Part shown: positions 1 to 64,000 of the stretch, in pieces
Position numbering within the stretch: position 1 is the first letter of the stretch
Layout: each line of letters begins with the position of its first letter
Assembly (NCBI GenBank): GCA_039588275.1
Contig: JBDHAC010000009.1
Location: forward strand, 25,883 to 89,882
DNA: 64,000 nt
Source of the DNA: Gemmatimonadota bacterium
Lineage (GTDB): Bacteria > Gemmatimonadota > Gemmatimonadetes > Palauibacterales > Palauibacteraceae
Reading direction: 5' to 3'
Made by a program: the position numbers and the translations under genes
Notes under the pieces: generated by a model
What the model saw: the letters and a program-made list of their open reading frames with translations, nothing else
Databases searched by the model: none
Told to the model about the DNA's origin: nothing

Positions 1-136
1 CCGTCCCGTTACAACGAGTTGCCCGCGCGCCCCAGCCGCGGCCCCTCGCGTGCGGCGCATGCGTTCTGTAAGGTCCGAACGTCTCGCGAGCCGGGCGAAT
101 GTCTCGCCCGCCGAGCGGGGAAAGGAGACAGGGACC

Positions 137-1054
137 GTGCCGCGTAGGAGTGCGCGAGCCGCGCTCGCGGTGAGCCTGCTCGTCAGCTGCGGGTACGAGC
201 CACCAGCCGTGCCCGTCTCCGGCGACCCGGCCAGCATCGCGGCATTGGTGGGGGAGTGGAGTGGTTCGTATGCGGGCCGCGAAAGCGGTCGCACCGGGAG
301 CATCTTCTTTCGCCTCGCATCCGACGCCGACAGCGCCTACGGCGATGTGCTCATGGCGCCCGCCGGGTTCGAGCACCCTCTCCCCGAGGGGCGCGATGCG
401 AGCTTGCCGCCACCGCTGCTCGCCATCCGCTTCGTGCGCGCAGAGGGTGACGTCATCTACGGCCAACTCGGCGAATATGAAGATCCCGCTTGTGGTTGCC
501 GACTGAAGACCACCTACACCGGCCGCATCGCCGTGGACCGGATCGAGGGCACGTTCACCACACTGCACATCGATACCGGGGTGAGGCACGCCGGCGTCTG
601 GCAGGTGACCCGCACCGCCGAGCCTTCCGTGGCGTTCCGGCCGCGTGCGCCGGAGGCCGACACGGCTCGAGCGGAGCCGCTCGAGCCCGTCGAGCCCGGG
701 CTGAAAGGGCCGGACGAGGCCGAGCTCGTCGCGCAGGGCCGGGAGCTGTTCTCGAGTCTGGGGTGCGCGAACTGCCATGGATTCGACCGGCGCGGGCTGG
801 TCGGACCCGACCTGAACGCGGTCACCGAGCACCGCACGTTCGGGTGGATCTACCGTATGATCCTCGTCCCGGATTCGATGCTCACGCACGATCCGACCGC
901 TCGAACCCTGCTCTCCGGATACGGCGTTCGTATGCCGGATGTCGGGGCGAGCCCGTGGGAGGCTCTCGTCCTGTACGAGTACCTACTCCGGGCCACCGAC
1001 GACACGCTCCCACCCGGCGATGCCAGGCCGGAAGAAGGGAGCGAGCGAGAGTGA
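137..1054 (+). CDS. Lipoprotein: N-terminal beta-rich domain fused to C-terminal class I cytochrome c
   Basis: GTG at 137 after AAGGAG; lipobox LVSC; single CxxCH (CANCH), GPDL motif and downstream MP (likely axial Met). Confidence 0.7.
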   Translation: MPRRSARAALAVSLLVSCGYEPPAVPVSGDPASIAALVGEWSGSYAGRESGRTGSIFFRLASDADSAYGDVLMAPAGFEHPLPEGRDASLPPPLLAIRFVRAEGDVIYGQLGEYEDPACGCRLKTTYTGRIAVDRIEGTFTTLHIDTGVRHAGVWQVTRTAEPSVAFRPRAPEADTARAEPLEPVEPGLKGPDEAELVAQGRELFSSLGCANCHGFDRRGLVGPDLNAVTEHRTFGWIYRMILVPDSMLTHDPTARTLLSGYGVRMPDVGASPWEALVLYEYLLRATDDTLPPGDARPEEGSERE

Positions 1055-1209
1055 GCGAGGGCGCATTCGGACGCGGCCCGCAGGCTCGAAACCTGCAGGC
1101 GAAGACCTCCGCGGCTTCCATCGCGAACCGCGGGGCACTGGGCCTGGCACCCGGGTGAGATCTCGGGGAAACCAGCACACTGACACCCGTTCAACAGTGC
1201 GGGCCGTAG

Positions 1210-2559
<1,350 letters not shown>

Positions 2560-2763
2560 CGCTTTAATCTGCCCTGCTGGGCCCCTCGGACAACGCCGAG
2601 AGGAATAGCGCCCCCGTTTCCGGGCTTGCCCTGCGGCAGGCTCCCGAGCGGGGGCGCGTTGCATCCCCACCCGCCGCGTCGAATCTTCCGTGCTTCGCCG
2701 CCCCGAACCGGACGGCCACGCTCCGTCGTGGACGAGTCGGTGCATGACGAAAGGAAACGGTCG

Positions 2764-4773
2764 ATGACGTACGCGCGACGTTTGCTCCCCGCGTTGGCGA
2801 TCTTGTACGCCGCCGCTCAGGTGTCCCTGCACGCGCAGGGCGAGGCGGCCAGCATCGAGATCAGTCCTGCCTCGCTGGAGCTCGAAGTGGGAGACCAGGT
2901 GACGGTCGAGGCGCGGGTGCTCGACGCGAGCGGCCACACGGTGGACGCCCCCGTGATGTTCTTCCCCCTGTTCCGGGGTGAGAGACAGCGATTCGCCGGA
3001 CGGAACCTGGACGTGTCCCGGTTCGAGGGCGTCGTGAAGGCGATCAAGGGAGGCGAGTACCTGATCATCGCGATCGTGGCCGATGCGCGAAACGTGCGTA
3101 CTCAGATTCCGGTGAGCGTCGCGTTTCCCCCCCTCGACCGCGTCGACGTGACGCCCGGCGGCGGGCAGATGTACGCCGGGACGTCGGTGCGCCACGCGGC
3201 CACGCTCCTCGACACTGCGGGCGACGTACGGGACAGCGAAGTCCGTTGGTCCACCAGCGATCCGAGTGTGGCGGAGGTCGATCGCTTCGGCATCCTGACC
3301 GCCGGCGCACCGGGTCGAGTCACGCTCGCGGCAGAGGCCGAAGGGATCCAGGGAGCTGTCAGCTACGAGATCGTCGAGAACCCGACGGCCTCGATCTCGA
3401 TCAGCGCCAGCCGGGAGCGGGCTCGCACCGGCGAGGTGGTGCACTTCACGGCCGAGGCGCGTGACGCGACCGGCTCCGAGGTCGAGGGGATGCCGGTGAC
3501 CTTCACGGTTCTGGCGGATGCGGCGCTCGAAGCGACAGCGGACCTTCCCCCCGCCGAGGTGGATGACGAGGGGCGCTTCGTGGCGTATCGCCCCGGCGTG
3601 TACACCGTCGTCGCCAACGTCCCGGGGCACGCCGCGCGGCAGACCGTCGAGATTCACCCGCGTCACGTGTCGCAGGAGATCAAGTTCGTGGGTCAGGGGG
3701 CGGTCCATAACGTGTCGACATCCGACCTGTGGGTGTGGGAGGGAGCGGATGGTCGAGACTACGCGATCACCGGTACGCACCGGGCCAGCGGGGCGGTGTA
3801 CTTCTGGGACGTGACGGATCCGTCCAGCCCCGCTATGACCGATTCGATCGTCGTCGATGCCCGCACGACGAACGATGTGAAGGTCTCCGAGGACGGTGCG
3901 GTGTGCGTGATCTCGCGCGAGGGTGCCTCGAGTCGACGCAACGGAATCGTTATCCTCGATTGCTCCGACCCCAGAGACATCCGGGTCCATTCGACCTTCG
4001 ACGACGAGCTCACGGGCGGGGTCCACAACCTGTTCATCTACCAGGATCACGTGTACGCCGTGAACAACGGGATTCGGTTCGACGTGATCAACATCGAGGA
4101 CCCGACGAGCCCGCAGCGCGTGGGTCGCTTCGAGCTCGATACCCCGGGTCACGCGATCCACGACGTGTGGATCGTGGATGGGATCGCGTACACGTCGAAC
4201 TGGGGTGACGGAGTCGTCCTCGTCGACGTGGGTGGCGGAAACGTCGGTGGCAGCCCCTCGAATCCGGTCGAGATCGCTCGCTTTCGCGACATTGGCGGTG
4301 CTACCCATGCGGCCTTCCCCTACCGGAGTCCGACGGGGAAGTTCTACGTTTTCATGGGCGACGAGATCGGACGCCCCGGGTTCGACGGCCTGGATCAGGC
4401 GCGTACTCCGCAGTTCATGGCCGGCTACATCCACATCGTCGATTTCACCGACCCCGAGAACCCCGAAGAGGTCGCACGCTACGAGATCCCGGAGGCGGGG
4501 TCGCACAATCTGTGGATCGAGGGGGACAAGCTGTACGCGGCCTTCTACAACGGGGGACTGCGCGTCGTCGATATCTCGGGCGAGTTGAAGGGCAACCTGT
4601 ATCATCAGGGCCGCGAGATAGCGGTCTACAAGGCATACGACCCCGACGGAGTGGTCGCCAACGCGCCGTTCACGTGGGGGCCGCAGCCGCACAAAGGGAA
4701 CCTGTTTTTCGCCGAGTACTTCAGTGGCCTGTGGAGTGTCCGCCTGGAGCCTGGGGAGGAGCTGGTCCCCTGA
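2764..4773 (+). CDS. Secreted Ig-like (Big_2) + LVIVD-repeat beta-propeller protein
   Basis: Signal peptide ending AQG; WSTSDPSVAEVD Ig-like motif; repeated V(I)D(I/V)xDPxxP units with His at blade starts (VHN, IHD, THA, SHN). Confidence 0.75.
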   Translation: MTYARRLLPALAILYAAAQVSLHAQGEAASIEISPASLELEVGDQVTVEARVLDASGHTVDAPVMFFPLFRGERQRFAGRNLDVSRFEGVVKAIKGGEYLIIAIVADARNVRTQIPVSVAFPPLDRVDVTPGGGQMYAGTSVRHAATLLDTAGDVRDSEVRWSTSDPSVAEVDRFGILTAGAPGRVTLAAEAEGIQGAVSYEIVENPTASISISASRERARTGEVVHFTAEARDATGSEVEGMPVTFTVLADAALEATADLPPAEVDDEGRFVAYRPGVYTVVANVPGHAARQTVEIHPRHVSQEIKFVGQGAVHNVSTSDLWVWEGADGRDYAITGTHRASGAVYFWDVTDPSSPAMTDSIVVDARTTNDVKVSEDGAVCVISREGASSRRNGIVILDCSDPRDIRVHSTFDDELTGGVHNLFIYQDHVYAVNNGIRFDVINIEDPTSPQRVGRFELDTPGHAIHDVWIVDGIAYTSNWGDGVVLVDVGGGNVGGSPSNPVEIARFRDIGGATHAAFPYRSPTGKFYVFMGDEIGRPGFDGLDQARTPQFMAGYIHIVDFTDPENPEEVARYEIPEAGSHNLWIEGDKLYAAFYNGGLRVVDISGELKGNLYHQGREIAVYKAYDPDGVVANAPFTWGPQPHKGNLFFAEYFSGLWSVRLEPGEELVP

Positions 4774-4842
4774 AGGGCCGGCTCCGGTCCTCTTTCGACG
4801 ACGACGCCTTCCGCGGCCACGGAGACGGCGGGTAGGACCGCG

Positions 4843-5316
4843 ATGAGCCTCGTCCAGATCCGCGTGCGCGTGAACGGAGGGGAACACGAGGGCGACGTCG
4901 AGCCGCGTCTGCTGCTGAGCGACTTCCTGCGTCACGAGCTCGGGCTGACGGGGACGCACGTGGGCTGCGAGCACGGTGTGTGTGGCGCCTGCACCGTGCT
5001 TCTGGACGGAGAGCCCGTCCGGTCCTGTCTCCTGTTTGCGGTGCAGGCGAACGGTCGCGAGCTCACCACGGTCGAGGGATTGGCCGAAGACGGGGATCTT
5101 CACCCGGTCCAGCTGGCGTTTAGGGACGCACACGGGCTGCAGTGCGGCTTCTGCACCCCGGGCATCTTGATGACCGTGGTGGCCTTCCTGCGCGAGCAGC
5201 CGAGCCCGAGCCAGGAACAGATCCGCGACGTCGTCTCCGGCCACCTGTGCCGGTGCACCGGCTACCAAAACATCCTGGAAGCCGTGAAGCTCGCCGCTGA
5301 GCGGGGCTCGCCGTGA
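4843..5316 (+). CDS. Molybdenum hydroxylase small [2Fe-2S] subunit (CoxS/CutS family)
   Basis: GCEHGVCGAC...SC and QCGFCTPG...LCRCTGY motifs. Confidence 0.95.
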   Translation: MSLVQIRVRVNGGEHEGDVEPRLLLSDFLRHELGLTGTHVGCEHGVCGACTVLLDGEPVRSCLLFAVQANGRELTTVEGLAEDGDLHPVQLAFRDAHGLQCGFCTPGILMTVVAFLREQPSPSQEQIRDVVSGHLCRCTGYQNILEAVKLAAERGSP

Positions 5317-7694
5317 GCGAGCGCTGGTTCGGCGCGCCGGTGGTCAGAAACGAGGACCCACGGCTTCTCGCGGGCCAGGCGCTATTCGTGGACGACGTCC
5401 AGCTCCCGGGGCTTCTGCACGCGGCGTTCGTCCGCAGCGATCTCGCGCACGGACGTATCCGGAGTCTCGATCTTTCGGCTGCCCGCGCGCACCCGGGCGT
5501 CGTGGGCGTGTACTCGGCCGAAGACCTCGGAGACCTGTGTATCGCAGGACCCGTTCTGGTCCCGCCGCCTCCGATCGAGCGGCTGGAGTTCCACGCTCGC
5601 ACCCCATTGCCCCTCGCACGGGACCGAGTGCGTCACGTCGGCGAGGCCATCGCGGTCATCGTGGCCGAGAGCCGTTACACGGCCGAGGATGCGGCGGAAG
5701 CCGTGCAGCTCGACCTCGAGCCGCTGGACCCTGCCGTGGCGCTGGAGGCCGCTCTCGCGCCCGACGCGCCTCTGGTGCACGAGGACCTGGCCTCGAACCT
5801 GGCTGCGCACGTGATCCAGGAGAAGGGTGATTACCGTGCGGCGCGCGAAGCAGCGGATCGTGTCATCCGCCGACGCTTTCGATATGACAGGGGGGTCTCC
5901 GGGGCGCTCGAGAATCGCGGCATCGTGGCCTGGTGGGATCCTCACGATGGACGTCTTTCGGTCTGGGACACGACGCAGGCACCCATCCCGGTGCGCAACG
6001 CGCTCGCCGCCACCTTCGGTCTTTCCGAGTCGCAGGTCCGCGTGATCGCTCCGTTCATCGGCGGCGGCTTCGGACCGAAGATCATGTTCTACGGGGAGGA
6101 GATCATCCTGCCCTGGATCTCGCTCCAACTCGGGCGACCCGTGAAGTGGATCGAGGACCGCTACGAGAGCTTCTTCGCTACCACGCAGGAGCGGGAACAG
6201 ATTCACGACGCCGAGCTGGCGGTGGCCGCGGACGGGACGATCCTCGGGGTTCACGACGAGTTCCTGCACGATACCGGCGCGTACGATCCGTACGGGCTGA
6301 CGGTCCCGATCAACAGCCAGTGCACGCTCCTCGGCCCGTACCGGGTGCCCAGCTACTACAGCGAGTTCAGGGTCGTATTCACGAACAAGCCGATCGTCAC
6401 GCCCGTGCGGGGGGCAGGACGACAGCACGGCGTGTTCGTAATCGAGCGCCTGCTAGATGCGGCGGCAGGCGAGCTCGGCATCGACCGGGTCGAGATCCGC
6501 CGTCGTAACTACCTGGATCCGGAAGACTTTCCGCACGATCACCAGATCCTCTTTCAAGACTCGGCGCCCCTCACGTACGACAGCGGCAACTACGCCCCGG
6601 CGCTCGAGCGCGCCGCGGATCTGATCGGGTACGAAGCGTTCCCGGCCGAGCAGCAGAAGGCGCGGGACGACGGCCGCCACCTGGGGTTGGGGATCGTCTC
6701 GTACGTCGAGGGAACGGGGATCGGGCCTTACGAGGGTGCGCGGGTGACCGTGGAGCCGAGCGGCACCGTGTCCGTGGTCACCGGCGTCGGCACGCAGGGC
6801 CAGGGCCATTTCACCGTGTTCGCGCAGGTCGTGGCCGACCAGCTCGGGGTCGACCCGGCGCACGTCCGGGTCGTCACCGGCGATACGATGGAGTTCCACT
6901 GGGGAACGGGCACTTTCGCGAGCCGCGGGGCGGTGGTGGCCGGGAGCGCCTGCCACGCCGCCGCGCAGGCCGTGCGGGAGAAGATCTTCAGGCTCGCGAG
7001 CCACCTGCTCGAGGTAAGCGAGGATGATCTCGAGCTGGCGCATGGACGAGTGACCGTGAAGGGGGCGCCCGATCACGGATTCGACCTGAGCGAGCTGGCG
7101 GCTCGGGCCAATCCGCTTCGGGGCGCCGTGCGCCCCGGCACCGAGCCCGGGCTCGAAGCGACGTCGTATTTCGGGCCGGACCGGGGCAGCACGGCCAGCG
7201 GTGTGCACGCGCTGGTCCTGGAGGTGGATCCCGAAACGGCGCTCGCGAAGATCCTTCGATACGTCGTCGTGCACGACTGCGGGGTCGTGATCAATCCGAC
7301 GATCGTCGAGGGACAGATCCATGGAGGAGTAGCGCTCGGGATCGGAAACGCGTTCTACGAGCAGCTCCACTTCGACGAGTCCGGCCAGCTCTCGAACGCC
7401 TCGTTCATGGATTACCTGCTGCCGACCGCGACGGAGGTGCCCCCGATCGTGGCCGAGCACATCGAGACGCCGTCGCCGCTCAACCCGCTCGGCGTGAAAG
7501 GCGTCGGTGAGGCGGGGGCGATACCGGTGGCCGCCGCGTTCGCGCAGGCGATCGAGGATGCTCTCGCGCCATGGGGGATCGAGGTGCTGGAGATCCCGCT
7601 CAGCCCGCAACGCCTGTTCGACCTCCTCGAGAGGGCTTCGGGGGAGAGCCCCACCGAGGGTAAGCCGGGGGAGACGGAGGAGGTGACTCCATGA
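5313..7694 (+). CDS. Molybdenum hydroxylase large molybdopterin subunit (xanthine dehydrogenase/CoxL-like, not form I CODH)
   Basis: GGGFGPK, QGQGH, TFASR, KGVGEAG; active-site loop reads PVRGAGR rather than AYxCSFR; GTGA overlap with the small subunit. Confidence 0.93.
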   Translation: MSERWFGAPVVRNEDPRLLAGQALFVDDVQLPGLLHAAFVRSDLAHGRIRSLDLSAARAHPGVVGVYSAEDLGDLCIAGPVLVPPPPIERLEFHARTPLPLARDRVRHVGEAIAVIVAESRYTAEDAAEAVQLDLEPLDPAVALEAALAPDAPLVHEDLASNLAAHVIQEKGDYRAAREAADRVIRRRFRYDRGVSGALENRGIVAWWDPHDGRLSVWDTTQAPIPVRNALAATFGLSESQVRVIAPFIGGGFGPKIMFYGEEIILPWISLQLGRPVKWIEDRYESFFATTQEREQIHDAELAVAADGTILGVHDEFLHDTGAYDPYGLTVPINSQCTLLGPYRVPSYYSEFRVVFTNKPIVTPVRGAGRQHGVFVIERLLDAAAGELGIDRVEIRRRNYLDPEDFPHDHQILFQDSAPLTYDSGNYAPALERAADLIGYEAFPAEQQKARDDGRHLGLGIVSYVEGTGIGPYEGARVTVEPSGTVSVVTGVGTQGQGHFTVFAQVVADQLGVDPAHVRVVTGDTMEFHWGTGTFASRGAVVAGSACHAAAQAVREKIFRLASHLLEVSEDDLELAHGRVTVKGAPDHGFDLSELAARANPLRGAVRPGTEPGLEATSYFGPDRGSTASGVHALVLEVDPETALAKILRYVVVHDCGVVINPTIVEGQIHGGVALGIGNAFYEQLHFDESGQLSNASFMDYLLPTATEVPPIVAEHIETPSPLNPLGVKGVGEAGAIPVAAAFAQAIEDALAPWGIEVLEIPLSPQRLFDLLERASGESPTEGKPGETEEVTP

Positions 7695-8578
7695 AGCCGC
7701 CTCCGTTCGACTACGTGGCTCCGTCGAGCCTGGCGGAGGCGCTCCAACAGCTCGAGGAGGGCGGGTTCGACGCCCGTCCGCTCGCGGGCGGGCAGAGCCT
7801 GATCCCGATGCTGAACTTCCGATTGGCTCGAGCGACGCTCCTCATCGACCTGAACGGCGTGGACGAGCTCTCTTTTCTCCATGTCTCCGATGACGGCTCT
7901 CTGCGGATCGGCGCCATGACGCGGCAGCGCGCGGTGGAGCGCTCGGAGGATGTGGCTCGCGCGGCACCGCTGCTCGCCGAAGCCCTCGGTCACGTCGCGC
8001 ACCCGCAGATCCGCAACCGGGGCACGATCGGGGGCAGCCTCGCACATGCGGACCCGGCGTCGGAGCTCCCCGCCGTGATGCTCGCGCTCGGGGCGCGGTT
8101 CCGGGTCGAGGGAGTGAACGGCGATCGCTGGATTCCCGCCGCCGAGTTCTTCTTCGGGCCGTTCATGGCGGCGCTCGACCCGGGGGAGTTGCTGGTGGAG
8201 ATCGAGGTGCCGGCGCTCGAGAACGGGGACGGGTGGGCCTTCGAAGAGGTCGCGCGGCGCGCCGGAGACTACGCGCTGGTCGGGGTGGCCGCGCAGGTCC
8301 GTGTTGATGGGGCCGGAGTGTGCTCGAGCGCCGCGCTCGGATACGTGAACGCCGCCGCGACCGCGAGCCTCGCCCCAAGCGCGGCCGCGATCCTCGTCGG
8401 TGAGGCCCCGACGCCGGAGAGAATCGCCGAGGCCGCGCGGGCCGCGGCGACCGACGACTGTGAGCCTCCGTCGGACATCCACGCCTCCGAGGCGTATCGT
8501 CGACGCCTGGCGGAAGTGCTGACGCGCAGGGCGCTGGATCGGGCCTTCGCGCGAGCCGCGGAGGCACACGAGCCGTGA
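7691..8578 (+). CDS. Molybdenum hydroxylase FAD subunit (CoxM/CutM family)
   Basis: MKPPPFDY, AGGQSLIPMLNFR, IRNRGTIGGSLAHADPASE; ATGA overlap. Confidence 0.95.
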   Translation: MKPPPFDYVAPSSLAEALQQLEEGGFDARPLAGGQSLIPMLNFRLARATLLIDLNGVDELSFLHVSDDGSLRIGAMTRQRAVERSEDVARAAPLLAEALGHVAHPQIRNRGTIGGSLAHADPASELPAVMLALGARFRVEGVNGDRWIPAAEFFFGPFMAALDPGELLVEIEVPALENGDGWAFEEVARRAGDYALVGVAAQVRVDGAGVCSSAALGYVNAAATASLAPSAAAILVGEAPTPERIAEAARAAATDDCEPPSDIHASEAYRRRLAEVLTRRALDRAFARAAEAHEP

Positions 8579-10128
8579 TGGCGCGTGGCCCCGGTGAAGG
8601 GGCCGGCGACGGGAACGCTCTGCCCGGCGTAGAGCGCGTCGGCGATCTGGTACAGCTCACCGCATCTCTCCCCCCGGGACCTCTGGTAAACGACGACATC
8701 GCGCCTACCCCGCTCAGCGAGCGCACGTGGAACGTGTGGCACATTGCCTCGCTGTGGGTGGGGATGAGCGTCTGCATCCCCACCTACATGCTGGCCTCGA
8801 GCATGATCGAAGCGGGCATGAATTGGTGGCAGAGCTTGCTGGCGATCCTGCTGGGGAACGCCATCGTTCTCGTGCCCATGGTGCTGAACGCGCACGCGGG
8901 AACCCGCTTCGGTATTCCGTTCCCCGTGTTCGTACGTGCCCCGTTCGGTCCGCGCGGAGCGCACGTCCCCTCGCTCCTCCGTTCGGTGGTAGCGTGTGGC
9001 TGGTTCGGGATCCAGACGTGGATCGGAGGACTCGCCATCCACGCGCTCATCGGGATCCTGTGGGCGGGGTGGGATGGGCTCGGTGGCGGCTGGACCTTCA
9101 TGGGGTACGGCGTCCCGCATTACCTCAGCTTCGGGCTGTTCTGGCTCATCAACATGTACTTCGTGTGGCGGGGTACGGAGTCGATCAAGTGGCTGGAGAC
9201 ACTGGCTGCGCCGTTTCTGCTCCTGATCGGGATCGTCTTGCTGGTCTGGGCGATCGGGCGCGTGGGCGGGCTCGGACGCGTCCTGAGCGAGTCGAACCAG
9301 CTGATGAGCTCTGGACGCACCCTGCCTCCGAGTCGCTTCCTGCTCACGCTGTTCGTCCCATGGCTGACCGCCATGGTCGGCTACTGGGCGACGCTGGCCC
9401 TGAACATCCCCGACTTCACCCGCTACGCGAAGAGCCAGCGCGATCAGTCTGTCGGGCAGGCGCTGGGGCTGCTGACGACGATGCCGCTGTTCGCCTTCAT
9501 CGGTATCGTCGTGACGAGTGCCACCGTGGTGTTGTACGGCGAGGCGATCTGGAACCCGATCGATCTCGTGGCGCGGCTCACCGCCGATCGCGGGAGCCCG
9601 GTCCTGGGGCTGTTCGCGATGGCGGTCCTGGCCCTCGCCACGCTCTCCACCAACATCGCGGCCAACGTGGTGGCGCCTGCCAACAGCTTCTCGAACCTCG
9701 CACCGCGAGCCATCAGCTTTCGCACGGGGGGTCTGATCGCCGGCCTCATCGGGATCTTCATCCTGCCGTGGAAGTTGCTGGATGCCTATCAGATGTGGCT
9801 GATCACCTACTCGGGTCTCCTCGGTGCGGTGGGCGGGGTTCTGGTGTGCGATTACGCGTGGGTCAGACGCGGGTGGCTGGAGCTCGTCGATCTCTATCGG
9901 GAAGACGGCTCGTACGCCTATCACGGCGGCATCAACCGGGCGGCCATGATCGCGCTCGGGGCCGGGATCGCGGTCGCGCTCCTCGGACGACTGCACCCGG
10001 GCCTCGCGTTCCTGTTCAACGGAGCGTGGTTCTCGGCAGCGAGCGTGTCGTTCCTGCTCTACGCGTGGCTGATGCGAGACGAGCGCCAGCGGCTCGCGTC
10101 GGCGACCCGCAGTTCGACGGCGGCGTAG
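8575..10128 (+). CDS. NCS1 nucleobase:cation symporter (cytosine/uracil/allantoin/hydantoin permease family)
   Basis: W-x-GMSVCIPTY, GIPFPV, CGWFGIQTWIG, NIPDFTRYA, NIAANVV, PWKL; about 12 hydrophobic segments. Confidence 0.93.
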   Translation: MMARGPGEGAGDGNALPGVERVGDLVQLTASLPPGPLVNDDIAPTPLSERTWNVWHIASLWVGMSVCIPTYMLASSMIEAGMNWWQSLLAILLGNAIVLVPMVLNAHAGTRFGIPFPVFVRAPFGPRGAHVPSLLRSVVACGWFGIQTWIGGLAIHALIGILWAGWDGLGGGWTFMGYGVPHYLSFGLFWLINMYFVWRGTESIKWLETLAAPFLLLIGIVLLVWAIGRVGGLGRVLSESNQLMSSGRTLPPSRFLLTLFVPWLTAMVGYWATLALNIPDFTRYAKSQRDQSVGQALGLLTTMPLFAFIGIVVTSATVVLYGEAIWNPIDLVARLTADRGSPVLGLFAMAVLALATLSTNIAANVVAPANSFSNLAPRAISFRTGGLIAGLIGIFILPWKLLDAYQMWLITYSGLLGAVGGVLVCDYAWVRRGWLELVDLYREDGSYAYHGGINRAAMIALGAGIAVALLGRLHPGLAFLFNGAWFSAASVSFLLYAWLMRDERQRLASATRSSTAA

Positions 10129-11654
10129 TGGGCTCGGGCGTCAGCGGGATCCCACTCGTGGATCGGGCCGTCGCTCATCGTGAGAGGGTCGCGATCCTGG
10201 ATCGCGAAGGCGCGCATTCATACGAGGCGCTCGACCGCCGCTCGGCGGCCTGGGCGGCCGCTCTGCTCGCGGATCGGGCGGATCTCGAGGGGGCGCGCGT
10301 GGCCTATATGGTCCCCGCGGGCGCCGAGTACGTAGCCGTTCAGTGGGGGATCTGGCGCGCGGGCGGGATCGCGGTACCGCTTTGCTCCGATCACCCGCCC
10401 TTCGAGCTGGCGCGGTCGCTCGACGACTCCGGGGCCGAGGCGATCGTGTGTTCGGCCGAAGGCGTGAGCCGTCTGGAGCCGCTCGTCGACGAGCGCGGGA
10501 CTCGTCTTCTCGTCAGCGAAGCCGCCAGGCCGCCCGTCAGCGACGAGCGGCCGGTCCGCGACGGCGGGCTGCCCGAGGTGGAGCCCGGCCGCCGCGCGAT
10601 GATTCTGTTCACGAGCGGCACCACGAGCCGGCCGAAGGGTGTGGTGAGCACCCACGCCATGATCGAAGCGCAGGTGCGGTCCATGCTCGAGGCGTGGGAG
10701 TGGGAAGCGAGCGACCGCATCCTCCATATCCTGCCCCTGCACCATACGCACGGCATCATCAACGCCCTCGCGTGCCCGCTGTGGGCCGGCGCGACGTGTC
10801 GGATGCAGAGGGAGTTCGACGCCCGCCGTGTGTGGGACACGATCGCGGAGGGGGACATCACGCTCTTCATGGCGGTGCCGACGGTGTACGTGCGGCTGAT
10901 CGCCGCGTGGGATGGCGCCGAGTCCGAAGCGCAACGGCGGTGGACGGACGGCGCCGCCCGTCTCCGGCTCATGGTGTCGGGGTCGGCCGCGCTCCCGGCC
11001 AGGGTATTCGCGCGTTGGGAAGAGATCACCGGGCACCGGCTGCTCGAGCGGTACGGCATGACCGAGATCGGTATGGGGCTCTCGAACCCGTTGCGCGGCC
11101 CAAGGCGGCCGGGCACCGTCGGCCGCCCGCTACCGGGGGTCGACGTTCAACTGGTCGACGAGGTGGGTCACCCGGTCACGGACGAGGGCCGGCCGGGCGA
11201 GATCCGGATCCGGGGCCCGGGCGTGTTTCGAGAGTATTGGGAACAGCCCCAGGCGACGCGCGAGGCATTCGCGGGCGACTGGTTCAAGACGGGCGACATC
11301 GCCCAGCTCGAGGGGGGTTACTACCGCATCCTGGGTCGGAGCTCGGTGGACATCATCAAGACCGGTGGATACAAGGTCTCCGCGATCGAGATCGAGGAGA
11401 CCCTGAGAACCCACCCGCAGGTGGTCGACTGCGCGGTCGTGGGTGTCCCGGACGAGGAGTGGGGGGAGCGCGTGTGCGCGGCGGTGGTCCCGACTTCAAA
11501 CCTCGAGATCGAAGCTCTCGACGCCTGGAGCCGCGAGCGACTCGCCCGCTACAAGCTCCCGCGCACCTGGTTGGAGGTGGACGACCTGCCTCGCAACGCG
11601 ATGGGCAAGGTCCAGAAGCCCGCCGTCAAGGCGATGTTCGCCGACGAGTCGTAG
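10128..11654 (+). CDS. matB: Acyl-CoA synthetase, malonate/methylmalonate-CoA ligase (MatB/ACSF3-like)
   Basis: GTG overlaps the NCS1 stop; FTSGTTSRPKG, LPLHHTHGIINALACPLWAGA, RLMVSGSAALP, LLERYGMTEIGM, GRSSVDIIKTGGYKVSA, LPRNAMGKV match the ACSF3/MatB subfamily as I recall it. Confidence 0.82.
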   Translation: MGSGVSGIPLVDRAVAHRERVAILDREGAHSYEALDRRSAAWAAALLADRADLEGARVAYMVPAGAEYVAVQWGIWRAGGIAVPLCSDHPPFELARSLDDSGAEAIVCSAEGVSRLEPLVDERGTRLLVSEAARPPVSDERPVRDGGLPEVEPGRRAMILFTSGTTSRPKGVVSTHAMIEAQVRSMLEAWEWEASDRILHILPLHHTHGIINALACPLWAGATCRMQREFDARRVWDTIAEGDITLFMAVPTVYVRLIAAWDGAESEAQRRWTDGAARLRLMVSGSAALPARVFARWEEITGHRLLERYGMTEIGMGLSNPLRGPRRPGTVGRPLPGVDVQLVDEVGHPVTDEGRPGEIRIRGPGVFREYWEQPQATREAFAGDWFKTGDIAQLEGGYYRILGRSSVDIIKTGGYKVSAIEIEETLRTHPQVVDCAVVGVPDEEWGERVCAAVVPTSNLEIEALDAWSRERLARYKLPRTWLEVDDLPRNAMGKVQKPAVKAMFADES

Positions 11655-11765
11655 TTTGACTCCAGCCCGGCGATCCCGCCGGAACGTAGAGGTGCCCGCG
11701 GGGGGCGTCGGCGGCCCGCCGGGACAAGCGCCATCAACTCCGAAACGAAGCGAGGATCCGCCAAG

Positions 11766-12554
11766 ATGAAGCCCTACGACCTTTCCCAACCGTTGAACCA
11801 AGAAGTGTCTTTCTGGCCCTACTACCCGCCGTTCGAGGTCAAGTACATCAAGCGGAAGGCCGAGCACGGGGTGAACGCTCAGTACATCCAGACCTCGAAC
11901 CACATGGGGACACATCTCGATGCGCCGCGCCATTTCGTGACGAACGGGATGACGATCGACGAGATCCCGCTCGATTGGCTATACGGACCGGGGGTCATCG
12001 TCGATCTGTCGGATGAGATGGATGACCTGGGCGCGTACACGCCGGAGATGATCGAGTCGCGGGTCGAGGTGCGGGAAGGCGACCTCCTGATGCTGCACAC
12101 GGGCTGGCACCGCTACGGGCAATTCGGCGAAGAGGCCAACGAGGAGCGCTACATCCACCTGCACCCCGGCGCGCATCCTGACATGGTGCAGTGGCTGATC
12201 GACAAGAAGATCAAGATCTGGGGCGTGGATGCGATCTCGACGGACCACCCCATGAACCTCCCGATCGGGCGATTCCTCGGGAAGGGGACGTTCGGGCATT
12301 GCGATCGCGTGCGCCGCATCGCCGAGAACAAGTTCGGTGGCCCGGAGGGCGTGGCCGAGATCTTCCCCGACGATCACTACCAGCTCACGCACAACGCCCT
12401 CTTCCCGCTGAACTGCATGCACGTCGAGAACCTCGGAGGGCAGATCGAGGCGCCGGAGCTCCAGAATCGGCGGCTCACGATCGGGTGCTTCCCATGGCTG
12501 TTCAAAGGCGGCGAGGCGGCGTTCTGTCGCGTCGTGGCGTTCGTGGAGGAGTGA
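11766..12554 (+). CDS. Cyclase-family metal-dependent amidohydrolase (kynurenine formamidase/isatin hydrolase fold)
   Basis: HMGTHLDAPRH (HxGTHxDxPxH), GVDAISTD, HVENL. Confidence 0.88.
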   Translation: MKPYDLSQPLNQEVSFWPYYPPFEVKYIKRKAEHGVNAQYIQTSNHMGTHLDAPRHFVTNGMTIDEIPLDWLYGPGVIVDLSDEMDDLGAYTPEMIESRVEVREGDLLMLHTGWHRYGQFGEEANEERYIHLHPGAHPDMVQWLIDKKIKIWGVDAISTDHPMNLPIGRFLGKGTFGHCDRVRRIAENKFGGPEGVAEIFPDDHYQLTHNALFPLNCMHVENLGGQIEAPELQNRRLTIGCFPWLFKGGEAAFCRVVAFVEE

Positions 12555-12559
12555 GGGCG

Positions 12560-13795
12560 ATGATCGGTCGGCCCTCTCGACACCGGATGCGGAGCCACGG
12601 CGTCGCTCGGGGACCGCGCGGGCGGAGATCACTTCGCCGCGTCCCGGCGGTCGCTTCGATCCTGATCGCGGCGCTCGCGACCGCGTCGCTGGCGACCGCG
12701 GCCGCGGCCCAGGCCATCGATCGCGAGCAGCTCCTCGACTACATGCGGCAGGTGCGCGCCGACAACGACCTGCCGGGTCTGTCGGTGGCGGTGGCGCTGA
12801 ACGGCGAGATCGCGTTTGCCGAGGGAGTCGGATACGCCGAGCTGGACAATCGCACGCCGCAAACGGGGCGTACCGTTCACAACGTCGGATCCATCTCGAA
12901 GGTGTTGGCGGTCGTGGCGGTCATGCAGCTGGTGGAGCGGGGGAGCGTCGATCTCGACGCCACGATTCAGACATACCTTCCCTACTATCCCGAGAAGGAA
13001 TGGCCGATCACGGTTCGCCACATCCTCACGCATACCTCGGGCACCCGTCACTACAACGGGGTGGAGTTCGGGGAGCACGACCTCCTCGCGCTGCGCCGCT
13101 ACGACGACTTCGAGGAGGCGACTCGGCTGTGGCGCGATGATCCGCTCCTGTTCGAGCCGGGCACCCACTGGCTCTACTCGTCCCACGCCATGAACCTCAT
13201 GCACGGTATCGTGGAGACCGCTTCAGGGCTCGGGTTCGAGGACTACATGCGGACGTACGTATTCCAGCCCGCCGGCATGCTGGCGACGCAGTTCGATGTG
13301 CCATCGCGGATCATCAACAACCGGGGCCACGGCTACGTGCGCGAGGAGGGGGGTAGGTTCGTGCACGCTCCGCCCGAAGATCCGAGCTACAAGTACGCCG
13401 GCGGCGGCATTCTCTCCACCGTCGAGGACCTGGCGCGCTTCGGGCTCGCCCTGAACGACGGGAAGCTCTTGCGGCCGGAGTCACTGGCCGAGATGTACAG
13501 GCCGCAGCTGGATTCGTCCGTCAGGCGGTTCGCCCGGAACTCGGAACCGCAGCCGCTAGGCCACCGACAGGCGCTCGCCTGGTGGATCCGGACGGATCCC
13601 GCCGGCCGGGAGTTCCCGAGCCACACGGGCACCGTGAAGGGCACGAGATCCTTCATCGGCAATTACCCCGAGCACGGGCTCGTCGTGGCGCTCCAGGCCA
13701 ACACCCTCCCGCTGGACTCGGTGCGCTACGGGGTCGCGATCGCGCAGATGTTCTTGCCGGCCGCGGACAGCCCTGACGGCACCGGCGGGCCCTGA
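12560..13795 (+). CDS. Exported serine hydrolase, beta-lactamase class C/PBP fold
   Basis: SISK (SxxK), LTHTSG, YSS, HTG motifs; Ala-rich signal peptide; start may be later (12587). Confidence 0.85.
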   Translation: MIGRPSRHRMRSHGVARGPRGRRSLRRVPAVASILIAALATASLATAAAAQAIDREQLLDYMRQVRADNDLPGLSVAVALNGEIAFAEGVGYAELDNRTPQTGRTVHNVGSISKVLAVVAVMQLVERGSVDLDATIQTYLPYYPEKEWPITVRHILTHTSGTRHYNGVEFGEHDLLALRRYDDFEEATRLWRDDPLLFEPGTHWLYSSHAMNLMHGIVETASGLGFEDYMRTYVFQPAGMLATQFDVPSRIINNRGHGYVREEGGRFVHAPPEDPSYKYAGGGILSTVEDLARFGLALNDGKLLRPESLAEMYRPQLDSSVRRFARNSEPQPLGHRQALAWWIRTDPAGREFPSHTGTVKGTRSFIGNYPEHGLVVALQANTLPLDSVRYGVAIAQMFLPAADSPDGTGGP

Positions 13796-13805
13796 GCCCG
13801 AACCC

Positions 13806-15230
13806 GTGGATCTCGTCCTCCTCCCCGCGCACGAACAGACGCGACTCGTTCGCGTCGGAGAGGTGTCGGCGGCCGAGCTTCTGGATGCGTGCATGGCGCA
13901 GGTCGAGCGGCACAACGAGGCGGTCAACGCCGTGGTGACCCTGAACGAGCGGGCGCACGACGACGCCCGCGCGATCGACGAGGCGCTGGCACGCGGCGAG
14001 GACCCCGGTCCGCTCCTCGCTCTTCCGGTCGGCGTCAAGGATGTGACCGACACGGCCGGGATCCGCACCACGTACGGCTCCAAGCTCTATGCCGATCACG
14101 TCCCCGAGGAAGACGCGCTCGTGGTGCGCCGCTTTCGGGATGCGGGCGCGGTGATCCTCGGAAAGACGAACACGCCGGAGTTCGCGGCCGGCGCCAACAC
14201 GTCGAACGAGGTGTTCGGCGCCACGCGTAACCCCTGGAACCTGGAACGGAGCGCCGGGGGCTCGACGGGCGGCGGAGCCGCCGCCCTCGCGACCGGGATG
14301 ATCTCGCTGGCGCACGGAACCGACCTGGGCGGATCGTTGCGGATCCCCGCGTCCTTCTGCGGCGTGGTAGGTCTGAGACCCACCGCGGGGCTCATCCCCA
14401 CCTATCCGGCCGGCTACCTGTGGGACGATCTGCACGTGACGGGGATTATGGCGCGCGCGTCGGCCGACGTGGCGCTCTCGCTCCACGCGCTGTCGGGACC
14501 GAGCCCGCTATCACCGATGACCAGTCCGCTTCAAAGAGGCGGGATCCAGAGCATGCTCGCCGAGGCCGACCTGTTCCAGAGGCGGTTCGCGTACTGCCCG
14601 GATGTGGCCGGCAGCGGCATCGATACGAGTGTGGAATCGCGCTGCCGCGAGGTCGTGGAGATGCTCCGGGAGTGGGACGTGGACGTGGACGAGATCGAGC
14701 TGGATCTCGGCTATTGCCGGGATGCGTTCCTGGCGCTCCGAGCTTACGGCCTGGTCGCGCACCTGTTCGACGGCCTCGATCGCATCGACGATTACGGTCC
14801 CAACCTGAGCGCGAACCTGAAAGCCGGGCTCGCGGTCACGATGCGCGAGCTGGGCGCGGCCGAGGCTGCAAGACGCCGGGCCCGGCAGGAGATGCTGGCC
14901 CTGTTCGAGCGCTACGCGGTGATCCTGACGCCCTGCACGGCGGTCTCTCCGTTTCCCGTCGAGCAAAATTACCCGGAGGCGGTCGCGGGCAGACCGATGG
15001 AGACGTACGTGGACTGGATCGCCCCCACGTTCGTACTGAGCCTCCCGGGACTGCCCGTGGCCTCGGTCCCGGTAGGGCTGGACGACGAGGGTCTGCCCGT
15101 GGGGCTCCAGATCGTGGCCCCGCCGTTTCGCGAGACGCGCGCGCTGGCGATCGCGGGCGGGATCGAGGCGGAGCGGTCGATCGGCACGCCGGCGCTGCTC
15201 GCGCTCGACGGTGAGGATCCGACGCCATGA
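13806..15230 (+). CDS. Amidase signature family enzyme
   Basis: GVKD, GKTNTPEF, GGSTGG, GTDLGGSLRIPA (Lys-cisSer-Ser triad), GLPVGLQIV. Confidence 0.93.
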   Translation: MDLVLLPAHEQTRLVRVGEVSAAELLDACMAQVERHNEAVNAVVTLNERAHDDARAIDEALARGEDPGPLLALPVGVKDVTDTAGIRTTYGSKLYADHVPEEDALVVRRFRDAGAVILGKTNTPEFAAGANTSNEVFGATRNPWNLERSAGGSTGGGAAALATGMISLAHGTDLGGSLRIPASFCGVVGLRPTAGLIPTYPAGYLWDDLHVTGIMARASADVALSLHALSGPSPLSPMTSPLQRGGIQSMLAEADLFQRRFAYCPDVAGSGIDTSVESRCREVVEMLREWDVDVDEIELDLGYCRDAFLALRAYGLVAHLFDGLDRIDDYGPNLSANLKAGLAVTMRELGAAEAARRRARQEMLALFERYAVILTPCTAVSPFPVEQNYPEAVAGRPMETYVDWIAPTFVLSLPGLPVASVPVGLDDEGLPVGLQIVAPPFRETRALAIAGGIEAERSIGTPALLALDGEDPTP

Positions 15231-16408
15231 GCGATCACGAGGCGTGTGTCGAGTTCCTCCAGCGGCTGATCCGAACACGGAGCATGCCCGGAGAGGAAGC
15301 CGAGATCGCCCAGCTCGTGAAGGTCGAGATGGAGGGTTTGGGCTACGACGAGGTGGGGATCGACGCGGCCGGCAACGTGATCGGACTGCTGCGTGGCAGC
15401 GGGTCGGCGCCGACGGTGATGTTCAACACGCACCTGGATCACGTCGACGCCGGAGACCCGGCCGACTGGCCGCACCCGCCGTTTGGCGGCGAGATCCACG
15501 CGGATCACGTGTGGGGACGCGGCACGGTGGACATCAAAGGACCGTTGGCGGCGCAAGTGTACGGTGTAGGCCGCCTCGCTGCCGCCGGCGAGCGTCCACC
15601 CGGGGATGTGTACGTCACGGCAGTGGTCCAGGAGGAGGTCGGAGGGCTCGGCGCCCGCTTCCTGGCCGAGGCCCTGCGCCCCGATCTGATCCTGGTGGGT
15701 GAGCCGAGCCGGAACGAGGTGCGCCGGGGCCACCGCGGCCGCATCGAGCTCCGCGTGGCGGTGAAGGGAAGGATGGCGCACGCCTCGATGACGGAGATCG
15801 GGATCAACCCGCTCACCGTCATCGGAAGCTTCCTGGCCGCGCTCCCCGGCCTCCCGCTCCCGGACGATCCCGAGCTGGGGCAGGCGACGATCGCCCCGAC
15901 GTTGATCAGAACCGACCAGGCGAGCGCGAACGTGATCCCGGGAGAGGTGGTCCTGACGCTGGATTGTCGTACGGTGCCCGGGCAAAACGCGCATGACCTG
16001 CGAGAGGAGCTGCTCCCCGTACTGGAGAGAGCGGAGATCCCCGGAACGCGGACCGAGATCGTGATTCCGGAGTTCGATCGCGTGAGCTGGAGCGGGCTCG
16101 AGAAGCGATATCCCGCCGACAACCCCGCGTACGCGTTACCCGCGGATCATCCCGCGGTCCGAAGCGCCACCGGTGTCCTGGCGGCGACTCTCGGGGCCGT
16201 CCCACCGGTCGACGTCTGGCGCTTCGCGACGGATGGCGGCCACTTCGCCGAAGCCGGTCTGACGGTGGTGGGCTTTGGCCCAGGTGATGACCGCCTCGCC
16301 CACACGGTCGATGAAGCGATCGGTCTCGACGAGCTGGAAACGGGTCTGCGCGGGAACGAGGCACTCGCGCGAGGCTGGGGCGCGGCGTACGCGGCTCTCC
16401 TCGGCTGA
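15227..16408 (+). CDS. M20-family metallo-amidohydrolase (ArgE/DapE/YgeY-like)
   Basis: THLDHV, GRGTVDIKG, QEEVG, GEPS, AHTVDE; ATGA overlap with the amidase. Confidence 0.9.
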   Translation: MSDHEACVEFLQRLIRTRSMPGEEAEIAQLVKVEMEGLGYDEVGIDAAGNVIGLLRGSGSAPTVMFNTHLDHVDAGDPADWPHPPFGGEIHADHVWGRGTVDIKGPLAAQVYGVGRLAAAGERPPGDVYVTAVVQEEVGGLGARFLAEALRPDLILVGEPSRNEVRRGHRGRIELRVAVKGRMAHASMTEIGINPLTVIGSFLAALPGLPLPDDPELGQATIAPTLIRTDQASANVIPGEVVLTLDCRTVPGQNAHDLREELLPVLERAEIPGTRTEIVIPEFDRVSWSGLEKRYPADNPAYALPADHPAVRSATGVLAATLGAVPPVDVWRFATDGGHFAEAGLTVVGFGPGDDRLAHTVDEAIGLDELETGLRGNEALARGWGAAYAALLG

Positions 16409-16424
16409 GGAAGACCGGGATCTG

Positions 16425-17891
16425 CTAGCTCACCACGAACTCCGCCACGTGCGCCTCCTCCATCGGCGCGGTGGCGAGTGAAACGCCGACCATGACGATC
16501 GTGTTCGCCAGGATCCCCCAGATGCCCGGGTGCACGTCCGCGAACGAGGCCCCTGGGATCAGGTTCAGCGTCAACGTCACGGCGCCGCCCGCCAACAGAC
16601 CGGCGAGGGCACCGGCCGGGGTCGCTCGCGGCCAGAAGAACGTCGCCAGCAGGAGGGGGAATAGCTGCGCGATAAAGCCGTACGAGAGCAACAGCAGCTG
16701 GACGAGCGACACCTGCAAGACCACAGCGAGCAGGTAGGCGAGCGCCCCGAAGACCACGACGAGGACCTGAATGGCGCGCCGCTCCTGCGCGTCGGTGAGC
16801 TCGCGGCCCGAGATGTTGTCGTAGAAGTCCTTCACCGCCACGGACCCGCTCGCGTGCAGAAGCGCATCTCCCGTCGACATCGACGCCGCCAGGGCGCCCG
16901 CGCAAAACAGGCCCACCACCCAGGGCGGCAGCCCGATGGACGTCACGACGGTCGGGAGGATGGCATCGGCCGGCTCGACGCCCGGGAACGCGATGACGCC
17001 GGAGAAGCCGATGAACAGGATCGGGACGAGAAAGATCAAGAACGTCGGATAGAAGACGACGGTCTTTTTGAGCGTCGGGATGTCGCGGGCCGTGTAGATC
17101 TTCATGAAGTAGTGCGGCCACAAGCTGAAACCGAGGGCGGATATGGCCACCGAGCTGGAGAATGCGCCCCAACTCCAGGGCTCGCCGTTCGCGGCCAGGC
17201 CCGGGGCGCTCAGCATCTGCGGCGCGGCCTCCGCGATCGCATCGAACATGGGTCCCACACCCCCGTACAGCCGGTAGGGGAGGTAGAGGCCCAGACCCCA
17301 TGCCAGGGCCATCATGAACATGCCCTGGAAGGTGTTCGTCCAACCGACACCGAGCACGCCGCTGCGGAAGACGTAGATGAGCACGACGCCGTAAGCGATC
17401 CCGGCACCGGCCCATTCGGGTACGCGCCCCTCGGTCACGACGCTGAACACGTACCCGGCTCCCTCCATCTGGAGCATCAGGTACGGGATGAACGCGATCA
17501 GGGAGAGCACGGCGAGCAAGGCGGGCAGCGAGCGGCTCCGGAACCGGTGCCCGAACAGCTCGGCCTGCGTCACGTAGCCGAAGCGACGGCCCAGCCGCGC
17601 GACCCGCGGACCGAAGAAATACCACGGGACGAGCCCCACGGTGCCGTACGCGAGGATGTAGAACGCGGCGGCCCCCCGCGAGTAGGCCCACCCCGGTCCC
17701 CCCAGAAACGCGAACGCGCTGAAGATCGACGCGCCCATGATGAAGTAGAGGACCAGGAAGCCCAACGAGCGGTCACCGGCCACGTACCCCTCGGTGCTGC
17801 GGGAGACGCGCCGGCCCGACGCGAGACCGATGATCAGCGATGCGAGCAGATACCCGATCGTGACGAGGAAAACAACGAGCCAGGCGGGCAT
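16425..17891 (-). CDS. Sodium:solute symporter (PanF/MctP/YhjB-like)
   Basis: SIFSAFAFLGGPGWAY, GYVTQAE, AASMSTGD; 13 predicted TM segments. Confidence 0.92.
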   Translation of the reverse strand: MPAWLVVFLVTIGYLLASLIIGLASGRRVSRSTEGYVAGDRSLGFLVLYFIMGASIFSAFAFLGGPGWAYSRGAAAFYILAYGTVGLVPWYFFGPRVARLGRRFGYVTQAELFGHRFRSRSLPALLAVLSLIAFIPYLMLQMEGAGYVFSVVTEGRVPEWAGAGIAYGVVLIYVFRSGVLGVGWTNTFQGMFMMALAWGLGLYLPYRLYGGVGPMFDAIAEAAPQMLSAPGLAANGEPWSWGAFSSSVAISALGFSLWPHYFMKIYTARDIPTLKKTVVFYPTFLIFLVPILFIGFSGVIAFPGVEPADAILPTVVTSIGLPPWVVGLFCAGALAASMSTGDALLHASGSVAVKDFYDNISGRELTDAQERRAIQVLVVVFGALAYLLAVVLQVSLVQLLLLSYGFIAQLFPLLLATFFWPRATPAGALAGLLAGGAVTLTLNLIPGASFADVHPGIWGILANTIVMVGVSLATAPMEEAHVAEFVVS

Positions 17892-18220
17892 CAGTCGGCC
17901 GGTCCTTCGGGGCCCTGGGGCTCATCGCCACGAACGCTCCCCGAGCCGATGTCCGGCTCGGCGGACTCCCGCCCTCCCGCTCGACGGCGCTCCCACGTGA
18001 ACAGCGTCAACAGAACGGCGAACGACAACAGCACGCCCCCGATGACGTACGCCATCGAGAACGGCAGCCCGAGCACGCGCGGCTCGATGCCCGCGAAGCG
18101 CGGGTACACCGGCCACAGCAACGCCAGAAACAGCGCGACGTAGAAGAGGGTGACGACCCGATACACGCGCCGGTCGCCCCGCTCGAGCCGGGTCGGAAAA
18201 ATGCGGGGAGCCTTGCGCAC
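17891..18220 (-). CDS. Small 2-TM SSS partner protein (DUF3311/DUF997-like)
   Basis: GTG at 18220 after AAAGGA; LLWP...EPRVLGLPF motif; stop overlaps the symporter ATG (TGATG). Confidence 0.75.
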   Translation of the reverse strand: MRKAPRIFPTRLERGDRRVYRVVTLFYVALFLALLWPVYPRFAGIEPRVLGLPFSMAYVIGGVLLSFAVLLTLFTWERRRAGGRESAEPDIGSGSVRGDEPQGPEGPAD

Positions 18221-18463
18221 GCAGGAGTCCTTTAGCTGTCTGGGCGACGTCCGGCAGGGCGCGTCAGAGTCCCTGCGCGAGGTCGAAGAATAGGGCCGCG
18301 CGAACCCCGGCCGGTCAAGCTCAGGCCCTTGCACACCGCCGGACGAGTCGCCGCGTCGTTTGATGCGCCGGGTCGCGCTGCCGATCTTCCTGGGCCCGAC
18401 TGGGCCCGACGCCCTGGCCCGCCGCCGGCGGGAAGGCGGTGGAATTGAACAGCGGAGGTATGG

Positions 18464-19525
18464 ATGAACTGCCGGTCGGACCACGTCCCGGAGTCTCGCC
18501 GTCGAACGAAGAGCCGACCCCCCGCCCGGTGGCGCGGCGCAGCGATCCTGGGTTCCCTGGTGCTCGCGTGCGGGGGCGAGGAGCCCGCTCCGACGGCGGA
18601 CGCCGCAGCGGCAAGAGCGGACGTGGGAGGCGCGGCCGCGACCGAGAACCGACCGGACTTGCCGGGGTGGGCAGCCTCGGAAGCGTACGCTCGCGGCACG
18701 CACGTGGTGCTGCTCGGGAGCGGGACGCCAAACGCGGATCCGGACCGATCGGGCACCGCGATCGCGATCGTCGTGGATGGCTTCGCGTACCTCGTGGATG
18801 CAGGGCCCGGGGTGGTTCGGCGAGCGTCGGCCGCTGCGCGAAACGGCGTCGAGGCGTTGCTCCCGGCGCGCCTGGACATCGTTTTCCTCACCCACCTACA
18901 CAGCGATCATACGGTGGGTCTACCCGATCTGATGCTCACTCCGTGGGTGTTGGAGCGGGAAGCGCCGCTGCGGGTGTTCGGACCTGAAGGAACGCAGGAG
19001 ATGACGGGGCACCTGCTCGCGGCCTGGAGTCGCGACATCCAGAGCCGGTCGTCGGGTATTCACCCCACCACGCCCGAGGGCCACAGGGTGGAGGCGGTCG
19101 ATATCACGCCCGGCACCGTGTACCGCGACCAGCGCCTGACCGTGACCGCGTTCCGGGTCCCGCACGAGGGCGTGACGGACGCGTTCGGGTATCGCTTCGA
19201 TACTGCGGACCGGTCGGTCGTGATCTCGGGGGACACGGGCCCGGGCGACGCGGTGGCGGACGCGTGCGCGGGTTGCGACGTGCTCTTGCACGAGGTGTAC
19301 TCGGCGGACGCGTTCCAGCGGCACCTGCCCGAGTGGCAGCGCTATCATTCCCGCGCGCACACATCGACGACCGAGCTCGCGGAGCTCGCGACGCGGGCGC
19401 GTCCGGGTACCCTCGTCCTCTACCACGCGCTCCTGTGGGGCGTGACGCCAGAGGCGCTTCTTGGGGAGGTGGCCCGAGGGTACGACGGCTCGGTCGTCTT
19501 CGGCCGCGACCTCGACGTCTACTAG
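18464..19525 (+). CDS. Lipoprotein MBL-fold hydrolase, RNase Z/AtsA arylsulfatase-like
   Basis: LVLAC lipobox; LLGSGTP, VDAGPG, THLHSDH, SGDT, HTS, YH. Confidence 0.85.
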   Translation: MNCRSDHVPESRRRTKSRPPARWRGAAILGSLVLACGGEEPAPTADAAAARADVGGAAATENRPDLPGWAASEAYARGTHVVLLGSGTPNADPDRSGTAIAIVVDGFAYLVDAGPGVVRRASAAARNGVEALLPARLDIVFLTHLHSDHTVGLPDLMLTPWVLEREAPLRVFGPEGTQEMTGHLLAAWSRDIQSRSSGIHPTTPEGHRVEAVDITPGTVYRDQRLTVTAFRVPHEGVTDAFGYRFDTADRSVVISGDTGPGDAVADACAGCDVLLHEVYSADAFQRHLPEWQRYHSRAHTSTTELAELATRARPGTLVLYHALLWGVTPEALLGEVARGYDGSVVFGRDLDVY

Positions 19526-19585
19526 CGGGCCCCCGAAAAGCTCGAGGAGGTCGGCCTGCGAGGCGGTCGTCTCCCTCGGCGGCCC

Positions 19586-20857
19586 CTAGTTGGGCGCGTG
19601 CACACCCGGCCCGCCATGGTTGCGATCGCGGCCGATCGACGGCCCGCTCATGTTCGCCCCCCCATGTGTGTTGTCGATCTTCGCGATGAACTGCTGGATG
19701 GCACCGGGGAACGACTGAGTCTGAGCGTTGTTCCCGAACGGGTCCGTGTACCAGACGAGCGGACCTTCGGGGTTCACGACCCGGATCGAGTTGATGTCGA
19801 AATCGCGCGAAACGCCGTTGAACCGCGAGCGGGGGTCATCGAATTGGAGACCCTGCAGCTGGCCACCGCCCGTCGAGTCTTCGCAATCACCGCCACGCGC
19901 GCGCCTGCCGTCCACCACCTCGTAGCAATCGTCGATCGGCCGCCCGACGCCGCTCGGAGCGGCCGGGTCGAAATATCGGCTCGGACGGAACACGTTGAAG
20001 TACGGGTTGATCGAGACGAGCGTCTTCCCGTCCGCCCTGCGTAGACGCTGAGACAGCTGCCAGCTCTCGCGCAGCGCGCGCCCGAAGTTCGAGCGGTCGC
20101 CGTCCGCGACCAACATGTGCTGCTCTACACACGTGCGGTCGGGGATAAGTCGCTTGCCTCCACCGGAAGGAGAGTTCAACGGACTGGGCGGCCCGACGGT
20201 GACGTGCACGTCCGAGTCGCACGAGCGCACGAACTCACCCGGCTGACCGATGGCGGTGAGAACCGTGAAGCTCACCGCGGTTCCGTCATCGCACCGGGCG
20301 TGGTACGCGAGCTCGTGAACGTTGTTGGTGAACGCGTCTTTCGAGTGAGAGCCCTGGTGCAGCTTCGCGAGCACGTTGCAGCGGACCTCGAACACGGCGG
20401 AAGCCGGTCCGGGGAAGCGCATCTGTATGTCGTTCTCCCACTCGATCTTGTGACCCACGTGGTCCTCGTGACGCGTGGTGAGCGGGTCCCACACATCCAG
20501 CCTCTCATTGGCGTACCCGAACGGAATCGCGCCCACCTCATCGAAGATGGCCGAGCCCCTGGGGTCGCGGCCGTGCTCGTGCCCGAAGGAGCAGCCGGTC
20601 GCGTCGTCCACGGGCGGGTGCCAGGTCGGATACAACTTCCCGTCGGGCCCCACGGTCGCGTAGTCGTCGTGGTCCTGGGTCGAGCAGGTGTCGAGCGGCC
20701 CGGGCTGCCAGCGGCCATACGCCACGCTCAACTCACCACTCGATGGCGGCGTGTCGAACGGAGCCGAGGGTATCGCGCCATCGCAGCCGGCGGCCACCAG
20801 GGGTGCCAGCAAGGCGAATGTGACCACAGCGTTCCTCGAAGCTACGAGCCAGTTCAT
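19586..20857 (-). CDS. Hypothetical His/Cys-rich lipoprotein
   Basis: ATG after AAGGGAGG; lipobox AAGC; GHEHG, RHEDHVGHK and LHQGSH clusters. Confidence 0.7.
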   Translation of the reverse strand: MNWLVASRNAVVTFALLAPLVAAGCDGAIPSAPFDTPPSSGELSVAYGRWQPGPLDTCSTQDHDDYATVGPDGKLYPTWHPPVDDATGCSFGHEHGRDPRGSAIFDEVGAIPFGYANERLDVWDPLTTRHEDHVGHKIEWENDIQMRFPGPASAVFEVRCNVLAKLHQGSHSKDAFTNNVHELAYHARCDDGTAVSFTVLTAIGQPGEFVRSCDSDVHVTVGPPSPLNSPSGGGKRLIPDRTCVEQHMLVADGDRSNFGRALRESWQLSQRLRRADGKTLVSINPYFNVFRPSRYFDPAAPSGVGRPIDDCYEVVDGRRARGGDCEDSTGGGQLQGLQFDDPRSRFNGVSRDFDINSIRVVNPEGPLVWYTDPFGNNAQTQSFPGAIQQFIAKIDNTHGGANMSGPSIGRDRNHGGPGVHAPN

Positions 20858-20952
20858 ACAACCTCCCTTGGACACGGCCCTTACGTCGCCCGTGCCTTTA
20901 CATCTGGTACGACTTGCAGCGGGGGTTGGAGAGCGCCGCTGAAGCCGGATCG

Positions 20953-21567
20953 TCAATGCCAGGTGAGCCCCAGGCCGCCCTGGAGCATGGCCAGCATTGC
21001 CCCATCCGTGGCTGGATCTCCGTTGAACTTCAGACCGGCGAACGGTGCCAGGACGAGATTCGCGAACGGGGCCAACGACAGGTTGTCTGCGATCCGAAGC
21101 TCGTATCCGATCCCCGCCTGGCCACCGAAGGTGAGCGCGGTCAGCGCATCGCCGTCCTCTTCGGCGCGGTATCCCACCGCCCCGAGCCCGCCCTTGAGGT
21201 AAAGGGATCCGTCGGGTCGCGTGTACCAGAGCACTACGGCGCCCAGCGAGCCCAGGTATTGGCGGATGCCCTCATCGCCGCGAGTCCAGCCGTCGAACTC
21301 GGCGCCGATCAACAGGCGCGGGCTGAGTGTCCCTCCGAAGCGTACATAGCCGGCGAGTCCCGGCTTCGGGTCGCCGGCGCAGATATCGCAGCTGACCTGG
21401 TCGAAGCCTCCCCCGAAGCCGACTCCCAACCATTGCCCATCCCTTACTGGCGTCGTCTGAGCACGCCCCGGGGCCGATGTGGCGAGGGCGAGGATCCCCC
21501 CCACCGCGACTGCGGTGAGCGATGACCGTCGCGTCCTGCCTCGGGCGTTGCGGTTCGGCGATGGCAT
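20953..21567 (-). CDS. Small outer-membrane beta-barrel protein
   Basis: Signal peptide; alternating Gly/aromatic beta strands; C-terminal GLGLTWH; AGGAG RBS. Confidence 0.72.
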   Translation of the reverse strand: MPSPNRNARGRTRRSSLTAVAVGGILALATSAPGRAQTTPVRDGQWLGVGFGGGFDQVSCDICAGDPKPGLAGYVRFGGTLSPRLLIGAEFDGWTRGDEGIRQYLGSLGAVVLWYTRPDGSLYLKGGLGAVGYRAEEDGDALTALTFGGQAGIGYELRIADNLSLAPFANLVLAPFAGLKFNGDPATDGAMLAMLQGGLGLTWH

Positions 21568-21818
21568 CCGACTCTCCTTACGATTCGCACTGCTCACGGG
21601 CTGCGGACGTCGGCCCTCTCGCGAGCGCGGCGCCCGGGTATAGGGGGTGCCGAGGAGCGAAGAGCGTGCCATTCCGCACGCCCGCCGTAAGTGGGCGTGG
21701 CAGGGGGAGGTAGGGCTCGAGTAGCGGCCGCCCGTACGCGTTACCCGCGCTGGCCGGGCGGTACTCGGTTGCGCAAAGGGCTATTCTTTACAGGGTCGCC
21801 GCGCTCTCGAGCGCCGAG

Positions 21819-22496
21819 TCAGGTTCCCGAAGAGGAGAGAATGGGAGCGCTGACGCCCACGGACACGGCGGCGGCGACCTCGGCCCCCGGCACCTGCCCG
21901 GCGAGCAGATGGTCTTCGGTGACCCAGCGCTCCGTGTTCAGGTCGAAGACCAGGGTCGCCCGCCGATCCGCCGCGATGACCACGGCCTGGTCGAGACGAA
22001 CGTCTACGGTCACGGTGAGCCCCGGCTCGACCGGGAGCGCAGCCGCCCGATCAAGCTCGCTCCCTCCGATCTCCGCACCGGCCTCGAGTGCGGCCACGGC
22101 ATCTCGCAGAACCAGACGGACGTGATGATACGAGCCGGCCAGCAGCTCGCCCGCGAGCGGTGCCGAAGAAGCCGCCTCGTCCTGGAGGGCCACCTGGAGC
22201 GTCGGCGCGCGCGCGGCGACAAGGTACTCGACTCCATCCGAGGAGAGTTGCAGCTCGACGGACACGGCCAAGAAGCCGTGGTAGTAGTCGCCGTCGAACG
22301 ATTTGTGATGAGCTAGCCACGCGAACGGGGCGGGAAGCGCCGCGATCTCGGACGCCGGATTGTCGAGCAGGACCGCGTCGATGGGTCCGGTCTCGATCGG
22401 CCCGGTTCCCTCGCCACATGCGGCTGGCACCAGGCCGAGGAGTACGGTTCCGATCCGGGTGGTGCTTCGGGTGCCTCGTGTTGCGGCACGGCTCAT
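21819..22496 (-). CDS. Lipoprotein, DUF4382-like
   Basis: Lipobox PAAC; LLAGSYHHVRL and LVFDLN motifs; AAGGAG RBS. Confidence 0.55.
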   Translation of the reverse strand: MSRAATRGTRSTTRIGTVLLGLVPAACGEGTGPIETGPIDAVLLDNPASEIAALPAPFAWLAHHKSFDGDYYHGFLAVSVELQLSSDGVEYLVAARAPTLQVALQDEAASSAPLAGELLAGSYHHVRLVLRDAVAALEAGAEIGGSELDRAAALPVEPGLTVTVDVRLDQAVVIAADRRATLVFDLNTERWVTEDHLLAGQVPGAEVAAAVSVGVSAPILSSSGT

Positions 22497-22709
22497 CCTC
22501 TTCTCCTTGCCGGGGACGGATGTTCCAGACTGCTACCGGGCTCGGCGCTCCAGGATCCACGCGCACGACATGAGTGGCGGGAGCGGTACACCTGGCATGG
22601 TGTGTCGGTCGCGGGCGCGGCGGGCGGTGCGAGCGGCCGGTGGACCCTCCTACCTTTCAGCCGATCGACTAGAGCAGACCGCGCCAGCCCCTGGGTCCTC
22701 GTCAGGAGC

Positions 22710-23606
22710 ATGAGCTTGGGCATACCTGTGATCTTCAATCCGTCGGCGGGTACGGGCTTCCCACCCGAGGCGCTCGATCGCCTGCTGAACACGCACCTGC
22801 CCGGCGCGACACTCCACCTCCTGTCCTCCCCCGCCGAGCTGACCGACCGGGTGGAGTGCGCAGTCCGGGCGGGAGATGGGCCGCTCGTCCTGGCCGGTGG
22901 GGATGGGCTGGTGAACCTGGCGGTGAACGCGTTGTCGTCGGATCTGTCGCGAGTCCCGCTCGGTCTGGTGCCTCTGGGTACCGGTAACGATCTCGCTCGC
23001 TCGTTGGGGATCCCGATGGATGCCGCTTCCGCCCTGCGCCTGCTGCAGGGGGCCGCCGAGCGCACCGTGGACGCCGTACGCGTGCATTGGGCCGACGCCC
23101 GGCCGGCCACGCACTTCGTGAACGTCGGGCTCCTCGGGTTCGGCGCGACGATAGAGCTTGGACCCAGTCTCAAGCGGCGCTTGGGAAGTCGGGCCTACAC
23201 GATGGCCGCAATCGGGGAAGTCCGTAGGCTCAAAGCCCACCCCGTGGCGCTCCGATTCGCTGATGAGGCATTGGAGCTCGAGGCATATTTGGTGGCCGTG
23301 GCGAACGGCGCTTTCATGGGCGGCGGCGTGGCAATCGCCCCCGCCGCACGTCTCGACGACGGCCAGCTAGACCTCGTTGTCGTTCCGCGATCAGCTCCAC
23401 ACCGACTCGTGCGGGCCGCAGCGGCCATCCTGCGTGGGCGTCAGCGGTCGGGGCGGGAGGTGATCATGCGCCGATGCAGCGAGGTTTCCGTGGAGGTGCC
23501 CGCGTCTTGGGTCCTCAACGCCGACGGGGAGCAGGTGTCGGGGAGCCCGGCCCGCTTCGAGGTTCTCCCTGCCGCGCTCCGCTTCCGAGTCCCGACCGCT
23601 CCCTGA
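22710..23606 (+). CDS. Diacylglycerol/lipid kinase family (YegS/BmrU-like)
   Basis: IFNPSAG, GGDG, PLGTGNDLARSL, GGG, DDG, NADGE; ATG after AGGAG. Confidence 0.9.
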   Translation: MSLGIPVIFNPSAGTGFPPEALDRLLNTHLPGATLHLLSSPAELTDRVECAVRAGDGPLVLAGGDGLVNLAVNALSSDLSRVPLGLVPLGTGNDLARSLGIPMDAASALRLLQGAAERTVDAVRVHWADARPATHFVNVGLLGFGATIELGPSLKRRLGSRAYTMAAIGEVRRLKAHPVALRFADEALELEAYLVAVANGAFMGGGVAIAPAARLDDGQLDLVVVPRSAPHRLVRAAAAILRGRQRSGREVIMRRCSEVSVEVPASWVLNADGEQVSGSPARFEVLPAALRFRVPTAP

Positions 23607-23781
23607 GAGGGACCTCCAAGCCGCACGCTCGAGGCCTTGGGGGAGACAGCGCGCGGGACAGCCCCCAGGCTGACCGCCGTACCGTCACGAGCCGCCCCGG
23701 CCGCGTATCTTCTTACCGGGATCACGTTGGGCACTCTGTTCTCCCCGGGGCCCGAGGCTCCGGTCGCGGAGGAGCGAATCC

Positions 23782-25596
23782 TTGTCGTCTGTAGGAATCC
23801 ACCCGCCCGGGCCCGATGGCCGGCTGCTGCTATCGGGCGCAGCCGTGCTGGCGAGCATCGTGTTGACTGCGTTCGTGGGCCCCGGAAGCCACTCTCGGAC
23901 CCACACGGCTACGGTTCTCCAGGTGGTTCAACCACAACACGTCGCCCCGGATTCCGGAAGCGTTCTGGGCGGCGTACAGGCGCAGCAGCGCCGCTTCGAG
24001 CGCACCCGACGCCGGCACTTCCCCTACGGCCTCTTGTGGACCGGCCCCTGCGACGAGCGCATCGGCCGCTTCTGCCTCTCGTATGACGAAGATGAGGACT
24101 GGGAGGCGGCCCCCGAACACCCGGACGTGTCGCTTGCCCGAGGCGCACTGCTGGACAGTCTGGACGCCGCGGCCGCCTCGCTACCGGGGGACGCCTGGAT
24201 CCACGGACAACGCGTGCGCTACCGCATCGAGAGCGGCAGCCCACGCGAGGCGTTCGAGGTCGCGGTCTCCTGTCGACTCAAGGCGCGATGGTGGTGCCAC
24301 GCGCTCGCGGGACACGCGCTCCATGCGGCGGGGGACTTCGGCGCCGCGGAGGAGTGGTTCGATCGGGCCCTCGCCAGGATGCCGACCGACGAGAGGTGTC
24401 GCTGGGCCGATCTGGAACCGATCCTCAAGGGCAAGAACCGCGGGCGGTACACCGACGCGCCCTGCGCCGAGAGGATCGACTTCGAGCGCCACTTCTGGAC
24501 TCTCGCAGATCCGCTGTGGCTGACGCCCGGGAACGAGAGACGGACCGAGCACCTCAGCCGCTGGGTGTGGGATCGTCTCCAGCGGGATGCCGATTCGGGG
24601 TACGGTCTGCGCTGGGGCCGTGATCTGCGCGAGATCGTCCTCCGGTTCGGGTGGCCGAGCGGGTGGGATGTCGGGCGCCGCAGGTACCCCGGTCTGCGGA
24701 CCGAGGAGGCCATTCAGGCACACCGCTCGCCCGACGCGCAAGAGTTCACACCACGCGCGGAGTGGATTCACGACTCGGGCCCCTTGGGTTCGGATGCATG
24801 GGAGCTGGATGCGGACCGACCTCGCGCCTCGTGGTCGCCGCCGTATGGGCGGGTTCGGGAGTTGGAGTACCAGCTCGCGCGGTTTCGGCGCGGCGACAGC
24901 GTCCTGGTCGTTGCGGCGATCGATCCGTCGGCCATCGAATCCACGCAGGACTCCAAGGCCTCGTGCCTGCGCGAGGCGGGGCTGTTCATCGCCACCGCCG
25001 AAGGGGTTGGCCGGCGGGCGGTCACCGAGGGGCGGCACAGCTTCCGAATGATCGCGAACCTGGGGCCCCCACCGCGTCCGGGTGCCCGTCGTTTCGTGGG
25101 TGTGGAGACCCGTTGTCTGGACCATGCGGGCGCCGCTCGGGCCCGCTTCGAGCTGGATTCCCGCAGCTCGGAGCGCACGTTGCTGTCGGATCTCCTGCTG
25201 TTCCAGGAGGCGGATCGTCTTCCCGGCACGCTGGATGCAGCAGTGCAATTGGCTTTGGGGTCGCTTAAGTCGCGACCCGAGACGGTTTTGGGCGTGTTTT
25301 GGGAGTGGTACGGCCCGATCTCGGGCTTGGAACCGGTGCAACTGACGCTGACTCTTGTCCGAGAAGGCAAGAGTTTCTGGCGAAGAGCGATCGAATGGAC
25401 GGGGCTCGCGGGACGACGAACGGAATCGGTCGGGCTCAGGTGGGCGGAGCGAATCGCGGGGGATACGCCGGTGGCTCGGTCGGTGCGACTGGAGCTTCCC
25501 GACCTCCCGGAGGGCCGGTACCGCCTGATCCTGGAGGTCCGCTCGCGCCGGACCGGCGCGGTGTCTTCGTCGCGGGAGCTGGTGGTCGAGAGGTGA
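23782..25596 (+). CDS. Exported hypothetical protein with TPR-like and GWxTD-like segments
   Basis: N-terminal hydrophobic stretch; FW..ADPLWLTPGNERRTEH and EIVLRFGWP resemble the GWxTD domain; start uncertain. Confidence 0.55.
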   Translation: MSSVGIHPPGPDGRLLLSGAAVLASIVLTAFVGPGSHSRTHTATVLQVVQPQHVAPDSGSVLGGVQAQQRRFERTRRRHFPYGLLWTGPCDERIGRFCLSYDEDEDWEAAPEHPDVSLARGALLDSLDAAAASLPGDAWIHGQRVRYRIESGSPREAFEVAVSCRLKARWWCHALAGHALHAAGDFGAAEEWFDRALARMPTDERCRWADLEPILKGKNRGRYTDAPCAERIDFERHFWTLADPLWLTPGNERRTEHLSRWVWDRLQRDADSGYGLRWGRDLREIVLRFGWPSGWDVGRRRYPGLRTEEAIQAHRSPDAQEFTPRAEWIHDSGPLGSDAWELDADRPRASWSPPYGRVRELEYQLARFRRGDSVLVVAAIDPSAIESTQDSKASCLREAGLFIATAEGVGRRAVTEGRHSFRMIANLGPPPRPGARRFVGVETRCLDHAGAARARFELDSRSSERTLLSDLLLFQEADRLPGTLDAAVQLALGSLKSRPETVLGVFWEWYGPISGLEPVQLTLTLVREGKSFWRRAIEWTGLAGRRTESVGLRWAERIAGDTPVARSVRLELPDLPEGRYRLILEVRSRRTGAVSSSRELVVER

Positions 25597-25602
25597 AGCC
25601 GA

Positions 25603-28125
25603 ATGAGTGAGGTGCTGGGCTGGGTGCAGGATAACCTCTACGAGAGCGGTGCCTTCGCCGGCTTTCTGGTCGTCGTCCTGCTGCTCTTCTTTCGCGCCCG
25701 CCGCGCGTCACGCACGGCCGCCGAGCACGCCACCCAGGGAAGAGTGCTCGAACAACGACTACAGGCGATCGAGGCCGCCGGTGACGGCATCTTCCTGACC
25801 GCTGGAGGCGAGCGGTGCATCTACGCCAACCAGGCCGCGGCCACCTTGTTCGGGTACGGGGCGCCGAACGAGATGTTCGGAAAGACCTGGCGTCCCTTGT
25901 TCGAGAAGTCCGAGGCGGAGGTCGTCCAGGCGCAGGTACTTCCCGCTCTGCGCTCTTCCGGTCGGTGGGTCGGCTCCCTGCGCGGTAGGGAGCGTGGTGG
26001 TGGCAGGATTCCGCTCGATGTCTCTCTGACGCAGGTGGAGGGCGGGTACGTTTGGGTCGTTCGAAGCCACCAGGAGAAGTCCAGCACGAACGGCGCGGAC
26101 CCGCTGGTCTACGAGTCGCTGGTGCGTCGGGCGGGCACCCCTCTGGTCCTGCTCGACCCGGATCGTCGCGTCGTCGAGTGGAACCCCGAAGCCGAGCGAC
26201 TCCTGGGACAGGACCGGGGCCGCGTGCTGGGAACCGACTTTCTCGCGCAGTTCCCGCAGGACGACCAGGCGCGCGTCGCCGGCGAGCTACGCGACGTGGT
26301 CGAGACCAAGGAACGGGCGAGCTTCGAGGCGCCCGTGCTCTCCGACCCGCGCCGCGTCCTCCTCTGGAACGTGACGCCGGGGTCGGGAGACGGGGAGGGG
26401 CAACTCGTATGCGTCGCGCAGGATGCGAGCTGGGTGAAGGAAGCCGAGCGAGAGCTGGTTCGTCAGGAGAGCCTCTATCGCCTCCTGGCCAACAACAGCA
26501 GCGACCTGGTCGGGCTGCACGATCTCGAGGGTACCTTCACGTACGTAAGCCCCTCATGCACGACTCTGCTGGGCCACGAGCCGGACGATCTGGTGGGGAA
26601 GGACCCCTACCAGTTGAGCCACACCGATGACTGGATGGATGTCCAGGCTTCTCTCGCGTCCGCGCGCTTCGGTCGACTGAACCGGACCCAGCTTCGATTC
26701 CGATCGAGCGAAGGCCAGTACGTATGGTTCGAGATGCTGGTGCGGCCCATCTACGATAACCACGGCGCCGTGGTCCAGCTGCAAACCAGCTCGCGGGACA
26801 TCAGCGAGCGGAAGGCGTTCGAGGACCAGCTGGCGCATCAGGCGCTGCACGAGCCGCTGACCGGGCTTCCGAACCGGAGCCTGTTCATGGACCGCTTGCG
26901 GCACGCCCTCATCCGGGGCAAACGGACCGGTGGCAAGGTCGCCGTGATGTTCATGGACCTGGACCGGTTCAAGATCATCAACGACAGCATGGGTCACGAA
27001 GCGGGTGACCGTCTGATCGCGGCGGTGGCCCGGCGTGTCCGCGCCGTGCTGCGCGAGTCGGACACGGTGGCTCGGCTGGGAGGTGACGAGTTCGGCATCT
27101 TGCTGGAGCACAACATCTCGCAAACCGATGCCGATGTCGTCGCCGAGCGCGTCCTTCAGGAGCTCGAGCCACCCTTCACGTTCTCGGGCCAGGAGATGTA
27201 CATCTCGGCCAGCCTGGGGATCGCTTTCGACAGCCCCGACATCGAGAGTCCCGAAGACCTGCTCCGATACGCGGACGTCGCCATGTATCGGGCCAAGGGT
27301 GACGGCCCCGGGAACTATCGGATCTACGACCCGGCCGTGGACTCGGGGGCGACTGGGCGTCTGGCGATGGAGACCGACCTTCGCCTCGCCATCGAGCGCG
27401 ACCAGCTGTTCGCGTTGTATCAGCCCATCGTCTCTCTAGCCACAGGGAGGATCTCGGGCGTCGAGGCCCTCGTCCGCTGGCAGCACCCCGATCGCGGACT
27501 CGTGGGGCCCGACGAGTTCATCCCTGTCGCCGAGGAAACCGGACTCATCGTTCCGATCGGATACTTCATCGCCCGCCGGGCCTGCGATGCGCTGAAGCTG
27601 TGGCAGGGGGCGGTCGAGGACGGAAGGGAGCTCGTGGTCGCCGTCAACCTGTCGACGCGACAGTTCGAGCAGCCCGACCTGGCGAAGGAGATCCACCGCA
27701 TCGTCGAGGAGACGGGGACCCCGCCCCACTGCTTGCGCCTGGAGATCACCGAGAGCGAGCTGATGCGGGACATGGGCCGCATGGGGGAGCTCAAGGAGCT
27801 GGGTCTCCAGGTGGCGATCGACGACTTCGGGACGGGCTACTCCTCGCTCGCCTACCTGAAGAACATCCAGGCCGACTCGCTCAAGATCGACAAGTCGTTC
27901 GTTTCGGGCCTCGGCGAGAACCCGGAGGACGAAGCCATCGTGCGAACGGTCGTGACGCTCGCCGGCTCTCTGGACCTGGACGTCACCGCCGAGGGAATCG
28001 AGACGGCGGAGCAGCTTCGACTGCTGCGTGAGATCGGGTGCGAGTCGGGCCAGGGGTATTTCTTCGCGAAGCCGCAATCCTCGGATGAGCTGCTGGCGCT
28101 CGTGCAGGAGGACCCGACCTGGTGA
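25603..28125 (+). CDS. Membrane-anchored PAS x3-GGDEF-EAL c-di-GMP enzyme
   Basis: One N-terminal TM; three PAS repeats; DLDRFKIINDSMGH, RESD I-site, GGDEF, EAL and DDFGTGYSS all intact. Confidence 0.95.
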   Translation: MSEVLGWVQDNLYESGAFAGFLVVVLLLFFRARRASRTAAEHATQGRVLEQRLQAIEAAGDGIFLTAGGERCIYANQAAATLFGYGAPNEMFGKTWRPLFEKSEAEVVQAQVLPALRSSGRWVGSLRGRERGGGRIPLDVSLTQVEGGYVWVVRSHQEKSSTNGADPLVYESLVRRAGTPLVLLDPDRRVVEWNPEAERLLGQDRGRVLGTDFLAQFPQDDQARVAGELRDVVETKERASFEAPVLSDPRRVLLWNVTPGSGDGEGQLVCVAQDASWVKEAERELVRQESLYRLLANNSSDLVGLHDLEGTFTYVSPSCTTLLGHEPDDLVGKDPYQLSHTDDWMDVQASLASARFGRLNRTQLRFRSSEGQYVWFEMLVRPIYDNHGAVVQLQTSSRDISERKAFEDQLAHQALHEPLTGLPNRSLFMDRLRHALIRGKRTGGKVAVMFMDLDRFKIINDSMGHEAGDRLIAAVARRVRAVLRESDTVARLGGDEFGILLEHNISQTDADVVAERVLQELEPPFTFSGQEMYISASLGIAFDSPDIESPEDLLRYADVAMYRAKGDGPGNYRIYDPAVDSGATGRLAMETDLRLAIERDQLFALYQPIVSLATGRISGVEALVRWQHPDRGLVGPDEFIPVAEETGLIVPIGYFIARRACDALKLWQGAVEDGRELVVAVNLSTRQFEQPDLAKEIHRIVEETGTPPHCLRLEITESELMRDMGRMGELKELGLQVAIDDFGTGYSSLAYLKNIQADSLKIDKSFVSGLGENPEDEAIVRTVVTLAGSLDLDVTAEGIETAEQLRLLREIGCESGQGYFFAKPQSSDELLALVQEDPTW

Positions 28126-28156
28126 GCGCCTGAGCCCACCCGCGACTCCGTCGCGT

Positions 28157-29329
28157 TCAGCCGGCGATCGCCCCGAGGATCCAGGCGCAACCCAGCGCGG
28201 CGTAGATGCCCAGGACGTACCCGAACACGGCCATCAACAGGCCGACGGGCGCCATCGCGGGGTGGTAGACTCCGGCTACCACCGGGGCCGAGGCGGCGCC
28301 TCCCACGTTCGCCATGCTGCCGGTGGCGAAGAAGAACAGGGGGGCGCGGACGAGCCGGGCGACGAGCAGGAGGATGGCTGCGTGAATGGCGATCCAGAGC
28401 ACGCCGGTGGCCAAGAACAGCGGGGCCTCCAGCACGGCCTTCAGATCCGCCTGCGCACCGATCGCGGTCAGGAGCAGGTACAGCGCGAGATACCCCATAC
28501 GCGACGCTCCCGCGGCTTCGAGCCGTCGGACGGGGGTGAAGGAGAGCGCGAGACCGACCGTCACCACGATGAGAACGGCCCAGGTCGTATGGCTGATGAT
28601 CGTCGGATCCCCGAGGACGGGCAGCGCGTCCCCGAGCGCCAGCGCCGCCACGGCCCCGGCAAACGCGACTCCACCGATCACGGCCGCGTCGCGCAACTCG
28701 AGCGGACGGCGCCCGGCGTCGTACTCGGCCATCCGTTCGTTCGCCTCCTCGATGGCGGCCGTCCGCGCGCGCGTGCGTGCGTCGAAGCGGCTCTGCCAGG
28801 CGCTGAAGAAGAGGAGCACGCCCATCCACCCGTATCCAACGACGGTATCCACGACGATGATGGGTCCCATCATCGCGTCTGGAGTGCCGACGCTTTCAGC
28901 GATCGCGACCATGTTGGCGGTCCCGCCGATCCAGCTGCCGGAGAGCGCCGCGAGGCCCGTCCAGGCGTTCTCGGGCAGGAACGAGCCGAAGGCGAGGAAG
29001 GCGATTGGCCCCCCAACGACGATCCCCACCGTGCCGGCGACGACCATCACGAGGGCCATCACGCCCAACCGCGCGATGCTCTTGAGGTCGATCGTGATCA
29101 TCAAGAGGAGCAGCGCGACAGGGAGGAGGTAACGCACCATCCAATCGTATGTCGGCGACGCTGCCGGTATGATGCCGACCGTGGTCGAGATCGTGGGGAC
29201 GAAATAGGCGTAGATCACGGGGGGCGTAACCCGAAACAGACGTGCGAGCCGAGGTCGTTCGCTGAGCCAGAAGATGAGCGCGAGGACGCCGGCCAGGTAT
29301 CCGAACACCGCCATCGGTTCGCTCAACAT
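28157..29329 (-). CDS. DUF819 family membrane protein
   Basis: GSWIGGTANMVA and GSMANVGGAASAP motifs; multi-TM. Confidence 0.8.
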   Translation of the reverse strand: MLSEPMAVFGYLAGVLALIFWLSERPRLARLFRVTPPVIYAYFVPTISTTVGIIPAASPTYDWMVRYLLPVALLLLMITIDLKSIARLGVMALVMVVAGTVGIVVGGPIAFLAFGSFLPENAWTGLAALSGSWIGGTANMVAIAESVGTPDAMMGPIIVVDTVVGYGWMGVLLFFSAWQSRFDARTRARTAAIEEANERMAEYDAGRRPLELRDAAVIGGVAFAGAVAALALGDALPVLGDPTIISHTTWAVLIVVTVGLALSFTPVRRLEAAGASRMGYLALYLLLTAIGAQADLKAVLEAPLFLATGVLWIAIHAAILLLVARLVRAPLFFFATGSMANVGGAASAPVVAGVYHPAMAPVGLLMAVFGYVLGIYAALGCAWILGAIAG

Positions 29330-29489
29330 GCCCAGGACCTCGGTGCGCCGCGCTCGTGGCTCATATCGATCACTCCCCGTGTACGAGAACGGACGACCCC
29401 TCGCGGCGGTCGCCCCATCGAATCATCGGTCGACCGAACGTGCGGCCTTACCTTGGATCGGGTCAAATGCCGGCCGCCGCGAGCGGGTG

Positions 29490-29515
29490 TGCAACTGCCG
29501 GACTCGAAGGCGTCA
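29490..29515 (+). promoter_or_regulatory. Possible ECF-type autoregulatory promoter (TGCAAC-N15-CGTCA)
   Basis: AAC -35 and CGT -10 cores about 100 nt upstream of the ECF sigma gene; spacer one nt short of typical. Confidence 0.3.
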
Positions 29516-29613
29516 TCTTTATTGAAGAGGGCGTCCCGGGGCGCAGACGTGGGATGTCCAGGCGGGGCCGGCAAGGGTGATCCTTCGCTTCGTGGGAGGG
29601 GCTGGAAACGGTC

Positions 29614-30123
29614 GTGAGCGTCGATTGGGCTGAGCTGTATCGCACGACGTACGAGGACCTCTTCCGGTTTCTCCACTCCAAGGTGTGGGACGCAGAGAGA
29701 GCCCACGATCTCGCGCAGGAGACCTTCGTACGCGCGCTCCGGCACGAGCCCGACCACCCCCGAGCCTGGCTGTTCTCGGTCGCCGCCAACTTGGCGCGCG
29801 ACGAGGCGAGGACGGCCGTGCGGCGCAAGCGGCACCTGGAGCTTCTGCGGAACGAGGCCGCGACCGAGCCGGCCGCCGACCCGGAGGCGACGGGTCGCAT
29901 GGAGCGGGAGGAGCAATCGTTGGCCGTACGCAACGCGCTCGAGCAACTGACCGAGCGGGACCGCGACGTCCTTCTGCTGTGGAACGCCGGCCAGAGCTAC
30001 ACGGAGATTGCGAAGGCGACCGGACTGTCGCCCGGTGCCATCGGCACGACCCTGGCGCGGGCCAGGAAACGGCTTGTAGAAGCCTACGACGGGCTTGAGA
30101 GAGAGAATGTCGCACGGAACTGA
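29614..30123 (+). CDS. ECF RNA polymerase sigma factor
   Basis: AHDLAQETFVRA, WLFSVAANLARD (region 2); SYTEIA...GTTLARARKRL (region 4). Confidence 0.93.
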   Translation: MSVDWAELYRTTYEDLFRFLHSKVWDAERAHDLAQETFVRALRHEPDHPRAWLFSVAANLARDEARTAVRRKRHLELLRNEAATEPAADPEATGRMEREEQSLAVRNALEQLTERDRDVLLLWNAGQSYTEIAKATGLSPGAIGTTLARARKRLVEAYDGLERENVARN

Positions 30124-31564
30124 CGGTGAATTGCACGCCTACCTCGATGGGGCGCTGGGCTCGATCGACCCGGTTCGCGCAGATCGTCTGAAGATCCATC
30201 TCGAGGGGTGCTCGGACTGCACGACACGTCTCGAGGACGCACGCGTGCTACGCGCCCGAGCCGGTGAGATTCTCGCGGACGCGCAGCCCGAGTTCGTCGA
30301 GATACCGCCCTTCGAGGCAATTCTGGAGCGTCGGGCGAAGGGAGCGGTCTCGAGCGGCACGGACGCCCCGGGAGCGGGGGACGGGTCGACACCGATCCCG
30401 TTTCGGCGGTCCCGACCGCCGCTCGCATGGGCCGCCAGCGTCGCCGTCGCGCTCGGGGCCGGTTGGCTGGGTCATGCGTTGTTGTCCGGCACGAGGGTGG
30501 GGGACATGGCGGGCTCACCGATGGCGCAGGCCCCGGCGGTCACGGGTGCGCGCGGGCCGGAGAGCGCCGAGGCGCCGACGCCTGCCGCGAACTTCGGCCT
30601 CGTCGAGGGTGAGGTCGGAGATGTGGCGTCGGAGGCCCAAGAGCTCGCGGCCGCCGGGTCGCTCGACCGGCTCACGGTCACGGAGAGGTCGGACGACGCA
30701 CCGGGCACCTCTGGACGTCAGGCCGACCCCAGGGAGCAGGATCACCTCGAGAACCGCGCCGTAGAGCCGGCCGACGAACTGGATGAAGATGCCGCGCGGG
30801 TCTCAGTCTCAGAGCTTGTGGCGGTCGTTCCCACAGGTGTGGCGCGGGGCGGGGGAGAGCGAGAGAATCAACCGCCGCCGGCCCGGCCGGCGCCGGATGC
30901 GGCAGAGCGGCGCGCGGAGCAACCGGCGGAGCAGCCCGCCGAGGAGCCGCAGCCGTCCCCTGAAGCGGCTCAGGCGCGTGAGCGTCGGGCGGCTGAGGCC
31001 GGGGAAGGAAACGAGACGCTGCGGAACGTGCAAAAGGCCGCGCAGGACGCCGAGGCCGCGCAGGATGCCCAGATCGAGTTGGCGGAGACAGGCGTGGACG
31101 CTCGGGACGAAGAAGCTCGTCGACGCTTTGCCGACGCACGGGGCGAGTACTTCCGAGATGAGTTGACGCTCGACGCCCGCCTCGTTGGAGGACAGCTGTC
31201 CTGGCTCCCGGTGTCACGCGCGCACGCCGAGCATTGGATCGGCGGTCCGGTGCTCGACGTTCCCGGTCTGGCTCCGGCCACCCTGGCCATCTCGACGCTC
31301 GGGGAGGCGCGCCTGGTCCGCGCGGTCCAAACGCTGCCCGGGGGCGAGACGCTGGAGCTCATCCAGGAGGCGCTCGCAACCGACGAGGCGGTTCAGTTGC
31401 GTGAGGCCCCCGGTGCGGCGCCCGCCGCGCCGCCCGGCTTCGAGGCGGACTTCGCGCGGGCTCCGGGCTCTCGCCTGGTCATCGAGCGCGACGGATTCCG
31501 GATCACCGCCCACGCTCAGGTGGCGGTCGACTCGCTCCGAATCCTACTTTCGAGGCTGCGTTAG
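30107..31564 (+). CDS. Zinc-binding (zf-HC2) transmembrane anti-sigma factor
   Basis: LHAYLDG...HLEGCSDC (HxxxCxxC), WAASVAVALGAGW TM, long acidic low-complexity extracytoplasmic region; overlaps the sigma gene. Confidence 0.85.
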   Translation: MSHGTDGELHAYLDGALGSIDPVRADRLKIHLEGCSDCTTRLEDARVLRARAGEILADAQPEFVEIPPFEAILERRAKGAVSSGTDAPGAGDGSTPIPFRRSRPPLAWAASVAVALGAGWLGHALLSGTRVGDMAGSPMAQAPAVTGARGPESAEAPTPAANFGLVEGEVGDVASEAQELAAAGSLDRLTVTERSDDAPGTSGRQADPREQDHLENRAVEPADELDEDAARVSVSELVAVVPTGVARGGGERENQPPPARPAPDAAERRAEQPAEQPAEEPQPSPEAAQARERRAAEAGEGNETLRNVQKAAQDAEAAQDAQIELAETGVDARDEEARRRFADARGEYFRDELTLDARLVGGQLSWLPVSRAHAEHWIGGPVLDVPGLAPATLAISTLGEARLVRAVQTLPGGETLELIQEALATDEAVQLREAPGAAPAAPPGFEADFARAPGSRLVIERDGFRITAHAQVAVDSLRILLSRLR

Positions 31565-31643
31565 CGAGGCCTCCGGCACCGCGGCACGGGGTCGGCAGGC
31601 CGGCTCGAAACCTGTTAGCAGGCCTGCTGAGGGCCGTGGACCC

Positions 31644-32447
31644 ATGAAATCATCCTATGCTCCAGCGGTCGCCATCTGGTTGGGTGCGGCCACCTCGATC
31701 CTCGCCTGCGCTCCGCCCGGAGACGATTCCCCCCCCGCCTCGCCGGAGGCGGCTCTTGGGGATTCGCTCGTCGACGCCTGGATCGCGTCGGCCGGCGGCC
31801 TCGGCGCGTGGTGGGACGTCGAGAGCGCGCGTTACACGGTCACCACCGTCTGGTACGACTCCGTCGAGCAGATCCGGCGTATGCGTCCACGGCGTGTCGA
31901 GTTGCGGAAGGTGTCCGGGAGCGAGCAATCGCGCATCGAGCGCCCCGAGGCGGAAGGGCTTTATGTGCAGGTGTTCACAGGAGATACGGCATGGGCTACG
32001 CTAAACGAGGTCAGGCTCCCGGCGGACCATCCGGCGGCCGCCGAGTCCGAGTACGTGGGCCGCGACGTGTTCTACTGGTTCGGGCTGCCGTACAAGCTGC
32101 GCGACCCCGGGGTGAACCGGAGGGCTCGCCAGCTCCCGGACGGCGGCTACGAACTGACCGTCACTTTCGGCGATGAGATCGGAGCCCACCCGGGCGACCG
32201 GTACTTCTATTACTTCCTGGATGACGACCCCCAACCGGAAGAAGTCCACTACATCGAGCAGGGTCGTGGCGAAGAAGCCAGGAGCCGCACTGTATGGTCC
32301 GGCGTCGGTCGCGCTGGAGCCCTCTCCTACGTCGTGAGTCGGGTGTGGTTGGACTCGGCGGAGCGCCGCACCAAAGAGCTCAGGATCGACGACGTGACGA
32401 TCAATCCCGAGCTCCCGGACTCGCTGTTCGAGCCCCCTCGAAACTGA
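31644..32447 (+). CDS. Lipoprotein, DUF6503/LolA-like
   Basis: Lipobox ILAC; AGGLGAW, FYWFGLPYKLRDPG, INPELPDSLF. Confidence 0.6.
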   Translation: MKSSYAPAVAIWLGAATSILACAPPGDDSPPASPEAALGDSLVDAWIASAGGLGAWWDVESARYTVTTVWYDSVEQIRRMRPRRVELRKVSGSEQSRIERPEAEGLYVQVFTGDTAWATLNEVRLPADHPAAAESEYVGRDVFYWFGLPYKLRDPGVNRRARQLPDGGYELTVTFGDEIGAHPGDRYFYYFLDDDPQPEEVHYIEQGRGEEARSRTVWSGVGRAGALSYVVSRVWLDSAERRTKELRIDDVTINPELPDSLFEPPRN

Positions 32448-32471
32448 CGTCGGGCGCGGCCAAATTCTGGT

Positions 32472-32500
32472 TTGCCGCCCCGGCTTCGCTCGGCTAGGTT
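32472..32500 (+). promoter_or_regulatory. Putative sigma70 promoter TTGCCG-N17-TAGGTT
   Basis: Correct spacing; about 70 nt upstream of the M42 peptidase operon. Confidence 0.45.
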
Positions 32501-32572
32501 AGCGCCCGACCACGAGTTGTGCGCGTCTGGCGCGAACCGAACCGGTCTCCACCACGGAACGTGAACGCACCG

Positions 32573-33643
32573 ATGAATCCCGACATGCGACACTCTCTGG
32601 CGCGGCTCCTTGACGCTCACGGACCCTCCGGGTTCGAGGCGCAGGCGGGTGCGGTATGGCGCAAGGAAGCCGAGAAATTCGCCGAACAGGTATGGGTTGA
32701 TGTACACGGCAACTCCTTCGCGTCGATCGGGGCCGACGGGGCCCCGACCGTCATGCTCGCCGGCCATATCGACGAAATCGGACTCATGGTCCACTACATC
32801 GATGACGACGGGTACCTGTTCGTCCGCGCGGTCGGAGGGTGGGATCCGCAGGTGCTGGTGGGTCAGCGGGTGGAGGTCCTGACCCGCGAGGGACCGGTGG
32901 TCGGAGTCATCGGCAGGCGCGCCGTCCACCTGCTCAACCCGGACGAGCGCGACAAGGCCGTGAAGGTCAAAGACCTGTGGGTCGATATCGGCGCCGCCGA
33001 CGGTGAAGCGGCTCGAGCGCTCGTCTCGGTGGGAGATGTGGCCGTGATACGGTCCGATACGGTCGAGCTCGGCGAGACGTGCCTGGCCGCGAGGTCCGTG
33101 GATGATCGGATCGGGGCCGTGGTCGTCCTCGAATCGCTGCGCCGCGCCGCTGAGAAAGGCACCGGGGCGCGCGTGGTGGCCGTAGCGACGACGCAGGAGG
33201 AGATCAGCATGCGCTCCGGCGGGGGCGCTCGAACGAGCAGCTTCGGTCTGGAGCCGGATGTGGCCATCGTGGTCGACGTCACCCACGCCACGGACCATCC
33301 GAACCTTGATAAAAAGGAATACGGCGACGTACGGCTGGGAGCCGGGCCGGTGCTCAGCCGCGGGGCGGTGGTCAACGGAATCCTCCTCGAGGGACTCAGA
33401 GCGGCTGCCGAGACTGCCGCGATCCCGGTCCAGTTGTTGGCCGCGCCATCCGCGACCGGCACGGATGCGGACACGATCTTCACGAGCCGTGCCGGGGTGG
33501 CGACGGCCATCGTCTCCGTGCCGAACCGTTACATGCACAGCCCGAACCAGCTCGTGGACGTTTCTGACGTCGAGGGGGCGTCCGAGCTCATCGCGTCGTA
33601 TCTGTCCGGTCTCGAGCCGGAGCAGAGCTTCATTCCCGATTGA
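32573..33643 (+). CDS. M42 family metallo-aminopeptidase
   Basis: GPSGFE, AGHIDEIG, DDRIG, TQEEI, VDVTHA, GTDAD, RYMHSP. Confidence 0.93.
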   Translation: MNPDMRHSLARLLDAHGPSGFEAQAGAVWRKEAEKFAEQVWVDVHGNSFASIGADGAPTVMLAGHIDEIGLMVHYIDDDGYLFVRAVGGWDPQVLVGQRVEVLTREGPVVGVIGRRAVHLLNPDERDKAVKVKDLWVDIGAADGEAARALVSVGDVAVIRSDTVELGETCLAARSVDDRIGAVVVLESLRRAAEKGTGARVVAVATTQEEISMRSGGGARTSSFGLEPDVAIVVDVTHATDHPNLDKKEYGDVRLGAGPVLSRGAVVNGILLEGLRAAAETAAIPVQLLAAPSATGTDADTIFTSRAGVATAIVSVPNRYMHSPNQLVDVSDVEGASELIASYLSGLEPEQSFIPD

Positions 33644-33674
33644 GCGCACCCTTTGAGAACCCCCACCCACCCAA

Positions 33675-34382
33675 TTGACCGAGTCGAAGCGCGGGCGTAG
33701 GGAGCGCCCGAAAGAGGCTATCCGCAGCCGCGCGGTCGAGGATTACCTCAAGGCGGTGTACAAGCTCCAGCAGGCCGCGGCCTCGGTCTCGACCACGGCG
33801 CTCGCAGAGGAGCTCGGGAGATCGGCGGCCTCGGTCACGAACATGGTCAAGAGCCTGGCCGAGCACGGGCTCCTCGAGCACGAGCCGTATCGAGGCGTGC
33901 GACTCACGGCCAGCGGGGAGTTGACGGCGCTCCGCATCATCCGCCGACACAGGGTCCTCGAGCTGTATCTGATCGAGAAGCTCGGTTTCACGTGGGACAA
34001 CGTACACGAGGAGGCGGAGCGGTTGGAGCACGCCGCCAGCGAGGCGCTGATCGACCGCATGGCACAGGCGCTCGGGGAGCCTTCGTTCGACCCGCATGGG
34101 TCGCCGATCCCGACGCGCGAGGGTGTGATCGCTGCGACAGATCGGACGTCCCTGAGCCAGGTCCAGCCAGGCGAGGGGGCGATCGTGCGCGAAGTCTCGG
34201 ATGAGAGCGCGGAAGGATTGCGGCGCCTGGCGAGGCTGGGTCTGTTTCCTGGCACGCGCCTCCGCGTGATGAGCTCGCCCTCGCCCGCTTCGGTGGTGCG
34301 GATCGAGGTCGAGGGGCGAGGCATGGAGATTGAAGAGAGTTTAGCGGATGCAGTATTCGTGGAACTGGAACCGTCGAGTTGA
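33675..34382 (+). CDS. DtxR/MntR metal-dependent transcriptional regulator with FeoA domain
   Basis: EDYLKAVY, RRHRVLELYL, EAERLEH, DPHGSPIP, LGLFPG. Confidence 0.93.
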   Translation: MTESKRGRRERPKEAIRSRAVEDYLKAVYKLQQAAASVSTTALAEELGRSAASVTNMVKSLAEHGLLEHEPYRGVRLTASGELTALRIIRRHRVLELYLIEKLGFTWDNVHEEAERLEHAASEALIDRMAQALGEPSFDPHGSPIPTREGVIAATDRTSLSQVQPGEGAIVREVSDESAEGLRRLARLGLFPGTRLRVMSSPSPASVVRIEVEGRGMEIEESLADAVFVELEPSS

Positions 34383-34385
34383 TCG

Positions 34386-34643
34386 ATGAGTGCACAGATA
34401 AGGGCCGATGGCGACACATGGACCGCCAGGCTCGGTGATCAGCGGCCCGGCGCGGAGACGCGACCGGTGCTCTTCTTTTGTACGACGACCGACCAGCGCC
34501 CGTATCGGGTGGTCGAGGTTCCCGCGGACCGTTTCGATGGGGATGACGACCTAGATGAGCTGGCCGAGGACGAACTGCGGGACCTGTTCGCCGACTCACG
34601 CTCGATGGACTTCCCACGGGAGTATCCCAAATACACGGCGTGA
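34386..34643 (+). CDS. Small acidic hypothetical protein
   Basis: 85-aa ORF filling the gap exactly between flanking genes (3-nt gap upstream, GTGA overlap downstream). Confidence 0.7.
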   Translation: MSAQIRADGDTWTARLGDQRPGAETRPVLFFCTTTDQRPYRVVEVPADRFDGDDDLDELAEDELRDLFADSRSMDFPREYPKYTA

Positions 34644-35512
34644 AAGGCGGAACGGGGTCGCTCACGGCCGGTCATGGATCGGCCGAGGTGACCGTGGACC
34701 TCCACATGCATTCGACGGCCTCGGACGGAACCCTTCCGCCGCAGGAAGTGGTGCGCCGCGCCGTATCGGTCGGGTTGGGAGGGATCGCGCTCACCGATCA
34801 CGACACCGTGGAGGGTATCGCGGAAGCGATGTCCGAGGCCGAGGGGCACGACCTCGCGTTCTTGCCCGGTGCGGAGCTGTCCGCCAACGAGCCCGGACGG
34901 TCGATCCACCTGCTCGCGTACGGGTTCGATCTCACCGACGGGAACCTCCTGGCGTTCTTTGAAGAGTACGGAGCCGACCGTCGCCGTCGGGCGCGCGATA
35001 TCGTGGGCCGGCTGCGGGGTCTCGGCCTGCAGCTCCACTACGAGGATGTCGAGGAGCAGGCCGGGTCCGCCGCGCCCACACGTGCGCACGTCGCTCGAGC
35101 GCTCGTTCAGCACGGGCACGTGCCCAGCGAGGAGCAAGTGTTTCGCCACTATCTCTCGCGCGGGCGGCCGGGATACGTGGAAAAACGCCCCACGCCGCCC
35201 GCGGAAGTGATCGATCGCGTGCATCGGGCGGGCGGCGTCGTGCTGTTGGCGCACCCGGGTCGGACCCACGGTCCCGCCGAGGTTCGCCGCTGGGTGGCGG
35301 ATGGCCTGGACGGAGTGGAGATCCGTCACCCGAACAACCCACCGCGAGTCCGGCGGCGTATGGCGGCGCTCGTGGAGGAGCTCGGGCTGCTGCGCAGCGG
35401 CGGCTCGGACTGGCACGGGCCGGGGACCCGCAAGTTCGATCTGGGTGGGGAGTCGGTGCCGTTGGCGTGGATGCGGGAGATCGAGACTCGGTGCCCGGCG
35501 CTGAGCGCTTGA
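34640..35512 (+). CDS. PHP-domain phosphoesterase (YciV/TrpH-like)
   Basis: DLHMHSTASDG, LTDHD, GAELS, HLLAY, LAHP, GGSDWHG. Confidence 0.92.
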   Translation: MKGGTGSLTAGHGSAEVTVDLHMHSTASDGTLPPQEVVRRAVSVGLGGIALTDHDTVEGIAEAMSEAEGHDLAFLPGAELSANEPGRSIHLLAYGFDLTDGNLLAFFEEYGADRRRRARDIVGRLRGLGLQLHYEDVEEQAGSAAPTRAHVARALVQHGHVPSEEQVFRHYLSRGRPGYVEKRPTPPAEVIDRVHRAGGVVLLAHPGRTHGPAEVRRWVADGLDGVEIRHPNNPPRVRRRMAALVEELGLLRSGGSDWHGPGTRKFDLGGESVPLAWMREIETRCPALSA

Positions 35513-35628
35513 GCGGTGCGCTCCCTACGGCGGGTACCGTAGCCCGGCGCTGCCGGCAGGTCGCTCGAAGATGCGAGCCGGTCGCGGGGTATCGAGACGA
35601 GGATGGAAAGGACGCGAGGTAAGCCGCG

Positions 35629-36603
35629 ATGGAAGTGAACGATCACGAGATGATCATTATCGGCGCTGGCCCGGCGGGTTTGTGCGCAGCGCTATACGCG
35701 GGTCGCTCGGAGCTGGACGCGGTCCTGCTCGAGTTGGGTCTGCCCGGGGGGCAGCTCCTGCTCACCGATCTCGTCGATGATTATCCCGGCGTGGAAGAAG
35801 TCGGCGGCATGGAGCTCGCGCAGAAGATGGCGGAGCACGCCAAGAGATTCGGGGTGGAGGCGACCCGGGGTCGTGTTGAGCGTGTGTCGCGGGATGAGAA
35901 GGGTGTCTTCCTGGTGGACGTGGAGGGCGGGCGCCGCTATCGAGCACCAACGGTGGTCTTCACTGCGGGGGGAACTCCCAGACCGCTGGGTGTTCCGGGT
36001 GAGAACCGGTTCCTGGGTCGAGGCGTGAGCTACTGCGCGATCTGCGATGGCGCCTTCTTCAAGGGAGAGGAGATCGCCGTGATCGGGGGTGGCGACGCGG
36101 CCGTCGAGGAAGGTGAGTTCCTGACGCGCTACGCCTCGAAGGTCACGCTCGTCCACCGTCGAGACGAGCTCCGGGCTCAAGCCGTTCTCCAGAATCGCCT
36201 GCTCAACAATCCGAAGGTGGAGGTGCGTTGGGACACGGTGGTGGACGAGATCCTCGGAGACGAGGGCGGCGTCACCGGGTTGCGGCTGCGCGACGTAAAG
36301 ACGGATGAGCTGTCGGAACTTTCTGTCACAGGGGTGTTTATCTTCATCGGATTCACACCCAACGTAGGCAGCCTCGCGGAGCACGTGGACCACGACTTGA
36401 GCGGTTATATTGTAACGGACCGCGATATGCGTGCGTCGATTCCGGGGCTGTTCGTGGCGGGAGATGTCCGCTCGCAGCTCGTGCGCCAGATCACCACGGC
36501 CGTGGGTGACGCCACGACCGCGGTGTTTGCGGCGGAGAAGTACTTGCAGGAGCTCGAGGACGCGCACACCGAGCGGGCCGTGGAGGAGGAACAAACCGCA
36601 TGA
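35629..36603 (+). CDS. trxB: Thioredoxin reductase
   Basis: GAGPAG, GVSYCAICDG (CxxC), GGGDAAVEE, HRRD, AGDV. Confidence 0.96.
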   Translation: MEVNDHEMIIIGAGPAGLCAALYAGRSELDAVLLELGLPGGQLLLTDLVDDYPGVEEVGGMELAQKMAEHAKRFGVEATRGRVERVSRDEKGVFLVDVEGGRRYRAPTVVFTAGGTPRPLGVPGENRFLGRGVSYCAICDGAFFKGEEIAVIGGGDAAVEEGEFLTRYASKVTLVHRRDELRAQAVLQNRLLNNPKVEVRWDTVVDEILGDEGGVTGLRLRDVKTDELSELSVTGVFIFIGFTPNVGSLAEHVDHDLSGYIVTDRDMRASIPGLFVAGDVRSQLVRQITTAVGDATTAVFAAEKYLQELEDAHTERAVEEEQTA

Positions 36604-36971
36604 CCGATACCGCGCAGCAGGAGACGGGAACGCCGACGGGCGACGCGCTGGTTGCGCTGACCCCGGAGGCCGCGGACAAAGTGCGTGAGTTCATGGCGGC
36701 GGACGGAGCGCCCGACGCCGCGCTTCGCGTGAGCGTACTGCCAGGAGGGTGCTCCGGGTTCGAGTACGGCCTGGACATCGAGGACGAGATCCGCGAAGAC
36801 GACTTCGTTTTCGAATCGCACGGCATCCGCCTCGTCATGGATCCGTTCAGCGCCCAGTACCTGAACGGCGTATCGATCGGATACCACAGCTCGTTCCAGG
36901 GCTCCGGCTTCACGTTCGACAATCCCAACGCGACCGGGAGCTGCGGCTGCGGAACGTCCTTCGCGGTGTGA
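36600..36971 (+). CDS. A-type Fe-S cluster carrier (IscA/ErpA/HesB)
   Basis: GGCSGFEY and NPNATGSCGCGTSF. Confidence 0.95.
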   Translation: MTDTAQQETGTPTGDALVALTPEAADKVREFMAADGAPDAALRVSVLPGGCSGFEYGLDIEDEIREDDFVFESHGIRLVMDPFSAQYLNGVSIGYHSSFQGSGFTFDNPNATGSCGCGTSFAV

Positions 36972-37015
36972 GCCGCGGCGCGCATCCCGCCCGGCACGCC
37001 ATCGAGGTCCCTGAC

Positions 37016-37648
37016 ATGCAGGTCCGCCGTCTCACGGTTGGCGTCTTCCAATCCAACTGCTATCTGATCGGTCCGTCCTCGGACGGATTCGTCCTGGTGG
37101 TGGATCCCGGCTCGGACGGCGAAGTCATCGCGGAGGCGCTTCGCGGAGCGGGTGGCGAATTGGCAGCGATCCTCCTCACGCACGCGCACCTCGATCACAT
37201 CGGGGCCGTCGCCGAGCTACGCGCCACGTTCGATGTGCCGATATACCTGCACCCCGCGGATCTGCCCCTGTATGAACACGCCCGGGAGCAGGCCGCGGCG
37301 TACGGTCTCACCGTCGATGCCCCGCCCCCGCCGGATCGGGATCTCGGCCACGGCGACCGATTGACCTTCGGCGACCTTACGCTCGACGTCAGGCATGCGC
37401 CCGGGCACTCCCCGGGCGGCGTCGTCCTGGTCGGCGACGGCGAGGCATTCGTCGGGGATTGCGTATTCGCCGGATCGATCGGACGGACCGACCTGCCGGG
37501 CGGAGACACGCGGACGCTCATTCAGTCCATTCGCGATCAGATCCTCACGCTGCCGCCGGACACGGTCCTCCACCCCGGCCACGGGCCACGGACGACGGTC
37601 GGTTTCGAGGCGGCGTCGAACCCGTTCCTGACGGGGGCGTTCGGGTGA
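37016..37648 (+). CDS. MBL-fold hydrolase, glyoxalase II-like (YcbL/GloC type)
   Basis: THAHLDHIG, PGHSPG, GDCVFAGSIGRTD, PGHG, NPFL; start may be GTG 36968. Confidence 0.9.
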   Translation: MQVRRLTVGVFQSNCYLIGPSSDGFVLVVDPGSDGEVIAEALRGAGGELAAILLTHAHLDHIGAVAELRATFDVPIYLHPADLPLYEHAREQAAAYGLTVDAPPPPDRDLGHGDRLTFGDLTLDVRHAPGHSPGGVVLVGDGEAFVGDCVFAGSIGRTDLPGGDTRTLIQSIRDQILTLPPDTVLHPGHGPRTTVGFEAASNPFLTGAFG

Positions 37649-38775
37649 AGCGCGATCCGGCCGCGTCCACGGAGGAGGAGGCATCCAGCTCGGTGACGTT
37701 GGGCGCCGCACCGGATATCGAATCCGGTGACGCCGCTCGACTGGCCGGTCTGGTGGCGTCCGTCGACGGGGCGAACCGGGCGACGGTGCTCACGCACGAC
37801 AACCCCGATCCCGATGCGCTGGCGTCGACCGCCGCGCTGGCTTTCCTGCTCGAGAAACGAGCATCCTTGCCCACGACCGTCGCCTTCGGCGGGATCGTGG
37901 GCCGGGCCGAGAACAGAGCGCTGATTCAGGAGATGGGCGTCAAGTTCCAGCGGATCGAATCGCTGGACCTGCCCGCCGGAGCCGCGATCGTGATGGTCGA
38001 CACACAGCCGCGAGCCGGGAACAACTCGCTGCCGGCGGGCCGCATCGTCTCGGCGGTCGTGGATCACCACCCGCCCCGCCCGGACACGGTGGCGGCCACT
38101 TTCTCCGATATCAGACCGGAGTACGGCGCGAGCTGCTCCATGCTCGTGGAGTATCTGCGAGCTGCGGAGCTCGAACCCGAACCACGGCTCGCGACGGCGA
38201 TGTTCTACGCGATTCAATCGGAAACCATGGATCTGGGCCGCGAGGCATCGCGCGCCGACGTGGAGGCCAGCACCTACCTGTACCCGCTGTCGGATCCCGA
38301 GGCGATCTCGCGAATCCGACATGCACGCGTGCCTGCAAGCTACTTCCGGTCCATGCATGAAGCGCTCGACGCCGCCCGGCGATACGGGACTGTACTGGCG
38401 GTGTACCTGACGCGGTTGGAGTATCCGGACATGGTGGCGGAGATCGCCGACCTGTTCATGCAAATGGCGGGTATCGACTGGACGATCGCCATTGGCCGTT
38501 ATCGGGAGCAGTTGCTCATGTCGATGCGCACCTACGATACCCGCGCGCACGCGGGATCCCTGGTGCGCGACGCGATCGGTGAGCGGGGCTCCGCGGGAGG
38601 GCACGGCACGTTCGCCGGAGGTCGGGTGCCCGTACGAGGTCTATCGGATGAAGAGGTCGACGAGCTGGGAGAGGAGATCCTCGCGGACCTCCTGCAGGCC
38701 CTCGGGGTCGATGGCGAGGCGCCCCAGCCGTTGATTCCCGAGTCCGGCTCCACGTCGGTCGAGGAGGCCGAATGA
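37645..38775 (+). CDS. DHH/DHHA1 family phosphoesterase
   Basis: HDNPDPDA, VDT, VVDHH, SAGGH; GTGA overlap. Confidence 0.88.
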   Translation: MKRDPAASTEEEASSSVTLGAAPDIESGDAARLAGLVASVDGANRATVLTHDNPDPDALASTAALAFLLEKRASLPTTVAFGGIVGRAENRALIQEMGVKFQRIESLDLPAGAAIVMVDTQPRAGNNSLPAGRIVSAVVDHHPPRPDTVAATFSDIRPEYGASCSMLVEYLRAAELEPEPRLATAMFYAIQSETMDLGREASRADVEASTYLYPLSDPEAISRIRHARVPASYFRSMHEALDAARRYGTVLAVYLTRLEYPDMVAEIADLFMQMAGIDWTIAIGRYREQLLMSMRTYDTRAHAGSLVRDAIGERGSAGGHGTFAGGRVPVRGLSDEEVDELGEEILADLLQALGVDGEAPQPLIPESGSTSVEEAE

Positions 38776-39380
38776 TTCGGGTGGGTTTGACGGGCACGCT
38801 CGCCGCTGGAAAGACCGCCGTCGGCCGCTTGTTCGAGCGCTGGGGAGCGCATCGAATCGATGCCGACGAACTGGCCCGTGAGGCCGTGGCGCCGGGCAGC
38901 CCGGGATTGGAGGCGATCCGTCGGGAATTCGGGGATGAGGCGCTCGACGCCGCGGGCTTTCTGGACCGAACCAGGATGCGGCGTGTCGCATTCGCCTCAC
39001 AGGTGGATCGGCGGCGTTTGGAGGCGATCGTCCACACCGAGGTTCGGCGGCTCCGGGCAGCTCGCCTGGCGGAGGCCGGGCGACTTGACACCCGCATCGT
39101 GATCGAGGAGGTGCCACTCCTGTTCGAGGTGGGCCTCGAGGGGGAGTACGACGCCATCGTCGTCGTGGATGCTCCCGAAGCGGTACGGCTCGAACGGGCG
39201 TCGCGTGCCCGGGGCTGGACCGCGGACGAGTTCGCCTCGATAGAGGCGACCCAGCTGCCAGGGGCCGAGAAGCGAGGGCGAGCGGAGTACGTCATCGACA
39301 ACGCGGGCTCCCGCGAGGAGCTGGAAGCCTGCAGTCGCCTGATATGGGACGAGCTTCAGTCGCTCGCGGAGGCGGCTTGA
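38772..39380 (+). CDS. coaE: Dephospho-CoA kinase
   Basis: VGLTGTLAAGKT, IDAD, LEAIVH, EVPLLFE, VIDN. Confidence 0.93.
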   Translation: MIRVGLTGTLAAGKTAVGRLFERWGAHRIDADELAREAVAPGSPGLEAIRREFGDEALDAAGFLDRTRMRRVAFASQVDRRRLEAIVHTEVRRLRAARLAEAGRLDTRIVIEEVPLLFEVGLEGEYDAIVVVDAPEAVRLERASRARGWTADEFASIEATQLPGAEKRGRAEYVIDNAGSREELEACSRLIWDELQSLAEAA

Positions 39381-40507
39381 CGCTCCCGCAGACCCCTCCT
39401 AGCGTCCCGGGAATGGCCGCGACCTCCCGTCGTCCCGAATCTGTTCTCGCCATCCCTCCCGGGCGCCGGAAGGCTCTCGCCGACCTTCGGGCGATTCTGG
39501 AGACGACCGGCCGGGTGGTGTTGACGACCCATATCAACGCTGACGGCGACGGTATCGGGAGCGAGGCCGCACTCGCGCGCTTCCTCATCCGCGGGGGAGC
39601 CCGCGTCACGCTGGTAAACCCGACCCCGGTGCCAGATACGCTCGCGTTCCTCGTCGAAGACCTGGAGGCTCACTCCCCGACCGACCCCGAGGGTGAACGG
39701 GCATTGCGGGAGGCCGATCTGCTCCTGCTCTTGGACACCAGCGAGGCGTCGCGACTGGGCGTGGTCGCGGGACGATTGGAGACCACCCGTGTGGCGGTGG
39801 TCGACCACCACCCCCCCTCGGATGAATCGTACGCCGAGGTCGTAGTCCGAGATACGTCCGCGTGCGCGACCGGCGAGCTCATCTACGACCTCCTGACGTT
39901 GCGTGGCGACGCGCTCGCCGAGGAGGACGCGGTCGGGCTGTACGTAGCGATCGTCACGGACACGGGTTCCTTCCGGTTCTCGAACACGAGCCCTCGCGCG
40001 CACGCGCTCGCGGCGCACCTGATCGCGACGGGTGTAGACCCTGCGGACCTGTACAGAAGGCTCTACGCGCAGCACACGCCCGCCCGGCTGAAGCTGATTC
40101 GGAGCGTGCTCGACAGCCTCGTTGTGGATGACGAGTGCCGCATCGCCTGGGTGACGATCACGCACGTGGCCCTGCGGGACGCCGGCGCCCGATCCGATGA
40201 CGCCGAGGGGCTGGTGGAGTATCCGAGGCGCATAAAGGGCGTCGAGGTGGCCATCCTGATGCGGGAAGTCTCGGCGGCACGAACAAAGGCTTCGCTGCGC
40301 TCGAACGGACGGTTGGATGTCTCGGCGCTGGCTCAGCAACTTGGAGGCGGTGGCCATCCGAAGGCCGCCGGCGTCCTGCTGGAGTTGCCGCTTCCCGAGG
40401 CGACCGATCTGGTCGTGGAGACGGTCCGGGCCGCCGTGCGGGGCATGGAGGAGGCGGGGGTCCGCGACTTGCAGCATGAGGCGGACGCGGAGGGGGCAGA
40501 GGCTTGA
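39377..40507 (+). CDS. nrnA: Oligoribonuclease/pAp phosphatase NrnA (DHH family)
   Basis: HINADGDGIGS, DHH, TDTGSFRF, SLRS, GGGGHPKAAG; TTG overlapping the coaE stop (ATG 39413 alternative). Confidence 0.85.
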   Translation: MTLPQTPPSVPGMAATSRRPESVLAIPPGRRKALADLRAILETTGRVVLTTHINADGDGIGSEAALARFLIRGGARVTLVNPTPVPDTLAFLVEDLEAHSPTDPEGERALREADLLLLLDTSEASRLGVVAGRLETTRVAVVDHHPPSDESYAEVVVRDTSACATGELIYDLLTLRGDALAEEDAVGLYVAIVTDTGSFRFSNTSPRAHALAAHLIATGVDPADLYRRLYAQHTPARLKLIRSVLDSLVVDDECRIAWVTITHVALRDAGARSDDAEGLVEYPRRIKGVEVAILMREVSAARTKASLRSNGRLDVSALAQQLGGGGHPKAAGVLLELPLPEATDLVVETVRAAVRGMEEAGVRDLQHEADAEGAEA

Positions 40508-40604
40508 TCCACGCGGGAGAGCGCATATCTTGAGCATGTCCCGTCCATTCCTGGAACGCGCCCTCGGTAACCTCGCGGGCGAGGCACCGTTGTCAGGAGG
40601 ACCT

Positions 40605-41039
40605 ATGGATGGGAAGGCCCCGGTGGCCGGCGGGACGGGAGCCAACGGTTCCGAGATCGAGACTCGCCTGAACGGCATTTCCGAAGCTGTCCCCCATCTC
40701 GAGATCGCCGAGTTGTGGCTGTTTCCACCGCTCACCGATGTCGAGGAATCGTCCGAGTTCTTTCTGTTCACGCGGTTTCTGGACGGAGATATTCGCGCTC
40801 TGTACAGCGCCCGCATGGAGCCCGCGAACGGGGCTCCCGCGCACCAGGTGATCGTCGAGCACGGACACGTGCCCGCGGGTCGCATCCCTCGACTCATCGG
40901 TCAATTGCAGCGTCGACTCGGCCGTACCGCGCCTCCCCGACACGTCGTGATCGATGGGGAGCACCAGCGCTGGGAAGACCTTCTGAACGAAGCGCGAACC
41001 GCGATCGAGCGGAACGGGGACGTTCCGGGACCGACCTGA
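40605..41039 (+). CDS. Hypothetical protein
   Basis: Strong AGGAGG RBS; coding-like codon pattern; ELWLFPPL motif; TTGATC-N16-TATCTT possible promoter at 40504-40531. Confidence 0.65.
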   Translation: MDGKAPVAGGTGANGSEIETRLNGISEAVPHLEIAELWLFPPLTDVEESSEFFLFTRFLDGDIRALYSARMEPANGAPAHQVIVEHGHVPAGRIPRLIGQLQRRLGRTAPPRHVVIDGEHQRWEDLLNEARTAIERNGDVPGPT

Positions 41040-41953
41040 TTCCTCCATCTCTGTCGTCCCATCCGTGGGCGGCACTCGATCATTTCCTCAAGCTCGGGCC
41101 CGAGCGGCGTGAGTGGGGCGACGCGGGTGTCGTAATCCTCCCGATCCCGTATGAGGCCACCACGAGTTGGGGCACGGGCACCCGCGAGGGGCCCGAGGCG
41201 ATCCTGCGAGCCTCGCGGTACATCGAGCTCTACGATGAGGAGTTGGACTTCGAGCCCGCCGGGGCCGGCGTGTGCACGCTGCCCGCGATCCGGCTCTCGA
41301 AGGCGGGGCCGGAGCGAGCGATCGAGGAGCTCCGCGCGCTGTACGCCGACCTGCTGGAAGCGGCCCGCGACCGCCTGGTGATCGGGCTGGGCGGAGAGCA
41401 CTCGATCAGCAGCGCGCCCGCCGCGGCGTGGGCGGATCGGTTGGAGGGAGGACTGTCGGTCCTCCAGTTCGATGCCCACTCCGACCTGCGGGACGAGTAT
41501 CACGGCACGCCGTGGAATCACGCTTGTGCGATGCGGCGTACGCTCGAGCATGTGGACCGCGTGGTCGCGGTCGGGATCCGCTCGCTCACATCCGAGGAGC
41601 GGGAGCTGATCCGGCGGACCCCGATCACGACGATCTTCGCGCACGAGATGCGGCGACCCGGGTGGGTCGAGAGAGCGCTGGAGGCGCTGGGCCCGGACGT
41701 CTACATCACATTCGACGTGGACTTCTTCGATCCCGCACTCGTCCCGGCCACGGGCACGCCCGAACCCGGGGGCGGTGACTGGTGGGATGCGCTCGACCTG
41801 CTCGCGGCCGTGTTCCGCGAGCGTCGAGTCGTCGGAGCGGACGTGGTGGAGCTCGCACCGAGGCCCGGGCAGGAGGCGTCAGACTTCGTGGCCGCGAAGC
41901 TCATCTACAAGATGATCGGCTATTGGCAGCGGGCGGGGTTCGCGGGATCGTGA
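41036..41953 (+). CDS. speB: Agmatinase (ureohydrolase family), apparent CTG start
   Basis: PYEATTS, GGEHS, DAHSD, DVDFFDP, GTPEPGG; start inferred at a CTG overlapping the upstream TGA. Confidence 0.88.
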   Translation: MIPPSLSSHPWAALDHFLKLGPERREWGDAGVVILPIPYEATTSWGTGTREGPEAILRASRYIELYDEELDFEPAGAGVCTLPAIRLSKAGPERAIEELRALYADLLEAARDRLVIGLGGEHSISSAPAAAWADRLEGGLSVLQFDAHSDLRDEYHGTPWNHACAMRRTLEHVDRVVAVGIRSLTSEERELIRRTPITTIFAHEMRRPGWVERALEALGPDVYITFDVDFFDPALVPATGTPEPGGGDWWDALDLLAAVFRERRVVGADVVELAPRPGQEASDFVAAKLIYKMIGYWQRAGFAGS

Positions 41954-42021
41954 CGAGGACTCCGGGGTGCGGCTGCCGCGGAGCCGGTCGCTGAAGTCCC
42001 GCAGCGATAAGCGACCACCTC

Positions 42022-43794
42022 TCAACCCGAGGCGACGACCGATCGTCGAGGCTCTTCGCCCAACTCTTCCGCCAGCAGCTGCCGTTCCAGCAAACGCGCG
42101 TAGGTCCCGCCCTTTGCCAGTAGCTCCGTGTGGCGACCGCGCTCCACGATTCGCCCCTCCTCGAGTACCAGGATAAGGTCCGCGCTCCGCACCGCCGAGA
42201 CACGGTGCGAGATGATGATCGACGTGCGCCCCGCCATGTACTCCCGCAAACCGCTCAGGATCGCGGTCTCGGTTTCCGAGTCGACGGCCGAAAGCGCGTC
42301 GTCCAGGATGAGGATGGGAGCATCGCGGTATAGCGCGCGGGCCAACGTGGCTCGCTGCTTCTGGCCGCCGGAGAGGTTGATGCCGCGCTCTCCGAGCCTG
42401 GTGTCGAGCCCATCCGGTAACACATCGAGCGTGTCGCGGAGCTGGGCCACGTCGATCGCGCGCTCGAGGCCGGGAGTCAGCTCCTCCGTGTCGTAGCGCA
42501 GCTCGACGTTGCGGCGCAGCCTCATGCTGAACAGAAACGGGTCTTGCGGCACCGCCGCTACCGCCGAGCGGAGCTGGCTCAACGGCAGGTCCCGCACGTC
42601 GGCACCGTCGATGCGTACGACCCCCGACGTCGCGTCGTACAGACGCGGGATGAGCCGTCCCAGACTCGTCTTGCCGCTTGCCGTGGCTCCGACGATCGCC
42701 ACCGTCTGACCGGACTCGATGCGGAAGGACACGTCCCGAAGCACCCAGTGCTCGGCTCCTGGATAGCGGAACGAAACCTCGTCGAACTCCACCTCTCCGC
42801 GGATCTCGCTCAGCTCGACGGGCTCGATCGGATCCGCGATCGCCGGCTCGATATCGAGCAGCTCGTTGATCCTGCCCATGGATGCCGCCCCTCGCTGAAA
42901 CAGATTCGTGACCCAGCCGAGAGCGATCATCGGCCACGTCAGAAGCGTGAGGTAGAAGGAAAAGGCCACGAAATCACCCAGCGTGATCTGGCCCTGTATC
43001 ACTCGACCGCCGCCAAACCAGAGCACGACCACGGCACCGAGTCCGGTCAGCAGGATCAGACCCGGGTGGAACGCCCCCCACACGCGCGCGAGGCTCAAGT
43101 TGCGAGCCTTGTACTCTTGGTTGAGGGCGCCGAACTCTTCCGCTTGGGCGTCTTCGCGCGCGTAGGCCTTCACGATCCGGATGCCGCTCAGGTTCTCCTG
43201 CGCGAAGTTGGAGAGCTCGCTGAACTGGCTCTGGATGCGCTCGAACTTCGTATGGATCCTCTTGCCGAACGCGAACACGACCGGTGGGACGAACAACATC
43301 GGGATCATCGCGATCGCCGTCAGCCAAGGATCGATCCACATCATGAGTCCGAGCGCCAGCGCCGACACGGTAGCGGTGTTCACGAGGTACATGATCGCCG
43401 GACCGGCCACCATGCGTACCGCCCCGACGTCGTTGGTCGCGCGGCTCATGAGGTCGCCCGTGCGCCACCGGTCGAAGAACTGCGCCGGGAGCCGCATCAA
43501 GTGCGTGAACAGAGCGCCCCGGATATCGGTCTCCATCCGGCGGCTGATCCCGTTCAGGAGCTCACGCATGAAGTACCGTCCGACCCCCGCAAGCAGGGCG
43601 ACGAGCACGATCAGGCCGGCGTACTGGAGGATCAGCCCGGCCCGCAGCTCTTGCTCGAGCGCATCGATCGCGACCTTGAGCAGGTACGGACCCGCCACCG
43701 TGAAGAGGTTGCTGACGACGACCAGGACCAGCCCGATCGCCATCCCGGCCCGATAGGGTCGGAAGAAGGGCAGCAGACTCCTCAATTCCCGCAT
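42022..43794 (-). CDS. ABC exporter, fused TMD-NBD (MdlA/YheI-like)
   Basis: TGDLMSRATND, Walker A GATASGKT, LSGGQKQR, Walker B ILILDDALSAVD, SHR. Confidence 0.93.
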   Translation of the reverse strand: MRELRSLLPFFRPYRAGMAIGLVLVVVSNLFTVAGPYLLKVAIDALEQELRAGLILQYAGLIVLVALLAGVGRYFMRELLNGISRRMETDIRGALFTHLMRLPAQFFDRWRTGDLMSRATNDVGAVRMVAGPAIMYLVNTATVSALALGLMMWIDPWLTAIAMIPMLFVPPVVFAFGKRIHTKFERIQSQFSELSNFAQENLSGIRIVKAYAREDAQAEEFGALNQEYKARNLSLARVWGAFHPGLILLTGLGAVVVLWFGGGRVIQGQITLGDFVAFSFYLTLLTWPMIALGWVTNLFQRGAASMGRINELLDIEPAIADPIEPVELSEIRGEVEFDEVSFRYPGAEHWVLRDVSFRIESGQTVAIVGATASGKTSLGRLIPRLYDATSGVVRIDGADVRDLPLSQLRSAVAAVPQDPFLFSMRLRRNVELRYDTEELTPGLERAIDVAQLRDTLDVLPDGLDTRLGERGINLSGGQKQRATLARALYRDAPILILDDALSAVDSETETAILSGLREYMAGRTSIIISHRVSAVRSADLILVLEEGRIVERGRHTELLAKGGTYARLLERQLLAEELGEEPRRSVVASG

Positions 43795-44016
43795 GCCAGA
43801 GCTTCCTCGAATCGTCGGGCGCGAGCAGGTCGCTTCACCCGAGCTCGGCGGTGGCCCGTCCGTGACCTCGGAACCGTCGGGACGGTCTACGGTATGCCTC
43901 ACCCGTGGGGGAGAGGCCGGGATCGAAGCCGCAAGCTAGGGCGACGTCGATAGCCGTACAACGAAGCGTGCGGTCTCGGCAGGTCGAGTTGGCCTGATGA
44001 TCGGGGAGAGGATTCG

Positions 44017-44916
44017 ATGCGGAGGAGAGCGCCAGTCGTCTCGTTACACAGCGTAGGATCGTACCTCGCCATCCTGCTCGGGATGTCGATCGGAATCACG
44101 GCCTGTGGCGGCGATGCGGAGCCCATCGACCAGGCGGCCGTGGACCGCGAGATGGATCTCGCGCTGGAGGGAGAAGGGGTCGAGCCGGAGTTGGCCGACG
44201 AGCCACAGGGTGACGTGGACGAGCTCGAAATGCCCGCCCCGCCACCGGCTCCGCCACCCGCCGCGCCCCCGGTTCGGCAGGCACCGCCCCCGCCCCCGCC
44301 GCCGCCCGCGGCACCGGCGGAGGTCGAGGAGCCGGCCGAGCAGCCCGTGGAGCCCGATCCGGAGCCCGCGACGATCACGCTGTCGGCCGACTCCGGCACC
44401 GAGTTCCGGGTGCGGTTGCGGCAGGAGCTGAGCACCAAGGACAACAAGCCCGGTGACCGATTCACGGCGAGCGTGGTCGAGCCCCTGATCGACGGAAGCA
44501 TGGTCGTCGTCCACACGAATGCGATCGTTCGTGGCGAGGTCACCGCCGTTCAGCAATCGGGGAGCCAGGGTGAGGCGGCGGTTATCAAGATCGCTTTCCT
44601 CGATGTCACCGTTAACGGCGTGACGTACCCCTTGAGCGCGTCGGTCGTGGAAGCCAACCCCGAGACCGAGGGACGATACTCGACCGGGGACAAGGCCGCG
44701 CGGATCGGTGGTGGTGCGGTGGCGGGAGCCATCCTGGGGCGGGTCCTCGGGGGGAATGCCAAGGGGACGATCATCGGTGCGGCAGTCGGCGCGGCCGCGG
44801 GGACGGCGATCACGCTCGCGACCGAAGACGTGGATGCGGTGCTGCCGGCGGGCTCGGAGCTGCGGCTTCGTCTCGATGAGCCACTGATCGTCACCGTCGC
44901 CGACCCGGCAGGCTAG
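44017..44916 (+). CDS. Pro-rich lipoprotein with TrbI/VirB10-like beta domain and glycine zipper
   Basis: Lipobox ITAC; poly-Pro linker; GTEFRVRL..ELST..GDRF; GGGAVAGAILG...GAAVGAAAG. Confidence 0.65.
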   Translation: MRRRAPVVSLHSVGSYLAILLGMSIGITACGGDAEPIDQAAVDREMDLALEGEGVEPELADEPQGDVDELEMPAPPPAPPPAAPPVRQAPPPPPPPPAAPAEVEEPAEQPVEPDPEPATITLSADSGTEFRVRLRQELSTKDNKPGDRFTASVVEPLIDGSMVVVHTNAIVRGEVTAVQQSGSQGEAAVIKIAFLDVTVNGVTYPLSASVVEANPETEGRYSTGDKAARIGGGAVAGAILGRVLGGNAKGTIIGAAVGAAAGTAITLATEDVDAVLPAGSELRLRLDEPLIVTVADPAG

Positions 44917-44968
44917 CCGCGGCTTGGAGTCTCCCCGGTGGCGTCCGGCCTCCGGGGGAACTCCATCG

Positions 44969-46777
44969 TCAGTGTCCCAGCGCGGCGCTTCCGCCCCGAG
45001 GGTCCGCGGCGCCGAATCGCGTGCCACCGGGTGCGATGTAGATCGACTCCACGACGCCCGAGTACCCTCGCCGCTCACTCATCTGATGCCCCCTGCGCAC
45101 CAGCTCCGCGATCACGTTCGGGCGCAGCCCACCACCCTCGTAGAAGATCACGTCGGGCAGGTTCTGGTGGTGGAAGCGGGGGGCATTCACCGAAGTTTGA
45201 ACCGGCAACCCGAAGTCGATGTAGTTCGTCACCATCTGGAAGACGGTGGTGATGATAGTGCCTCCCCCTGGAGTACCGGTCACGAGCTCGGTGCGACCGT
45301 CCGGTGCTACGACGATGGTGGGTGTCATGGACGACAGCATCCGCTTCCCGGGTTGTATCGCGTTCGCTTCCCCTTGCACGAGTCCGTACATGTTCGGTGT
45401 GCCTGGCTTCGCGGCGAAGTCGTCCATCTCGTTGTTGAGCAGGAAGCCGGCGCCCCGTACGACGACTCCAGAGCCGAAGCCTCCGTTGAGTGTCGTGGTA
45501 ACGGCGACCGCGTTCCCGGTCTCGTCGACGACGGAGAAGTGGGTCGTCTCCGAGCTCTCCGAGAGCACCCGATTGAGGCGCTCGGAAGACGAGGCGCGCT
45601 CGAGGTCGATCGACGCCCTCAGGGAGTCGGCGTACGCGTGGCTAAGCAGGAGCGCCACCGGAATCTCGACGAAATCGGGGTCGCCCAGGTAGTGGTTCCG
45701 GTCCGCATACGCACGCCGCATCGCTTCGACGGCGACGTGAACCGCATCGGCCGAGTGCCAGCCGAAGCTCTCGAGGTCATACCCTTCCACGATGTGGAGC
45801 AGCTCACCGAGCGTCACGCCTCCCGATGAGGGCGGGGGCATCGAGATGATCTCCCGACCGCGATACTCGAAGACGATCGGCTCCCGCCAGACGGCCTCGT
45901 AGGCGGCGAGATCTTCGTGACCGATGAGCCCTCCGCCCCGCGTCATCTCCGCCACCAGCGAGTCCGCTACCCACCCCCGGTAGAAGGCGTCCGCTCCGCC
46001 CGCCGCGATCGCCTCCAGGGTCCGCGTGAGATCGGCCTGGACGAGCCGCTCGCCTCCCTGTGGTGTGCGACCGCCCGGGTTGAATACCGCAGCCGTGGCC
46101 GGGAATTGGGAGAAGCGCTCTCGGGCCCCGGCGAGCGCTCGCGCGAGCCGCGGACGCATCCGAATGCCCCGCGCGTACCGAATCGCTGGGGCCAGGAGGC
46201 GCTCCCACGGGAGCGTTCCGAAGCGCCGGTGCGCCTCTTCCATCCCCTTGACCGAGCCCGGCACGCCCGCGGCCAAGTGTCCGATCCGGCTCTCCTCGGT
46301 GACTTGGTCCGCCTCGTCGAGGTACATGTCGCGCGTCGCCCGACCGGGAGCCCGCTCGCGGAAGTCGAGCGCGGCGCGCGTATCATCGGCGAGCCGCACG
46401 ATCATGAAGCCCCCACCCCCGATGTTGCCCGCCTGTGGGTGGGTGACCGCGAGGGCGAACTGGACGGCGATCGCCGCGTCCACGGCGTTTCCACCCGCCA
46501 GCAGGACCTCGAGGCCGGCCGCGCTCGCCAGCGAGTCGGTCGAGACCACCATGCCACCCGGCGCCGACGCGGGGGGCTGGGCTGCCGAAAGCTCCCACCG
46601 GGCGGGGAAGCGCTCGACCCAGGCCTCGGCCGGGGTCCCGGTGCCATCGGGCAGCGTGGGCGGAACCCCGGCGCCGCCGCCGGCGCATCCCGCGACCAGG
46701 ACGGTGACGAGGGCGACGCCGATGCGTCGGATCCGTGCTCCGTGCTCAGGGGCCGGGGCATTCCAGCGCGCGGTCAT
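44969..46777 (-). CDS. ggt: Gamma-glutamyltranspeptidase (lipoprotein)
   Basis: GGNAVDAA, DFRERAP, PPPSSGG, ETTHFS (autocleavage Thr), NNEMDDF, SSMTPT; lipobox VAGC; ATGA overlap. Confidence 0.95.
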   Translation of the reverse strand: MTARWNAPAPEHGARIRRIGVALVTVLVAGCAGGGAGVPPTLPDGTGTPAEAWVERFPARWELSAAQPPASAPGGMVVSTDSLASAAGLEVLLAGGNAVDAAIAVQFALAVTHPQAGNIGGGGFMIVRLADDTRAALDFRERAPGRATRDMYLDEADQVTEESRIGHLAAGVPGSVKGMEEAHRRFGTLPWERLLAPAIRYARGIRMRPRLARALAGARERFSQFPATAAVFNPGGRTPQGGERLVQADLTRTLEAIAAGGADAFYRGWVADSLVAEMTRGGGLIGHEDLAAYEAVWREPIVFEYRGREIISMPPPSSGGVTLGELLHIVEGYDLESFGWHSADAVHVAVEAMRRAYADRNHYLGDPDFVEIPVALLLSHAYADSLRASIDLERASSSERLNRVLSESSETTHFSVVDETGNAVAVTTTLNGGFGSGVVVRGAGFLLNNEMDDFAAKPGTPNMYGLVQGEANAIQPGKRMLSSMTPTIVVAPDGRTELVTGTPGGGTIITTVFQMVTNYIDFGLPVQTSVNAPRFHHQNLPDVIFYEGGGLRPNVIAELVRRGHQMSERRGYSGVVESIYIAPGGTRFGAADPRGGSAALGH

Positions 46778-47475
46778 TCGATACGAACTCCCACTCGGGG
46801 GCACGTGTCCGCGAGCGGACAACGCTCGCAGGAGGGACGCCGGGCGGTGCATAGGTCTCTCCCCAACTCGATCAGGTGTATGTGCAGCGCGAACCGGATT
46901 CCTTCGGGCACGTGCTGGTTGAGCACCCGGTGCGTTGCGGCCGGGGTCGCACCAGGCGGCACCCACCCGAGCCGAATCGCGATGCGGTACACGTGGGTGT
47001 CGACGGGCAGTACGGATCTGCCGAGCGCGAAGCACAGGACACACGCGGCGGTCTTGATCCCGACGCCTTTGAAGCTCGAGAGGTACGCGAGCGCGTCGTC
47101 ATCCGACATCTCGGTCAGATGATCGAGGCTCGGGCTTCCCACCTCCGATTGCAGCCTCTCGAGGGCGGTATGGATCGCCGCGGCCTTTTGCGTCGCGAGC
47201 CCGGCGATTCGGATCGTCGTCTCGAGCTCGGCCCTGGGCGCGCGTCGAACGGCATTCCAGGCCGGATACCGGTCGCGCAGTGCGTCCCAGGCCCGATCGC
47301 GGTTCCGGTCTGTCGTGCTTTGGCTGAGAATCGTGAGGACGAGCTCCTCCAGGGGGTCCAGCCGAAGCTTCCCCGGTGAGCCGTAGCGACCGGCCAGCCT
47401 CGCCTCCGCGTGGCTGGCACGCGACGGGTCGAGGGCCTCGACCTGTGGACCTAAGACCTCGACCCCTGACCCCAA
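46774..47475 (-). CDS. Endonuclease III-family HhH-GPD DNA glycosylase
   Basis: ILSQSTTD, GVGIKTA, PVDTHV, C-x6-C-x2-C-x5-C [4Fe-4S] motif; start uncertain. Confidence 0.9.
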   Translation of the reverse strand: MGSGVEVLGPQVEALDPSRASHAEARLAGRYGSPGKLRLDPLEELVLTILSQSTTDRNRDRAWDALRDRYPAWNAVRRAPRAELETTIRIAGLATQKAAAIHTALERLQSEVGSPSLDHLTEMSDDDALAYLSSFKGVGIKTAACVLCFALGRSVLPVDTHVYRIAIRLGWVPPGATPAATHRVLNQHVPEGIRFALHIHLIELGRDLCTARRPSCERCPLADTCPRVGVRIE

Positions 47476-47518
47476 CGCGGGTGGCCCGTTGCTTCCGGCG
47501 GCCCTCGATTCCCCCGCC

Positions 47519-47797
47519 TTACCACCGCTTCCCGCCGATGAGCACCCCGAGGACCGCGACGAACAAGGCCGAGCCGCCGACGGCCCACACGATCGGGAAG
47601 TCGACCCCGCCCACGGTCAGCACGTAGAACAGGGGCAAGTTGAAGGTGCCAGCGATCCACATCGCGAGCACGGCTCCGACGAGGCCGACGGCCGTGCCCA
47701 CCAGAAACCCGCCGAGAGAATAGCCGGCGATCGCCTGCCCGAACCCTCCGCAAACGACGGCGATGACCAGCAGCAGTACCAGCGCAGATAACGTCAC
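47519..47797 (-). CDS. Small membrane protein, GlsB/YeaQ/YmgE (transglycosylase-associated)-like
   Basis: GTG after GGAGG; three Gly-rich TM segments (GLVGAVL, WAVGGSALFV). Confidence 0.7.
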   Translation of the reverse strand: MTLSALVLLLVIAVVCGGFGQAIAGYSLGGFLVGTAVGLVGAVLAMWIAGTFNLPLFYVLTVGGVDFPIVWAVGGSALFVAVLGVLIGGKRW

Positions 47798-47975
47798 CAG
47801 AGCCTCCGCTTCACCACGGGCATGTCCTGTCGCGTGCCAAGGCCAATCCCTAGCTTTGCCGCACTGCTCGGGCGTGTTTCCAGGTGTCGAGCGCGCCCGA
47901 TTGCCGGAGCGCACGGAATGTAGGAAGGGCGTATGGGGGGAGCAACGTGAACGACGGGCGGGGTGCGAGCCGGGC

Positions 47976-49421
47976 GTGACGGACATCTGGGACCCCAGGC
48001 TCACCGAAGCGCGGAACCCGCGTACCGCCTCCATCGACCGAGCCGAGCCGGGGGCGATCGTCGAGCTCATGCAGCGCGAGGATCGGGCCGTCTACCCGGC
48101 AGTGGAGTCGCAGGCGTCCACCATCGCGGCCCTCATCGAACGCGTGGCCTCCAGCCTCCGCCACGGAGGGCGCCTCGTATACGTCGGAGCCGGGACGAGT
48201 GGCAGGCTCGGGGTGCTGGATGCGGCCGAATGCCCACCGACCTTCGGCACGGACCCGACCGTCGTACAGGGACTCATCGCGGGTGGCCCCGACGCCGTCT
48301 TCCGTAGCCGGGAGGGTGTGGAGGACGACCGTGACGCCGGCCGCGATGCCATCCGGGGCCTCGAGATCTCACGGACGGATTTCGTTCTCGGAATCGCGAC
48401 ATCCGGGACTACGCCATACGTGCATGCGGCTCTCGAAGAGGCGGTCGCGCGAGGCGCCGGCGTGGGTTTCCTGAGCTGCACCGATCCGCCGGATGCGATA
48501 CGCGAACTGGCGGATGTCCTGGTCACCCCGCTCGTGGGACCGGAGGTGATCGCGGGATCCACGCGGTTGAAGGCGGGGACGGCGACCAAGCTCGTGCTCA
48601 ACACGTTGACGACCGGCGTGATGATCCGCCTCGGCAAGGTGTACGGAAACCTCATGGTCGACCTGCGGGCCGTGAGCCTGAAGCTCGTCGATCGGGGTCT
48701 CCGGATCGTGGCTCACCTGTGTGCGATCGATCGAGAGGAGGCGCGCGCCCTGCTCCGTGACGCCGGCGGATCGGTCAAGACGGCCCTCGCCATGCAGAAG
48801 CTCGAGGTGAACCGGGCGATCGCCGAGCGTCTGTTGGACAACGTGGATGGGTTTCTGGGGGAGGCCCTGGAACGCTACGCGAGCCCTCCACGGCCCTACT
48901 ACGCCGGATACGCCTCGGACTTCTCGGCCGTCGATGCGAAGCGCCTCCTGACAGCTCTGGCGGACTCGCCGGTGGAGATCGCGGCCGCTTGCCGAGCGAG
49001 CGGGTCGAGCTCGTCGCATGGGGTGAGCCCGAGCCCCTGGACCGCTTCGGAACACGTCGCGCACCTGCTCGAATTCGAGACGGGAGCGGTGCGACCTCGC
49101 ATCGAGGCCTGGCTTGAGGGCGAGGAACCCGGCTTCGCAGATTTTCCGCCCTCCCCAGAACCCCCCGGGGGTGCACGGCCACTGGCGGATCTGCTCGACG
49201 AGCTCTTGCTGGCCCGGTCGGGCACGGTGGACACTCTGCGGTCGGCCGACTCCGATACGCTGAGTCGCGAGGCCGATCTGGCCGGGGAGCGGGTGTGTCT
49301 GTACCAGTTCCTGCGCGGGGTCCGGCACCACGACCTGGCCCACACGCAACGCATCGAAGAGCGCGTCCACCCGGCACTGTTCGAGCCGGATTCCAACCCC
49401 CCCCTCGCTCCCGCCTACTGA
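47976..49421 (+). CDS. murQ: N-acetylmuramic acid 6-phosphate etherase fused to a C-terminal DinB/YfiT-like domain
   Basis: TEARNP, GAGTSGRLGVLDAAECPPTF, GPEVIAGSTRLKAGTATK, GNLMVD; extra about 170 aa with WTASEHVAHL and HHDLAH. Confidence 0.9.
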   Translation: MTDIWDPRLTEARNPRTASIDRAEPGAIVELMQREDRAVYPAVESQASTIAALIERVASSLRHGGRLVYVGAGTSGRLGVLDAAECPPTFGTDPTVVQGLIAGGPDAVFRSREGVEDDRDAGRDAIRGLEISRTDFVLGIATSGTTPYVHAALEEAVARGAGVGFLSCTDPPDAIRELADVLVTPLVGPEVIAGSTRLKAGTATKLVLNTLTTGVMIRLGKVYGNLMVDLRAVSLKLVDRGLRIVAHLCAIDREEARALLRDAGGSVKTALAMQKLEVNRAIAERLLDNVDGFLGEALERYASPPRPYYAGYASDFSAVDAKRLLTALADSPVEIAAACRASGSSSSHGVSPSPWTASEHVAHLLEFETGAVRPRIEAWLEGEEPGFADFPPSPEPPGGARPLADLLDELLLARSGTVDTLRSADSDTLSREADLAGERVCLYQFLRGVRHHDLAHTQRIEERVHPALFEPDSNPPLAPAY

Positions 49422-50549
49422 ATGGAACGCTATCTGGGTCTCATGTCGGGGACATCGCTCGATGGAGTCGACGTGGCGTTGGTCGGGTTCGAGGGCGAGG
49501 GAGAGCGCCCCGAGCGCGCGGAACCCTTCGCGTACACGGTCTTCCCGTACGAGCGCGCCTTCCGTGCCCGTCTGCGAGATGCGTGCGCGACCGGGTCCGT
49601 CGCCGAGCTATGCCGCCTCAACTTCGAGCTCGGCGCCCTGTTCGCGGCGGCGATCACGGAGACGCTGGCGGACTCGGGCGTGGACCCGTCGGACATCGTC
49701 GCGATCGGCAGCCACGGCCAAACGGTGTGGCACGAGCCGCCCGCGGGCGCCCCCGGGAGCACGCTCCAGATCGGCGAAGCGGCCGTCATAGCGGAGCGCA
49801 CAGGCATCCCGGTGGTCGCCGACTTCCGCGTGCGCGACGTGGCGGCGGGCGGGCAGGGGGCGCCGCTGACCGCGTATACGGACCGCCTGCTATTCACCGA
49901 CGATCGGCGGGGTCGCGCCATCCAGAACCTCGGCGGAATGGGCAACGTCACCGCGCTGCCGGCGGCCACGTCGCACGCCGGGCCGCTCGCGTTCGATACG
50001 GGACCGGGGGTGGCCCTCCTGGACGCGGCTGCGCAGCGCCTGACGGACGGCGTGCAGCTGTTCGATGTCGACGGCGCGCTCGCGGCAGCCGGCATCCCCA
50101 TCGATGACGCGCTCGCGGAGTGGCTCGGTGACCCCTTCTTCGACGAGCCTCCGCCCCGCTCGACCGGGCGAGAGCACTTCAGCGAGGGCAGACTGGAAGC
50201 CTGGCTGGCGCGCCACGACGGCCGATCGCCGGCGGATCTGCTCGCCACGCTGAGCGAGCTCACGGCGCGTTCGATCGCCTCGAGCTACCGGTGGATCGAC
50301 TTCGAGATCGATGAAGTCCTCCTGTGCGGGGGCGGCTCGCGCAACCCGGAGCTTTCCCGGCGCATCGCCTCGCAATTGGCACCGGTCCCGGTGCGTGGCC
50401 TGGAGTCGATCGGCTGGGACCCCGAAGCACGGGAGGCGATCGCGTTCGCGCTCCTCGCGAGACAGCACGTACACGGCTATCGCGCGGGCGCCCCTTGGGC
50501 GACGGGGGCACGCGGCGCACGTACCCTCGGCAAGTGGGTGCCGGGTTGA
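49422..50549 (+). CDS. anmK: Anhydro-N-acetylmuramic acid kinase
   Basis: GLMSGTSLDGVD, GSHGQTVWH, DFR..DVAAGGQGAPL, NLGG, FDTGPG, STGRE, EAIAFA. Confidence 0.96.
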   Translation: MERYLGLMSGTSLDGVDVALVGFEGEGERPERAEPFAYTVFPYERAFRARLRDACATGSVAELCRLNFELGALFAAAITETLADSGVDPSDIVAIGSHGQTVWHEPPAGAPGSTLQIGEAAVIAERTGIPVVADFRVRDVAAGGQGAPLTAYTDRLLFTDDRRGRAIQNLGGMGNVTALPAATSHAGPLAFDTGPGVALLDAAAQRLTDGVQLFDVDGALAAAGIPIDDALAEWLGDPFFDEPPPRSTGREHFSEGRLEAWLARHDGRSPADLLATLSELTARSIASSYRWIDFEIDEVLLCGGGSRNPELSRRIASQLAPVPVRGLESIGWDPEAREAIAFALLARQHVHGYRAGAPWATGARGARTLGKWVPG

Positions 50550-50562
50550 GGGACGTGAAGGC

Positions 50563-52062
50563 ATGACCGACCCCGCGCGGGTCGTGATCGAAGCCCTCCG
50601 GTTGGACCGTTGGTCTGCAGATGAGGTGGAGCGACGGGCGCGCTCGGCCCTGGCGGCTGGCGTTGGGGGATTCGTGCTCTTCGGCGGCGAGGCGCACGCC
50701 GTCAAACACCTGTGCCTGGAGTTGCGCGCCGCCGCAGAACGCCCTCTCTGGCTGGCCGCCGACCTGGAACGCGGCGCAGGGCAGCAATTCGCCGGGTGCT
50801 CCCAACTGCCGCCGCCCGCCGCGCTCGCCTCCCACCCGGACCCCATCTCGGCTGCACGGCTCGCCGCCGCCATCACGGGGAAGGAGGCGCGCGGCCTCGG
50901 CCTGAACTGGGTGCTGGCTCCGGTGCTGGATCTGGACGTCGAGCCCGATAACCCCATCGTCGCGACACGAAGCTTCGGCTCCGATCCGGAGCGGGTGACG
51001 GCGCTCGGCCGCGCCTGGATCCACGCTTGTCAGGCGGCGGGCGTGGCGTCGTGCGCGAAGCATTTCCCGGGTCACGGTCGGACCCGAGCCGACTCTCACA
51101 TGGAGCTGCCGGTCGTGGACGCCCCCGCCGCGCTGATTGCCGACGACCTGGCCCCGTTTCGAGGCGTGGCGGATCTGGTGGCCTCGGTGATGCCCGGACA
51201 CGTGGCCTTTCCAGCCCTCGGTCAGTCCGGTCCCGCGACCCGCTCCCACGCGATCGTGACCAAGCTGCTACGTGACGAGATGGCGTTTGGCGGCTTGGTG
51301 GTGACCGACGCGATGATCATGAGCGGCTTCGGCTCGAATCCCGAAGTCGACGCCGTGGAAGCGCTCCGCGCGGGGTGCGACCTGCTGCTGTATCCAGAGG
51401 ACGTGGAAGGCACCGTCCGGACGCTTGCGGACGCGGCGCGACGCGACTCGGCTCTCGAGGCGCGGGTTCGCGACTCTATCGCTCGCAGCGAGGCCCTGCT
51501 GGGCCGACTCGAGGGGCCCGACGCGCGCGGCGGCACCATGGGAGACGCACCCGAAGAGGCGAGTGACCCGGAGGCGCCGCTACGTCTCGCCACTTCGACG
51601 ATCCTCGACAGGGCGGGTGAGGCGCTCCGTGGCCTGGACCCGCACCGGGGCACGGAGGTGTGGATCGGGATCGACGATCCCGCGAGCCCGGGCGAGACGC
51701 CCTCCGACGAGTTCGGCGCGGCATTCACCCGCGAGCTGCAGATGGCCGGTTGGCGGGTCGGAGCGGACGTGAGACCCGGACACCTTGGCTACGTCGCCCA
51801 ACGGGTCGTCCTCTTGCAGGCGACGCCTCGTGGCTGGAAGGGACGAAGCGGCTTGAGCTCCCGGATGGCGGCTGCGGTCCGAGAGGCGCTGGGGGCCGCG
51901 GACCTCTCTGTGCCTATCGTCTTCGGGCACCCGCGGATCCTGGAGCAGCTGGGAGTGGAGGGCGCCTGCGCCTGGGCCATCGAACCGGTCATGGAGCGCG
52001 CCGCGGCCCGGTGGCTCCACCGCGCCGTCACCGGGCACCGCGACTCCGTGCCGCGCCGGTGA
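50563..52062 (+). CDS. nagZ: GH3 beta-N-acetylglucosaminidase (NagZ-like)
   Basis: ADLERG, APVLD, RSFG, KHFPGHG...DSH, VTDAM. Confidence 0.9.
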   Translation: MTDPARVVIEALRLDRWSADEVERRARSALAAGVGGFVLFGGEAHAVKHLCLELRAAAERPLWLAADLERGAGQQFAGCSQLPPPAALASHPDPISAARLAAAITGKEARGLGLNWVLAPVLDLDVEPDNPIVATRSFGSDPERVTALGRAWIHACQAAGVASCAKHFPGHGRTRADSHMELPVVDAPAALIADDLAPFRGVADLVASVMPGHVAFPALGQSGPATRSHAIVTKLLRDEMAFGGLVVTDAMIMSGFGSNPEVDAVEALRAGCDLLLYPEDVEGTVRTLADAARRDSALEARVRDSIARSEALLGRLEGPDARGGTMGDAPEEASDPEAPLRLATSTILDRAGEALRGLDPHRGTEVWIGIDDPASPGETPSDEFGAAFTRELQMAGWRVGADVRPGHLGYVAQRVVLLQATPRGWKGRSGLSSRMAAAVREALGAADLSVPIVFGHPRILEQLGVEGACAWAIEPVMERAAARWLHRAVTGHRDSVPRR

Positions 52063-53789
52063 GCGCATCCGATTGGTGGGTCGTTGGGGCCTACCTCGCC
52101 TGCACGCTGGTCGTGGGCCTGTGGCTCTCGCGACGCGCGTCCGGCGGACTGGTGGATTTCTTCGTTGGAGGTCGAGCTCTCCCGTGGTGGCTGGCGGGCA
52201 CCTCGATGGCCGCCACCACGTTCAGTGTAGACACTCCCCTGTATGTCTCGGCTCTCATCGCCCGTCGGGGGATCGCGGGCAACTGGGAGTGGTGGTCGTT
52301 CGCGCTCTCCCACATGCTGCTCATCTATCTGTTCGCCCGGTTGTGGCGCCGCGCAGAGGTCGTGACCGATGTCGAACTGACCGAGATTCGCTACGGGGGT
52401 AGACCTGCCGCGATCCTCCGCGCGGCGCGCGCCTTCCTGTTCGCCGTGCCGATCAACTGCATAGCGATCGGGTTCGTGATGCTTGCCATGCGCAAGGTCG
52501 TCGAGGCGTTGGGCTTGCTCTCGGGCCTCCCGGAGTGGCTGCCCGGAGATGAGCGGTTGTGGGCGGTCGTGGCGCTCTCGGGCTTCGTCCTGATCTACGC
52601 CGGCCTCGCCGGGCTCTGGGGCGTCGTCGCTACGGACTTCTTCCAGTTCTTCCTGGCTCTTGGTGGCGCGCTGCTGGTGGCGGGCTTCGCGATCGCCGAC
52701 ATCGGCGGGATCCCCGAGCTGAAGAGACAGCTGGCGGCGGCGGGGCACTCCGACGCGCTCCGCCTCCTCCCCAGCGGCGATCCCGACCTTCCGCTGAGCA
52801 CGTTCCTCGCGTACCTGGGCATCCAGTGGTGGGCATTCCGCCGATCGGATGGGGGAGGGGAGTTCGTCCAGCGGTTGTCGGGTTGCCGGAACGAGGCGGA
52901 TGCGGAGCGCGCGGCGTGGCTGTTCGCGATCCTGCACTACGTGGTCCGCGCCTGGCCCTGGATCCTGGTGGGTCTGGTGGCAGTGGTCGTCTTTCCGAAC
53001 CTGCAGGACCCGGACATGGGGTACCCCCTGCTCATGCTCCGCTACCTGCCGGCAGGCCTGCTCGGGCTGGTCGTCGCGTCCTTCGTCGCGGCGTTCATGT
53101 CGACCGTCTCGACGCAGATCAACTGGGGCGCCAGCTACCTGGTGAACGACCTGTACAGCCGATTCGTGAACCCGGATGCCTCGCAGCGCCGGCTCGTGAT
53201 GCTGGGTCGGCTGGGGTCGGTGTTCATCGTCGCGCTCGCCGGCCTGGCCGCGTTCTACGCCACTGACATCGGGGCCGTGTTTCGCTTCATGATCGCGATC
53301 GGGACCGGACCGGGGGCCGTACTGATCCTGCGCTGGTTCTGGTGGCGAGTGAACGCTTGGGCCGAGCTGGCCGCCATGCTCGCCGGCTTTCTGATTGCCC
53401 TCGCGTCGTATCTGCCGGCCTTCGGTGCGCTCGGCTTCGGCGAGCGGCTCGCGCTGACGGCGTTCGGGGCAGCGGCCGTATGGATCCCGGTCATGTTCCT
53501 GACGCGCCCGGAGAGCGGTGCCACGCTCGAGCGGTTCTACGCGCGCGTGCGGCCGGGTGGCCCGGGGTGGCGACGTATCCGGCCGGCGGGAGACCCATCG
53601 CCTCAACCGTTGGGTCGTAGCCTCGCACGAGCGGCCTTCGGGGCAATCGCTCTGTTCGGAGCCATGTTCGCGCTCGGAGCCGGCCTACTGTATGAGTGGA
53701 GGGCGGGTGCGTTATGGCTGATCCTCGCGCTCATCGGTGCGGGGTGTCTTGTGTTCGTGCGCCGCGGTGCGATCGATGCTGGCACGTAG
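52059..53789 (+). CDS. Sodium:solute symporter in the peptidoglycan recycling operon
   Basis: AGTSMAATTFSVDTP, GNWEWW, AAFMSTVSTQINWGASY, LRWFWWRVNAWAE; GTGA overlap. Confidence 0.92.
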   Translation: MSASDWWVVGAYLACTLVVGLWLSRRASGGLVDFFVGGRALPWWLAGTSMAATTFSVDTPLYVSALIARRGIAGNWEWWSFALSHMLLIYLFARLWRRAEVVTDVELTEIRYGGRPAAILRAARAFLFAVPINCIAIGFVMLAMRKVVEALGLLSGLPEWLPGDERLWAVVALSGFVLIYAGLAGLWGVVATDFFQFFLALGGALLVAGFAIADIGGIPELKRQLAAAGHSDALRLLPSGDPDLPLSTFLAYLGIQWWAFRRSDGGGEFVQRLSGCRNEADAERAAWLFAILHYVVRAWPWILVGLVAVVVFPNLQDPDMGYPLLMLRYLPAGLLGLVVASFVAAFMSTVSTQINWGASYLVNDLYSRFVNPDASQRRLVMLGRLGSVFIVALAGLAAFYATDIGAVFRFMIAIGTGPGAVLILRWFWWRVNAWAELAAMLAGFLIALASYLPAFGALGFGERLALTAFGAAAVWIPVMFLTRPESGATLERFYARVRPGGPGWRRIRPAGDPSPQPLGRSLARAAFGAIALFGAMFALGAGLLYEWRAGALWLILALIGAGCLVFVRRGAIDAGT

Positions 53790-53832
53790 CGTGTCAATCC
53801 TTCAGCGGCCGGCTAGAGGGGGGGTGGCCACG

Positions 53833-55935
53833 ATGGGAATCCGTCGCGGGCGGAGGGGAGGCTCGCATCGCCTGGGGATTGGTGCGCTGGCGCTCGCCGC
53901 TTCCGCGTGCGTAGGGACCGTACAGCCGCCCCCGTCGCAGTCTCCCGCGGACGCGAGGCCTGAGCCCGCTCCGACCGAGCGGCAGCCACCGGCGCCGGCC
54001 GACACGGTGCGCCCCGAGCCCGAAGGAGCGCGGGCCGCCGCCCTGCCCCCGATTCCGACGTTCACGGGCCCCGTAGATCTGCAGGTCCAATACCCTCGGG
54101 CTCGTCAGCGACTGACGGCCGCCGACTCGAACTTCATCTTCGGGTCCGTCGGGACCGGTGACGCACGACTCGAGATCAACGACGTGCCGATCCCGGTGCA
54201 CGCCAACGGGGCGTTCCTCGCCTGGCTGCCCGTGCCCCAATCGACGCACGGGGACACGGCCGTGTACAGGCTTACGGCTCGCCGCGACACTCAACAGGTC
54301 GAGTTGGACCTTCAGGTGCTGCTGCCGTACGATCCGCGATGGGCTGTGGAGCGCCCCGCGATCGAAACGGCGGGCTTCGAACGCATGCGGGAGCGCTGGG
54401 TGCTTCCCGGCGAGCCGATCGAGCTTGTGGTTCGGGGCGAGCGGGGTCTCGAGGTGTGGCTCGAAGCCGGGGAAGCGCGTTTTCCACTGTCCTCGCGCCC
54501 TATCGCCGGGGGACCCGTGGGTCGCTACGGAATCACCATCGACCCTCGCGAGCTTCGGGATGCAGCCTGCGGCGCCGGTCCCGGCGCCGCAGGCTGCCGC
54601 CCCACCACGGAAGAGCTCCTCTCGCGGGCGGAAGAGGTCGCCCGCACGCTGGCGGTCGACACGCTCGCGCTCGGTCTGGTAGCGACGGACGGACGCGACA
54701 CGACCTTCAGCGAAGGAGACCTGACGCTCGGCTGGCTCACCCCGAATGATCTACCGGCCGCGGTGCTCCTGGAGGGTCCCGATCCCATCAACGGGCTGAG
54801 CCGAGTCGTGGTGGGGCGTCCCACACCCTCCGGTCCGTACAGGTGGAGGTTCCCCAACGGGACTCGGGTGCTGGTCAGCGGCCGGCTGGGGGACCGGCTT
54901 CGCCTGCGCCTCGGAGACGGCCTCGATGCGTGGGTCCTCGCGGAGGATGTGGACTGGGTAGCCGACGAAACGTCTCGAGATCCCGTCCGGGTGTACGACG
55001 TGCGCGTCGAGCCGAGCCATGACCGGGTCACCCTTCGCCTGGGCGTCTCGTCCGCGCTTCCGATCGAGGTGAGCCAATCGGATGACCGCACGTTGCACCT
55101 CACTCTCTTCGACGCCCTGGGGGAAACGAGCCGTATGGTGTACGGGGAGGGGGATCCGCTCATCGCCTCCATGGAATGGGCACAGCTTCCAGGGGCGCGC
55201 TATCGCCTGACGCTCCGTCTGACCGAGCCCGTGTGGGGGCACCGGGCGTCGTTCGAGCCGGGGGCGAGCCGCACGTACGAAGGGCCGCGGGGGGGGGCGC
55301 TTGCGTCGGACGATGGGGGCGTCATCCTCCGCTTCGAGGTTCGCCGCCCGCCCGACATCGATAGCGACCGTCCGCTGCTCGGTCGCAGGATCGCGATCGA
55401 CCCGGGCCACCCCGGCGGGGGAAGTCACGGCCCGACCGGCTTCTACGAAGGCGACGCGAATCTGGCGATAGCGCGCCACCTGGTGAAGCTGCTCGAGGAG
55501 GCCGGAGCCGAACCGGTGCTCATCCGGTCCGACGGGAACGCCATGGGCCTCTACGAGCGGACGCGCCGCGCGGTGGACGCGAACGCGGAGCTCTTCGTGT
55601 CGATCCACAACAACGCGCTCCCCGATGGTGTCCGGCCGTTCGGGCGCGAGGGCACCAGCACCTACTACTACCACTCGCACGCGCGCGCGCTGGCGCGCGC
55701 GATCCAGGATGGCCTTCTGCGCGAGATGGGGTTGCGCGACCTGGGCATCCGGTGGGGCGACCTGGCGGTCGCTCGCTTGCCGTGGATGCCGTCGGTGCTC
55801 GCCGAGGGCGCCTTCATGATGATGCCGCAGCACGAGGCCGCACTTCGCACGCGTGAATTCCAGGAGCGCTACGCGCGGGGCGTTCTGCGGGGCCTCGAGG
55901 CGTTTCTGAGAACGCACGTCAAGGAGGATCGGTGA
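53833..55935 (+). CDS. Lipoprotein N-acetylmuramoyl-L-alanine amidase (Amidase_3)
   Basis: Lipobox ASAC; C-terminal IDPGH, E..ANL, SIHNNA, VLAE zinc/catalytic motifs. Confidence 0.9.
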   Translation: MGIRRGRRGGSHRLGIGALALAASACVGTVQPPPSQSPADARPEPAPTERQPPAPADTVRPEPEGARAAALPPIPTFTGPVDLQVQYPRARQRLTAADSNFIFGSVGTGDARLEINDVPIPVHANGAFLAWLPVPQSTHGDTAVYRLTARRDTQQVELDLQVLLPYDPRWAVERPAIETAGFERMRERWVLPGEPIELVVRGERGLEVWLEAGEARFPLSSRPIAGGPVGRYGITIDPRELRDAACGAGPGAAGCRPTTEELLSRAEEVARTLAVDTLALGLVATDGRDTTFSEGDLTLGWLTPNDLPAAVLLEGPDPINGLSRVVVGRPTPSGPYRWRFPNGTRVLVSGRLGDRLRLRLGDGLDAWVLAEDVDWVADETSRDPVRVYDVRVEPSHDRVTLRLGVSSALPIEVSQSDDRTLHLTLFDALGETSRMVYGEGDPLIASMEWAQLPGARYRLTLRLTEPVWGHRASFEPGASRTYEGPRGGALASDDGGVILRFEVRRPPDIDSDRPLLGRRIAIDPGHPGGGSHGPTGFYEGDANLAIARHLVKLLEEAGAEPVLIRSDGNAMGLYERTRRAVDANAELFVSIHNNALPDGVRPFGREGTSTYYYHSHARALARAIQDGLLREMGLRDLGIRWGDLAVARLPWMPSVLAEGAFMMMPQHEAALRTREFQERYARGVLRGLEAFLRTHVKEDR

Positions 55936-56468
55936 ACCTGGAGGAGCTCCCGACGAACGAGCGGCCGAGCATTCACCCGACCGCGTACGTCGCCCCCTCG
56001 GCCACTGTCGTGGGGGACGTCACCCTCGAGGCCGACGTGAGCGTCTGGTACGGCTGCATGCTGCGCGGCGACATCGCCCCCATCACGGTGGGCGCCGAGA
56101 CCAATATCCAGGACCTGACGGTCGTTCACGTCGATCAGGGGCGGGGAACGAAGATCGGCCCCCGGGTGGGCATCGGCCACCGGGCGATCATTCACGGGTG
56201 TGACATCGAGGCGGAGTGTCTGATCGGGATGGGGGCGATCGTCCTCACGGGCGCCGTGATCGGGGGCGGATCGGTGATCGCAGCGGGTGCCCTGGTGCCG
56301 GAGGGAATGCGCGTACCACGCGGCAGCCTGGTGGTCGGAGTCCCCGGCCGAGTCGTCCGTCAGGTAGACGATGAGCTGCGCGCGCGCATCCTCCGAACCG
56401 TCTCCGACTACAAGACCGTCAAGGAAGGCCATCGAAGCGGGCGCTGGCGCGGTCCGCATCGCCTATAA
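55932..56468 (+). CDS. Gamma carbonic anhydrase family (YrdA/PaaY-like)
   Basis: Hexapeptide repeats; LRGD, NIQD..VVH, GH.AIIHGC, GMGA. Confidence 0.92.
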   Translation: MNLEELPTNERPSIHPTAYVAPSATVVGDVTLEADVSVWYGCMLRGDIAPITVGAETNIQDLTVVHVDQGRGTKIGPRVGIGHRAIIHGCDIEAECLIGMGAIVLTGAVIGGGSVIAAGALVPEGMRVPRGSLVVGVPGRVVRQVDDELRARILRTVSDYKTVKEGHRSGRWRGPHRL

Positions 56469-56577
56469 TGAATTGTGAATTAGCCACTTAACACTGCAGA
56501 TGCGTGCCCTCGGAATATCGCTGTCCGTCCAATCTGCACCTGTGCCTCGTCACCCGGATCCGAGTCCGATCCAAACC

Positions 56578-56606
56578 TTGACCACAACATGTTGTGGCAT
56601 TACTAT
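56578..56606 (+). promoter_or_regulatory. sigma70 promoter of nrdJ (TTGACC-N17-TACTAT)
   Basis: Near-consensus -35 at 56578-56583 and -10 at 56601-56606. Confidence 0.75.
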
Positions 56607-56629
56607 TCGTCCGCCACAAGATGTTGCGG
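56582..56629. promoter_or_regulatory. Tandem NrdR boxes upstream of nrdJ
   Basis: Perfect palindrome CCACAACATGTTGTGG (56582-56597) and CCACAAGATGTTGCGG (56614-56629), 32 bp apart; match the acaCwAtATaTwGtgt NrdR consensus in front of an RNR gene. Confidence 0.88.
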
Positions 56630-56634
56630 TTTCG

Positions 56635-56697
56635 TGTGGAGAAGTCCCGGGAAACGTCGGGAAACGTGTAGAAAAACAAATCCGCCGTTGTGGATAA
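56635..56697. promoter_or_regulatory. DnaA box cluster
   Basis: Perfect TGTGGATAA (56689-56697), TGTGGAGAA (56635-56643), TGTAGAAAA (56667-56675). Confidence 0.6.
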
Positions 56698-56699
56698 AC

Positions 56700-56935
56700 G
56701 GCGGTCCCCAGCCGTAAGGCTAGCTCCAATACGAGGATAGGCCTGCGGCAGCGTGTCGCTGCCCGCCAAATCACCGGCGTAGGCCGGCATTCGACTTGCG
56801 CGGTCGTCGGATCCCGGCCGAAGCCGGTGTCCTCTCTGGGGTTGCCACCTCGTTTTGGCTCGGGGGTATGGTACGCAGCCCGGTCGCCGTGACGGTGGCC
56901 GATCACACCCATTCAGGCTTCGGAACAACGAGGAA
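56700..56935 (+). ncRNA. Structured cis-regulatory 5' leader of nrdJ (riboswitch-like)
   Basis: Multiple nested stems; anti-SD CCTCGTT (56848-56854) is complementary to AACGAGG (56927-56933) at the RBS; competing partner CCAATACGAGG (56726-56736). Confidence 0.55.
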
Positions 56936-56940
56936 GGGCG

Positions 56941-59577
56941 ATGAACCGACCCAACGTGGCGGTGATGGGGGAGTCGTCGGTACGGCCGACGGAGGAGATG
57001 GGTACGTCAGGGGTGATCGCCACGCCTGCGGAGCTGCCGGAGCCGATCCTGACCGATAACGCTCACACGGTGCTGGCTCGCAGATACCTCAAGAAGAACG
57101 CGGCCGGAGAACCGATCGAGACCCCCCGGGACCTCTTCTGGCGAGTCGCCCGCGTCATCGCCGGGGAGGATGCCCGGTATGGCGCCTCCGAAGCGCACGT
57201 GCACTCGACCGCCGTGCGCTTTTACGACATGATGGCCGACGGTCTGTTCGAGCCCAACAGCCCCACGCTGATGAACGCCGGGCGGCCCCTGGGGCAACTC
57301 AGCGCCTGCTTCGTCCTGCCTGTCCCGGACAGCCTCGAAGGGATTTACGAGACGCTGCGCGACATGGCGCTCATCCATCAGAGCGGGGGCGGCACGGGCT
57401 TCGGATTCAGCCGCTTGAGACCGCAGGGGGACGTCGTGAAGTCCACCATGGGCGTGGCGAGCGGGCCGGTCAGCTTCATGGAGGTGTACGACGCATCGAC
57501 CGAGGCCGTGAAGCAGGGCGGGACCCGCCGCGGCGCCAATATGGGCATCCTACGCGTGGATCATCCCGACATCCTGGGCTTCATCGACTGCAAGGCCGAG
57601 AAGCACAAGGTCACGAACTTCAACATCTCCGTAGCCGTCACGGGCAGCTTCATGGAGGCCGCGAAGCGGGGAGAAGACTACGACTTGATCAGCCCCCGGA
57701 CTGGTGAGTCGGTGGGTCGGCTGAATGCGGCCGCGGTGTTCGAGAAGATCATCCATGGGGCGTGGAGAAACGGGGAGCCGGGCGTCTACTTCATCGATGA
57801 AGCGAACCGCTACAACCCGGCCCCGCACCTGGGGTCGTACGAGGCTACGAATCCCTGCGGCGAGCAGCCGTTGCTCCCGTACGACGTGTGCAACCTCGGT
57901 TCGGTCAACGTCGGCCACTTCGTGACGGACGATGCACGCATCGACTGGGACGGTCTGCGCGATGCTGTCCGGGACGCGACGCACTTCCTGGACAACGTGA
58001 TCGACGCGAACCGTTATCCGCTACCGCAAATCACGGATCTGTCTCGTCGGATTCGTAGGGTCGGTCTCGGCATCATGGGTTGGGCCGACATGCTCGTGCG
58101 GTTGGGTGAGCCGTACGGTTCCCGGCGCTCGATCGAGCTGGGACGGGAGGTGATGAGGTTCGTGAACGAGGAGGCCAAGGTAGAGTCCGAACGCCTGGCG
58201 GCTTCGCGAGGCGTGTTCCCCGAATGGGAGCGGTCGATTTGGGGCCCGGACGAAACATGCGCGCGCGACGGGGAGGGGAAGAGGGTCCGCCCCATGCGGC
58301 GTATGCGAAACTGCAACCTGACCACCGTCGCGCCGACGGGAACGATATCGATCATCGCCGGTTGTTCGAGCGGCATCGAGCCGCTGTTCGCCGTCGCGTT
58401 CATGCGAAACCAGGCTGGCACTCTGATGCCGGACGTGAATCCGGAGTTCGTGCGCCGTGCGGAGGAAGGGGGGTGGTACTCCGAGGAGCTGATGAGCCGG
58501 ATTGCCGACGAGGGCCATATCCACTTCGACGAGGTGTCGGAGGATGTGCAGAGGATCTTCGTCACGGCGCACGACGTCACGCCCGAGCAGCACATCAGAA
58601 TGCAGGCCGCGTTCCAGGAATACACCGATTCTGCGATCTCGAAGACGTGCAACTTCCCGACGTCGGCAACCGAGGAGGATGTGCGCGAGATCTACGAGCT
58701 AGCCTACGAGCTGAGGTGCAAGGGGGTCACGGTATACCGCGATGGCTCGAGGGACGAGCAGGTACTCTCGACGGGCCAGACGGCCAAGGACGTGCAGCGG
58801 GTCGCGGGTGCGGACACCTCGGGCGGCCCGACCGCGGCTTTGGAGGCGGTTCTGGAGGAGGTCGCCGTGGATCCCGGCGTGGCGGAGGATCTGGCAGCCC
58901 AGCTCGCCCGCCTGGCAGAGCTCGAGAATCAGACGCGCGAGCTGGAGGAGCAGAACCGGCAACTGGGCCAGACCCTCGAGGAGAAGGACTTGCGGATCGC
59001 CGAGCTCGAGGGTGGTCACATGAAGCCCGCCTCGATGCGACAGCGACCCAGCGTGCTGCGAGGTCATACGCGCAAGATCGAGACGCCCCTCGGAAACATG
59101 TACGTCACGATCAACGAGGATGACCAGGCGCGCCCGTTCGAGGTCTTTGTGGCCCTGGGGAAGGCAGGTGGCCCGGCGATGGCGGACGCCGAAGCGGTCG
59201 GTCGGCTGATCAGCCTCGCCCTTCGGTCCGGGATCTCGCTGCGTGACATCCACAAACAACTTCGAGGTATCTCCTCCGATCGTGCCGTGGGGCTCGGTCC
59301 CAACAAGGTGCTGTCGAGCCCCGATGCGATCGCACAGGTGATCGAGAAGTACCTGGACGAAAAAGAGGGTGTACAGCAGTCTCTTCCCATCCAGGAAGTC
59401 GGGCACGGCAAGGACTCCAATGGCGGGACGCAGAGCGCCGAACGCCCGGTCATCTCCCGCTATGAGGAGACCGCGGCCAGGCTGTTCATCGGAACGTGCC
59501 CCGACTGCCGGAGCAGCATGGCGTTCGAGGAAGGTTGCGCGAAGTGTCACGCCTGCGGCTACAGCGAGTGCGGCTGA
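56941..59577 (+). CDS. nrdJ: Class II (adenosylcobalamin-dependent) ribonucleotide reductase with C-terminal TSCPD domain and Zn ribbon
   Basis: PNSPTLMNAG, LSACFV, GGGTG, RRGANMG, TNPCGEQPL, CNLGS, APTGT, KGVTVYRDGSR; ends CPDC...CHACGYSECG; no radical-transfer YY pair, no intein. Confidence 0.95.
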   Translation: MNRPNVAVMGESSVRPTEEMGTSGVIATPAELPEPILTDNAHTVLARRYLKKNAAGEPIETPRDLFWRVARVIAGEDARYGASEAHVHSTAVRFYDMMADGLFEPNSPTLMNAGRPLGQLSACFVLPVPDSLEGIYETLRDMALIHQSGGGTGFGFSRLRPQGDVVKSTMGVASGPVSFMEVYDASTEAVKQGGTRRGANMGILRVDHPDILGFIDCKAEKHKVTNFNISVAVTGSFMEAAKRGEDYDLISPRTGESVGRLNAAAVFEKIIHGAWRNGEPGVYFIDEANRYNPAPHLGSYEATNPCGEQPLLPYDVCNLGSVNVGHFVTDDARIDWDGLRDAVRDATHFLDNVIDANRYPLPQITDLSRRIRRVGLGIMGWADMLVRLGEPYGSRRSIELGREVMRFVNEEAKVESERLAASRGVFPEWERSIWGPDETCARDGEGKRVRPMRRMRNCNLTTVAPTGTISIIAGCSSGIEPLFAVAFMRNQAGTLMPDVNPEFVRRAEEGGWYSEELMSRIADEGHIHFDEVSEDVQRIFVTAHDVTPEQHIRMQAAFQEYTDSAISKTCNFPTSATEEDVREIYELAYELRCKGVTVYRDGSRDEQVLSTGQTAKDVQRVAGADTSGGPTAALEAVLEEVAVDPGVAEDLAAQLARLAELENQTRELEEQNRQLGQTLEEKDLRIAELEGGHMKPASMRQRPSVLRGHTRKIETPLGNMYVTINEDDQARPFEVFVALGKAGGPAMADAEAVGRLISLALRSGISLRDIHKQLRGISSDRAVGLGPNKVLSSPDAIAQVIEKYLDEKEGVQQSLPIQEVGHGKDSNGGTQSAERPVISRYEETAARLFIGTCPDCRSSMAFEEGCAKCHACGYSECG

Positions 59578-59591
59578 ACCGACCCTCGCGC

Positions 59592-59620
59592 TTGCTCGGC
59601 TAGACGCCCCAGCATACAAT
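59592..59620 (+). promoter_or_regulatory. sigma70 promoter downstream of nrdJ (TTGCTC-N17-TACAAT)
   Basis: -35 at 59592-59597, -10 at 59615-59620. Confidence 0.7.
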
Positions 59621-59660
59621 ATGTTGGGTCTCCTCCCGGCGTATCCACAACATGTTGTGG
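59614..59660. promoter_or_regulatory. Second pair of tandem NrdR boxes
   Basis: ATACAATATGTTGGGT (59614-59629) and CCACAACATGTTGTGG (59645-59660, identical to the nrdJ box), 31 bp apart. Confidence 0.82.
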
Positions 59661-59737
59661 GTAATGTGTGGAAAACGCCCTCGATTGTGGATGCCCGGTG
59701 GGCCGTCTGTGGAAAAGTCCGAGGACCGCGTGGAAAC
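59641..59737. promoter_or_regulatory. DnaA box-like array
   Basis: GTATCCACA 59641, TGTGGGTAA 59656, TGTGGAAAA 59667, TGTGGATGC 59686, TGTGGAAAA 59708, CGTGGAAAC 59729. Confidence 0.55.
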
Positions 59738-59779
59738 CGAGGACGGAGGTCGGCCTAGAACCGCACCAGGGAGTGACCG

Positions 59780-59989
59780 ATGGCCACCAACGAGCGCACG
59801 GGTGGTGGAGGAGGTGGCGGCGGGGCAGAACAACCGAAGGACCTGAGGCACCCGACGATCGACCGCCAGTGGCTGAAGACGGCGTTGGATGCACACCGGG
59901 TGGCGTTCGAGCAGGAGATGGCGCGAAAGCGCCAAGAGTTCGACCGAGAATTCGAACGCTTTTGGCGCGCCCGCGGGCCGTCCGCCTAA
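59780..59989 (+). CDS. Small hypothetical protein (69 aa, poly-Gly + charged helix)
   Basis: AGGGAG RBS at 59768-59773; own promoter; host-like codon pattern. Confidence 0.65.
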   Translation: MATNERTGGGGGGGGAEQPKDLRHPTIDRQWLKTALDAHRVAFEQEMARKRQEFDREFERFWRARGPSA

Positions 59990-60060
59990 CGACCGGAGAT
60001 CCATCGGGCGGGACAGCGCAGACGGAGTTCCTTCCGGTGTCGAGACGACACGCAGCCGCG

Positions 60061-61030
60061 TCAGGCTAACTCCAACCACATCCGTGTAACTGTCCTAGCG
60101 TAAAGTCCTTCCCCGGACACCTGTCCTTCTCCCAACCCCCAACACGGACGCCAGTCCGCTGACAATGTGTACCAAATGTGTACCACCCAGGAGTACATGG
60201 TCCCCCCCAACTTAGCCTCGCGCAGTTCGCTTTCGTCGCATACAACGCGGAGCAACGTCTGGTCGTCGGGCTGTTGATATGACCGGAGCAGATGCTGCTC
60301 GTTTTCCCAGCCCCCGGCTGCGGCAACGTCCTTGAGCGGAAGGTGCTTTCTGCGGGTTGCCCAGCCGCGCCGATACGCGTGCCATGCCGACCCGTCTTGT
60401 GTGTCCAACCCCGCCTTGATCTCCGCCTGACACAGCCACAGAGCCGCCTGACGGCGCGTACACGGCCGATCGGGCTCGGCCCCTGATGGGGGAACAGGGG
60501 TGCAGCCCCCAGCCCCGGCCTATCGCGTAGCACGCGGTCGATGGCAGCGCGGGCCTGTGGGTTCAGCGGTGCTTTGCGGCTCCGGTTCATCTTGTCGGTG
60601 CGGGCAGGCCATAGGATCGAGCCGTGCGGTCTGTCCGAGAGCCTGAGGTCCGCATACGTCAGCTGGCAGATGGCGGAGATTCGGCGCCCGGTGTGATGCT
60701 GGAGGTCGAGAAGTTCGGTCAGGTACGAGCGGCGCGCGTCGGTGCGTGACATCGGGATGGAGTCGGCGACCGCGCGCACGGCCTCGTATCGGTCTGTGCT
60801 GGCGACGGGACGGCGCGCGTCGGTGTATGACTCCGGCTTGAACCGGATGGGGTTTGTGTCCAACAAGTAGGAGCCCGGCGCGGTCGGCTTCGTGGTCGCC
60901 CAACGCATGACCTGGAGCAGCCATTTCTGATCGGCCTGTACGCTGCGCGGCCCGACGGCGCGCCGCTTGTCCGGCTTCACGCGCTCGCCATGCGAATCGA
61001 TCCCACCAAGGCCGCGAGAGCTGCTGGTCG
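60061..61030 (-). pseudogene. Tyrosine recombinase/integrase, frameshifted and 5'-truncated
   Basis: Frame 1: HTGRRISAI (catalytic R), TDKM (K); frame 2: WHAYRR (HxxR), GGW, LRSY (catalytic Y); frames join at a G5 run (60488-60492); no N-terminal arm-binding domain visible. Confidence 0.85.
60164..60185. repeat. Tandem 11-bp direct repeat AATGTGTACCA x2, probable integrase arm-type sites
   Basis: Exact repeat at 60164-60174 and 60175-60185, just past the conserved integrase C-terminus. Confidence 0.6.
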
Positions 61031-61052
61031 GTGAACGAAGGGGGCTTACACG

Positions 61053-61421
61053 ATGCCTGAATCGGCAGCCGATAGGTTCCGACACCTGTATTGCGAGTTC
61101 TTGGCTCACGTCATCGCGGACGAGGGCCTTGCAGTCGTGGAAGAGTTTACAGCTTGCCTGCCTGGGGATCGGGGCGGCGGCGTGACCTTCCGGTTCGGCG
61201 ACGGGAAAGAGGTCCGGATAGGGCTAGAACCCGCTGTCGGTCGGGCCAAGTTGTATCACGAGGGAGGTCACGATTGGCCAATGAACCTTCACGACGATTA
61301 TCGGTTGGGCGAGATGGGGGGGCAGGTGGGTGGCGAAGCGCCGCTGGTCTCCCATCGGTCGGCTAAAGAGGCTGCTGACTGGTTACTAGACCAGGTGAAG
61401 GGGAAACTTCAAATACCCTAG
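61053..61421 (+). CDS. Hypothetical protein
   Basis: 122-aa ATG ORF after a purine-rich stretch; no motif recognised. Confidence 0.4.
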   Translation: MPESAADRFRHLYCEFLAHVIADEGLAVVEEFTACLPGDRGGGVTFRFGDGKEVRIGLEPAVGRAKLYHEGGHDWPMNLHDDYRLGEMGGQVGGEAPLVSHRSAKEAADWLLDQVKGKLQIP

Positions 61422-61488
61422 CTAGGTGGTCCCCTCAACCAACCTGTCCAGCCGTTCCATGAGTGCGACAGAAACCTAGGATAGAACC

Positions 61489-62106
61489 ATGAACGAGGCA
61501 GCCCGTGTCCCACGGGGCGTCTTCTTGGCCGATCATATCAAAACTCTGAGGAACGACCCTCGCGCCCGGCTCAAAATTGCTCGTCAGCATCAGCCACTCC
61601 CCGGAGCCTTCCGCGAGGCTGCAATCGCCCTGCGCGCGCTCATTCGTGAGGCACGGAAGGCTGGCGAGGACGACGCCGCGCTACTCAGCGATCTCTACCT
61701 GACGGGCGCCCGCGACAGCTTCCTCCACTCCACGCCCCACATTCCTGGCTATGGGGTCGGCTACAACGTTGTCGAGACCATCCCAAGGGAGGTCTGGGAG
61801 TCCCTGGAGATGCCATATCCAAAGATTGGCTACACAGAGCTCCGGCTGCTCAACAAGACGGACCAGAAATGGCTAGTTGACGCTTGGGGTGAACCACGAT
61901 AGCACCAAAGTGCGCTGGCTCTCCACCGGGAGGTCTGGTCACACTATGAGGCAGCTTATCGCCAGCGCGAAGACGAGTCTCCGAGCCTGGCTGAGACGAC
62001 TGGCATGCCCGTCGAGGAGTGGGAGACCCGCATGAGAAGGGCATCCGAGGCAGTGAACCGGGAGACCTCTCGGAGGTCGTTGTGGAGCAGGCTACGGGGA
62101 GACTAG
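61489..62106 (+). pseudogene. Hypothetical protein interrupted by an in-frame TAG
   Basis: AGGA RBS; ORF stops at TAG 61900-61902 but the same frame stays open for 67 more codons (HQSALALHREVW...) to TAG 62104-62106. Confidence 0.55.
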
Positions 62107-62280
62107 CCATGCCGATCATACGTGGCCGATGTCAGATTTCCGCTGCACGTGGCATCCAAATAATGGGTGTTGGAACCCACTGCGGGAGGTCGCTGGGAGC
62201 CTGGCCACTGTGGGGCAGGTACGCGCAGTGGTCTGGATTCGGTGGCCTCCCGTGGTTTGCTACGGGAGGAGTAGATCCCG

Positions 62281-62790
62281 GTGACAACCATACAGACAGC
62301 CGCGGGACGCCTGATCGCACACGGGGAGACCCAGCGTCAAGCTGAGACTCGAGGGCTCTTGGTGGGTGCCCTGTTCAGTCTCACCAGGGCCCACGATGTT
62401 CGTCACCGCCTCGAGTTGGCCGAGTTCACGAGCGAACTGAATGCCGTTCTCGGTGCGATCCGAAACGGAGAAACCGAAGTCCCTGACCACTGGCTTGACG
62501 GCTTCTATCTCAACTCGGCCGTGCTGCGTCTGGCATTCACGGCGGAGCGGGCACTGAAGATCATCTCTGGGCAGGACCGCAACTTCAAGCGTCTGATTAA
62601 TGATGCTAGCCACAGGGACACCATCACTGAGGCCGAAGCGGCTGACCTGCACGAACTCCGTGAGGAAGTGAATCGGATCAAGCACGACCCCACCGACCTC
62701 AGCGAGCGAACGATGCGGACGGTGGACCGTGCGGAGGAGCTGGTTGAGATCGTGGAAGCACTCGTCGCAAAAGCAGGTCGGCAGGGGTGA
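62281..62790 (+). CDS. All-helical HEPN-like protein
   Basis: GGAGGAG RBS; AERALK motif and late R-EEV-NRIKH motif in HEPN-like spacing. Confidence 0.5.
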   Translation: MTTIQTAAGRLIAHGETQRQAETRGLLVGALFSLTRAHDVRHRLELAEFTSELNAVLGAIRNGETEVPDHWLDGFYLNSAVLRLAFTAERALKIISGQDRNFKRLINDASHRDTITEAEAADLHELREEVNRIKHDPTDLSERTMRTVDRAEELVEIVEALVAKAGRQG

Positions 62791-63889
62791 CACGCCAGCC
62801 GGCGCCAATTCTTCCAACGACCCCGCGGCGTTCCGCGTCGGCTTCCTCGCCCGCCTGGCCCATCACCTGAGCGATCCGGTGCCACGCGGCCAGCTTCTTT
62901 CGTTCTACCGCCTACCGCCGTCGGTCGGAAACAATCGACTGAGAAGGCCACGGCCAGGGCCTACCCACTCGTAACGTTAGTCGTTTCTAGCCGTGCGCCG
63001 GTTTCCATAACCGGCACACGGCTCCAGAAAGTCTCAACTGGTACGCGCCGTCCTGTAAGTCTCCAGGAGCACAGCGGGGAGTAAGGAGCTGTCTCTTAGA
63101 CTGAGATTGAGTGAGAGCCCGCCAGGATCAGCAGGAGGCCGATTTGAACGTGGGTCGGGAGAATCCCCCACAGCTCGTGTACACTTTCTCCCGACTTGTG
63201 CGCGGTAGAGAGCCCGAGGGAGTCTTACGGATCGGATTCTCAGAATGCTGGTCTAGGGTTGTGCCGGTCAGGGAATAGAATCCGTTTCTGAGGTGTTAGC
63301 GGTGCCCGCAGCACGAGCCGCCCGTCGAGTCCGACGGCTGGCCGGATCTCCCGATCAGTCACGTTCAACCTGCAGTTCTCCTCCAAACCCGCACCCCACG
63401 CATGAGCTTCTCCGGTGGAGGGCTACACCATGGCGACTCCACCGACTGCATACTCGAACGGATACCCCATCGAATCCGTGGCTGGCTCCGCCGCCGCTAG
63501 GGCGGGCTGGGCCGGATCGGCGACATGAACAATCGGAGCGAAGGGGGAGATTCGGGTAGCGGGGTCCCGCACGATGTGCCGGGACCTAATCCATAACGAA
63601 AAGCTGCCAGCTGGCGGCTCTTTGACGGAAACACCAGCTGGCAGCTACCGCAACACGACACCCACAACGGGGCACACGTGTTTGGCAACTCTAGCCTACG
63701 TGCTCGTGGCCGACAGGTTCCCACGTTGGCTCGGCGGCCGAGCGGAGTCGAGCCCGCTGCTGGGTGCTCACGGGGACGACCTTGGCGTCGGGCGGGGCGC
63801 TGGCCCAGCGGCTTCACCTGAGTGGGCGGGTCACCCTGAGAAGCTCACTGAGTCACACAACGTCATCCATTACAAACCTGGAGTACACA

Positions 63890-64000
63890 ATGCTCAGGCA
63901 CAGAGCCTTCGGAGTGACGCTGCTATTGGCGTTCTTCGCCTATGGGTGCAGCGAGGAACAGGGCGTCTCCGGACCCGATGCGCCCACCGACCTGGGGGCC
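63890..64000 (+). CDS. Lipoprotein N-terminus (partial, runs off the window)
   Basis: GGAG RBS; MLRHRAFGVTLLLAFFAYGC signal with lipobox. Confidence 0.6.
   Translation, partial: MLRHRAFGVTLLLAFFAYGCSEEQGVSGPDAPTDLGA

Follow-up and report, generated by a model that had tools for sequence, protein, structure and literature searches.

A conserved molybdenum hydroxylase-cyclase-amidase operon in a marine-sediment Gemmatimonadota bacterium, with a tentative role in hydroxylative pyrimidine breakdown

A CoxSLM-type Mo hydroxylase (often with CoxG), a cyclase-family metallohydrolase and an amidase-signature amidase form a conserved genetic unit, which in an uncultured marine-sediment bacterium of the Gemmatimonadota is part of a nine-gene operon. 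The window analysed here is a 64,000-nucleotide stretch of contig JBDHAC010000009.1, in which the cluster occupies positions 4843-16408. The gene families, the intact catalytic motifs, the operon structure and the conserved co-location across phyla are established. As a tentative reading, to which we give a little less than an even chance, the operon would serve the hydroxylative ("oxidative") breakdown of a uracil-type pyrimidine, a substrate deduced from the gene content, by enzymes unlike those of the classical Rhodococcus route.

According to this proposal, the NCS1 symporter would import uracil or thymine, and the hydroxylase would place an oxo group at C6 to give barbiturate or 5-methylbarbiturate. 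The ring would then be opened to ureidomalonate by the cyclase-family metallohydrolase, which would replace the AtzD-family barbiturase. Next, the ureido group would be removed without free urea by the amidase, in this lineage perhaps also by a YgeY-like M20 hydrolase; it is at this step that we would place the AllF/AllG-type carbamoyltransferases encoded beside the cluster in other lineages. Hydrolysis of malonamate would yield malonate, from which the MatB-like ligase would form malonyl-CoA or, in the thymine case, methylmalonyl-CoA. The initial annotation had assigned the permease and hydroxylase to the entry and a malonate ligase to the exit of such a route, and both ends do fit it, the exit as a dicarboxylate-CoA.

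Operon structure and conservation

The nine co-oriented genes, all on the + strand, were found by ORF calls and Pfam/NCBIfam scans to belong to the families originally named, and the mostly overlapping stop and start codons were borne out at six of the eight junctions. With lengths computed from the first possible starts, the overlaps are 4 nt at S/L, L/M, M/NCS1, cyclase/S12 and amidase/M20, and 1 nt at NCS1/ligase, while gaps of 111 nt and 10 nt separate the ligase from the cyclase and the S12 hydrolase from the amidase, respectively. The 5' boundary of the operon is probably at S, because this gene is preceded by a terminator-like hairpin (4758-4785, + strand; 11-pair stem, T-rich tail) located 3' of an upstream LVIVD/Big_2 gene. 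It is important to point out that the number of terminator-like sites in the region is not above that in shuffles, and the hairpin is weak evidence.

Conservation of the neighbourhood was examined in about 120 related loci, among them loci from the same phylum, metagenomes and Acidobacteriota, and the genes were found to co-occur across genomes. The cyclase orthologue adjoins S-L-M in all 20 same-phylum genomes and in 14 of the 15 Acidobacteriota loci with enough flank, an arrangement that is thus far from chance; the same holds for 16/18 metagenome loci having at least 5.5 kb upstream. The cyclase also adjoins the amidase in 18/20 same-phylum, 31/43 metagenome and 14/14 Acidobacteriota loci. 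In all three cases of a ligase-cyclase-amidase contig lacking S-L-M, an L orthologue (66-70% identity) is present elsewhere in the genome, and one genome with only NCS1 and the ligase has no such orthologue (best match 44%).

The NCS1 permease and the MatB-like ligase usually accompany this unit. The permease is within the cluster in 8/20 same-phylum and 13/15 Acidobacteriota loci. The pathway of nine genes suggested earlier therefore has to be narrowed to S-L-M, cyclase, amidase, NCS1 and either the ligase or a CoA-transferase, without the S12 and M20 hydrolases, which are present in 5/19 loci of the phylum and in 0/14 Acidobacteriota loci.

Candidate enzymes for the individual steps

The hydroxylase is encoded by S (4843-5316; small [2Fe-2S] subunit of CoxS/XdhC type; Pfam Fer2_2, 110.6 bits, and Fer2), L (5313-7694; large molybdopterin subunit, form-II-CoxL-like; Ald_Xan_dh_C, MoCoBD_1 and MoCoBD_2) and M (7691-8578; medium FAD-binding subunit of CoxM type; FAD_binding_5 and CO_deh_flav_C). 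Orthologues of S in related loci are 61-76% identical, and those of L, from Gemmatimonadota, Acidobacteriota and Calditrichaceae genomes, 66-75%. The active-site loop of L reads TNKPIVTPVRGAGRQ, without the Cys found in the AYxCSFR loop of form I, and GVGEAG contains the catalytic Glu. Among solved structures, L matches a CoxL, quinoline oxidoreductase and Kdh best (466-513 bits); it is only distantly related to characterised enzymes, which counts against the pyrimidine reading. The enzyme resembles form II CoxL and the heterocycle hydroxylases (quinoline 2-oxidoreductase, 1t3q; Kdh, 7dqx) in having three subunits (S-L-M), the catalytic Glu and an active-site loop of RGxG type that lacks the copper-binding Cys. 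It stands apart from them as a distinct orthologous group, with no paralogue in the genome exceeding 40% identity, and its genes are linked to those for a permease and hydrolases instead of cox accessory genes.

The presumed importer is an NCS1 (FUR-type) nucleobase/hydantoin:cation symporter (8575-10128; TIGR00800, 358.2 against a cut-off of 353.1). Its best equivalogs are allantoin permeases, below their cut-offs, which does not favour a pyrimidine. NCS2 permeases adjoin the cluster in 6/14 Acidobacteriota loci and in L120, L127 and L146, the last of which also has an S1/P1 nuclease gene beside it. These NCS2 proteins are more xanthine-permease-like than uracil-permease-like, with one above the PbuX cut-off, and this again speaks against the pyrimidine reading, although the NCS1, NCS2 and nuclease neighbours taken together suggest a nucleobase theme that would support it.

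For ring opening, the proposed enzyme is the cyclase-family (PF04199) metal-dependent hydrolase (11766-12554), a putative amidohydrolase and barbiturase analogue with an intact HxGTHxDxPxH motif, whose orthologues across phyla are 74-89% identical. The same metal motif is found in the PF04199 members KynB (kynurenine formamidase) and isatin hydrolase, and the latter opens a cyclic amide, as would the cluster enzyme. The matches to the two are weak, however (58 bits for KynB and 39 bits for isatin hydrolase), and the cluster cyclase makes up a separate orthologous group that is always in this gene context. No AtzD-family barbiturase had been noted in the cluster at the outset, and PF09663 searches, run without a positive control, found none in the rest of this genome, nor in 301 genomes of the phylum.

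Acyl-ureas are substrates of amidase-signature enzymes, and the amidase (13806-15230) has intact Lys/cis-Ser/Ser motifs (VGVKD, GGSTGG, DLGGSLRIP). It is proposed to be a ureidomalonate and/or malonamate amidohydrolase. An example from this family is HpxY, described as an oxalurate amidohydrolase (PMC12625717). The cyanuric acid and oxalurate routes (AtzD-AtzE-AtzF, HpxY, and AllFGH oxamate carbamoyltransferase) resemble the proposed one in that ring opening is followed by an amidase-signature enzyme working on an acyl-urea, and some versions of the cluster have AllF/AllG genes beside them. These adjoin it in L117, L161 and L167; in L138, AllG is directly 3' of the cyclase gene on the same strand, and L240 contains a paralogous AllF-AllG-cyclase-M-S-L cluster. 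Such neighbours point to a ureide intermediate, that is, an N-acyl-urea. Compared to those routes, the cluster has a putative ring-opening enzyme of another fold family and a Mo hydroxylase that would act before it, and the amidase scores 263 bits against AtzE, below the cut-off of 461.

The two remaining hydrolases are lineage-specific. The S12/LACTB-like serine hydrolase (PF00144; 12551-13795, or possibly from an alternative ATG at 12560) is far under the cut-offs of class C beta-lactamase models. It has a conserved signal peptide-like N-terminus and is therefore predicted to be exported, so that its earlier assignment to a middle step in the cytoplasm has to be abandoned. The M20 hydrolase (15227-16408), predicted to be cytoplasmic, is YgeY-like (NF009555, 264 bits against a cut-off of 321) and 34% identical to the genome's true YgeY, which is encoded on contig C39 in a purine cluster of its own, together with a Se-dependent XDH, both above cut-offs, and an allantoinase-like enzyme. 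In the reductive pathway for urate, YgeY is described as an enzyme that cleaves a ureido group (10.1101/2025.05.19.654654), and the M20 protein is possibly a ureido-group (carbamoyl) hydrolase.

We now turn to the exit step. For the AMP-forming dicarboxylate-CoA ligase (10128-11654), the most likely start is the GTG at 10128, which overlaps the NCS1 stop; the codon at 10125 is GTA and thus no start. The ligase, single-copy in the genome, is probably a malonyl/methylmalonyl-CoA synthetase, judging from its best relatives in the structural database, the MatB/ACSF3-type synthetases (4fuq, 260 bits; 3nyq), with which it shares the ANL two-domain architecture. The family originally given for it is thereby upheld. 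It is below the curated cut-off for NCBI malonyl-CoA synthase PRK07514, however (372 against 558), and it is within the cluster in only 3/14 Acidobacteriota loci; both points count against the pyrimidine reading. In some loci its position is occupied by a CoA-transferase of family III whose nearest relatives are transferases for dicarboxylates (SUGCT, YfdE, mesaconate). In many other phyla, orthologues of the ligase occur singly or next to an amidase, which would fit a product as common as malonate.

Searches of this genome and of 10 others that carry the cluster gave no convincing urease, and the classical urea-releasing last step is thus unlikely. This is also a point against the pyrimidine reading, in that a textbook step is exchanged for an assumed ammonia-releasing one. 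A further such point is that dihydropyrimidinase-like genes above cut-off coexist with the cluster in 3/34 cluster-positive genomes.

Alternative substrates and functions

The main rival to pyrimidine breakdown, possible but rather unlikely in our estimate, is that a different N-heterocycle is degraded by the same logic of import, Mo hydroxylation beside a ring nitrogen, ring opening, amide hydrolysis and dicarboxylate activation. Candidates include another oxo-pyrimidine, a compound of the hydantoin or pteridine type, and a 2-pyridone or cyclic-imide precursor from which glutaconate or succinate would be formed. The sequences leave the substrate unfixed: L falls among form-II CoxL, quinoline oxidoreductase and Kdh-type enzymes, whose heterocycle substrates are varied, the ligase is under the MatB cut-off, the CoA-transferase variant has succinate-glutarate, mesaconate and oxalate transferases as its nearest relatives, and an ACAD-like flavoprotein is encoded between cyclase and amidase in L038, L186 and L189. 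On the other hand, permeases of the NCS1 and NCS2 families carry nucleobases and ureides, the characterised enzymes closest to the ligase act on malonate or methylmalonate, and the cluster flanks show no recurring ring-cleaving oxygenase or reductase. In addition, AllF/AllG neighbours would indicate an N-acyl-urea, which simple pyridones and imides do not provide. An improbable option is a purine/allantoin ureide branch, where the cyclase would open a hydantoin- or parabanate-type ring to oxalurate, the amidase or AllF/AllG would lead through oxamate to oxalate, and the ligase or a YfdE/Frc-like CoA-transferase would form oxalyl-CoA. The allantoin-permease equivalogs of NCS1, the xanthine-permease-like NCS2 neighbours, the oxalurate activities described for HpxY and for AllF/AllG in E. 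coli (PMC11326118), and the CoA-transferase matches to YfdE and Frc are all consistent with it. The ligase does match oxalate-CoA ligase (221 bits), but MatB better (260). Oxalyl-CoA decarboxylase was not found above cut-off in the genome, which is 85.8% complete (best 135 against 739 bits), the Mo hydroxylase would have no evident role, allantoate-processing enzymes are absent from the conserved core, and the purine cluster on C39 already has its own allantoinase-like enzyme and true YgeY.

Very improbable is a CoA-first order, in which a heteroaromatic carboxylate, once imported, would be activated by the ligase and then hydroxylated as the CoA thioester by the Mo enzyme before the hydrolases act, as modelled on 2-furoyl-CoA dehydrogenase or 4-hydroxybenzoyl-CoA reductase systems. 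Furoate catabolism pairs a ligase with a Mo enzyme, the ligase gene here lies directly between permease and hydrolases, the NCS1-ligase pair stands alone in L002, and some clusters have the ACAD-like gene. Nevertheless, the ligase is missing in 11/14 Acidobacteriota loci where S-L-M, cyclase and amidase remain, it is replaceable by a dicarboxylate-type CoA-transferase before or after the cyclase gene, and equally similar orthologues (50-60% identity) occur by themselves in many genomes without the cluster. Finally, there is hardly any likelihood that S-L-M is an aerobic CO dehydrogenase or general aldehyde oxidoreductase only incidentally linked to the hydrolases, even though L reaches 905 bits against the aerobic CO dehydrogenase model NF040766, just under its cut-off of 950, and the best equivalogs of S and M are glyceraldehyde dehydrogenase models. 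The loop PVRGAGR is without the Cys-Ser-Phe of Cu-Mo CO dehydrogenases, 43/51 orthologues keep a loop of this form, with RGAGR preceded by Val, Ile or Tyr, none of the accessory genes coxD, coxE and coxF was seen, and S-L-M stays linked to the cyclase in two phyla as well as in metagenomes.

Relation to the classical route

To our knowledge, no ureidomalonase sequence is available, and we know of no genes for the classical uracil/thymine dehydrogenase and ureidomalonase. The classical enzymes are described from Rhodococcus erythropolis JCM 3132 as uracil/thymine dehydrogenase (EC 1.17.99.4), barbiturase (EC 3.5.2.1) and ureidomalonase (Soong et al. 2001, 2002, via PMC3758960). The chemistry proposed here would be the same, with uracil hydroxylation to barbiturate, hydrolytic ring opening and malonate release. 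In contrast to that route, the cluster has a cyclase-family metallohydrolase where barbiturase is expected, urea is probably not formed, and the operon itself includes a permease as well as a dedicated malonate-type CoA ligase or CoA-transferase. Our literature search found no publication describing this cluster or route. If the pyrimidine reading is true, the cluster would represent a little-studied oxidative pyrimidine route with a ring-opening enzyme different from the known one.

Organization and conservation of the cluster

The cluster consists of nine plus-strand open reading frames between positions 4843 and 16408 of the window, whose GC content is 65–71%. The Pfam and NCBIfam families agree with the list in the initial annotation: the 2Fe-2S small (S), molybdopterin large (L, 5313–7694) and FAD medium (M) subunits of a Mo hydroxylase, an NCS1 permease, an AMP-forming ligase, a PF04199 cyclase-family protein (called the cyclase below), a PF00144 serine hydrolase, an amidase-signature (AS) amidase and an M20 hydrolase. 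The overlapping junctions described there were also found, at six of the eight gene boundaries. One boundary has to be corrected: position 10125 reads GTA, and the ligase most likely starts with the GTG at 10128, overlapping the TAG of the permease by one base. The serine hydrolase has two candidate starts, GTG at 12551 or ATG at 12560.

A terminator-like hairpin (4758–4785) is located 3′ of the upstream LVIVD/Big_2 gene. A promoter scan found no candidate, and Rfam gave zero matches at E ≤ 1 between 4000 and 19000. The upstream LVIVD/Big_2 protein (2626–4773) is syntenic in the sister genus, as is the downstream flank (16425–19525), which holds a minus-strand SSF symporter with a small DUF3311 frame and an RNase Z-like MBL hydrolase. 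Both flanks are conserved, yet lie outside the core cluster in other loci.

Of the 301 phylum genomes, 34 encode a cyclase orthologue; in the family to which the window belongs, 17 of 23 do. The expectation that the neighbourhood would be conserved was borne out within the phylum, where the cyclase gene adjoins S-L-M in all 20 loci and the amidase gene in 18 of them; a ligase or CoA-transferase is found in 17/19 and NCS1 in 8/20. The nine-gene unit as such fared less well. Its S-L-M/cyclase/amidase part is kept, but no more than 5 of 19 same-phylum loci, all from one genus, hold the serine hydrolase and M20 genes. In Acidobacteriota, 20 of 301 genomes have a cyclase orthologue, and 18 loci were compared. 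Where the flank is long enough, L is present in 14 of 15; the amidase occurs in 14/14, NCS1 in 13/15, an NCS2 permease in 6/14 and the ligase in only 3/14. Of 80 metagenome contigs carrying the cyclase, 18 extend 5.5 kb or more upstream, and 16 of these hold L; 43 extend 1.7 kb or more downstream, and 31 of these hold the amidase. Where S-L-M is missing from the ligase/cyclase/amidase contigs, as in three genomes, an L orthologue (66–70% identity) is encoded on another contig in each case; a genome with only NCS1 and the ligase has no L orthologue (best match 44%). The catalytic motifs of the cluster enzymes are kept across orthologues. Clustering of 483 unassigned flank ORFs gave no recurrent family and nothing pyrimidine-specific.

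A number of related loci deviate from this arrangement. Large insertions inside the cluster in L173 and L175 are unrelated mobile or defence-type genes, and an RHH/PIN toxin–antitoxin pair is located inside the cluster in two loci from different phyla, separating the cyclase gene from the amidase gene in L111 (10603–11309) and the ligase gene from the cyclase gene in L061 (1551–2293). In one sister-genus genome a second paralogue of the PF00144 serine hydrolase is encoded between ligase and M (L115, 12381–13616). In one lineage an ACAD-fold flavoprotein is encoded between the cyclase and amidase genes (L038, 12669–13877; L186, 10910–12115; L189, 1279–2484), with weak matches to DszC, SfnB and HsaA-type monooxygenases and to ACADs. 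The near-perfect mirror image ligase-amidase-cyclase/cyclase-amidase-ligase on metagenome contig L199 (1287–9508) is probably an assembly artefact. An Acidobacteriota cyclase orthologue (G373:C8:1277524-1278306) contains one in-frame TAG, which may reflect a pseudogene or a sequencing error.

The hydroxylase and the hydrolases

According to Pfam, S-L-M has the domains of the xanthine oxidase/CoxSLM family, namely two [2Fe-2S] domains, an FAD-binding domain, and an a/b-hammerhead with two MoCo-binding domains. In L, the motif GVGEAG corresponds to the region of the catalytic Glu when aligned with Qor and CoxL, and it is kept in 49 of 51 orthologues. The best solved relatives of L (466–513 bits) are mycobacterial CoxL, quinoline 2-oxidoreductase and 6-hydroxypseudooxynicotine dehydrogenase. 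The active-site loop, TNKPIVTPVRGAGRQ (TPVRGAGRQ in the alignment), is found at the site of AYACSFR in M. smegmatis CoxL (8uem). It lacks the copper-binding Cys of the form I loop AYxCSFR, and a CO dehydrogenase is therefore ruled out; of the form I models, TIGR02416 gives 554 against a cut-off of 991. A second model, NF040766 ("aerobic CO dehydrogenase large subunit"), comes near its cut-off (905 vs 950) and is an annotation hazard, by which close relatives of L may be misnamed as CO dehydrogenase in public annotation. In many related loci a CoxG gene is located between L and M.

Nor does L score as a purine-specific xanthine dehydrogenase, the best such model, NF043082, giving 423 against 780. 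Purines seem to be handled elsewhere in the source genome, since a separate catabolic cluster is present outside the window, on contig C39 (L243, 5572–18254). It encodes a Se-dependent xanthine dehydrogenase (874 vs 830 bits) and a true YgeY (455 vs 321), both over their cut-offs, SsnA just under its own, a YgfK-like protein, an allantoinase/hydantoinase-like protein, a carbamoyltransferase and two PLP enzymes. It is similar to the reductive uric acid pathway of gut anaerobes as outlined in bioRxiv 10.1101/2025.05.19.654654, where YgeY is described as cleaving a ureido group; here the cluster is found in a sediment MAG of another phylum.

The cyclase matches PF04199 with 134.9 bits and contains the metal motif HxGTHxDxPxH as SNHMGTHLDAPRHF, which is kept in 60/60 orthologues. 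It is well below the arylformamidase equivalog TIGR03035 (65.7 vs 223), with weak matches to kynurenine formamidase and isatin hydrolase. At E ≤ 1e-40 its orthologous group comprises 781 clusters, of which the best 120 are all 78–89% identical and come from metagenomes or uncultured MAGs, their sole names being "cyclase family protein", "kynurenine formamidase" and "arylformamidase". The classical AtzD-family barbiturase, said to be lacking from the window, was sought more widely. PF09663 (AtzD/TrzD/barbiturase) has no match in the source genome (85.8% complete), which agrees with that claim, and none in the 301 genomes of the phylum; this model was silent in the control genomes too, so that there is no positive control.

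The amidase belongs to the AS family (PF01425, 326.9 bits). Its motifs VGVKD, GGSTGG and DLGGSLRIP presumably supply the Lys, cis-Ser and Ser of the catalytic triad; in the orthologues both Ser motifs and the pattern [GA]xKD are kept in 50/50. It exceeds no named equivalog cut-off (AtzE NF006631, 263 vs 461; allophanate hydrolase TIGR02713, 144 vs 511) and scores only 128 bits against malonamidase E2 (1ock). The M20 hydrolase is YgeY-like, yet under the cut-offs of NF009555 (264 vs 321) and TIGR03526 (201 vs 321.5).

The serine hydrolase is LACTB/S12-like, with LACTB as its best solved relative (172 bits), and is far under every beta-lactamase cut-off (class C model NF033085, 70.6 vs 415). A middle step of a cytoplasmic route cannot be assigned to it. 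Its N-terminus is basic, then hydrophobic, and ends in AQA, and a similar N-terminus was recognized by eye, without a signal-peptide program, in all ten orthologues examined. Because of this signal-like segment, the enzyme is probably exported.

Transport, CoA activation and the ureide link

The permease is over the NCS1 family cut-off (TIGR00800, 358.2 vs 353.1) and below the allantoin, cytosine and CytX equivalog cut-offs. The best solved matches of the ligase are the MatB malonyl/methylmalonyl-CoA synthetases 4fuq and 3nyq (246–263 bits), followed by oxalate-CoA ligase (221 bits). It remains under the cut-off of the curated malonyl-CoA synthase model (PRK07514, 372 vs 558). The gene is single-copy in the source genome, the next-best matches having at most 33% identity, and the ESM Atlas returned generic acyl-CoA synthetase clusters only.

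With the ligase as query and one genome per species, 80 loci were retrieved at 46–60% identity from Acidobacteriota, cyanobacteria, Dehalococcoidia, Gemmatimonadota and others. The entire cluster surrounds it in only two of them, L038 and the Candidatus Palauibacter MAG locus L056. In a few others the ligase adjoins the amidase, or the cyclase gene and the amidase, and in L002 its only partner is an NCS1 permease. This enzyme is thus widespread and has at times been recruited to the cluster. Where it is absent, a family III CoA-transferase often adjoins the cyclase gene (L120, L145, L148–L151, L153–L156, L160, L161, L205). The nearest named relatives of this replacement are all dicarboxylate enzymes (succinate-glutarate, mesaconate and oxalate CoA-transferases, SUGCT), which argues that the CoA step would activate a dicarboxylic acid made by the hydrolases and not the imported ring. 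For malonyl-CoA decarboxylase (PF05292), there was no match in the source genome, this model also being silent in every control genome.

The genes for AllF (FdrA) and AllG, which PMC11326118 describes as encoding subunits of oxamate carbamoyltransferase, the enzyme that cleaves oxalurate, border the cluster in L117, L161 and L167, and in L138 AllG is directly 3′ of the cyclase gene on the same strand. In the source genome they are located on contig C47, unlinked to the cluster, and a comparison with L161 suggests that the adjacency in that lineage could be positional. Despite this caveat, the AllF/AllG links taken together point to an N-acyl-urea as the ring-opening product. An Acidobacteriota locus, L240 (6105–14969), has a paralogous AllF(FdrA)-AllG-cyclase-M-S-L array, preceded by a thiolase/DUF35 pair, in which the cyclase shows 42% and M-S-L 31–52% identity. 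It is a second, more distant cluster type combining a cyclase-family protein, a Mo hydroxylase and a carbamoyltransferase.

A possible pyrimidine route and its alternatives

The initial annotation read the cluster as a candidate variant of oxidative pyrimidine (barbiturate) catabolism. The co-occurrence of the genes across genomes is in favor of this, while the S12 and M20 hydrolases, then counted among the pathway enzymes, are outside the conserved set. That set would provide an importer, a hydroxylase, a ring-opening metallohydrolase, an amidase and a dicarboxylate-activating enzyme. We infer that it could be the minimal enzyme set for converting uracil via barbiturate, ureidomalonate and malonate to malonyl-CoA, or thymine to methylmalonyl-CoA.

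It is important to consider how the ureido group would be removed. No convincing urease was found in the source genome, where a 25-bit PF00449 match is an Amidohydro_3 protein, and ten other cluster-bearing genomes gave 22–28-bit partial matches or nothing. Since urease is missing, and since AS enzymes (HpxY, reported in PMC12625717 to act on an acyl-urea) and AllFGH both act on acyl-ureas, we suggest that the group would leave not as urea but as ammonia and CO2, or as carbamoyl phosphate, via malonamate. In the present lineage the YgeY-like M20 hydrolase is a candidate for ureido removal and the amidase for malonamate hydrolysis. Dihydropyrimidinase is over its cut-off in 66 of the 301 phylum genomes; of the 34 that encode the cyclase, 3 have it. 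This tally includes the unpublished genomes G182 and G157; the trend is weak and confounded by kinship, and is therefore not counted as evidence.

We tentatively favor, while granting that it may well be wrong, an assignment of these clusters to a uracil/thymine dehydrogenase (EC 1.17.99.4) in the form of a "form II CoxL" enzyme, combined with a non-homologous cyclase-family barbiturase and a urea-free stripping of the ureido group by the amidase, the YgeY-like M20 hydrolase or AllF/AllG. Such an oxygenase-independent route from pyrimidines to malonyl-CoA would be widespread among uncultured Gemmatimonadota, Acidobacteriota, Calditrichota and others. That another N-heterocycle is processed with the same enzymatic logic is rather unlikely, though it deserves serious attention. 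A branch from allantoin or oxalurate to oxalate is improbable; the oxalate exit is weakened by the finding that no oxalyl-CoA decarboxylase (Oxc) is above cut-off in the source genome. Very doubtful is a route in which the ring is first attached to CoA, as in furoyl-CoA dehydrogenase systems, the dicarboxylate kinship of the CoA-transferase being set out in the preceding section. Finally, S-L-M might be a CO or aldehyde dehydrogenase whose linkage to the hydrolases is incidental; with the copper-binding Cys absent from the L loop for the CO case, we consider this scarcely credible.

To our knowledge, the activities of uracil/thymine dehydrogenase and ureidomalonase have been known since the 1950s and have never been tied to sequences. 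The portions of the full-text literature covered by our searches contained no gene assignment for uracil/thymine dehydrogenase and no cyclase-type barbiturase; those of PMC3961730 and PMC4051656 gave no gene context of the classical barbiturase. If the pyrimidine reading is true, genes would be assigned to the dehydrogenase and ureidomalonase activities, and the cyclase-family enzyme would be a clean non-homologous replacement of the AtzD-family barbiturase. It would also give a function to the many environmental proteins that currently bear the name "CO dehydrogenase large subunit" or "kynurenine formamidase", and would add a nucleobase-recycling route to abundant, uncultured soil and sediment phyla.

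Follow-up and report, generated by a model that had tools for sequence, protein, structure and literature searches.

A PF04199 cyclase-family protein as a candidate non-homologous barbiturase in a Mo hydroxylase operon of Gemmatimonadota

The sixth gene of an operon of nine to ten genes in a Gemmatimonadota bacterium encodes a cyclase-family metal hydrolase (PF04199) which, on balance, we cautiously favour as a barbiturase converting barbiturate to ureidomalonate, unrelated in origin to the known enzyme; the assignment is one of guilt by association from the gene context. A preliminary description had already named this protein the best candidate for the ring-opening step of a nucleobase operon. 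That choice is supported by the Mo hydroxylase, the NCS1 permease and the MatB-like ligase encoded in the same operon and by the recurrence of the cyclase–hydroxylase pairing across phyla, and the nucleobase character of the operon agrees with the presence of a Mo hydroxylase together with an NCS1 nucleobase-type permease.

The operon and its gene products

The window, i.e. the entire stretch of 64,000 nucleotides analysed here, contains the following features in and around the operon:

4843–5316, forward strand: [2Fe-2S] small subunit of the Mo hydroxylase, with which the operon begins (PF01799, 3.9e-32; PF00111)
5313–7694, forward strand: molybdopterin-binding large subunit of the Mo hydroxylase (PF02738, PF20256, PF01315)
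7691–8578, forward strand: FAD-binding medium subunit of the Mo hydroxylase (PF00941, 4.9e-49; PF03450)
8575–10128, forward strand: NCS1 nucleobase:cation symporter-type permease (PF02133, 2.6e-111)
10128–11654, forward strand: MatB-like acyl-CoA ligase, proposed malonate/methylmalonate-CoA ligase (PF00501, PF13193)
11655–11765: intergenic gap of 111 nt, the only large gap of the operon
11766–12554, forward strand: PF04199 cyclase-family metal hydrolase, proposed barbiturate ring opener
12560–13795, forward strand: beta-lactamase-family serine hydrolase (PF00144, 8.7e-68)
13806–15230, forward strand: amidase-signature amidase, proposed ureidomalonase (PF01425, 3.1e-97)
15227–16408, forward strand: M20 peptidase/deacylase, YgeY-like, last gene of the operon, lineage-specific (PF01546, PF07687)
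16425–17891, opposite strand: SSF, the gene after the operon

The small-subunit gene overlaps the large-subunit gene by 4 nt, and a terminator-like hairpin (4758–4785, a consensus match only) lies just upstream of the first gene. The large subunit, which we propose to be a uracil/thymine dehydrogenase, scored best among NCBIfam models against NF040766 (905 bits, under the cut-off of 950), and its best PDB matches were CoxL (8UEM), quinoline 2-oxidoreductase (1T3Q) and 6-hydroxypseudooxynicotine dehydrogenase (7DQX). As the best models are thus CO dehydrogenase, quinoline and nicotine-pathway enzymes, we count them against the barbiturase reading. The same applies to the permease, which exceeds the cut-off of TIGR00800 (358.2 versus 353.1) and finds its best specific models, all under cut-off, in allantoin permeases.

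The ligase gene starts at a GTG overlapping the permease stop codon. Its product aligns over the full length with R. palustris MatB (4FUQ/4GXQ), with malonyl-CoA synthetases as the best PDB matches (E 4e-77 to 6e-72) and oxalate-CoA ligase ranking behind them (~3e-64); its score against the malonyl-CoA synthase model NF005702 was 372 at a cut-off of 558, a further point against a barbiturase. The cyclase had been described as following a malonate ligase directly, and a MatB-like gene does lie upstream, but it is located at 10128–11654 and not in the ORF 10343–11659, an Arg/Gly-rich wrong frame without a family match that we rejected as a gene. The 111-nt gap separating ligase and cyclase also counts against the proposed function; within it, we found no Rfam match, no promoter-like site and no unusual fold (z-score −0.43), and promoter and terminator scans gave matches at or below chance. 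Downstream of the cyclase, the serine hydrolase has a hydrophobic N-terminal leader, read directly from the DNA. The amidase remained under the cut-off of every NCBIfam amidase model and is related among PDB entries to AtzE/biuret hydrolase (6C62), malonamidase E2, allophanate hydrolase and 6-aminohexanoate cyclic-dimer hydrolase (3A2P), and the M20 protein reached 264 against NF009555, under the cut-off of 321.

Fold and metal site of the cyclase

Positions 11766–12554 translate as a single open frame of 262 aa that begins with an ATG preceded by GAGGA, and orthologues begin at the same residue. PF04199 is the sole Pfam match of the protein (E 3e-39, 134.9 bits at a cut-off of 23.1, residues 4–161); given this match and 828 homologues, the best of which is 89% identical over the full length, the frame is not a chance one. 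A search of the ESM Atlas returned only clusters named 'cyclase family protein'. The metal motif noted earlier is intact, H46-x-G48-T49-H50-x-D52-x-P54-x-H56 (HxGTHxDxPxH), and the strings GVDAISTDHP, MNLPIGRFLGKGTFGHCD and GGEAAFCRVVA quoted with it are all found in the translation. Two features that had been considered unusual were confirmed in part. The long insert exists, comprising about 45 residues after DHP (~162–206), but is not unique, as relatives at 33–44% identity share it; the C-terminus GGEAAFCR indeed falls outside the family model, but a GGEA-type end is also present in full-length relatives at 33–44% identity. Pfam and PDB sequence matches are limited to residues 4–161, and the last 100 residues of the protein thus depart from the family model; because insert and C-terminus are common to paralogues of other contexts, they are by themselves no argument for barbiturate.

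In an alignment of 24 orthologues, H46, H50, D52, H56, H209 and E221 are invariant in all 24, and the segment STDHPM-x-LPIGRFLG-x-G is both invariant and group-specific. In a wider alignment of 34 sequences, which includes full-length relatives at 33–44% identity, H46, T49, H50, D52, H56 and H209 are invariant throughout. The AF2 model of the protein (pLDDT 91.9, pTM 0.90) retrieved 18 Foldseek entries with E ≤3.3e-11, all of the cyclase (KynB/isatin hydrolase) fold with TMq values of 0.60–0.75, and the model places the protein in the PF04199 fold, for whose C-terminal His and Glu the motif pattern offers H209 and E221. The ORF is therefore predicted to encode a binuclear- or mononuclear-metal amidohydrolase of this fold.

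Bacterial KynB (4CO9, 4COB, 4COG) has the same fold, and the six residues of its binuclear Zn site and catalytic His can be matched by pattern in the cyclase. PMC4243253 and PMC6117287 give the KynB Zn ligands as His50, His54, Asp56, His161 and Glu173 and the base as His60; H46, H50, D52, H56, H209 and E221 fit this pattern, where H209 and E221 are equated with His161 and Glu173 by motif pattern alone. The KynB-type glutamate is kept in all 24 aligned orthologues within H-V/I-E-N-L at the second-site position. As this glutamate may mark linear-amide activity or a binuclear site (PMC6117287), we count it against ring opening of barbiturate.

The best solved-structure match by both sequence and Foldseek is C-PTE of Ruegeria pomeroyi (8F9X), which is 24% identical to the cyclase and differs in its phosphotriester substrate, in having no insert and in having no link to a Mo hydroxylase; C-PTE illustrates that the cyclase family has evolved non-formamidase activities (PMC12135135). 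The known barbiturase, Bar of Rhodococcus erythropolis (EC 3.5.2.1), belongs to the AtzD/TrzD family (PF09663) with a 'Toblerone' fold and a Ser-Lys dyad; in the pathway it follows uracil dehydrogenase, turning barbiturate into the ureidomalonate on which ureidomalonase acts (PMC3758960). The same reaction and pathway position are proposed for the cyclase, whereas fold and mechanism are unrelated, the protein of the window having a His/Asp metal site within the PF04199 fold. If the cyclase is a barbiturase, its sequence thus makes it an analogue and not a member of PF09663.

Conservation of the neighbourhood and exchange of partners

Orthologues of the cyclase are 73–89% identical over at least eight phyla, and the next full-length relatives reach 44% at most, so that by sequence the protein forms a sharply delimited orthologous group. 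We compared 80 loci, the best 80 of 262 relatives and as such a selected set. By their titles they belong to Gemmatimonadota (43), Acidobacteriota (17), KSB1 (3), Bacillota (3), Calditrichota (2), Planctomycetota (2), Chloroflexota (2), Cytophagia (1), Deferribacteres (1) and others (6); the 43 from one phylum are not independent, which, like the selection, we count against the reading. Median identity over the loci was highest for the cyclase (82%), followed by the large subunit of the hydroxylase (71%), the amidase (58%) and the ligase (57%). Among these best 80 loci, the small, large and FAD-binding medium subunits of the Mo hydroxylase were detected in 54, 58 and 65, an NCS1 permease in 36 and an NCS2 permease in 12, the ligase in 40, a family III CoA-transferase in 13 and the amidase in 65; where the downstream flank measured 2.5 kb or more (69 loci), the amidase began within 400 nt of the end of the cyclase gene in 28 cases. 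The serine hydrolase and the M20 protein were each seen in Gemmatimonadota loci only, 17 of the 80, and the serine hydrolase is a lineage-specific addition.

In the 53 of 80 loci with full flanks (at least 7.5 kb upstream and at least 4 kb downstream), the large subunit of the Mo hydroxylase is present in 48, an amidase or AllG in 49, a ligase or family III CoA-transferase in 38 and an NCS1 or NCS2 permease in 28. Outside Gemmatimonadota, the respective numbers for 21 full-flank loci are 17, 18, 7 and 11. The large subunit was not found within reach in five of the 53 (L019, L028, L035, L041, L065), which we count against the association. Overall, the cyclase is a constant partner of the Mo hydroxylase across phyla. 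Clustering of neighbours covered 1153 ORFs near the cyclase, those overlapping known matches being left out, and no oxalyl-CoA decarboxylase was conserved in the loci.

The other partners can be exchanged. Eight of the 80 loci have AllF and AllG homologues flanking the cyclase, in L027 together with carbamate kinase. In L022 and L027, both from Bacillota, AllF and AllG enclose the cyclase and the hydroxylase belongs to another subfamily (26–27% identical); carbamate kinase, PucR, NCS2 and a CoA-transferase are encoded nearby. Loci L022, L027 and L054 keep the cyclase and contain AllF/AllG instead of an amidase, which was not found there. For the CoA-transferase, SUGCT, a dicarboxylate enzyme, is the nearest match (8e-97), and formyl-CoA:oxalate transferases match too. 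The oxamate carbamoyltransferase module allFGH of E. coli acts on an N-carbamoyl-acyl amide, the product class expected from barbiturate ring opening; PMC11326118 describes its substrate as oxalurate, the one-carbon-shorter homologue of ureidomalonate. It was characterised on oxalurate, not ureidomalonate, and the module lies outside the operon of the window. The interchangeable neighbours (AllFGH, MatB-like ligase, CoA-transferase) fit barbiturate products. In three further genomes (G402–G404), a Mo hydroxylase–cyclase–amidase cluster is present and AllG was not found, pointing to a purely hydrolytic three-enzyme route that matches the three classical activities (PMC3758960).

Paralogues occur in related and in different surroundings. 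On megaplasmids of haloarchaea (Halorussus, Natrinema, Haloarcula), a 42% identical paralogue adjoins CoxG, an NCS2 permease and a Mo hydroxylase, and a paralogue on a Rhodococcus ruber plasmid (35%) has an aromatic dioxygenase/nitrilase neighbourhood, indicating that the wider cyclase subfamily is not uniform; the plasmid collection yielded no orthologue, only paralogues of at most 43% identity.

The genome to which the window belongs is 86% complete, and within that portion PF09663 was not found. Within the phylum, 47 of 401 genomes carry an orthologue of the cyclase (23 of 30 within the family), and one of the 401 (G351) has a PF09663 match; this match is spread over several frames, and beside it lies an amidase (36% identical) but no hydroxylase. 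PF09663 was found in none of the 401 genomes searched from the phylum to which G402 belongs and in none of five further cyclase-bearing genomes. The 86% complete genome likewise yielded no RutA and no dihydropyrimidinase above cut-off, which, like the near-absence of PF09663, we count in favour of a barbiturase. Malonyl-CoA decarboxylase was not found in it and urease gave only a 25-bit match, both counted against the proposed function. An AllF/AllG pair of the same genome is located on another contig (C47) among unrelated genes, and a second cyclase (contig C57, 33% identical) scores 59.8 versus 223 against the KynB model and is no KynB equivalog.

Proposed pathway, alternatives and significance

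Alongside the observed gene order, protein families, fold, conservation and synteny, we infer every substrate of the pathway and the ring opening by the cyclase. The permease would import uracil or thymine, which the three-subunit Mo hydroxylase would hydroxylate with water at C6 to give barbiturate or 5-methylbarbiturate. In the cyclase, a metal-activated hydroxide at H46/H50/D52 would attack a ring carbonyl to yield ureidomalonate, with H56 and H209 as putative proton shuttles and E221 as a possible second-metal ligand. The amidase may then free the ureido nitrogen, a step that an AllFGH-type carbamoyltransferase with carbamate kinase could take over elsewhere; where AllFGH acts first, the amidase is proposed to be a malonamidase. 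Finally, the MatB-like ligase, or a family III CoA-transferase in other genomes, would convert malonate or methylmalonate to the CoA ester. We give an even chance to the broader proposal that these genes constitute an undescribed O2-independent route for uracil and thymine that extends over eight or more phyla, strict anaerobes among them. It would proceed through a Mo hydroxylase and a PF04199 ring opener unrelated to barbiturase, followed by hydrolytic cleavage of the ureide by the amidase or phosphorolytic cleavage by AllFGH with carbamate kinase, yielding ATP, and lead to malonyl-CoA. We know of no gene sequence for uracil/thymine dehydrogenase or ureidomalonase. Our literature and database searches returned none for uracil/thymine dehydrogenase (EC 1.17.99.4) or ureidomalonase, and the literature searched contained no description of the cyclase as a ring opener.

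Two alternatives follow from the known family members. Many homologues are named 'kynurenine formamidase' or 'arylformamidase' in their source records, and TIGR03035 is the only NCBIfam match of the cyclase, which would make it a KynB of tryptophan catabolism. However, the match to this equivalog model reaches 65.7 at a cut-off of 223.05 and covers residues 4–160 only, to which the sequence alignment of the 262-aa cyclase with KynB (~210) is limited. Clustering with KynB in tryptophan operons had been named beforehand as the outcome speaking against a barbiturase; TDO was found in none of the 80 loci, and the TDO of the same genome lies on contig C2, not on C9 with the cyclase. We therefore reject membership of KynB on the sub-cut-off equivalog score and the lack of TDO in 80 loci, and consider this function the least probable of all. 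Only marginally less remote is a role as isatin hydrolase in the oxidation of indole/oxindole, in which the Mo hydroxylase would make isatin and the CoA ligase would activate the resulting acid. Mo hydroxylation is a known way of degrading indole anaerobically, and isatin hydrolases (LaIHA/LaIHB; 5NNA, 4J0N), themselves cyclic-amide hydrolases, have the highest structural similarity to the model (TM 0.71–0.75; 4J0N 0.75), sharing the modelled fold, the HxGTHxDxPxH metal site and the proton-shuttle histidines at ~20–22% identity. Yet the cyclase differs from them in its gene context and in the 45-residue insert after DHP, and the GLQC/GLAS signature that marks isatin hydrolases at the second-site position (PMC6117287) is replaced by H-V-E-N-L with the KynB-type glutamate; its lack in 24 of 24 orthologues led us to reject membership of this group. 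PMC6117287 also describes a WxW/FxW aromatic pocket motif for isatin hydrolases, to which the N-terminal FWPYYPPF of the cyclase shows no obvious match when compared by sequence. Nucleobase permeases, AllFGH and carbamate kinase also fit an indole route poorly, and the ligase is MatB-like and not anthranilate-ligase-like.

The other two alternatives retain the operon's architecture. It could act on another N-heterocycle (purine-, imidazole/hydantoin-derived, hydroxypyrimidine or cytosine), for example from parabanate via oxalurate and oxalate to oxalyl-CoA, a reading that we regard as unlikely, though as the most probable of the four alternatives. Since oxalurate is the only characterised substrate of AllFGH, that module would speak for a ring of five members, parabanate for instance, and not for barbiturate; allantoin permeases as the best specific models of the NCS1 permease, the PucR-type regulator in locus L027, the second rank of oxalate-CoA ligase among the PDB classes matched by the ligase (2.7e-64) and the CoA-transferase matches to formyl-CoA:oxalate transferases point in the same direction. 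Against it, malonyl-CoA synthetases outscore oxalate ligases (263 versus 221 bits), oxalyl-CoA decarboxylase is not conserved in the loci, and NCS1 and NCS2 permeases, two families that both include uracil carriers, alternate among them. Furthermore, Mo hydroxylases target an sp2 C-H beside a ring N, which fits C6 of uracil, and we know of no Mo hydroxylase route to parabanate. Roles could also be swapped, with the amidase or another protein opening the ring and the cyclase then cleaving a linear amide (ureidomalonate, malonamate, formamide) in a KynB-like manner. The KynB-type glutamate motif would suit this arrangement, as would the ability of amidase-signature enzymes to open cyclic amides, 3A2P being among the PDB relatives of the amidase. 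We consider it improbable, because loci L022, L027 and L054 keep the cyclase where no amidase was found and AllF/AllG, which act on linear ureides, are present instead, leaving no other hydrolase there for ring opening; moreover, the characterised relatives of the amidase (AtzE, allophanate hydrolase, malonamidase) act on linear ureides or amides.

The oxidative pyrimidine route via barbiturate has so far been regarded as rare and linked to one enzyme family, homologues of AtzD/Bar being present in 3% of 6423 genomes (PMC3758960). If the cyclase is a barbiturase, this route would be far more widespread, including in uncultured soil, marine and anaerobic lineages, could operate without oxygen, and would allow some organisms to conserve energy via carbamoyl phosphate. 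Uracil/thymine dehydrogenase and ureidomalonase would gain gene sequences, and a testable function would be available both for a highly conserved protein labelled 'cyclase family protein' or 'kynurenine formamidase' and for Mo hydroxylases usually read as CO dehydrogenase relatives, so that many genes annotated as 'form II/group 5 CO dehydrogenase' or as 'kynurenine formamidase' would be re-labelled. The cyclase would then represent a clean case of non-homologous enzyme replacement.

The cyclase and its operon

The cyclase (11766–12554, + strand) is a single open frame of 262 codons with an ATG start and GAGGA just 5′ of it, and its protein matches Pfam PF04199 'Cyclase' (E 3e-39). The metal motif reads H46-x-G-T-H50-x-D52-x-P-x-H56; this confirms the metal-hydrolase frame and motif reported in the preliminary description, all of whose quoted strings are present in the translation. 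Sequence models and solved structures aligned solely with residues 4–161. The AlphaFold2 model, computed from an input alignment of 34 rows, forms one domain over the whole chain (mean pLDDT 91.9, pTM 0.90), with three short helices in the extra segment (166–169, 178–189 and 193–199) and a low-confidence loop at 172–174. Searching the PDB with Foldseek returned, at E ≤3.3e-11, exclusively members of the PF04199 fold: the cyclase-phosphotriesterase 8F9X, the isatin hydrolases 5NNA, 4M8D and 4J0N (TM 0.71–0.75), the kynurenine formamidases 4CO9, 4COB and 4COG, and further, uncharacterised structures. In bacterial kynurenine formamidase (KynB), the ligands are His50/His54/Asp56, His161 and Glu173, and His60 is the base (PMC4243253, PMC6117287). 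The cyclase pattern H46/H50/D52, H56, H209 and E221 mirrors this set and the isatin hydrolase triad. The position of the isatin hydrolase GLQC/GLAS motif reads H-V-E-N-L, with a KynB-type glutamate (PMC4243253, PMC6117287).

The + strand genes around the cyclase overlap or nearly touch.

Genes of the operon
4843–5316, +, [2Fe-2S] subunit
5313–7694, +, molybdopterin (Mo) large subunit
7691–8578, +, FAD subunit
8575–10128, +, NCS1 permease
10128–11654, +, AMP-forming ligase, 508 aa, GTG start overlapping the permease stop
11655–11765, 111-nt gap
11766–12554, +, the cyclase
12560–13795, +, beta-lactamase-family serine hydrolase
13806–15230, +, amidase-signature amidase
15227–16408, +, M20 hydrolase

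The DNA is GC-rich, and the ORF at 10343–11659 (438 aa) was rejected as a gene, being an Arg/Gly-rich wrong frame without a family match; the real ligase frame is that of a '975-aa' ORF at 8727–11654. The ligase and the malonyl-CoA synthetase of Rhodopseudomonas palustris align over their full lengths. The top NCBIfam model for the ligase is malonyl-CoA synthase, under the cut-off (372 vs 558); among its PDB matches, oxalate-CoA ligase is the second class (2.7e-64 vs 4e-77 for malonyl-CoA synthetase). Nearest to the hydroxylase large subunit are CoxL, quinoline 2-oxidoreductase and a nicotine-pathway dehydrogenase. Because it scores 905 bits against NCBIfam NF040766 ('aerobic CO dehydrogenase large subunit, group 5'; cut-off 950), its close relatives are probably annotated as CO dehydrogenases despite their nucleobase-catabolism context. 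A simple regex did not find in it an AYxCSFR/AYRGAGR-type loop. The serine hydrolase begins with a hydrophobic leader at its N-terminus, yet sits inside an otherwise cytoplasmic-looking operon. Just upstream lies a Big_2/LVIVD-repeat protein (2626–4773), co-conserved in 14 Gemmatimonadota loci, and further downstream a PAS-GGDEF-EAL protein (25603–28125).

Conservation of the cyclase and its neighbours

A word-indexed search gave 828 homologues. The 120 listed match along their entire length at 78–89% identity; pipelines have given several of them the names 'kynurenine formamidase' or 'arylformamidase'. An exhaustive search of 50%-identity representatives revealed an identity gap below these orthologues, the next full-length proteins standing at 34–44%, besides fragments and one 70% representative. 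Aligning 24 orthologues spanning the phyla yielded 111 invariant positions, including the metal motif, S158-T-D-H-P-M, L165-P-I-G-R-F-L-G, H209, H219, E221 and R255. The long insert and the GGEA-type C-terminus, the latter described earlier as atypical, are indeed present, but both recur in distant paralogues once these are added to the alignment and therefore define a wider subfamily; LPIGRFLG-x-G is the only segment specific to the orthologous group.

Within that wider relationship, haloarchaeal megaplasmids carry a 42% paralogue whose neighbours are CoxG, XdhC, an NCS2 permease and a Mo hydroxylase of 31% identity, as in Halorussus caseinilyticus plasmid NZ_CP119810.1 (172485–191222; SLC23/NCS2), and 12 of the 15 plasmid matches listed for the cyclase are haloarchaeal. 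Cultured haloarchaea with this paralogue offer a possible experimental entry point. The context of a 35% paralogue in Rhodococcus ruber is instead aromatic dioxygenase/nitrilase. Two relatives, P0128 (556 aa) and P0137 (524 aa), each contain two matched stretches 34–42% identical to the cyclase, which suggests a tandem duplication or a fusion of cyclase domains. The window's own genome has a second PF04199 gene on contig C57 (L094, 7423–8394), 33% identical to the cyclase, far under the KynB cut-off (59.8 vs 223), and flanked by an EreB-like esterase homologue and an M20 amidohydrolase.

Synteny was read from the best 80 of 262 confirmed relatives on one-genome-per-species contigs, many of them short. 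Counted from record titles, these loci belong to Gemmatimonadota (43), Acidobacteriota (17), KSB1 (3), Bacillota (3), Calditrichota (2), Planctomycetota (2), Chloroflexota (2), Cytophagia (1), Deferribacteres (1) and Multivoraceae (1), with 5 unclassified. Neighbours were counted by tblastn with window proteins and modules from the loci (E ≤1e-15, at least 40% of the query).

Loci with each neighbour, best 80 of 262
FAD subunit, 65
Amidase, 65
Mo large subunit, 58
[2Fe-2S] subunit, 54
Ligase, 40
NCS1, 36
CoxG, 20
Family III CoA-transferase, 13
NCS2, 12
AllG, 8
AllF, 7
Tryptophan dioxygenase, 0

Among the 53 of these loci with full flanks (at least 7.5 kb upstream and at least 4 kb downstream), the large subunit occurs in 48, an amidase or AllG in 49, a ligase or CoA-transferase in 38 and an NCS1 or NCS2 permease in 28; the large subunit was not found in the other five (L019, L028, L035, L041, L065). 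For the 21 full-flank loci outside Gemmatimonadota the corresponding numbers are 17, 18, 7 and 11. Across the best 80 loci the cyclase has the highest median identity in the cluster (82%; large subunit 71%, NCS1 69%, amidase 58%, ligase 57%). The serine hydrolase and M20 hydrolase are confined to 17 Gemmatimonadota loci of the 80 and are lineage-specific additions. In the KSB1 locus L019, a 2-thiouracil desulfurase gene (PF04463, 15294–15788) lies ~5 kb downstream of a cyclase-ligase-amidase set, a small hint of uracil-type substrates.

Interchangeable partner modules

In the related loci, clustering of ORFs together with Pfam scans showed that the partners differ between loci while the cyclase is constant. 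In L027 (1–20783, uncultured Syntrophomonadaceae) the order is CoA-transferase III, OTC-like carbamoyltransferase, AllH, NCS2, PucR, carbamate kinase, AllF, cyclase and AllG, followed by FAD, [2Fe-2S] and Mo subunits and molybdenum-cofactor maturation genes (XdhC, MobA/YqeC). Its Mo subunit is merely 26% identical to that of the window and thus belongs to another subfamily. L027 is an anaerobe version of the cluster, and its composition suggests that the ureido group is a source of ATP. For the CoA-transferase, the nearest relatives are SUGCT, a dicarboxylate enzyme (8e-97), and oxalate CoA-transferases. AllF and AllG adjoin the cyclase in the Anaerolineae loci L054 and L059, and Gemmatimonadota loci L017, L018, L047 and L067 combine the amidase with a divergent AllG-AllF pair. 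Ureidomalonate is the homologue of oxalurate one carbon longer. The AllFGH module is the E. coli oxamic transcarbamylase, converting oxalurate to oxamate and carbamoyl phosphate (PMC11326118).

The distribution of AllG (PF06545) implies that purely hydrolytic and phosphorolytic versions both exist. It was not found in G402–G404, which have the hydroxylase-cyclase-amidase cluster; it is present in G401, with a hydroxylase-cyclase cluster (L054) in which no amidase was found, in G405, with an NCS1-ligase-cyclase-amidase cluster (L065) and no large subunit within reach, and in the window's own genome, where the hydroxylase-cyclase-amidase operon and the AllG/AllF pair occupy different contigs. 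That pair (contig C47, 6206–9371; L093) has an AllG 57% and an AllF 38% identical to the L027 proteins, between unrelated neighbours (aldehyde dehydrogenase, phosphopantetheinyl transferase); its place in related Gemmatimonadota is directly 3′ of the cluster's amidase.

Candidate role in ring opening

The classical oxidative pathway, as PMC3758960 presents it, has three activities: uracil/thymine dehydrogenase forms barbiturate, barbiturase opens the ring to ureidomalonate, and ureidomalonase releases malonate and urea. Three enzymes likewise make up the smallest conserved version of the cluster: a Mo hydroxylase, the cyclase-family hydrolase and an amidase. Nucleobase permeases from one NCS family or the other accompany them. 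The hydroxylase would suit hydroxylation of an sp2 C-H adjoining a ring nitrogen, the cyclase would open the ring directly afterwards, a linear N-acylurea would be processed by either the amidase or AllFGH, and an accompanying enzyme would make a dicarboxyl-CoA. The step after the hydroxylase never changes partner, which makes the cyclase the best candidate for it; isatin hydrolase provides a family precedent of cyclic amide hydrolysis. The earlier proposal of ring opening by the gene after the ligase in a nucleobase operon gains support as a candidate assignment. It is very probable that the cyclase acts directly on the Mo-hydroxylase product in N-heterocycle catabolism, and we lean, with some reserve, towards barbiturate as the ring.

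The main rival keeps the architecture and changes the ring, e.g. to a five-membered one yielding oxalurate; it draws on the known AllFGH substrate and on the allantoin-permease-like character of NCS1, and we consider it unlikely. An exchange of roles between the cyclase and the amidase, the partner that alternates with AllFGH, is more doubtful still. Kynurenine formamidase is effectively excluded: grouping with KynB in tryptophan operons, raised beforehand as the case against ring opening, was not borne out, as tryptophan dioxygenase was found in none of the best 80 loci. So too is isatin hydrolase, as the cyclase has H-V-E-N-L in place of the GLQC/GLAS motif (PMC6117287).

Canonical barbiturase (PF09663, the AtzD/TrzD/Bar family), unrelated to PF04199, was found neither in the window's own genome (86% complete), nor in 401 genomes of the phylum of G402, nor in five further cyclase-bearing genomes. 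It occurs in one of 401 own-phylum genomes, G351, showing that the search is able to detect the family; this match (G351:C3:5876–6906; L086–L091) is split over several reading frames, which could reflect a frameshifted gene or assembly errors, and adjoins an amidase that shares 36% identity with the one in the operon, with no hydroxylase there. The cyclase orthologue is carried by 47 of the 401 own-phylum genomes and 23 of 30 own-family genomes. In the window's own genome, RutA and malonyl-CoA decarboxylase were not found, no dihydropyrimidinase exceeded its cut-off and the urease match reached just 25 bits; at 86% completeness such absences are weak evidence. A full-text search of non-subscription papers found neither PF04199 proteins linked to barbiturate nor genes for uracil/thymine dehydrogenase. 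If the candidate reading holds, an established pathway step would here be performed by an enzyme family that is itself known but differs from the canonical one.

Follow-up and report, generated by a model that had tools for sequence, protein, structure and literature searches.

In Streptomyces, nrdAB is controlled by a cobalamin riboswitch, so that an RNA leader before a ribonucleotide reductase (RNR) gene has a precedent in a B12-using organism. An orphan motif, the nrdJ RNA motif (RF03034), is a structured element without a known ligand directly upstream of the class II RNR gene, described before nrdJ in Streptomyces in the sections cited here (PMC8079986, PMC8388888). In P. aeruginosa, nrdAB’s long 5′ UTR lowers transcript level, stability, and protein, and the portion of the report drawn on here recognises no riboswitch or other element in it (PMC12528414). 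RNR genes also have described DNA control sites. NrdR boxes are 16 bp long, carry C4, A6, A8, T9, T11, and G13, and lie 15–16 bp apart, as given in the part of the source used (PMC13584703), while DnaA, with the box consensus TTATCCACA, controls nrdAB in E. coli according to the corresponding part of another (PMC8203912).

The leader described here precedes nrdJ in a Gemmatimonadota metagenome-assembled genome, kin to Candidatus Palauibacter. Coordinates refer to the window, the whole stretch of 64,000 nt that was analysed; nrdJ, its promoter, and all RNA elements lie on the forward strand, and the protein-binding boxes are given without strand. The gene nrdJ (56941–59577) encodes a class II (B12-dependent) RNR of 878 aa, with matches to PF02867 (2.2e-127), PF00317, and TSCPD. 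Its start and N-terminus are kept among relatives. The element spanning 56928–56943 comprises the Shine-Dalgarno (SD) region ACGAGGAAGG (56928–56937) and the ATG (56941–56943). The 86%-complete assembly holds a single PF02867 match, namely nrdJ, which is the sole RNR large subunit detected. By sequence criteria and conservation, the intergenic region upstream of nrdJ is made up of two layers, DNA control sites and then a structured RNA with a probable regulatory role. The latter is a real and apparently new cis-regulatory leader, for which a switch is plausible.

The DNA layer starts with a sigma-70-like promoter (56578–56606), composed of a −35 element TTGACC (56578–56583), a 17-nt spacer, and a −10 element TACTAT (56601–56606). 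The promoter scan called this one site against 0.2 expected, and it would place the transcription start near 56613, 328 nt ahead of the ATG at 56941, in agreement with the start about 330 nt upstream proposed in the earlier note. NrdR box 1 (CCACAACATGTTGTGG, 56582–56597) overlaps the −35 element and the spacer and is kept in other genera, the TTGAC element beside it being retained in relatives; box 2 (CCACAAGATGTTGCGG, 56614–56629) lies at the presumed start site. Both boxes have 6/6 conserved positions, the linker between them is 16 bp, and the assembly encodes nrdR (C20:44545–44985; 178.2 bits, cut-off 124.65). Box positions, linker, location at an RNR promoter, and presence of the regulator gene all match the NrdR operators of other RNR promoters. 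These operators account for 56582–56629 only, however, and not for the approximately 300 nt of structured RNA downstream.

Behind NrdR box 2 lie three DnaA-box-like repeats with their motifs on the forward strand (56635–56697): TGTGGAGAA (56635–56643), TGTAGAAAA (56667–56675), and TGTGGATAA (56689–56697). The first differs by one mismatch from the consensus TTATCCACA; the third is a perfect match, being its reverse complement, and sits within the loop of an inverted repeat (56682–56704). The sequence GTGTGGAnA after box 2 shows no change across 8 leaders representing two genera, and TGTGGAnAA occurs at only 35 sites in the 4.1 Mb of the genome. TGTGGAnAA also clusters beside parAB-like ORFs. 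DnaA binding at 56635–56697 is probable: 9-mers of the same type adjoin the RNR promoter in E. coli, as reported in the part of that study cited (PMC8203912), and here they are kept in relatives, although they lie downstream of the presumed start, inside the transcribed leader. Transcription of nrdJ would be repressed by NrdR and probably tuned by DnaA, given a promoter overlapped by the NrdR box pair and followed by the DnaA-like repeats. The earlier note had read the entire 330 nt as an RNA leader; about the first 90 nt are better read as NrdR- and DnaA-type DNA sites, and it is the remainder that behaves as structured, sense-strand RNA.

Known RNA families do not account for this remainder. 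The whole window gave no Rfam match at gathering scores; at E ≤ 10, Rfam 15 returned for 56400–57000 only a chance microRNA model (17 bits; gathering score, 100), and other families, including the purine / 2′-dG, preQ1, and ZTP riboswitches, had no match in the leader at that threshold. The loci of 8 relatives gave no Rfam match at E ≤ 1. The cobalamin families (RF00174 and its clan) do not match the leader, as the earlier note had anticipated from its lack of hallmarks, whereas a canonical cobalamin riboswitch elsewhere in the same assembly (C34:32353–32537) scores 71 bits against a gathering score of 31.5; the conserved hairpin of the leader, described below, is also far too small and simple for a cobalamin fold. 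Distant kinship with the nrdJ RNA motif, one option of the earlier note, found no support: RF03034 (an 80-position model, gathering score 40.3 bits) had no match at E ≤ 1 across the whole assembly or in the 8 relatives’ loci and none at E ≤ 10 in the leader, and the leader, which differs from it in phylum, size, and fold, is no member. The other option, a new element, agrees with these searches. The P. aeruginosa nrdAB leader is similar in being a long RNR leader without a recognised riboswitch, and differs in RNR class, organism, and sequence; no conserved module of the type found here is described in the portion of that report cited (PMC12528414).

Folding and comparison of relatives both point to a structured RNA. 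The segment 56613–56960 folds at −156.7 kcal/mol, compared with −138.8 ± 5.7 for shuffled sequences (z −3.17), and 0 of 100 shuffles fold as well. In a MAFFT alignment of 8 leaders from two genera, not fitted to any structure, RNAalifold predicts 63 pairs, 13 of them changed on both sides, and recovers without bias the closing helix proposed in the earlier note, an inner hairpin, and the helix between the anti-SD and the SD. When the 7 pairs that belong to the palindrome of NrdR box 2 are left out, the remaining 56 pairs are satisfied in 93.7% of cells, against 87.3% in shuffles, 28–48% with partners slid, and 81.2% when the leader is read on the minus strand. Comparison of orthologous leaders yields covariation, and the leader shares with riboswitches in general a conserved, covarying domain in the 5′ UTR, its fold being specific to the sense strand. 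These data support a conserved, sense-strand, multi-helix leader RNA outside every Rfam family. The motifs from which the earlier note assembled its switch are all exact: GAGGATA (56733–56739), TGTCCTC (56828–56834), CCTCGTT (56848–56854), AACGAGG (56927–56933), GGCGG-T-CCCCAG (56700–56711), CTGGGGTTGCC (56836–56846), and CCAATACGAGG (56726–56736), the last pairing at 10/11 positions with CCTCGTTTTGG.

Just one part of the leader is conserved universally, a 58-nt rod hairpin (56772–56829). From base to tip it consists of CA-CCGGC, a GUA/GAA internal loop, GGCCGG paired with CCGGCC, a C/C mismatch, AUUCGAC paired with GUCGGAU, and the apical loop UUGCGCGGUC, amounting to 22 stacked positions and −37 kcal/mol. 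Of 114 family genomes, 39, spread over 6 genera, have one strong match each to a model of the rod (R1), and the rod is single-copy in its own genome. All 45 loci examined have nrdJ downstream, 53–193 nt away. No match was found upstream of nrdJ in 68 rod-less related loci, mostly nrdJ loci, and a search of 144 genomes of the phylum outside the family gave only one weak match (29.9 bits). In metagenome_contigs, a degenerate pattern of the rod hit at least 120 stretches, and 80 loci were scored by R1; reaching no more than 22.4 bits among the matches listed, these are set aside as chance. In viral_contigs, 24 pattern loci scored at best 20.8 bits with R1, and no viral copy was found. Between genera that share about 77% identity in NrdJ protein, the rod is 95% identical, and its loops, internal loop, and four stem segments are near-invariant across six genera.

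Pairing within the rod is specific to the sense strand, with 98.5% of cells paired against 96.3% in shuffles and 88.8% if read on the minus strand, and tandem U·G pairs are present in 14 and 16 of 19 distinct sequences. Two pairs of the apical helix have changed on both sides, and a base pair at the rod’s base changes from C-G to G-C from one genus to another. No covariation is seen in the ten G-C pairs of the rod, whose pairing is supported only by the base-pair swap, one U-A compensation (in L131), and thermodynamics. The earlier note had divided this region into three small central hairpins. That the region is structured holds, but it is better described as one rod because of the base-pair swap and the folding energies: in 20 of 25 leaders the fold of minimum energy is the rod, which exceeds the three-hairpin alternative in stability by 6–12 kcal/mol. 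When pairs are counted the two nearly tie, one U-A compensation favouring the rod, and the proposed CGACU/GGUCG register finds no backing in relatives. The conserved GCGCGG of the apical loop has its best downstream partners 57–64 nt past the rod, in 8 of 19 leaders. An apical-loop pseudoknot is not claimed, the energies being no better than with upstream partners and all partners being arms of G+C-rich hairpins.

A three-way junction, with the rod as one arm, is present in this genus and in part of Palauibacter. The closing helix forms between a purine strand, CGAGGAUA (56732–56739), which is also the second SD-like CGAGG copy, and a pyrimidine tract, UGUCCUCUCUG (56828–56838), its 3′ strand. 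Its sequence varies by subgroup, being CCGAGGG/UCCUCGG, AGGGGUC/GGCCCCU, or CUGGGGGGG/UUCCCUCGG, and the GAGGAUA/UGUCCUC helix of the earlier note is thus kept with differing sequences as well as recovered by RNAalifold. All 12 three-way-junction leaders, which are related to one another, have a native duplex energy lower than the shuffle mean, and per leader the test is weak, 8–129 of 300 shuffles doing as well. Ahead of the junction, hairpin P0 (56698–56715) pairs ACGGC (56698–56702) with GCCGU (56711–56715) around the conserved loop GGUCCCCA; it has 5 pairs, 2 of them changed on both sides, and 100% of cells paired. P0 takes the place of two elements of the earlier note, namely the GUAA (GNRA) hairpin, which is not kept in Palauibacter, and the outer helix joining GGCGG-U-CCCCAG to CUGGGGUUGCC, whose CUGGGG is absent or mismatched elsewhere and whose CCCCAG is the conserved P0 loop. 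In the two species that share the genus, the GGCCUGCG/CGUAGGCC hairpin proposed there has mismatches. The GCAGCG/CGCTGC hairpin fared well: this variable inner hairpin (56740–56767) pairs GGCAGCG (56747–56753) with CGCUGCC (56757–56763) across UGU, has 6 of 10 pairs changed on both sides, and includes a conserved GUGUC motif. Downstream of the junction are a GGGUAU block (56864–56869), invariant in 8 leaders, and a pre-SD hairpin (56882–56900) in which GGUCGCCG and CGGUGGCC enclose UGA, with 4 of its 6 pairs changed on both sides. A block related to GGGUAU, AUAGA, occurs in rod-less leaders of the family. The junction and linker sequences of the three-way domain differ between genera, and four other genera carry the rod without a three-way context, so that the switch drawn for this genome is not general.

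Masking of the SD is predicted in this leader by more than one route. A conserved block, GCCACCUCGU (56844–56853), includes CCUCGU (56848–56853), complementary to the SD sequence ACGAGG. The 6 pairs of this helix are formed in 93.8% of cells across 8 leaders, with 0 changed on both sides, and 1–2 central pairs are lost in the two nearest relatives (G001, G002). The anti-SD of the earlier note is conserved and recovered by RNAalifold, but compensatory changes are lacking and the helix is interrupted in these two relatives, where a local CUUCG hairpin rather than the anti-SD helix is predicted to mask the SD. This proximal CUUCG (56918–56922), kept in all three species of the genus, pairs with the CGAGG of the SD in the minimum-energy fold; in G000 the SD is partnered by 56918–56922, and in G002 by the corresponding positions. 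The predicted pairing probability of the SD is 0.99. Predicted SD pairing is above the shuffle mean in 7 of 8 leaders, the exception being L031, with an SD less paired than in shuffles; native pairing is reached by at most 2 of 30 shuffles in 4 of the 8, and the other 4 do not stand above their shuffles. Shuffled leaders mask the SD too, with mean probabilities of 0.52–0.79. Both CGAGG and CCUCG occur twice in the leader, giving four mutually complementary segments.

Elsewhere in the family the rod is joined to a different downstream context. A U-run of at least 5 follows it directly in 24 of 43 related loci, as in genome G031, where CCGGCCGAAGCCGG is followed by six T, and the combination of rod and U-run in most Palauibacter looks like a terminator. 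A GC hairpin with a direct U-run, as in intrinsic terminators, is thus present in G031 and in those 24 loci and absent from this window, where UGUCCUCUCU, a tract lacking a U-run, comes after the rod and the terminator scan does not pick the rod up. The likeness to intrinsic-terminator attenuators is also limited in that terminator stems are not normally 95% conserved across genera. Rod-less leaders of the family (group C) have a different GC hairpin with a T-run at a similar place. An antiterminator, GGCUUC paired with GAAGCC, was considered for the U-run leaders; it is unconvincing, being 0–7 kcal/mol weaker than the rod fold and still ending in a hairpin 2 nt before the U-run. Among public RNA runs, one metatranscriptome run contained 0.07 of the sampled words. 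Its contigs over rod, leader, and nrdJ are 85–95% alike and hence from relatives, possibly through DNA carry-over, and are of a kind that cannot reveal starts, ends, or strand.

The reading that we favour, tentatively and at a little under an even chance, is that NrdR and DnaA sites in the DNA are combined with a rod-bearing leader that lowers nrdJ expression after initiation, a factor recognising the rod shifting the balance. At the heart of the RNA layer is the rod, nearly invariant and found only before nrdJ, in one subclade of the family. In this genome, expression would be held down by the predicted masking of the SD, either by the distal CCUCGU block or by the proximal CUUCG; in most Palauibacter, rod and U-run terminator would lower nrdJ instead. 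The putative trans-acting factor is somewhat more likely a protein than a metabolite. Here the switch might consist of the upstream CGAGG pairing with CCUCGU rather than with the tract beside the rod, which would free the SD. A bolder version is unlikely. In it, the dyad-symmetric rod would be the sensing part of an RNA switch of a new class, responsive to a metabolite or protein and governing the sole detected RNR of Palauibacter-group Gemmatimonadota through two interchangeable platforms, SD masking here and an intrinsic terminator in most Palauibacter; its four identical stem segments would owe their conservation to a need to toggle between rod and three hairpins.

A similarly low probability attaches to a constitutive element that senses nothing and sets mRNA half-life or processing, acting as a stabiliser at the 5′ end or as a 22-bp RNase III-type site, with fixed low translation. 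Such a role would suit the length and stability of the rod and its position in L039, about 40 nt from NrdR box 2 and hence near the mRNA 5′ end. The P. aeruginosa nrdAB 5′ UTR likewise lowers mRNA level and stability, with no element identified in the portion of the report cited (PMC12528414). Structure alone, however, leaves unexplained the near-invariance of the loops, internal loop, and four stem segments in six genera, as well as the duplicated CGAGG and CCUCG segments. Those duplicated segments would be at home in a metabolite riboswitch, an option raised in the earlier note, in which the folded multibranch domain would serve as an aptamer binding a nucleotide, deoxynucleotide, or cofactor, the ligand deciding whether CCUCGU masks the SD. 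One conserved domain with two kinds of platform is a pattern typical of riboswitches, and the rod is joined to both SD masking and a U-run terminator form; the structure is conserved, covarying, and outside known families; and small rod-like aptamers exist, such as THF-II and NMT1. Yet the junction and linker nucleotides are not conserved between genera, the rod stems are invariant rather than covarying, the distribution is limited to part of one family, and the outer closing helix of the earlier note fails in relatives, and we consider this decidedly improbable.

The remaining readings fare worse. That the rod and pyrimidine tract terminate most transcripts in this genome too, with regulated read-through, is suggested by the terminator-like rod with six or seven T in most Palauibacter and by the hairpins and T-runs of the group C leaders, but the tract in this window is UGUCCUCUCU, it is used in the closing helix instead, and, as weak evidence, RNA-library contigs that come from relatives continue past the rod into nrdJ; there is only a slim chance that attenuation operates here. 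A DNA operator is about as improbable, marginally more so: the two 14-bp palindromes CCGGC-N4-GCCGG, 40 bp apart, could bind a dimeric transcription factor and make the RNA fold incidental, in line with four invariant half-sites and 2 of 4 central positions varying per palindrome. Against this stand the covariation and conserved tandem U·G pairs between the palindromes, the strand asymmetry of pairing, the swap of the flanking pair from C-G to G-C, and L131, which breaks both palindromes and keeps the pairing of first and last segments through U-A. Chance complementarity in G+C-rich non-coding DNA, or conservation owed to a second promoter (GCCA...N19...TATGGT), is least probable of all. G+C-rich leaders do pair easily, the SD being masked in shuffles too, and the duplex controls are weak, but the energy of the leader fold, the compensatory changes in 13 pairs, and the block conservation across genera stand opposed, and the conservation data argue strongly against this explanation. 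As for the second promoter, the would-be −35 TTG of GCCA-N19-TATGGT is not conserved in the 8-leader alignment and the promoter scan calls no second site.

At this locus a single gene would be subject to three stacked controls, namely NrdR, probable DnaA boxes, and a structured leader RNA specific to the lineage. These organisms are uncultured, Candidatus Palauibacter being among the relatives, and with nrdJ as the sole RNR large subunit detected, its control would set the DNA precursor supply of the whole cell. DNA operator sequence, rather than an RNA sensor, can make up the first third of such “leaders”. The 58-nt rod is a compact RNA-motif candidate, strand-specific, partly covarying, and clear in its genomic association; should a factor act on it, that factor would be a new post-transcriptional input to dNTP synthesis, possibly tied to B12 or dNTP pools.

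The nrdJ gene, encoding a class II ribonucleotide reductase (56941–59577; PF02867, 2.2e-127), follows a hexapeptide-transferase gene ending at 56468. NrdJ relatives place the source organism as a Gemmatimonadota MAG, in a family that takes in Candidatus Palauibacter. Because a promoter-like site, TTGACC-17-TACTAT, lies at 56578–56606, nrdJ transcription would start near 56613, 328 nt ahead of the ATG, agreeing with the start proposed in the earlier note, a model's reading of the sequence whose named motifs all lie where it placed them. Folded as RNA, 56613–56960 reaches -156.7 kcal/mol (z -3.17), which 0 of 100 shuffles equalled.

The promoter-like site is accompanied by an NrdR-type operator. 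Two 16-bp palindromes spaced 16 bp apart, CCACAACATGTTGTGG (56582–97) and CCACAAGATGTTGCGG (56614–29), carry all six defining positions of the NrdR box (C4, A6, A8, T9, T11, G13, as given in an excerpt of PMC13584703), an nrdR gene is found in the same assembly, and BLAST to other genera recovers few stretches of the region, these boxes and the -35 element among them. Directly 3′ of box 2 stand DnaA-box-like repeats (TGTGGAGAA, 56635–43; TGTAGAAAA, 56667–75; and the perfect TGTGGATAA, 56689–97), reverse complements of the consensus TTATCCACA (in an extract from PMC8203912). TGTGGAnAA is rare, with only 35 sites in the 4.1-Mb assembly, and GTGTGGAnA is invariant in 8/8 leaders from two genera. 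Control of nrdJ by NrdR is a well-founded prediction, and DnaA may also act on the gene. Since boxes and repeats occupy them, about 90 nt of the supposed 330-nt leader are most readily understood as operator DNA.

Several further elements of this kind were observed. An inverted repeat, CCGCCGTT / AACGGCGG (56682–56704), encloses the perfect DnaA-type box in its loop and is kept with changes in another genus (CCGCCGCT / AGTGGCGG in locus L007); because its 3′ arm overlaps hairpin P0 (56698–56715), the two structures are mutually exclusive. Just 3′ of nrdJ is a second canonical NrdR-box pair (59614–29 and 59645–60; 15-bp linker, 6/6 conserved positions each), followed by TGTGGAAAA (59667–75), TGTGGATG (59686–93), TGTGGAAAA again (59708–16) and GTGGAAAC (59730–37). 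Next comes a 69-aa ORF without Pfam match (59780–59989, + strand), adjoining an integrase-like gene (60066–61109, - strand); its product would be a small protein under NrdR-type control. Outside the window, this assembly (G000) has three TTTTCCACA copies on contig C6 (82542–82600; intergenic, 13 kb from dnaA and some 0.5 kb beyond parA/parB-like ORFs) and two TGTGGATAA copies in an AT-rich stretch of contig C64 (15166–15186), both clusters of DnaA-box-type 9-mers being candidate origin-type regions.

The sole RNA block surviving across genera is 56774–56827, with 95% identity to Palauibacter over a comparison in which the NrdJ protein retains about 77%. It can fold two ways, as the three small hairpins drawn in the earlier note or as one 58-nt rod (56772–56829). 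The rod is preferred because it is the minimum-energy fold in 20/25 leaders, is more stable than the alternative by 6–12 kcal/mol, and gains two flanking pairs, one of them with a C-G to G-C swap between genera. Among 19 distinct sequences, 98.5% of cells are paired, two pairs of the apical helix are changed on both sides, and of two adjoining U.G pairs, one persists in 14 sequences and the other in 16. In the two lower helices, all ten G-C pairs are invariant but one, the pair nearest the internal loop (U-A once, U.G once, mismatch twice). Pairing drops to 88.8% on the opposite strand, which favours a sense-strand RNA over a DNA palindrome.

The rod is gene-specific and single-copy. A covariance model built on the block gave one strong match in its own genome and one (at least 56 bits) in each of 39/114 family genomes, across six genera, with weak matches only in four more. 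In all 45 rod-bearing loci examined (35 distinct downstream sequences, some genomes counted twice), nrdJ lies 53–193 nt downstream. Another 68 related loci, mostly nrdJ loci, gave the model no match ahead of nrdJ, a sample of 144 genomes from the phylum's other families gave one weak match (29.9 bits), and pattern scans of metagenome and viral contigs added no copies among the matches listed.

What follows the rod differs between lineages. At least five U come directly after it in 24/43 related loci, 21 of which have only 53–61 nt of leader after the rod; in the complete Palauibacter genome G031, a terminator scan classes CCGGCCGAAGCCGG and the six T after it as terminator-like. Rods of four other genera are simply lengthened by flanking pairs or set in unrelated sequence. 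The leader of Candidatus Palauibacter poriticola (L039) is minimal: the start of NrdR box 2 precedes the rod by just 40 nt, DnaA-type repeats and the inner hairpin are absent, and seven U and 61 nt separate rod and ATG. Rod-less nrdJ leaders of the family have conserved folds of their own. One group (L013, L023, L024, L029, L037) carries a terminator-like GC hairpin, GGGGUGUACGA...CACCCC, then a T-run; another (L028, L032, L042, L068, L097) has GUGUC and AUAGAG blocks in common with the leader studied here.

Further blocks are common to eight leaders, five from Palauibacter and one from each of three species in this genus. On a MAFFT alignment of these eight, fitted to no structure, RNAalifold recovered the rod and predicted P0, with CCCCAG as its loop, a covarying pre-SD hairpin, a strongly covarying inner hairpin GCAGCG/CGCTGC, and the closing helix of a three-way junction (GAGGAUA, 56733–39, with UGUCCUC, 56828–34), in which the pyrimidine tract that follows the rod is the partner of CGAGGA. 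A recount over 56 of the 63 predicted pairs, excluding seven of the NrdR box 2 palindrome, gave 93.7% of cells paired vs 87.3% in shuffles and 28–48% with slid partners; 13 pairs had changes on both sides, compensatory events that are few and not independent because the sequences come from related MAGs. The covariation and the shuffle result bear out the structured leader of the earlier note, together with its inner hairpin and closing helix. Other sequences keep the closing helix in further subgroups (AGGGGUC/GGCCCCU; CUGGGGGGG/UUCCCUCGG), although the duplex-energy test is weak for individual leaders, and junction sequences are unlike between genera. The note's outer helix (GGCGG-U-CCCCAG with CUGGGGUUGCC), its helix GGCCUGCG/CGUAGGCC and its GUAA hairpin fail in relatives.

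RNAalifold pairs CCUCGU (56848–53) with ACGAGG of the SD region (56928–37), but compensatory change is absent from this helix, and pairs at its centre are lost in the two closest relatives. In this genus, the minimum-energy fold masks the SD by the proximal CUUCG (56918–22). Masking exceeds the shuffle mean in 7/8 leaders, and in only 4/8 is the native value reached by at most 2/30 shuffles.

Rfam 15 gave zero matches in the window at gathering scores, only a chance microRNA match in 56400–57000 at E<=10, and nothing in eight relatives' loci at E<=1. This negative is meaningful because a canonical cobalamin riboswitch, the only one found in the assembly, was detected at 71 bits on contig C34 (32353–32537), and it accords with the note's statement that cobalamin hallmarks are lacking. 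The leader's distant kinship with the nrdJ motif (RF03034, named in passages of PMC8079986 and PMC8388888), suggested in the note, found no backing, as that model was unmatched at E<=1 across the assembly.

A conserved, sense-strand structured leader thus precedes nrdJ, and we tentatively read it, short of calling this probable, as a factor-responsive cis-regulatory element. Acting after initiation, the leader would limit expression of nrdJ, through SD masking in this genome and through termination in most Palauibacter, and some factor would work via the rod. The sole RNA-library run found covers contigs of relatives only. A constitutive stability or processing element is unlikely. The metabolite riboswitch drawn in the earlier note is slightly less likely still; the near-invariant stems, internal loop and apical loop fit protein recognition, or a need for two alternative folds, better than a junction ligand pocket. 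An attenuator in this genome, of the sort the U-runs suggest for relatives, seems improbable; a DNA operator at the rod, at odds with the fall in opposite-strand pairing, is quite improbable, and chance or a second promoter is the least credible reading.

Given its differing contexts across genera (U-run, plain extension, unrelated sequence), the rod is an autonomous module, which one lineage has elaborated into the three-way junction with SD masking. The literature search found no account of a leader like this from Gemmatimonadota; outside the Rfam 15 families and with nothing alike in the searched literature, it is new within the class of structured RNR leaders.
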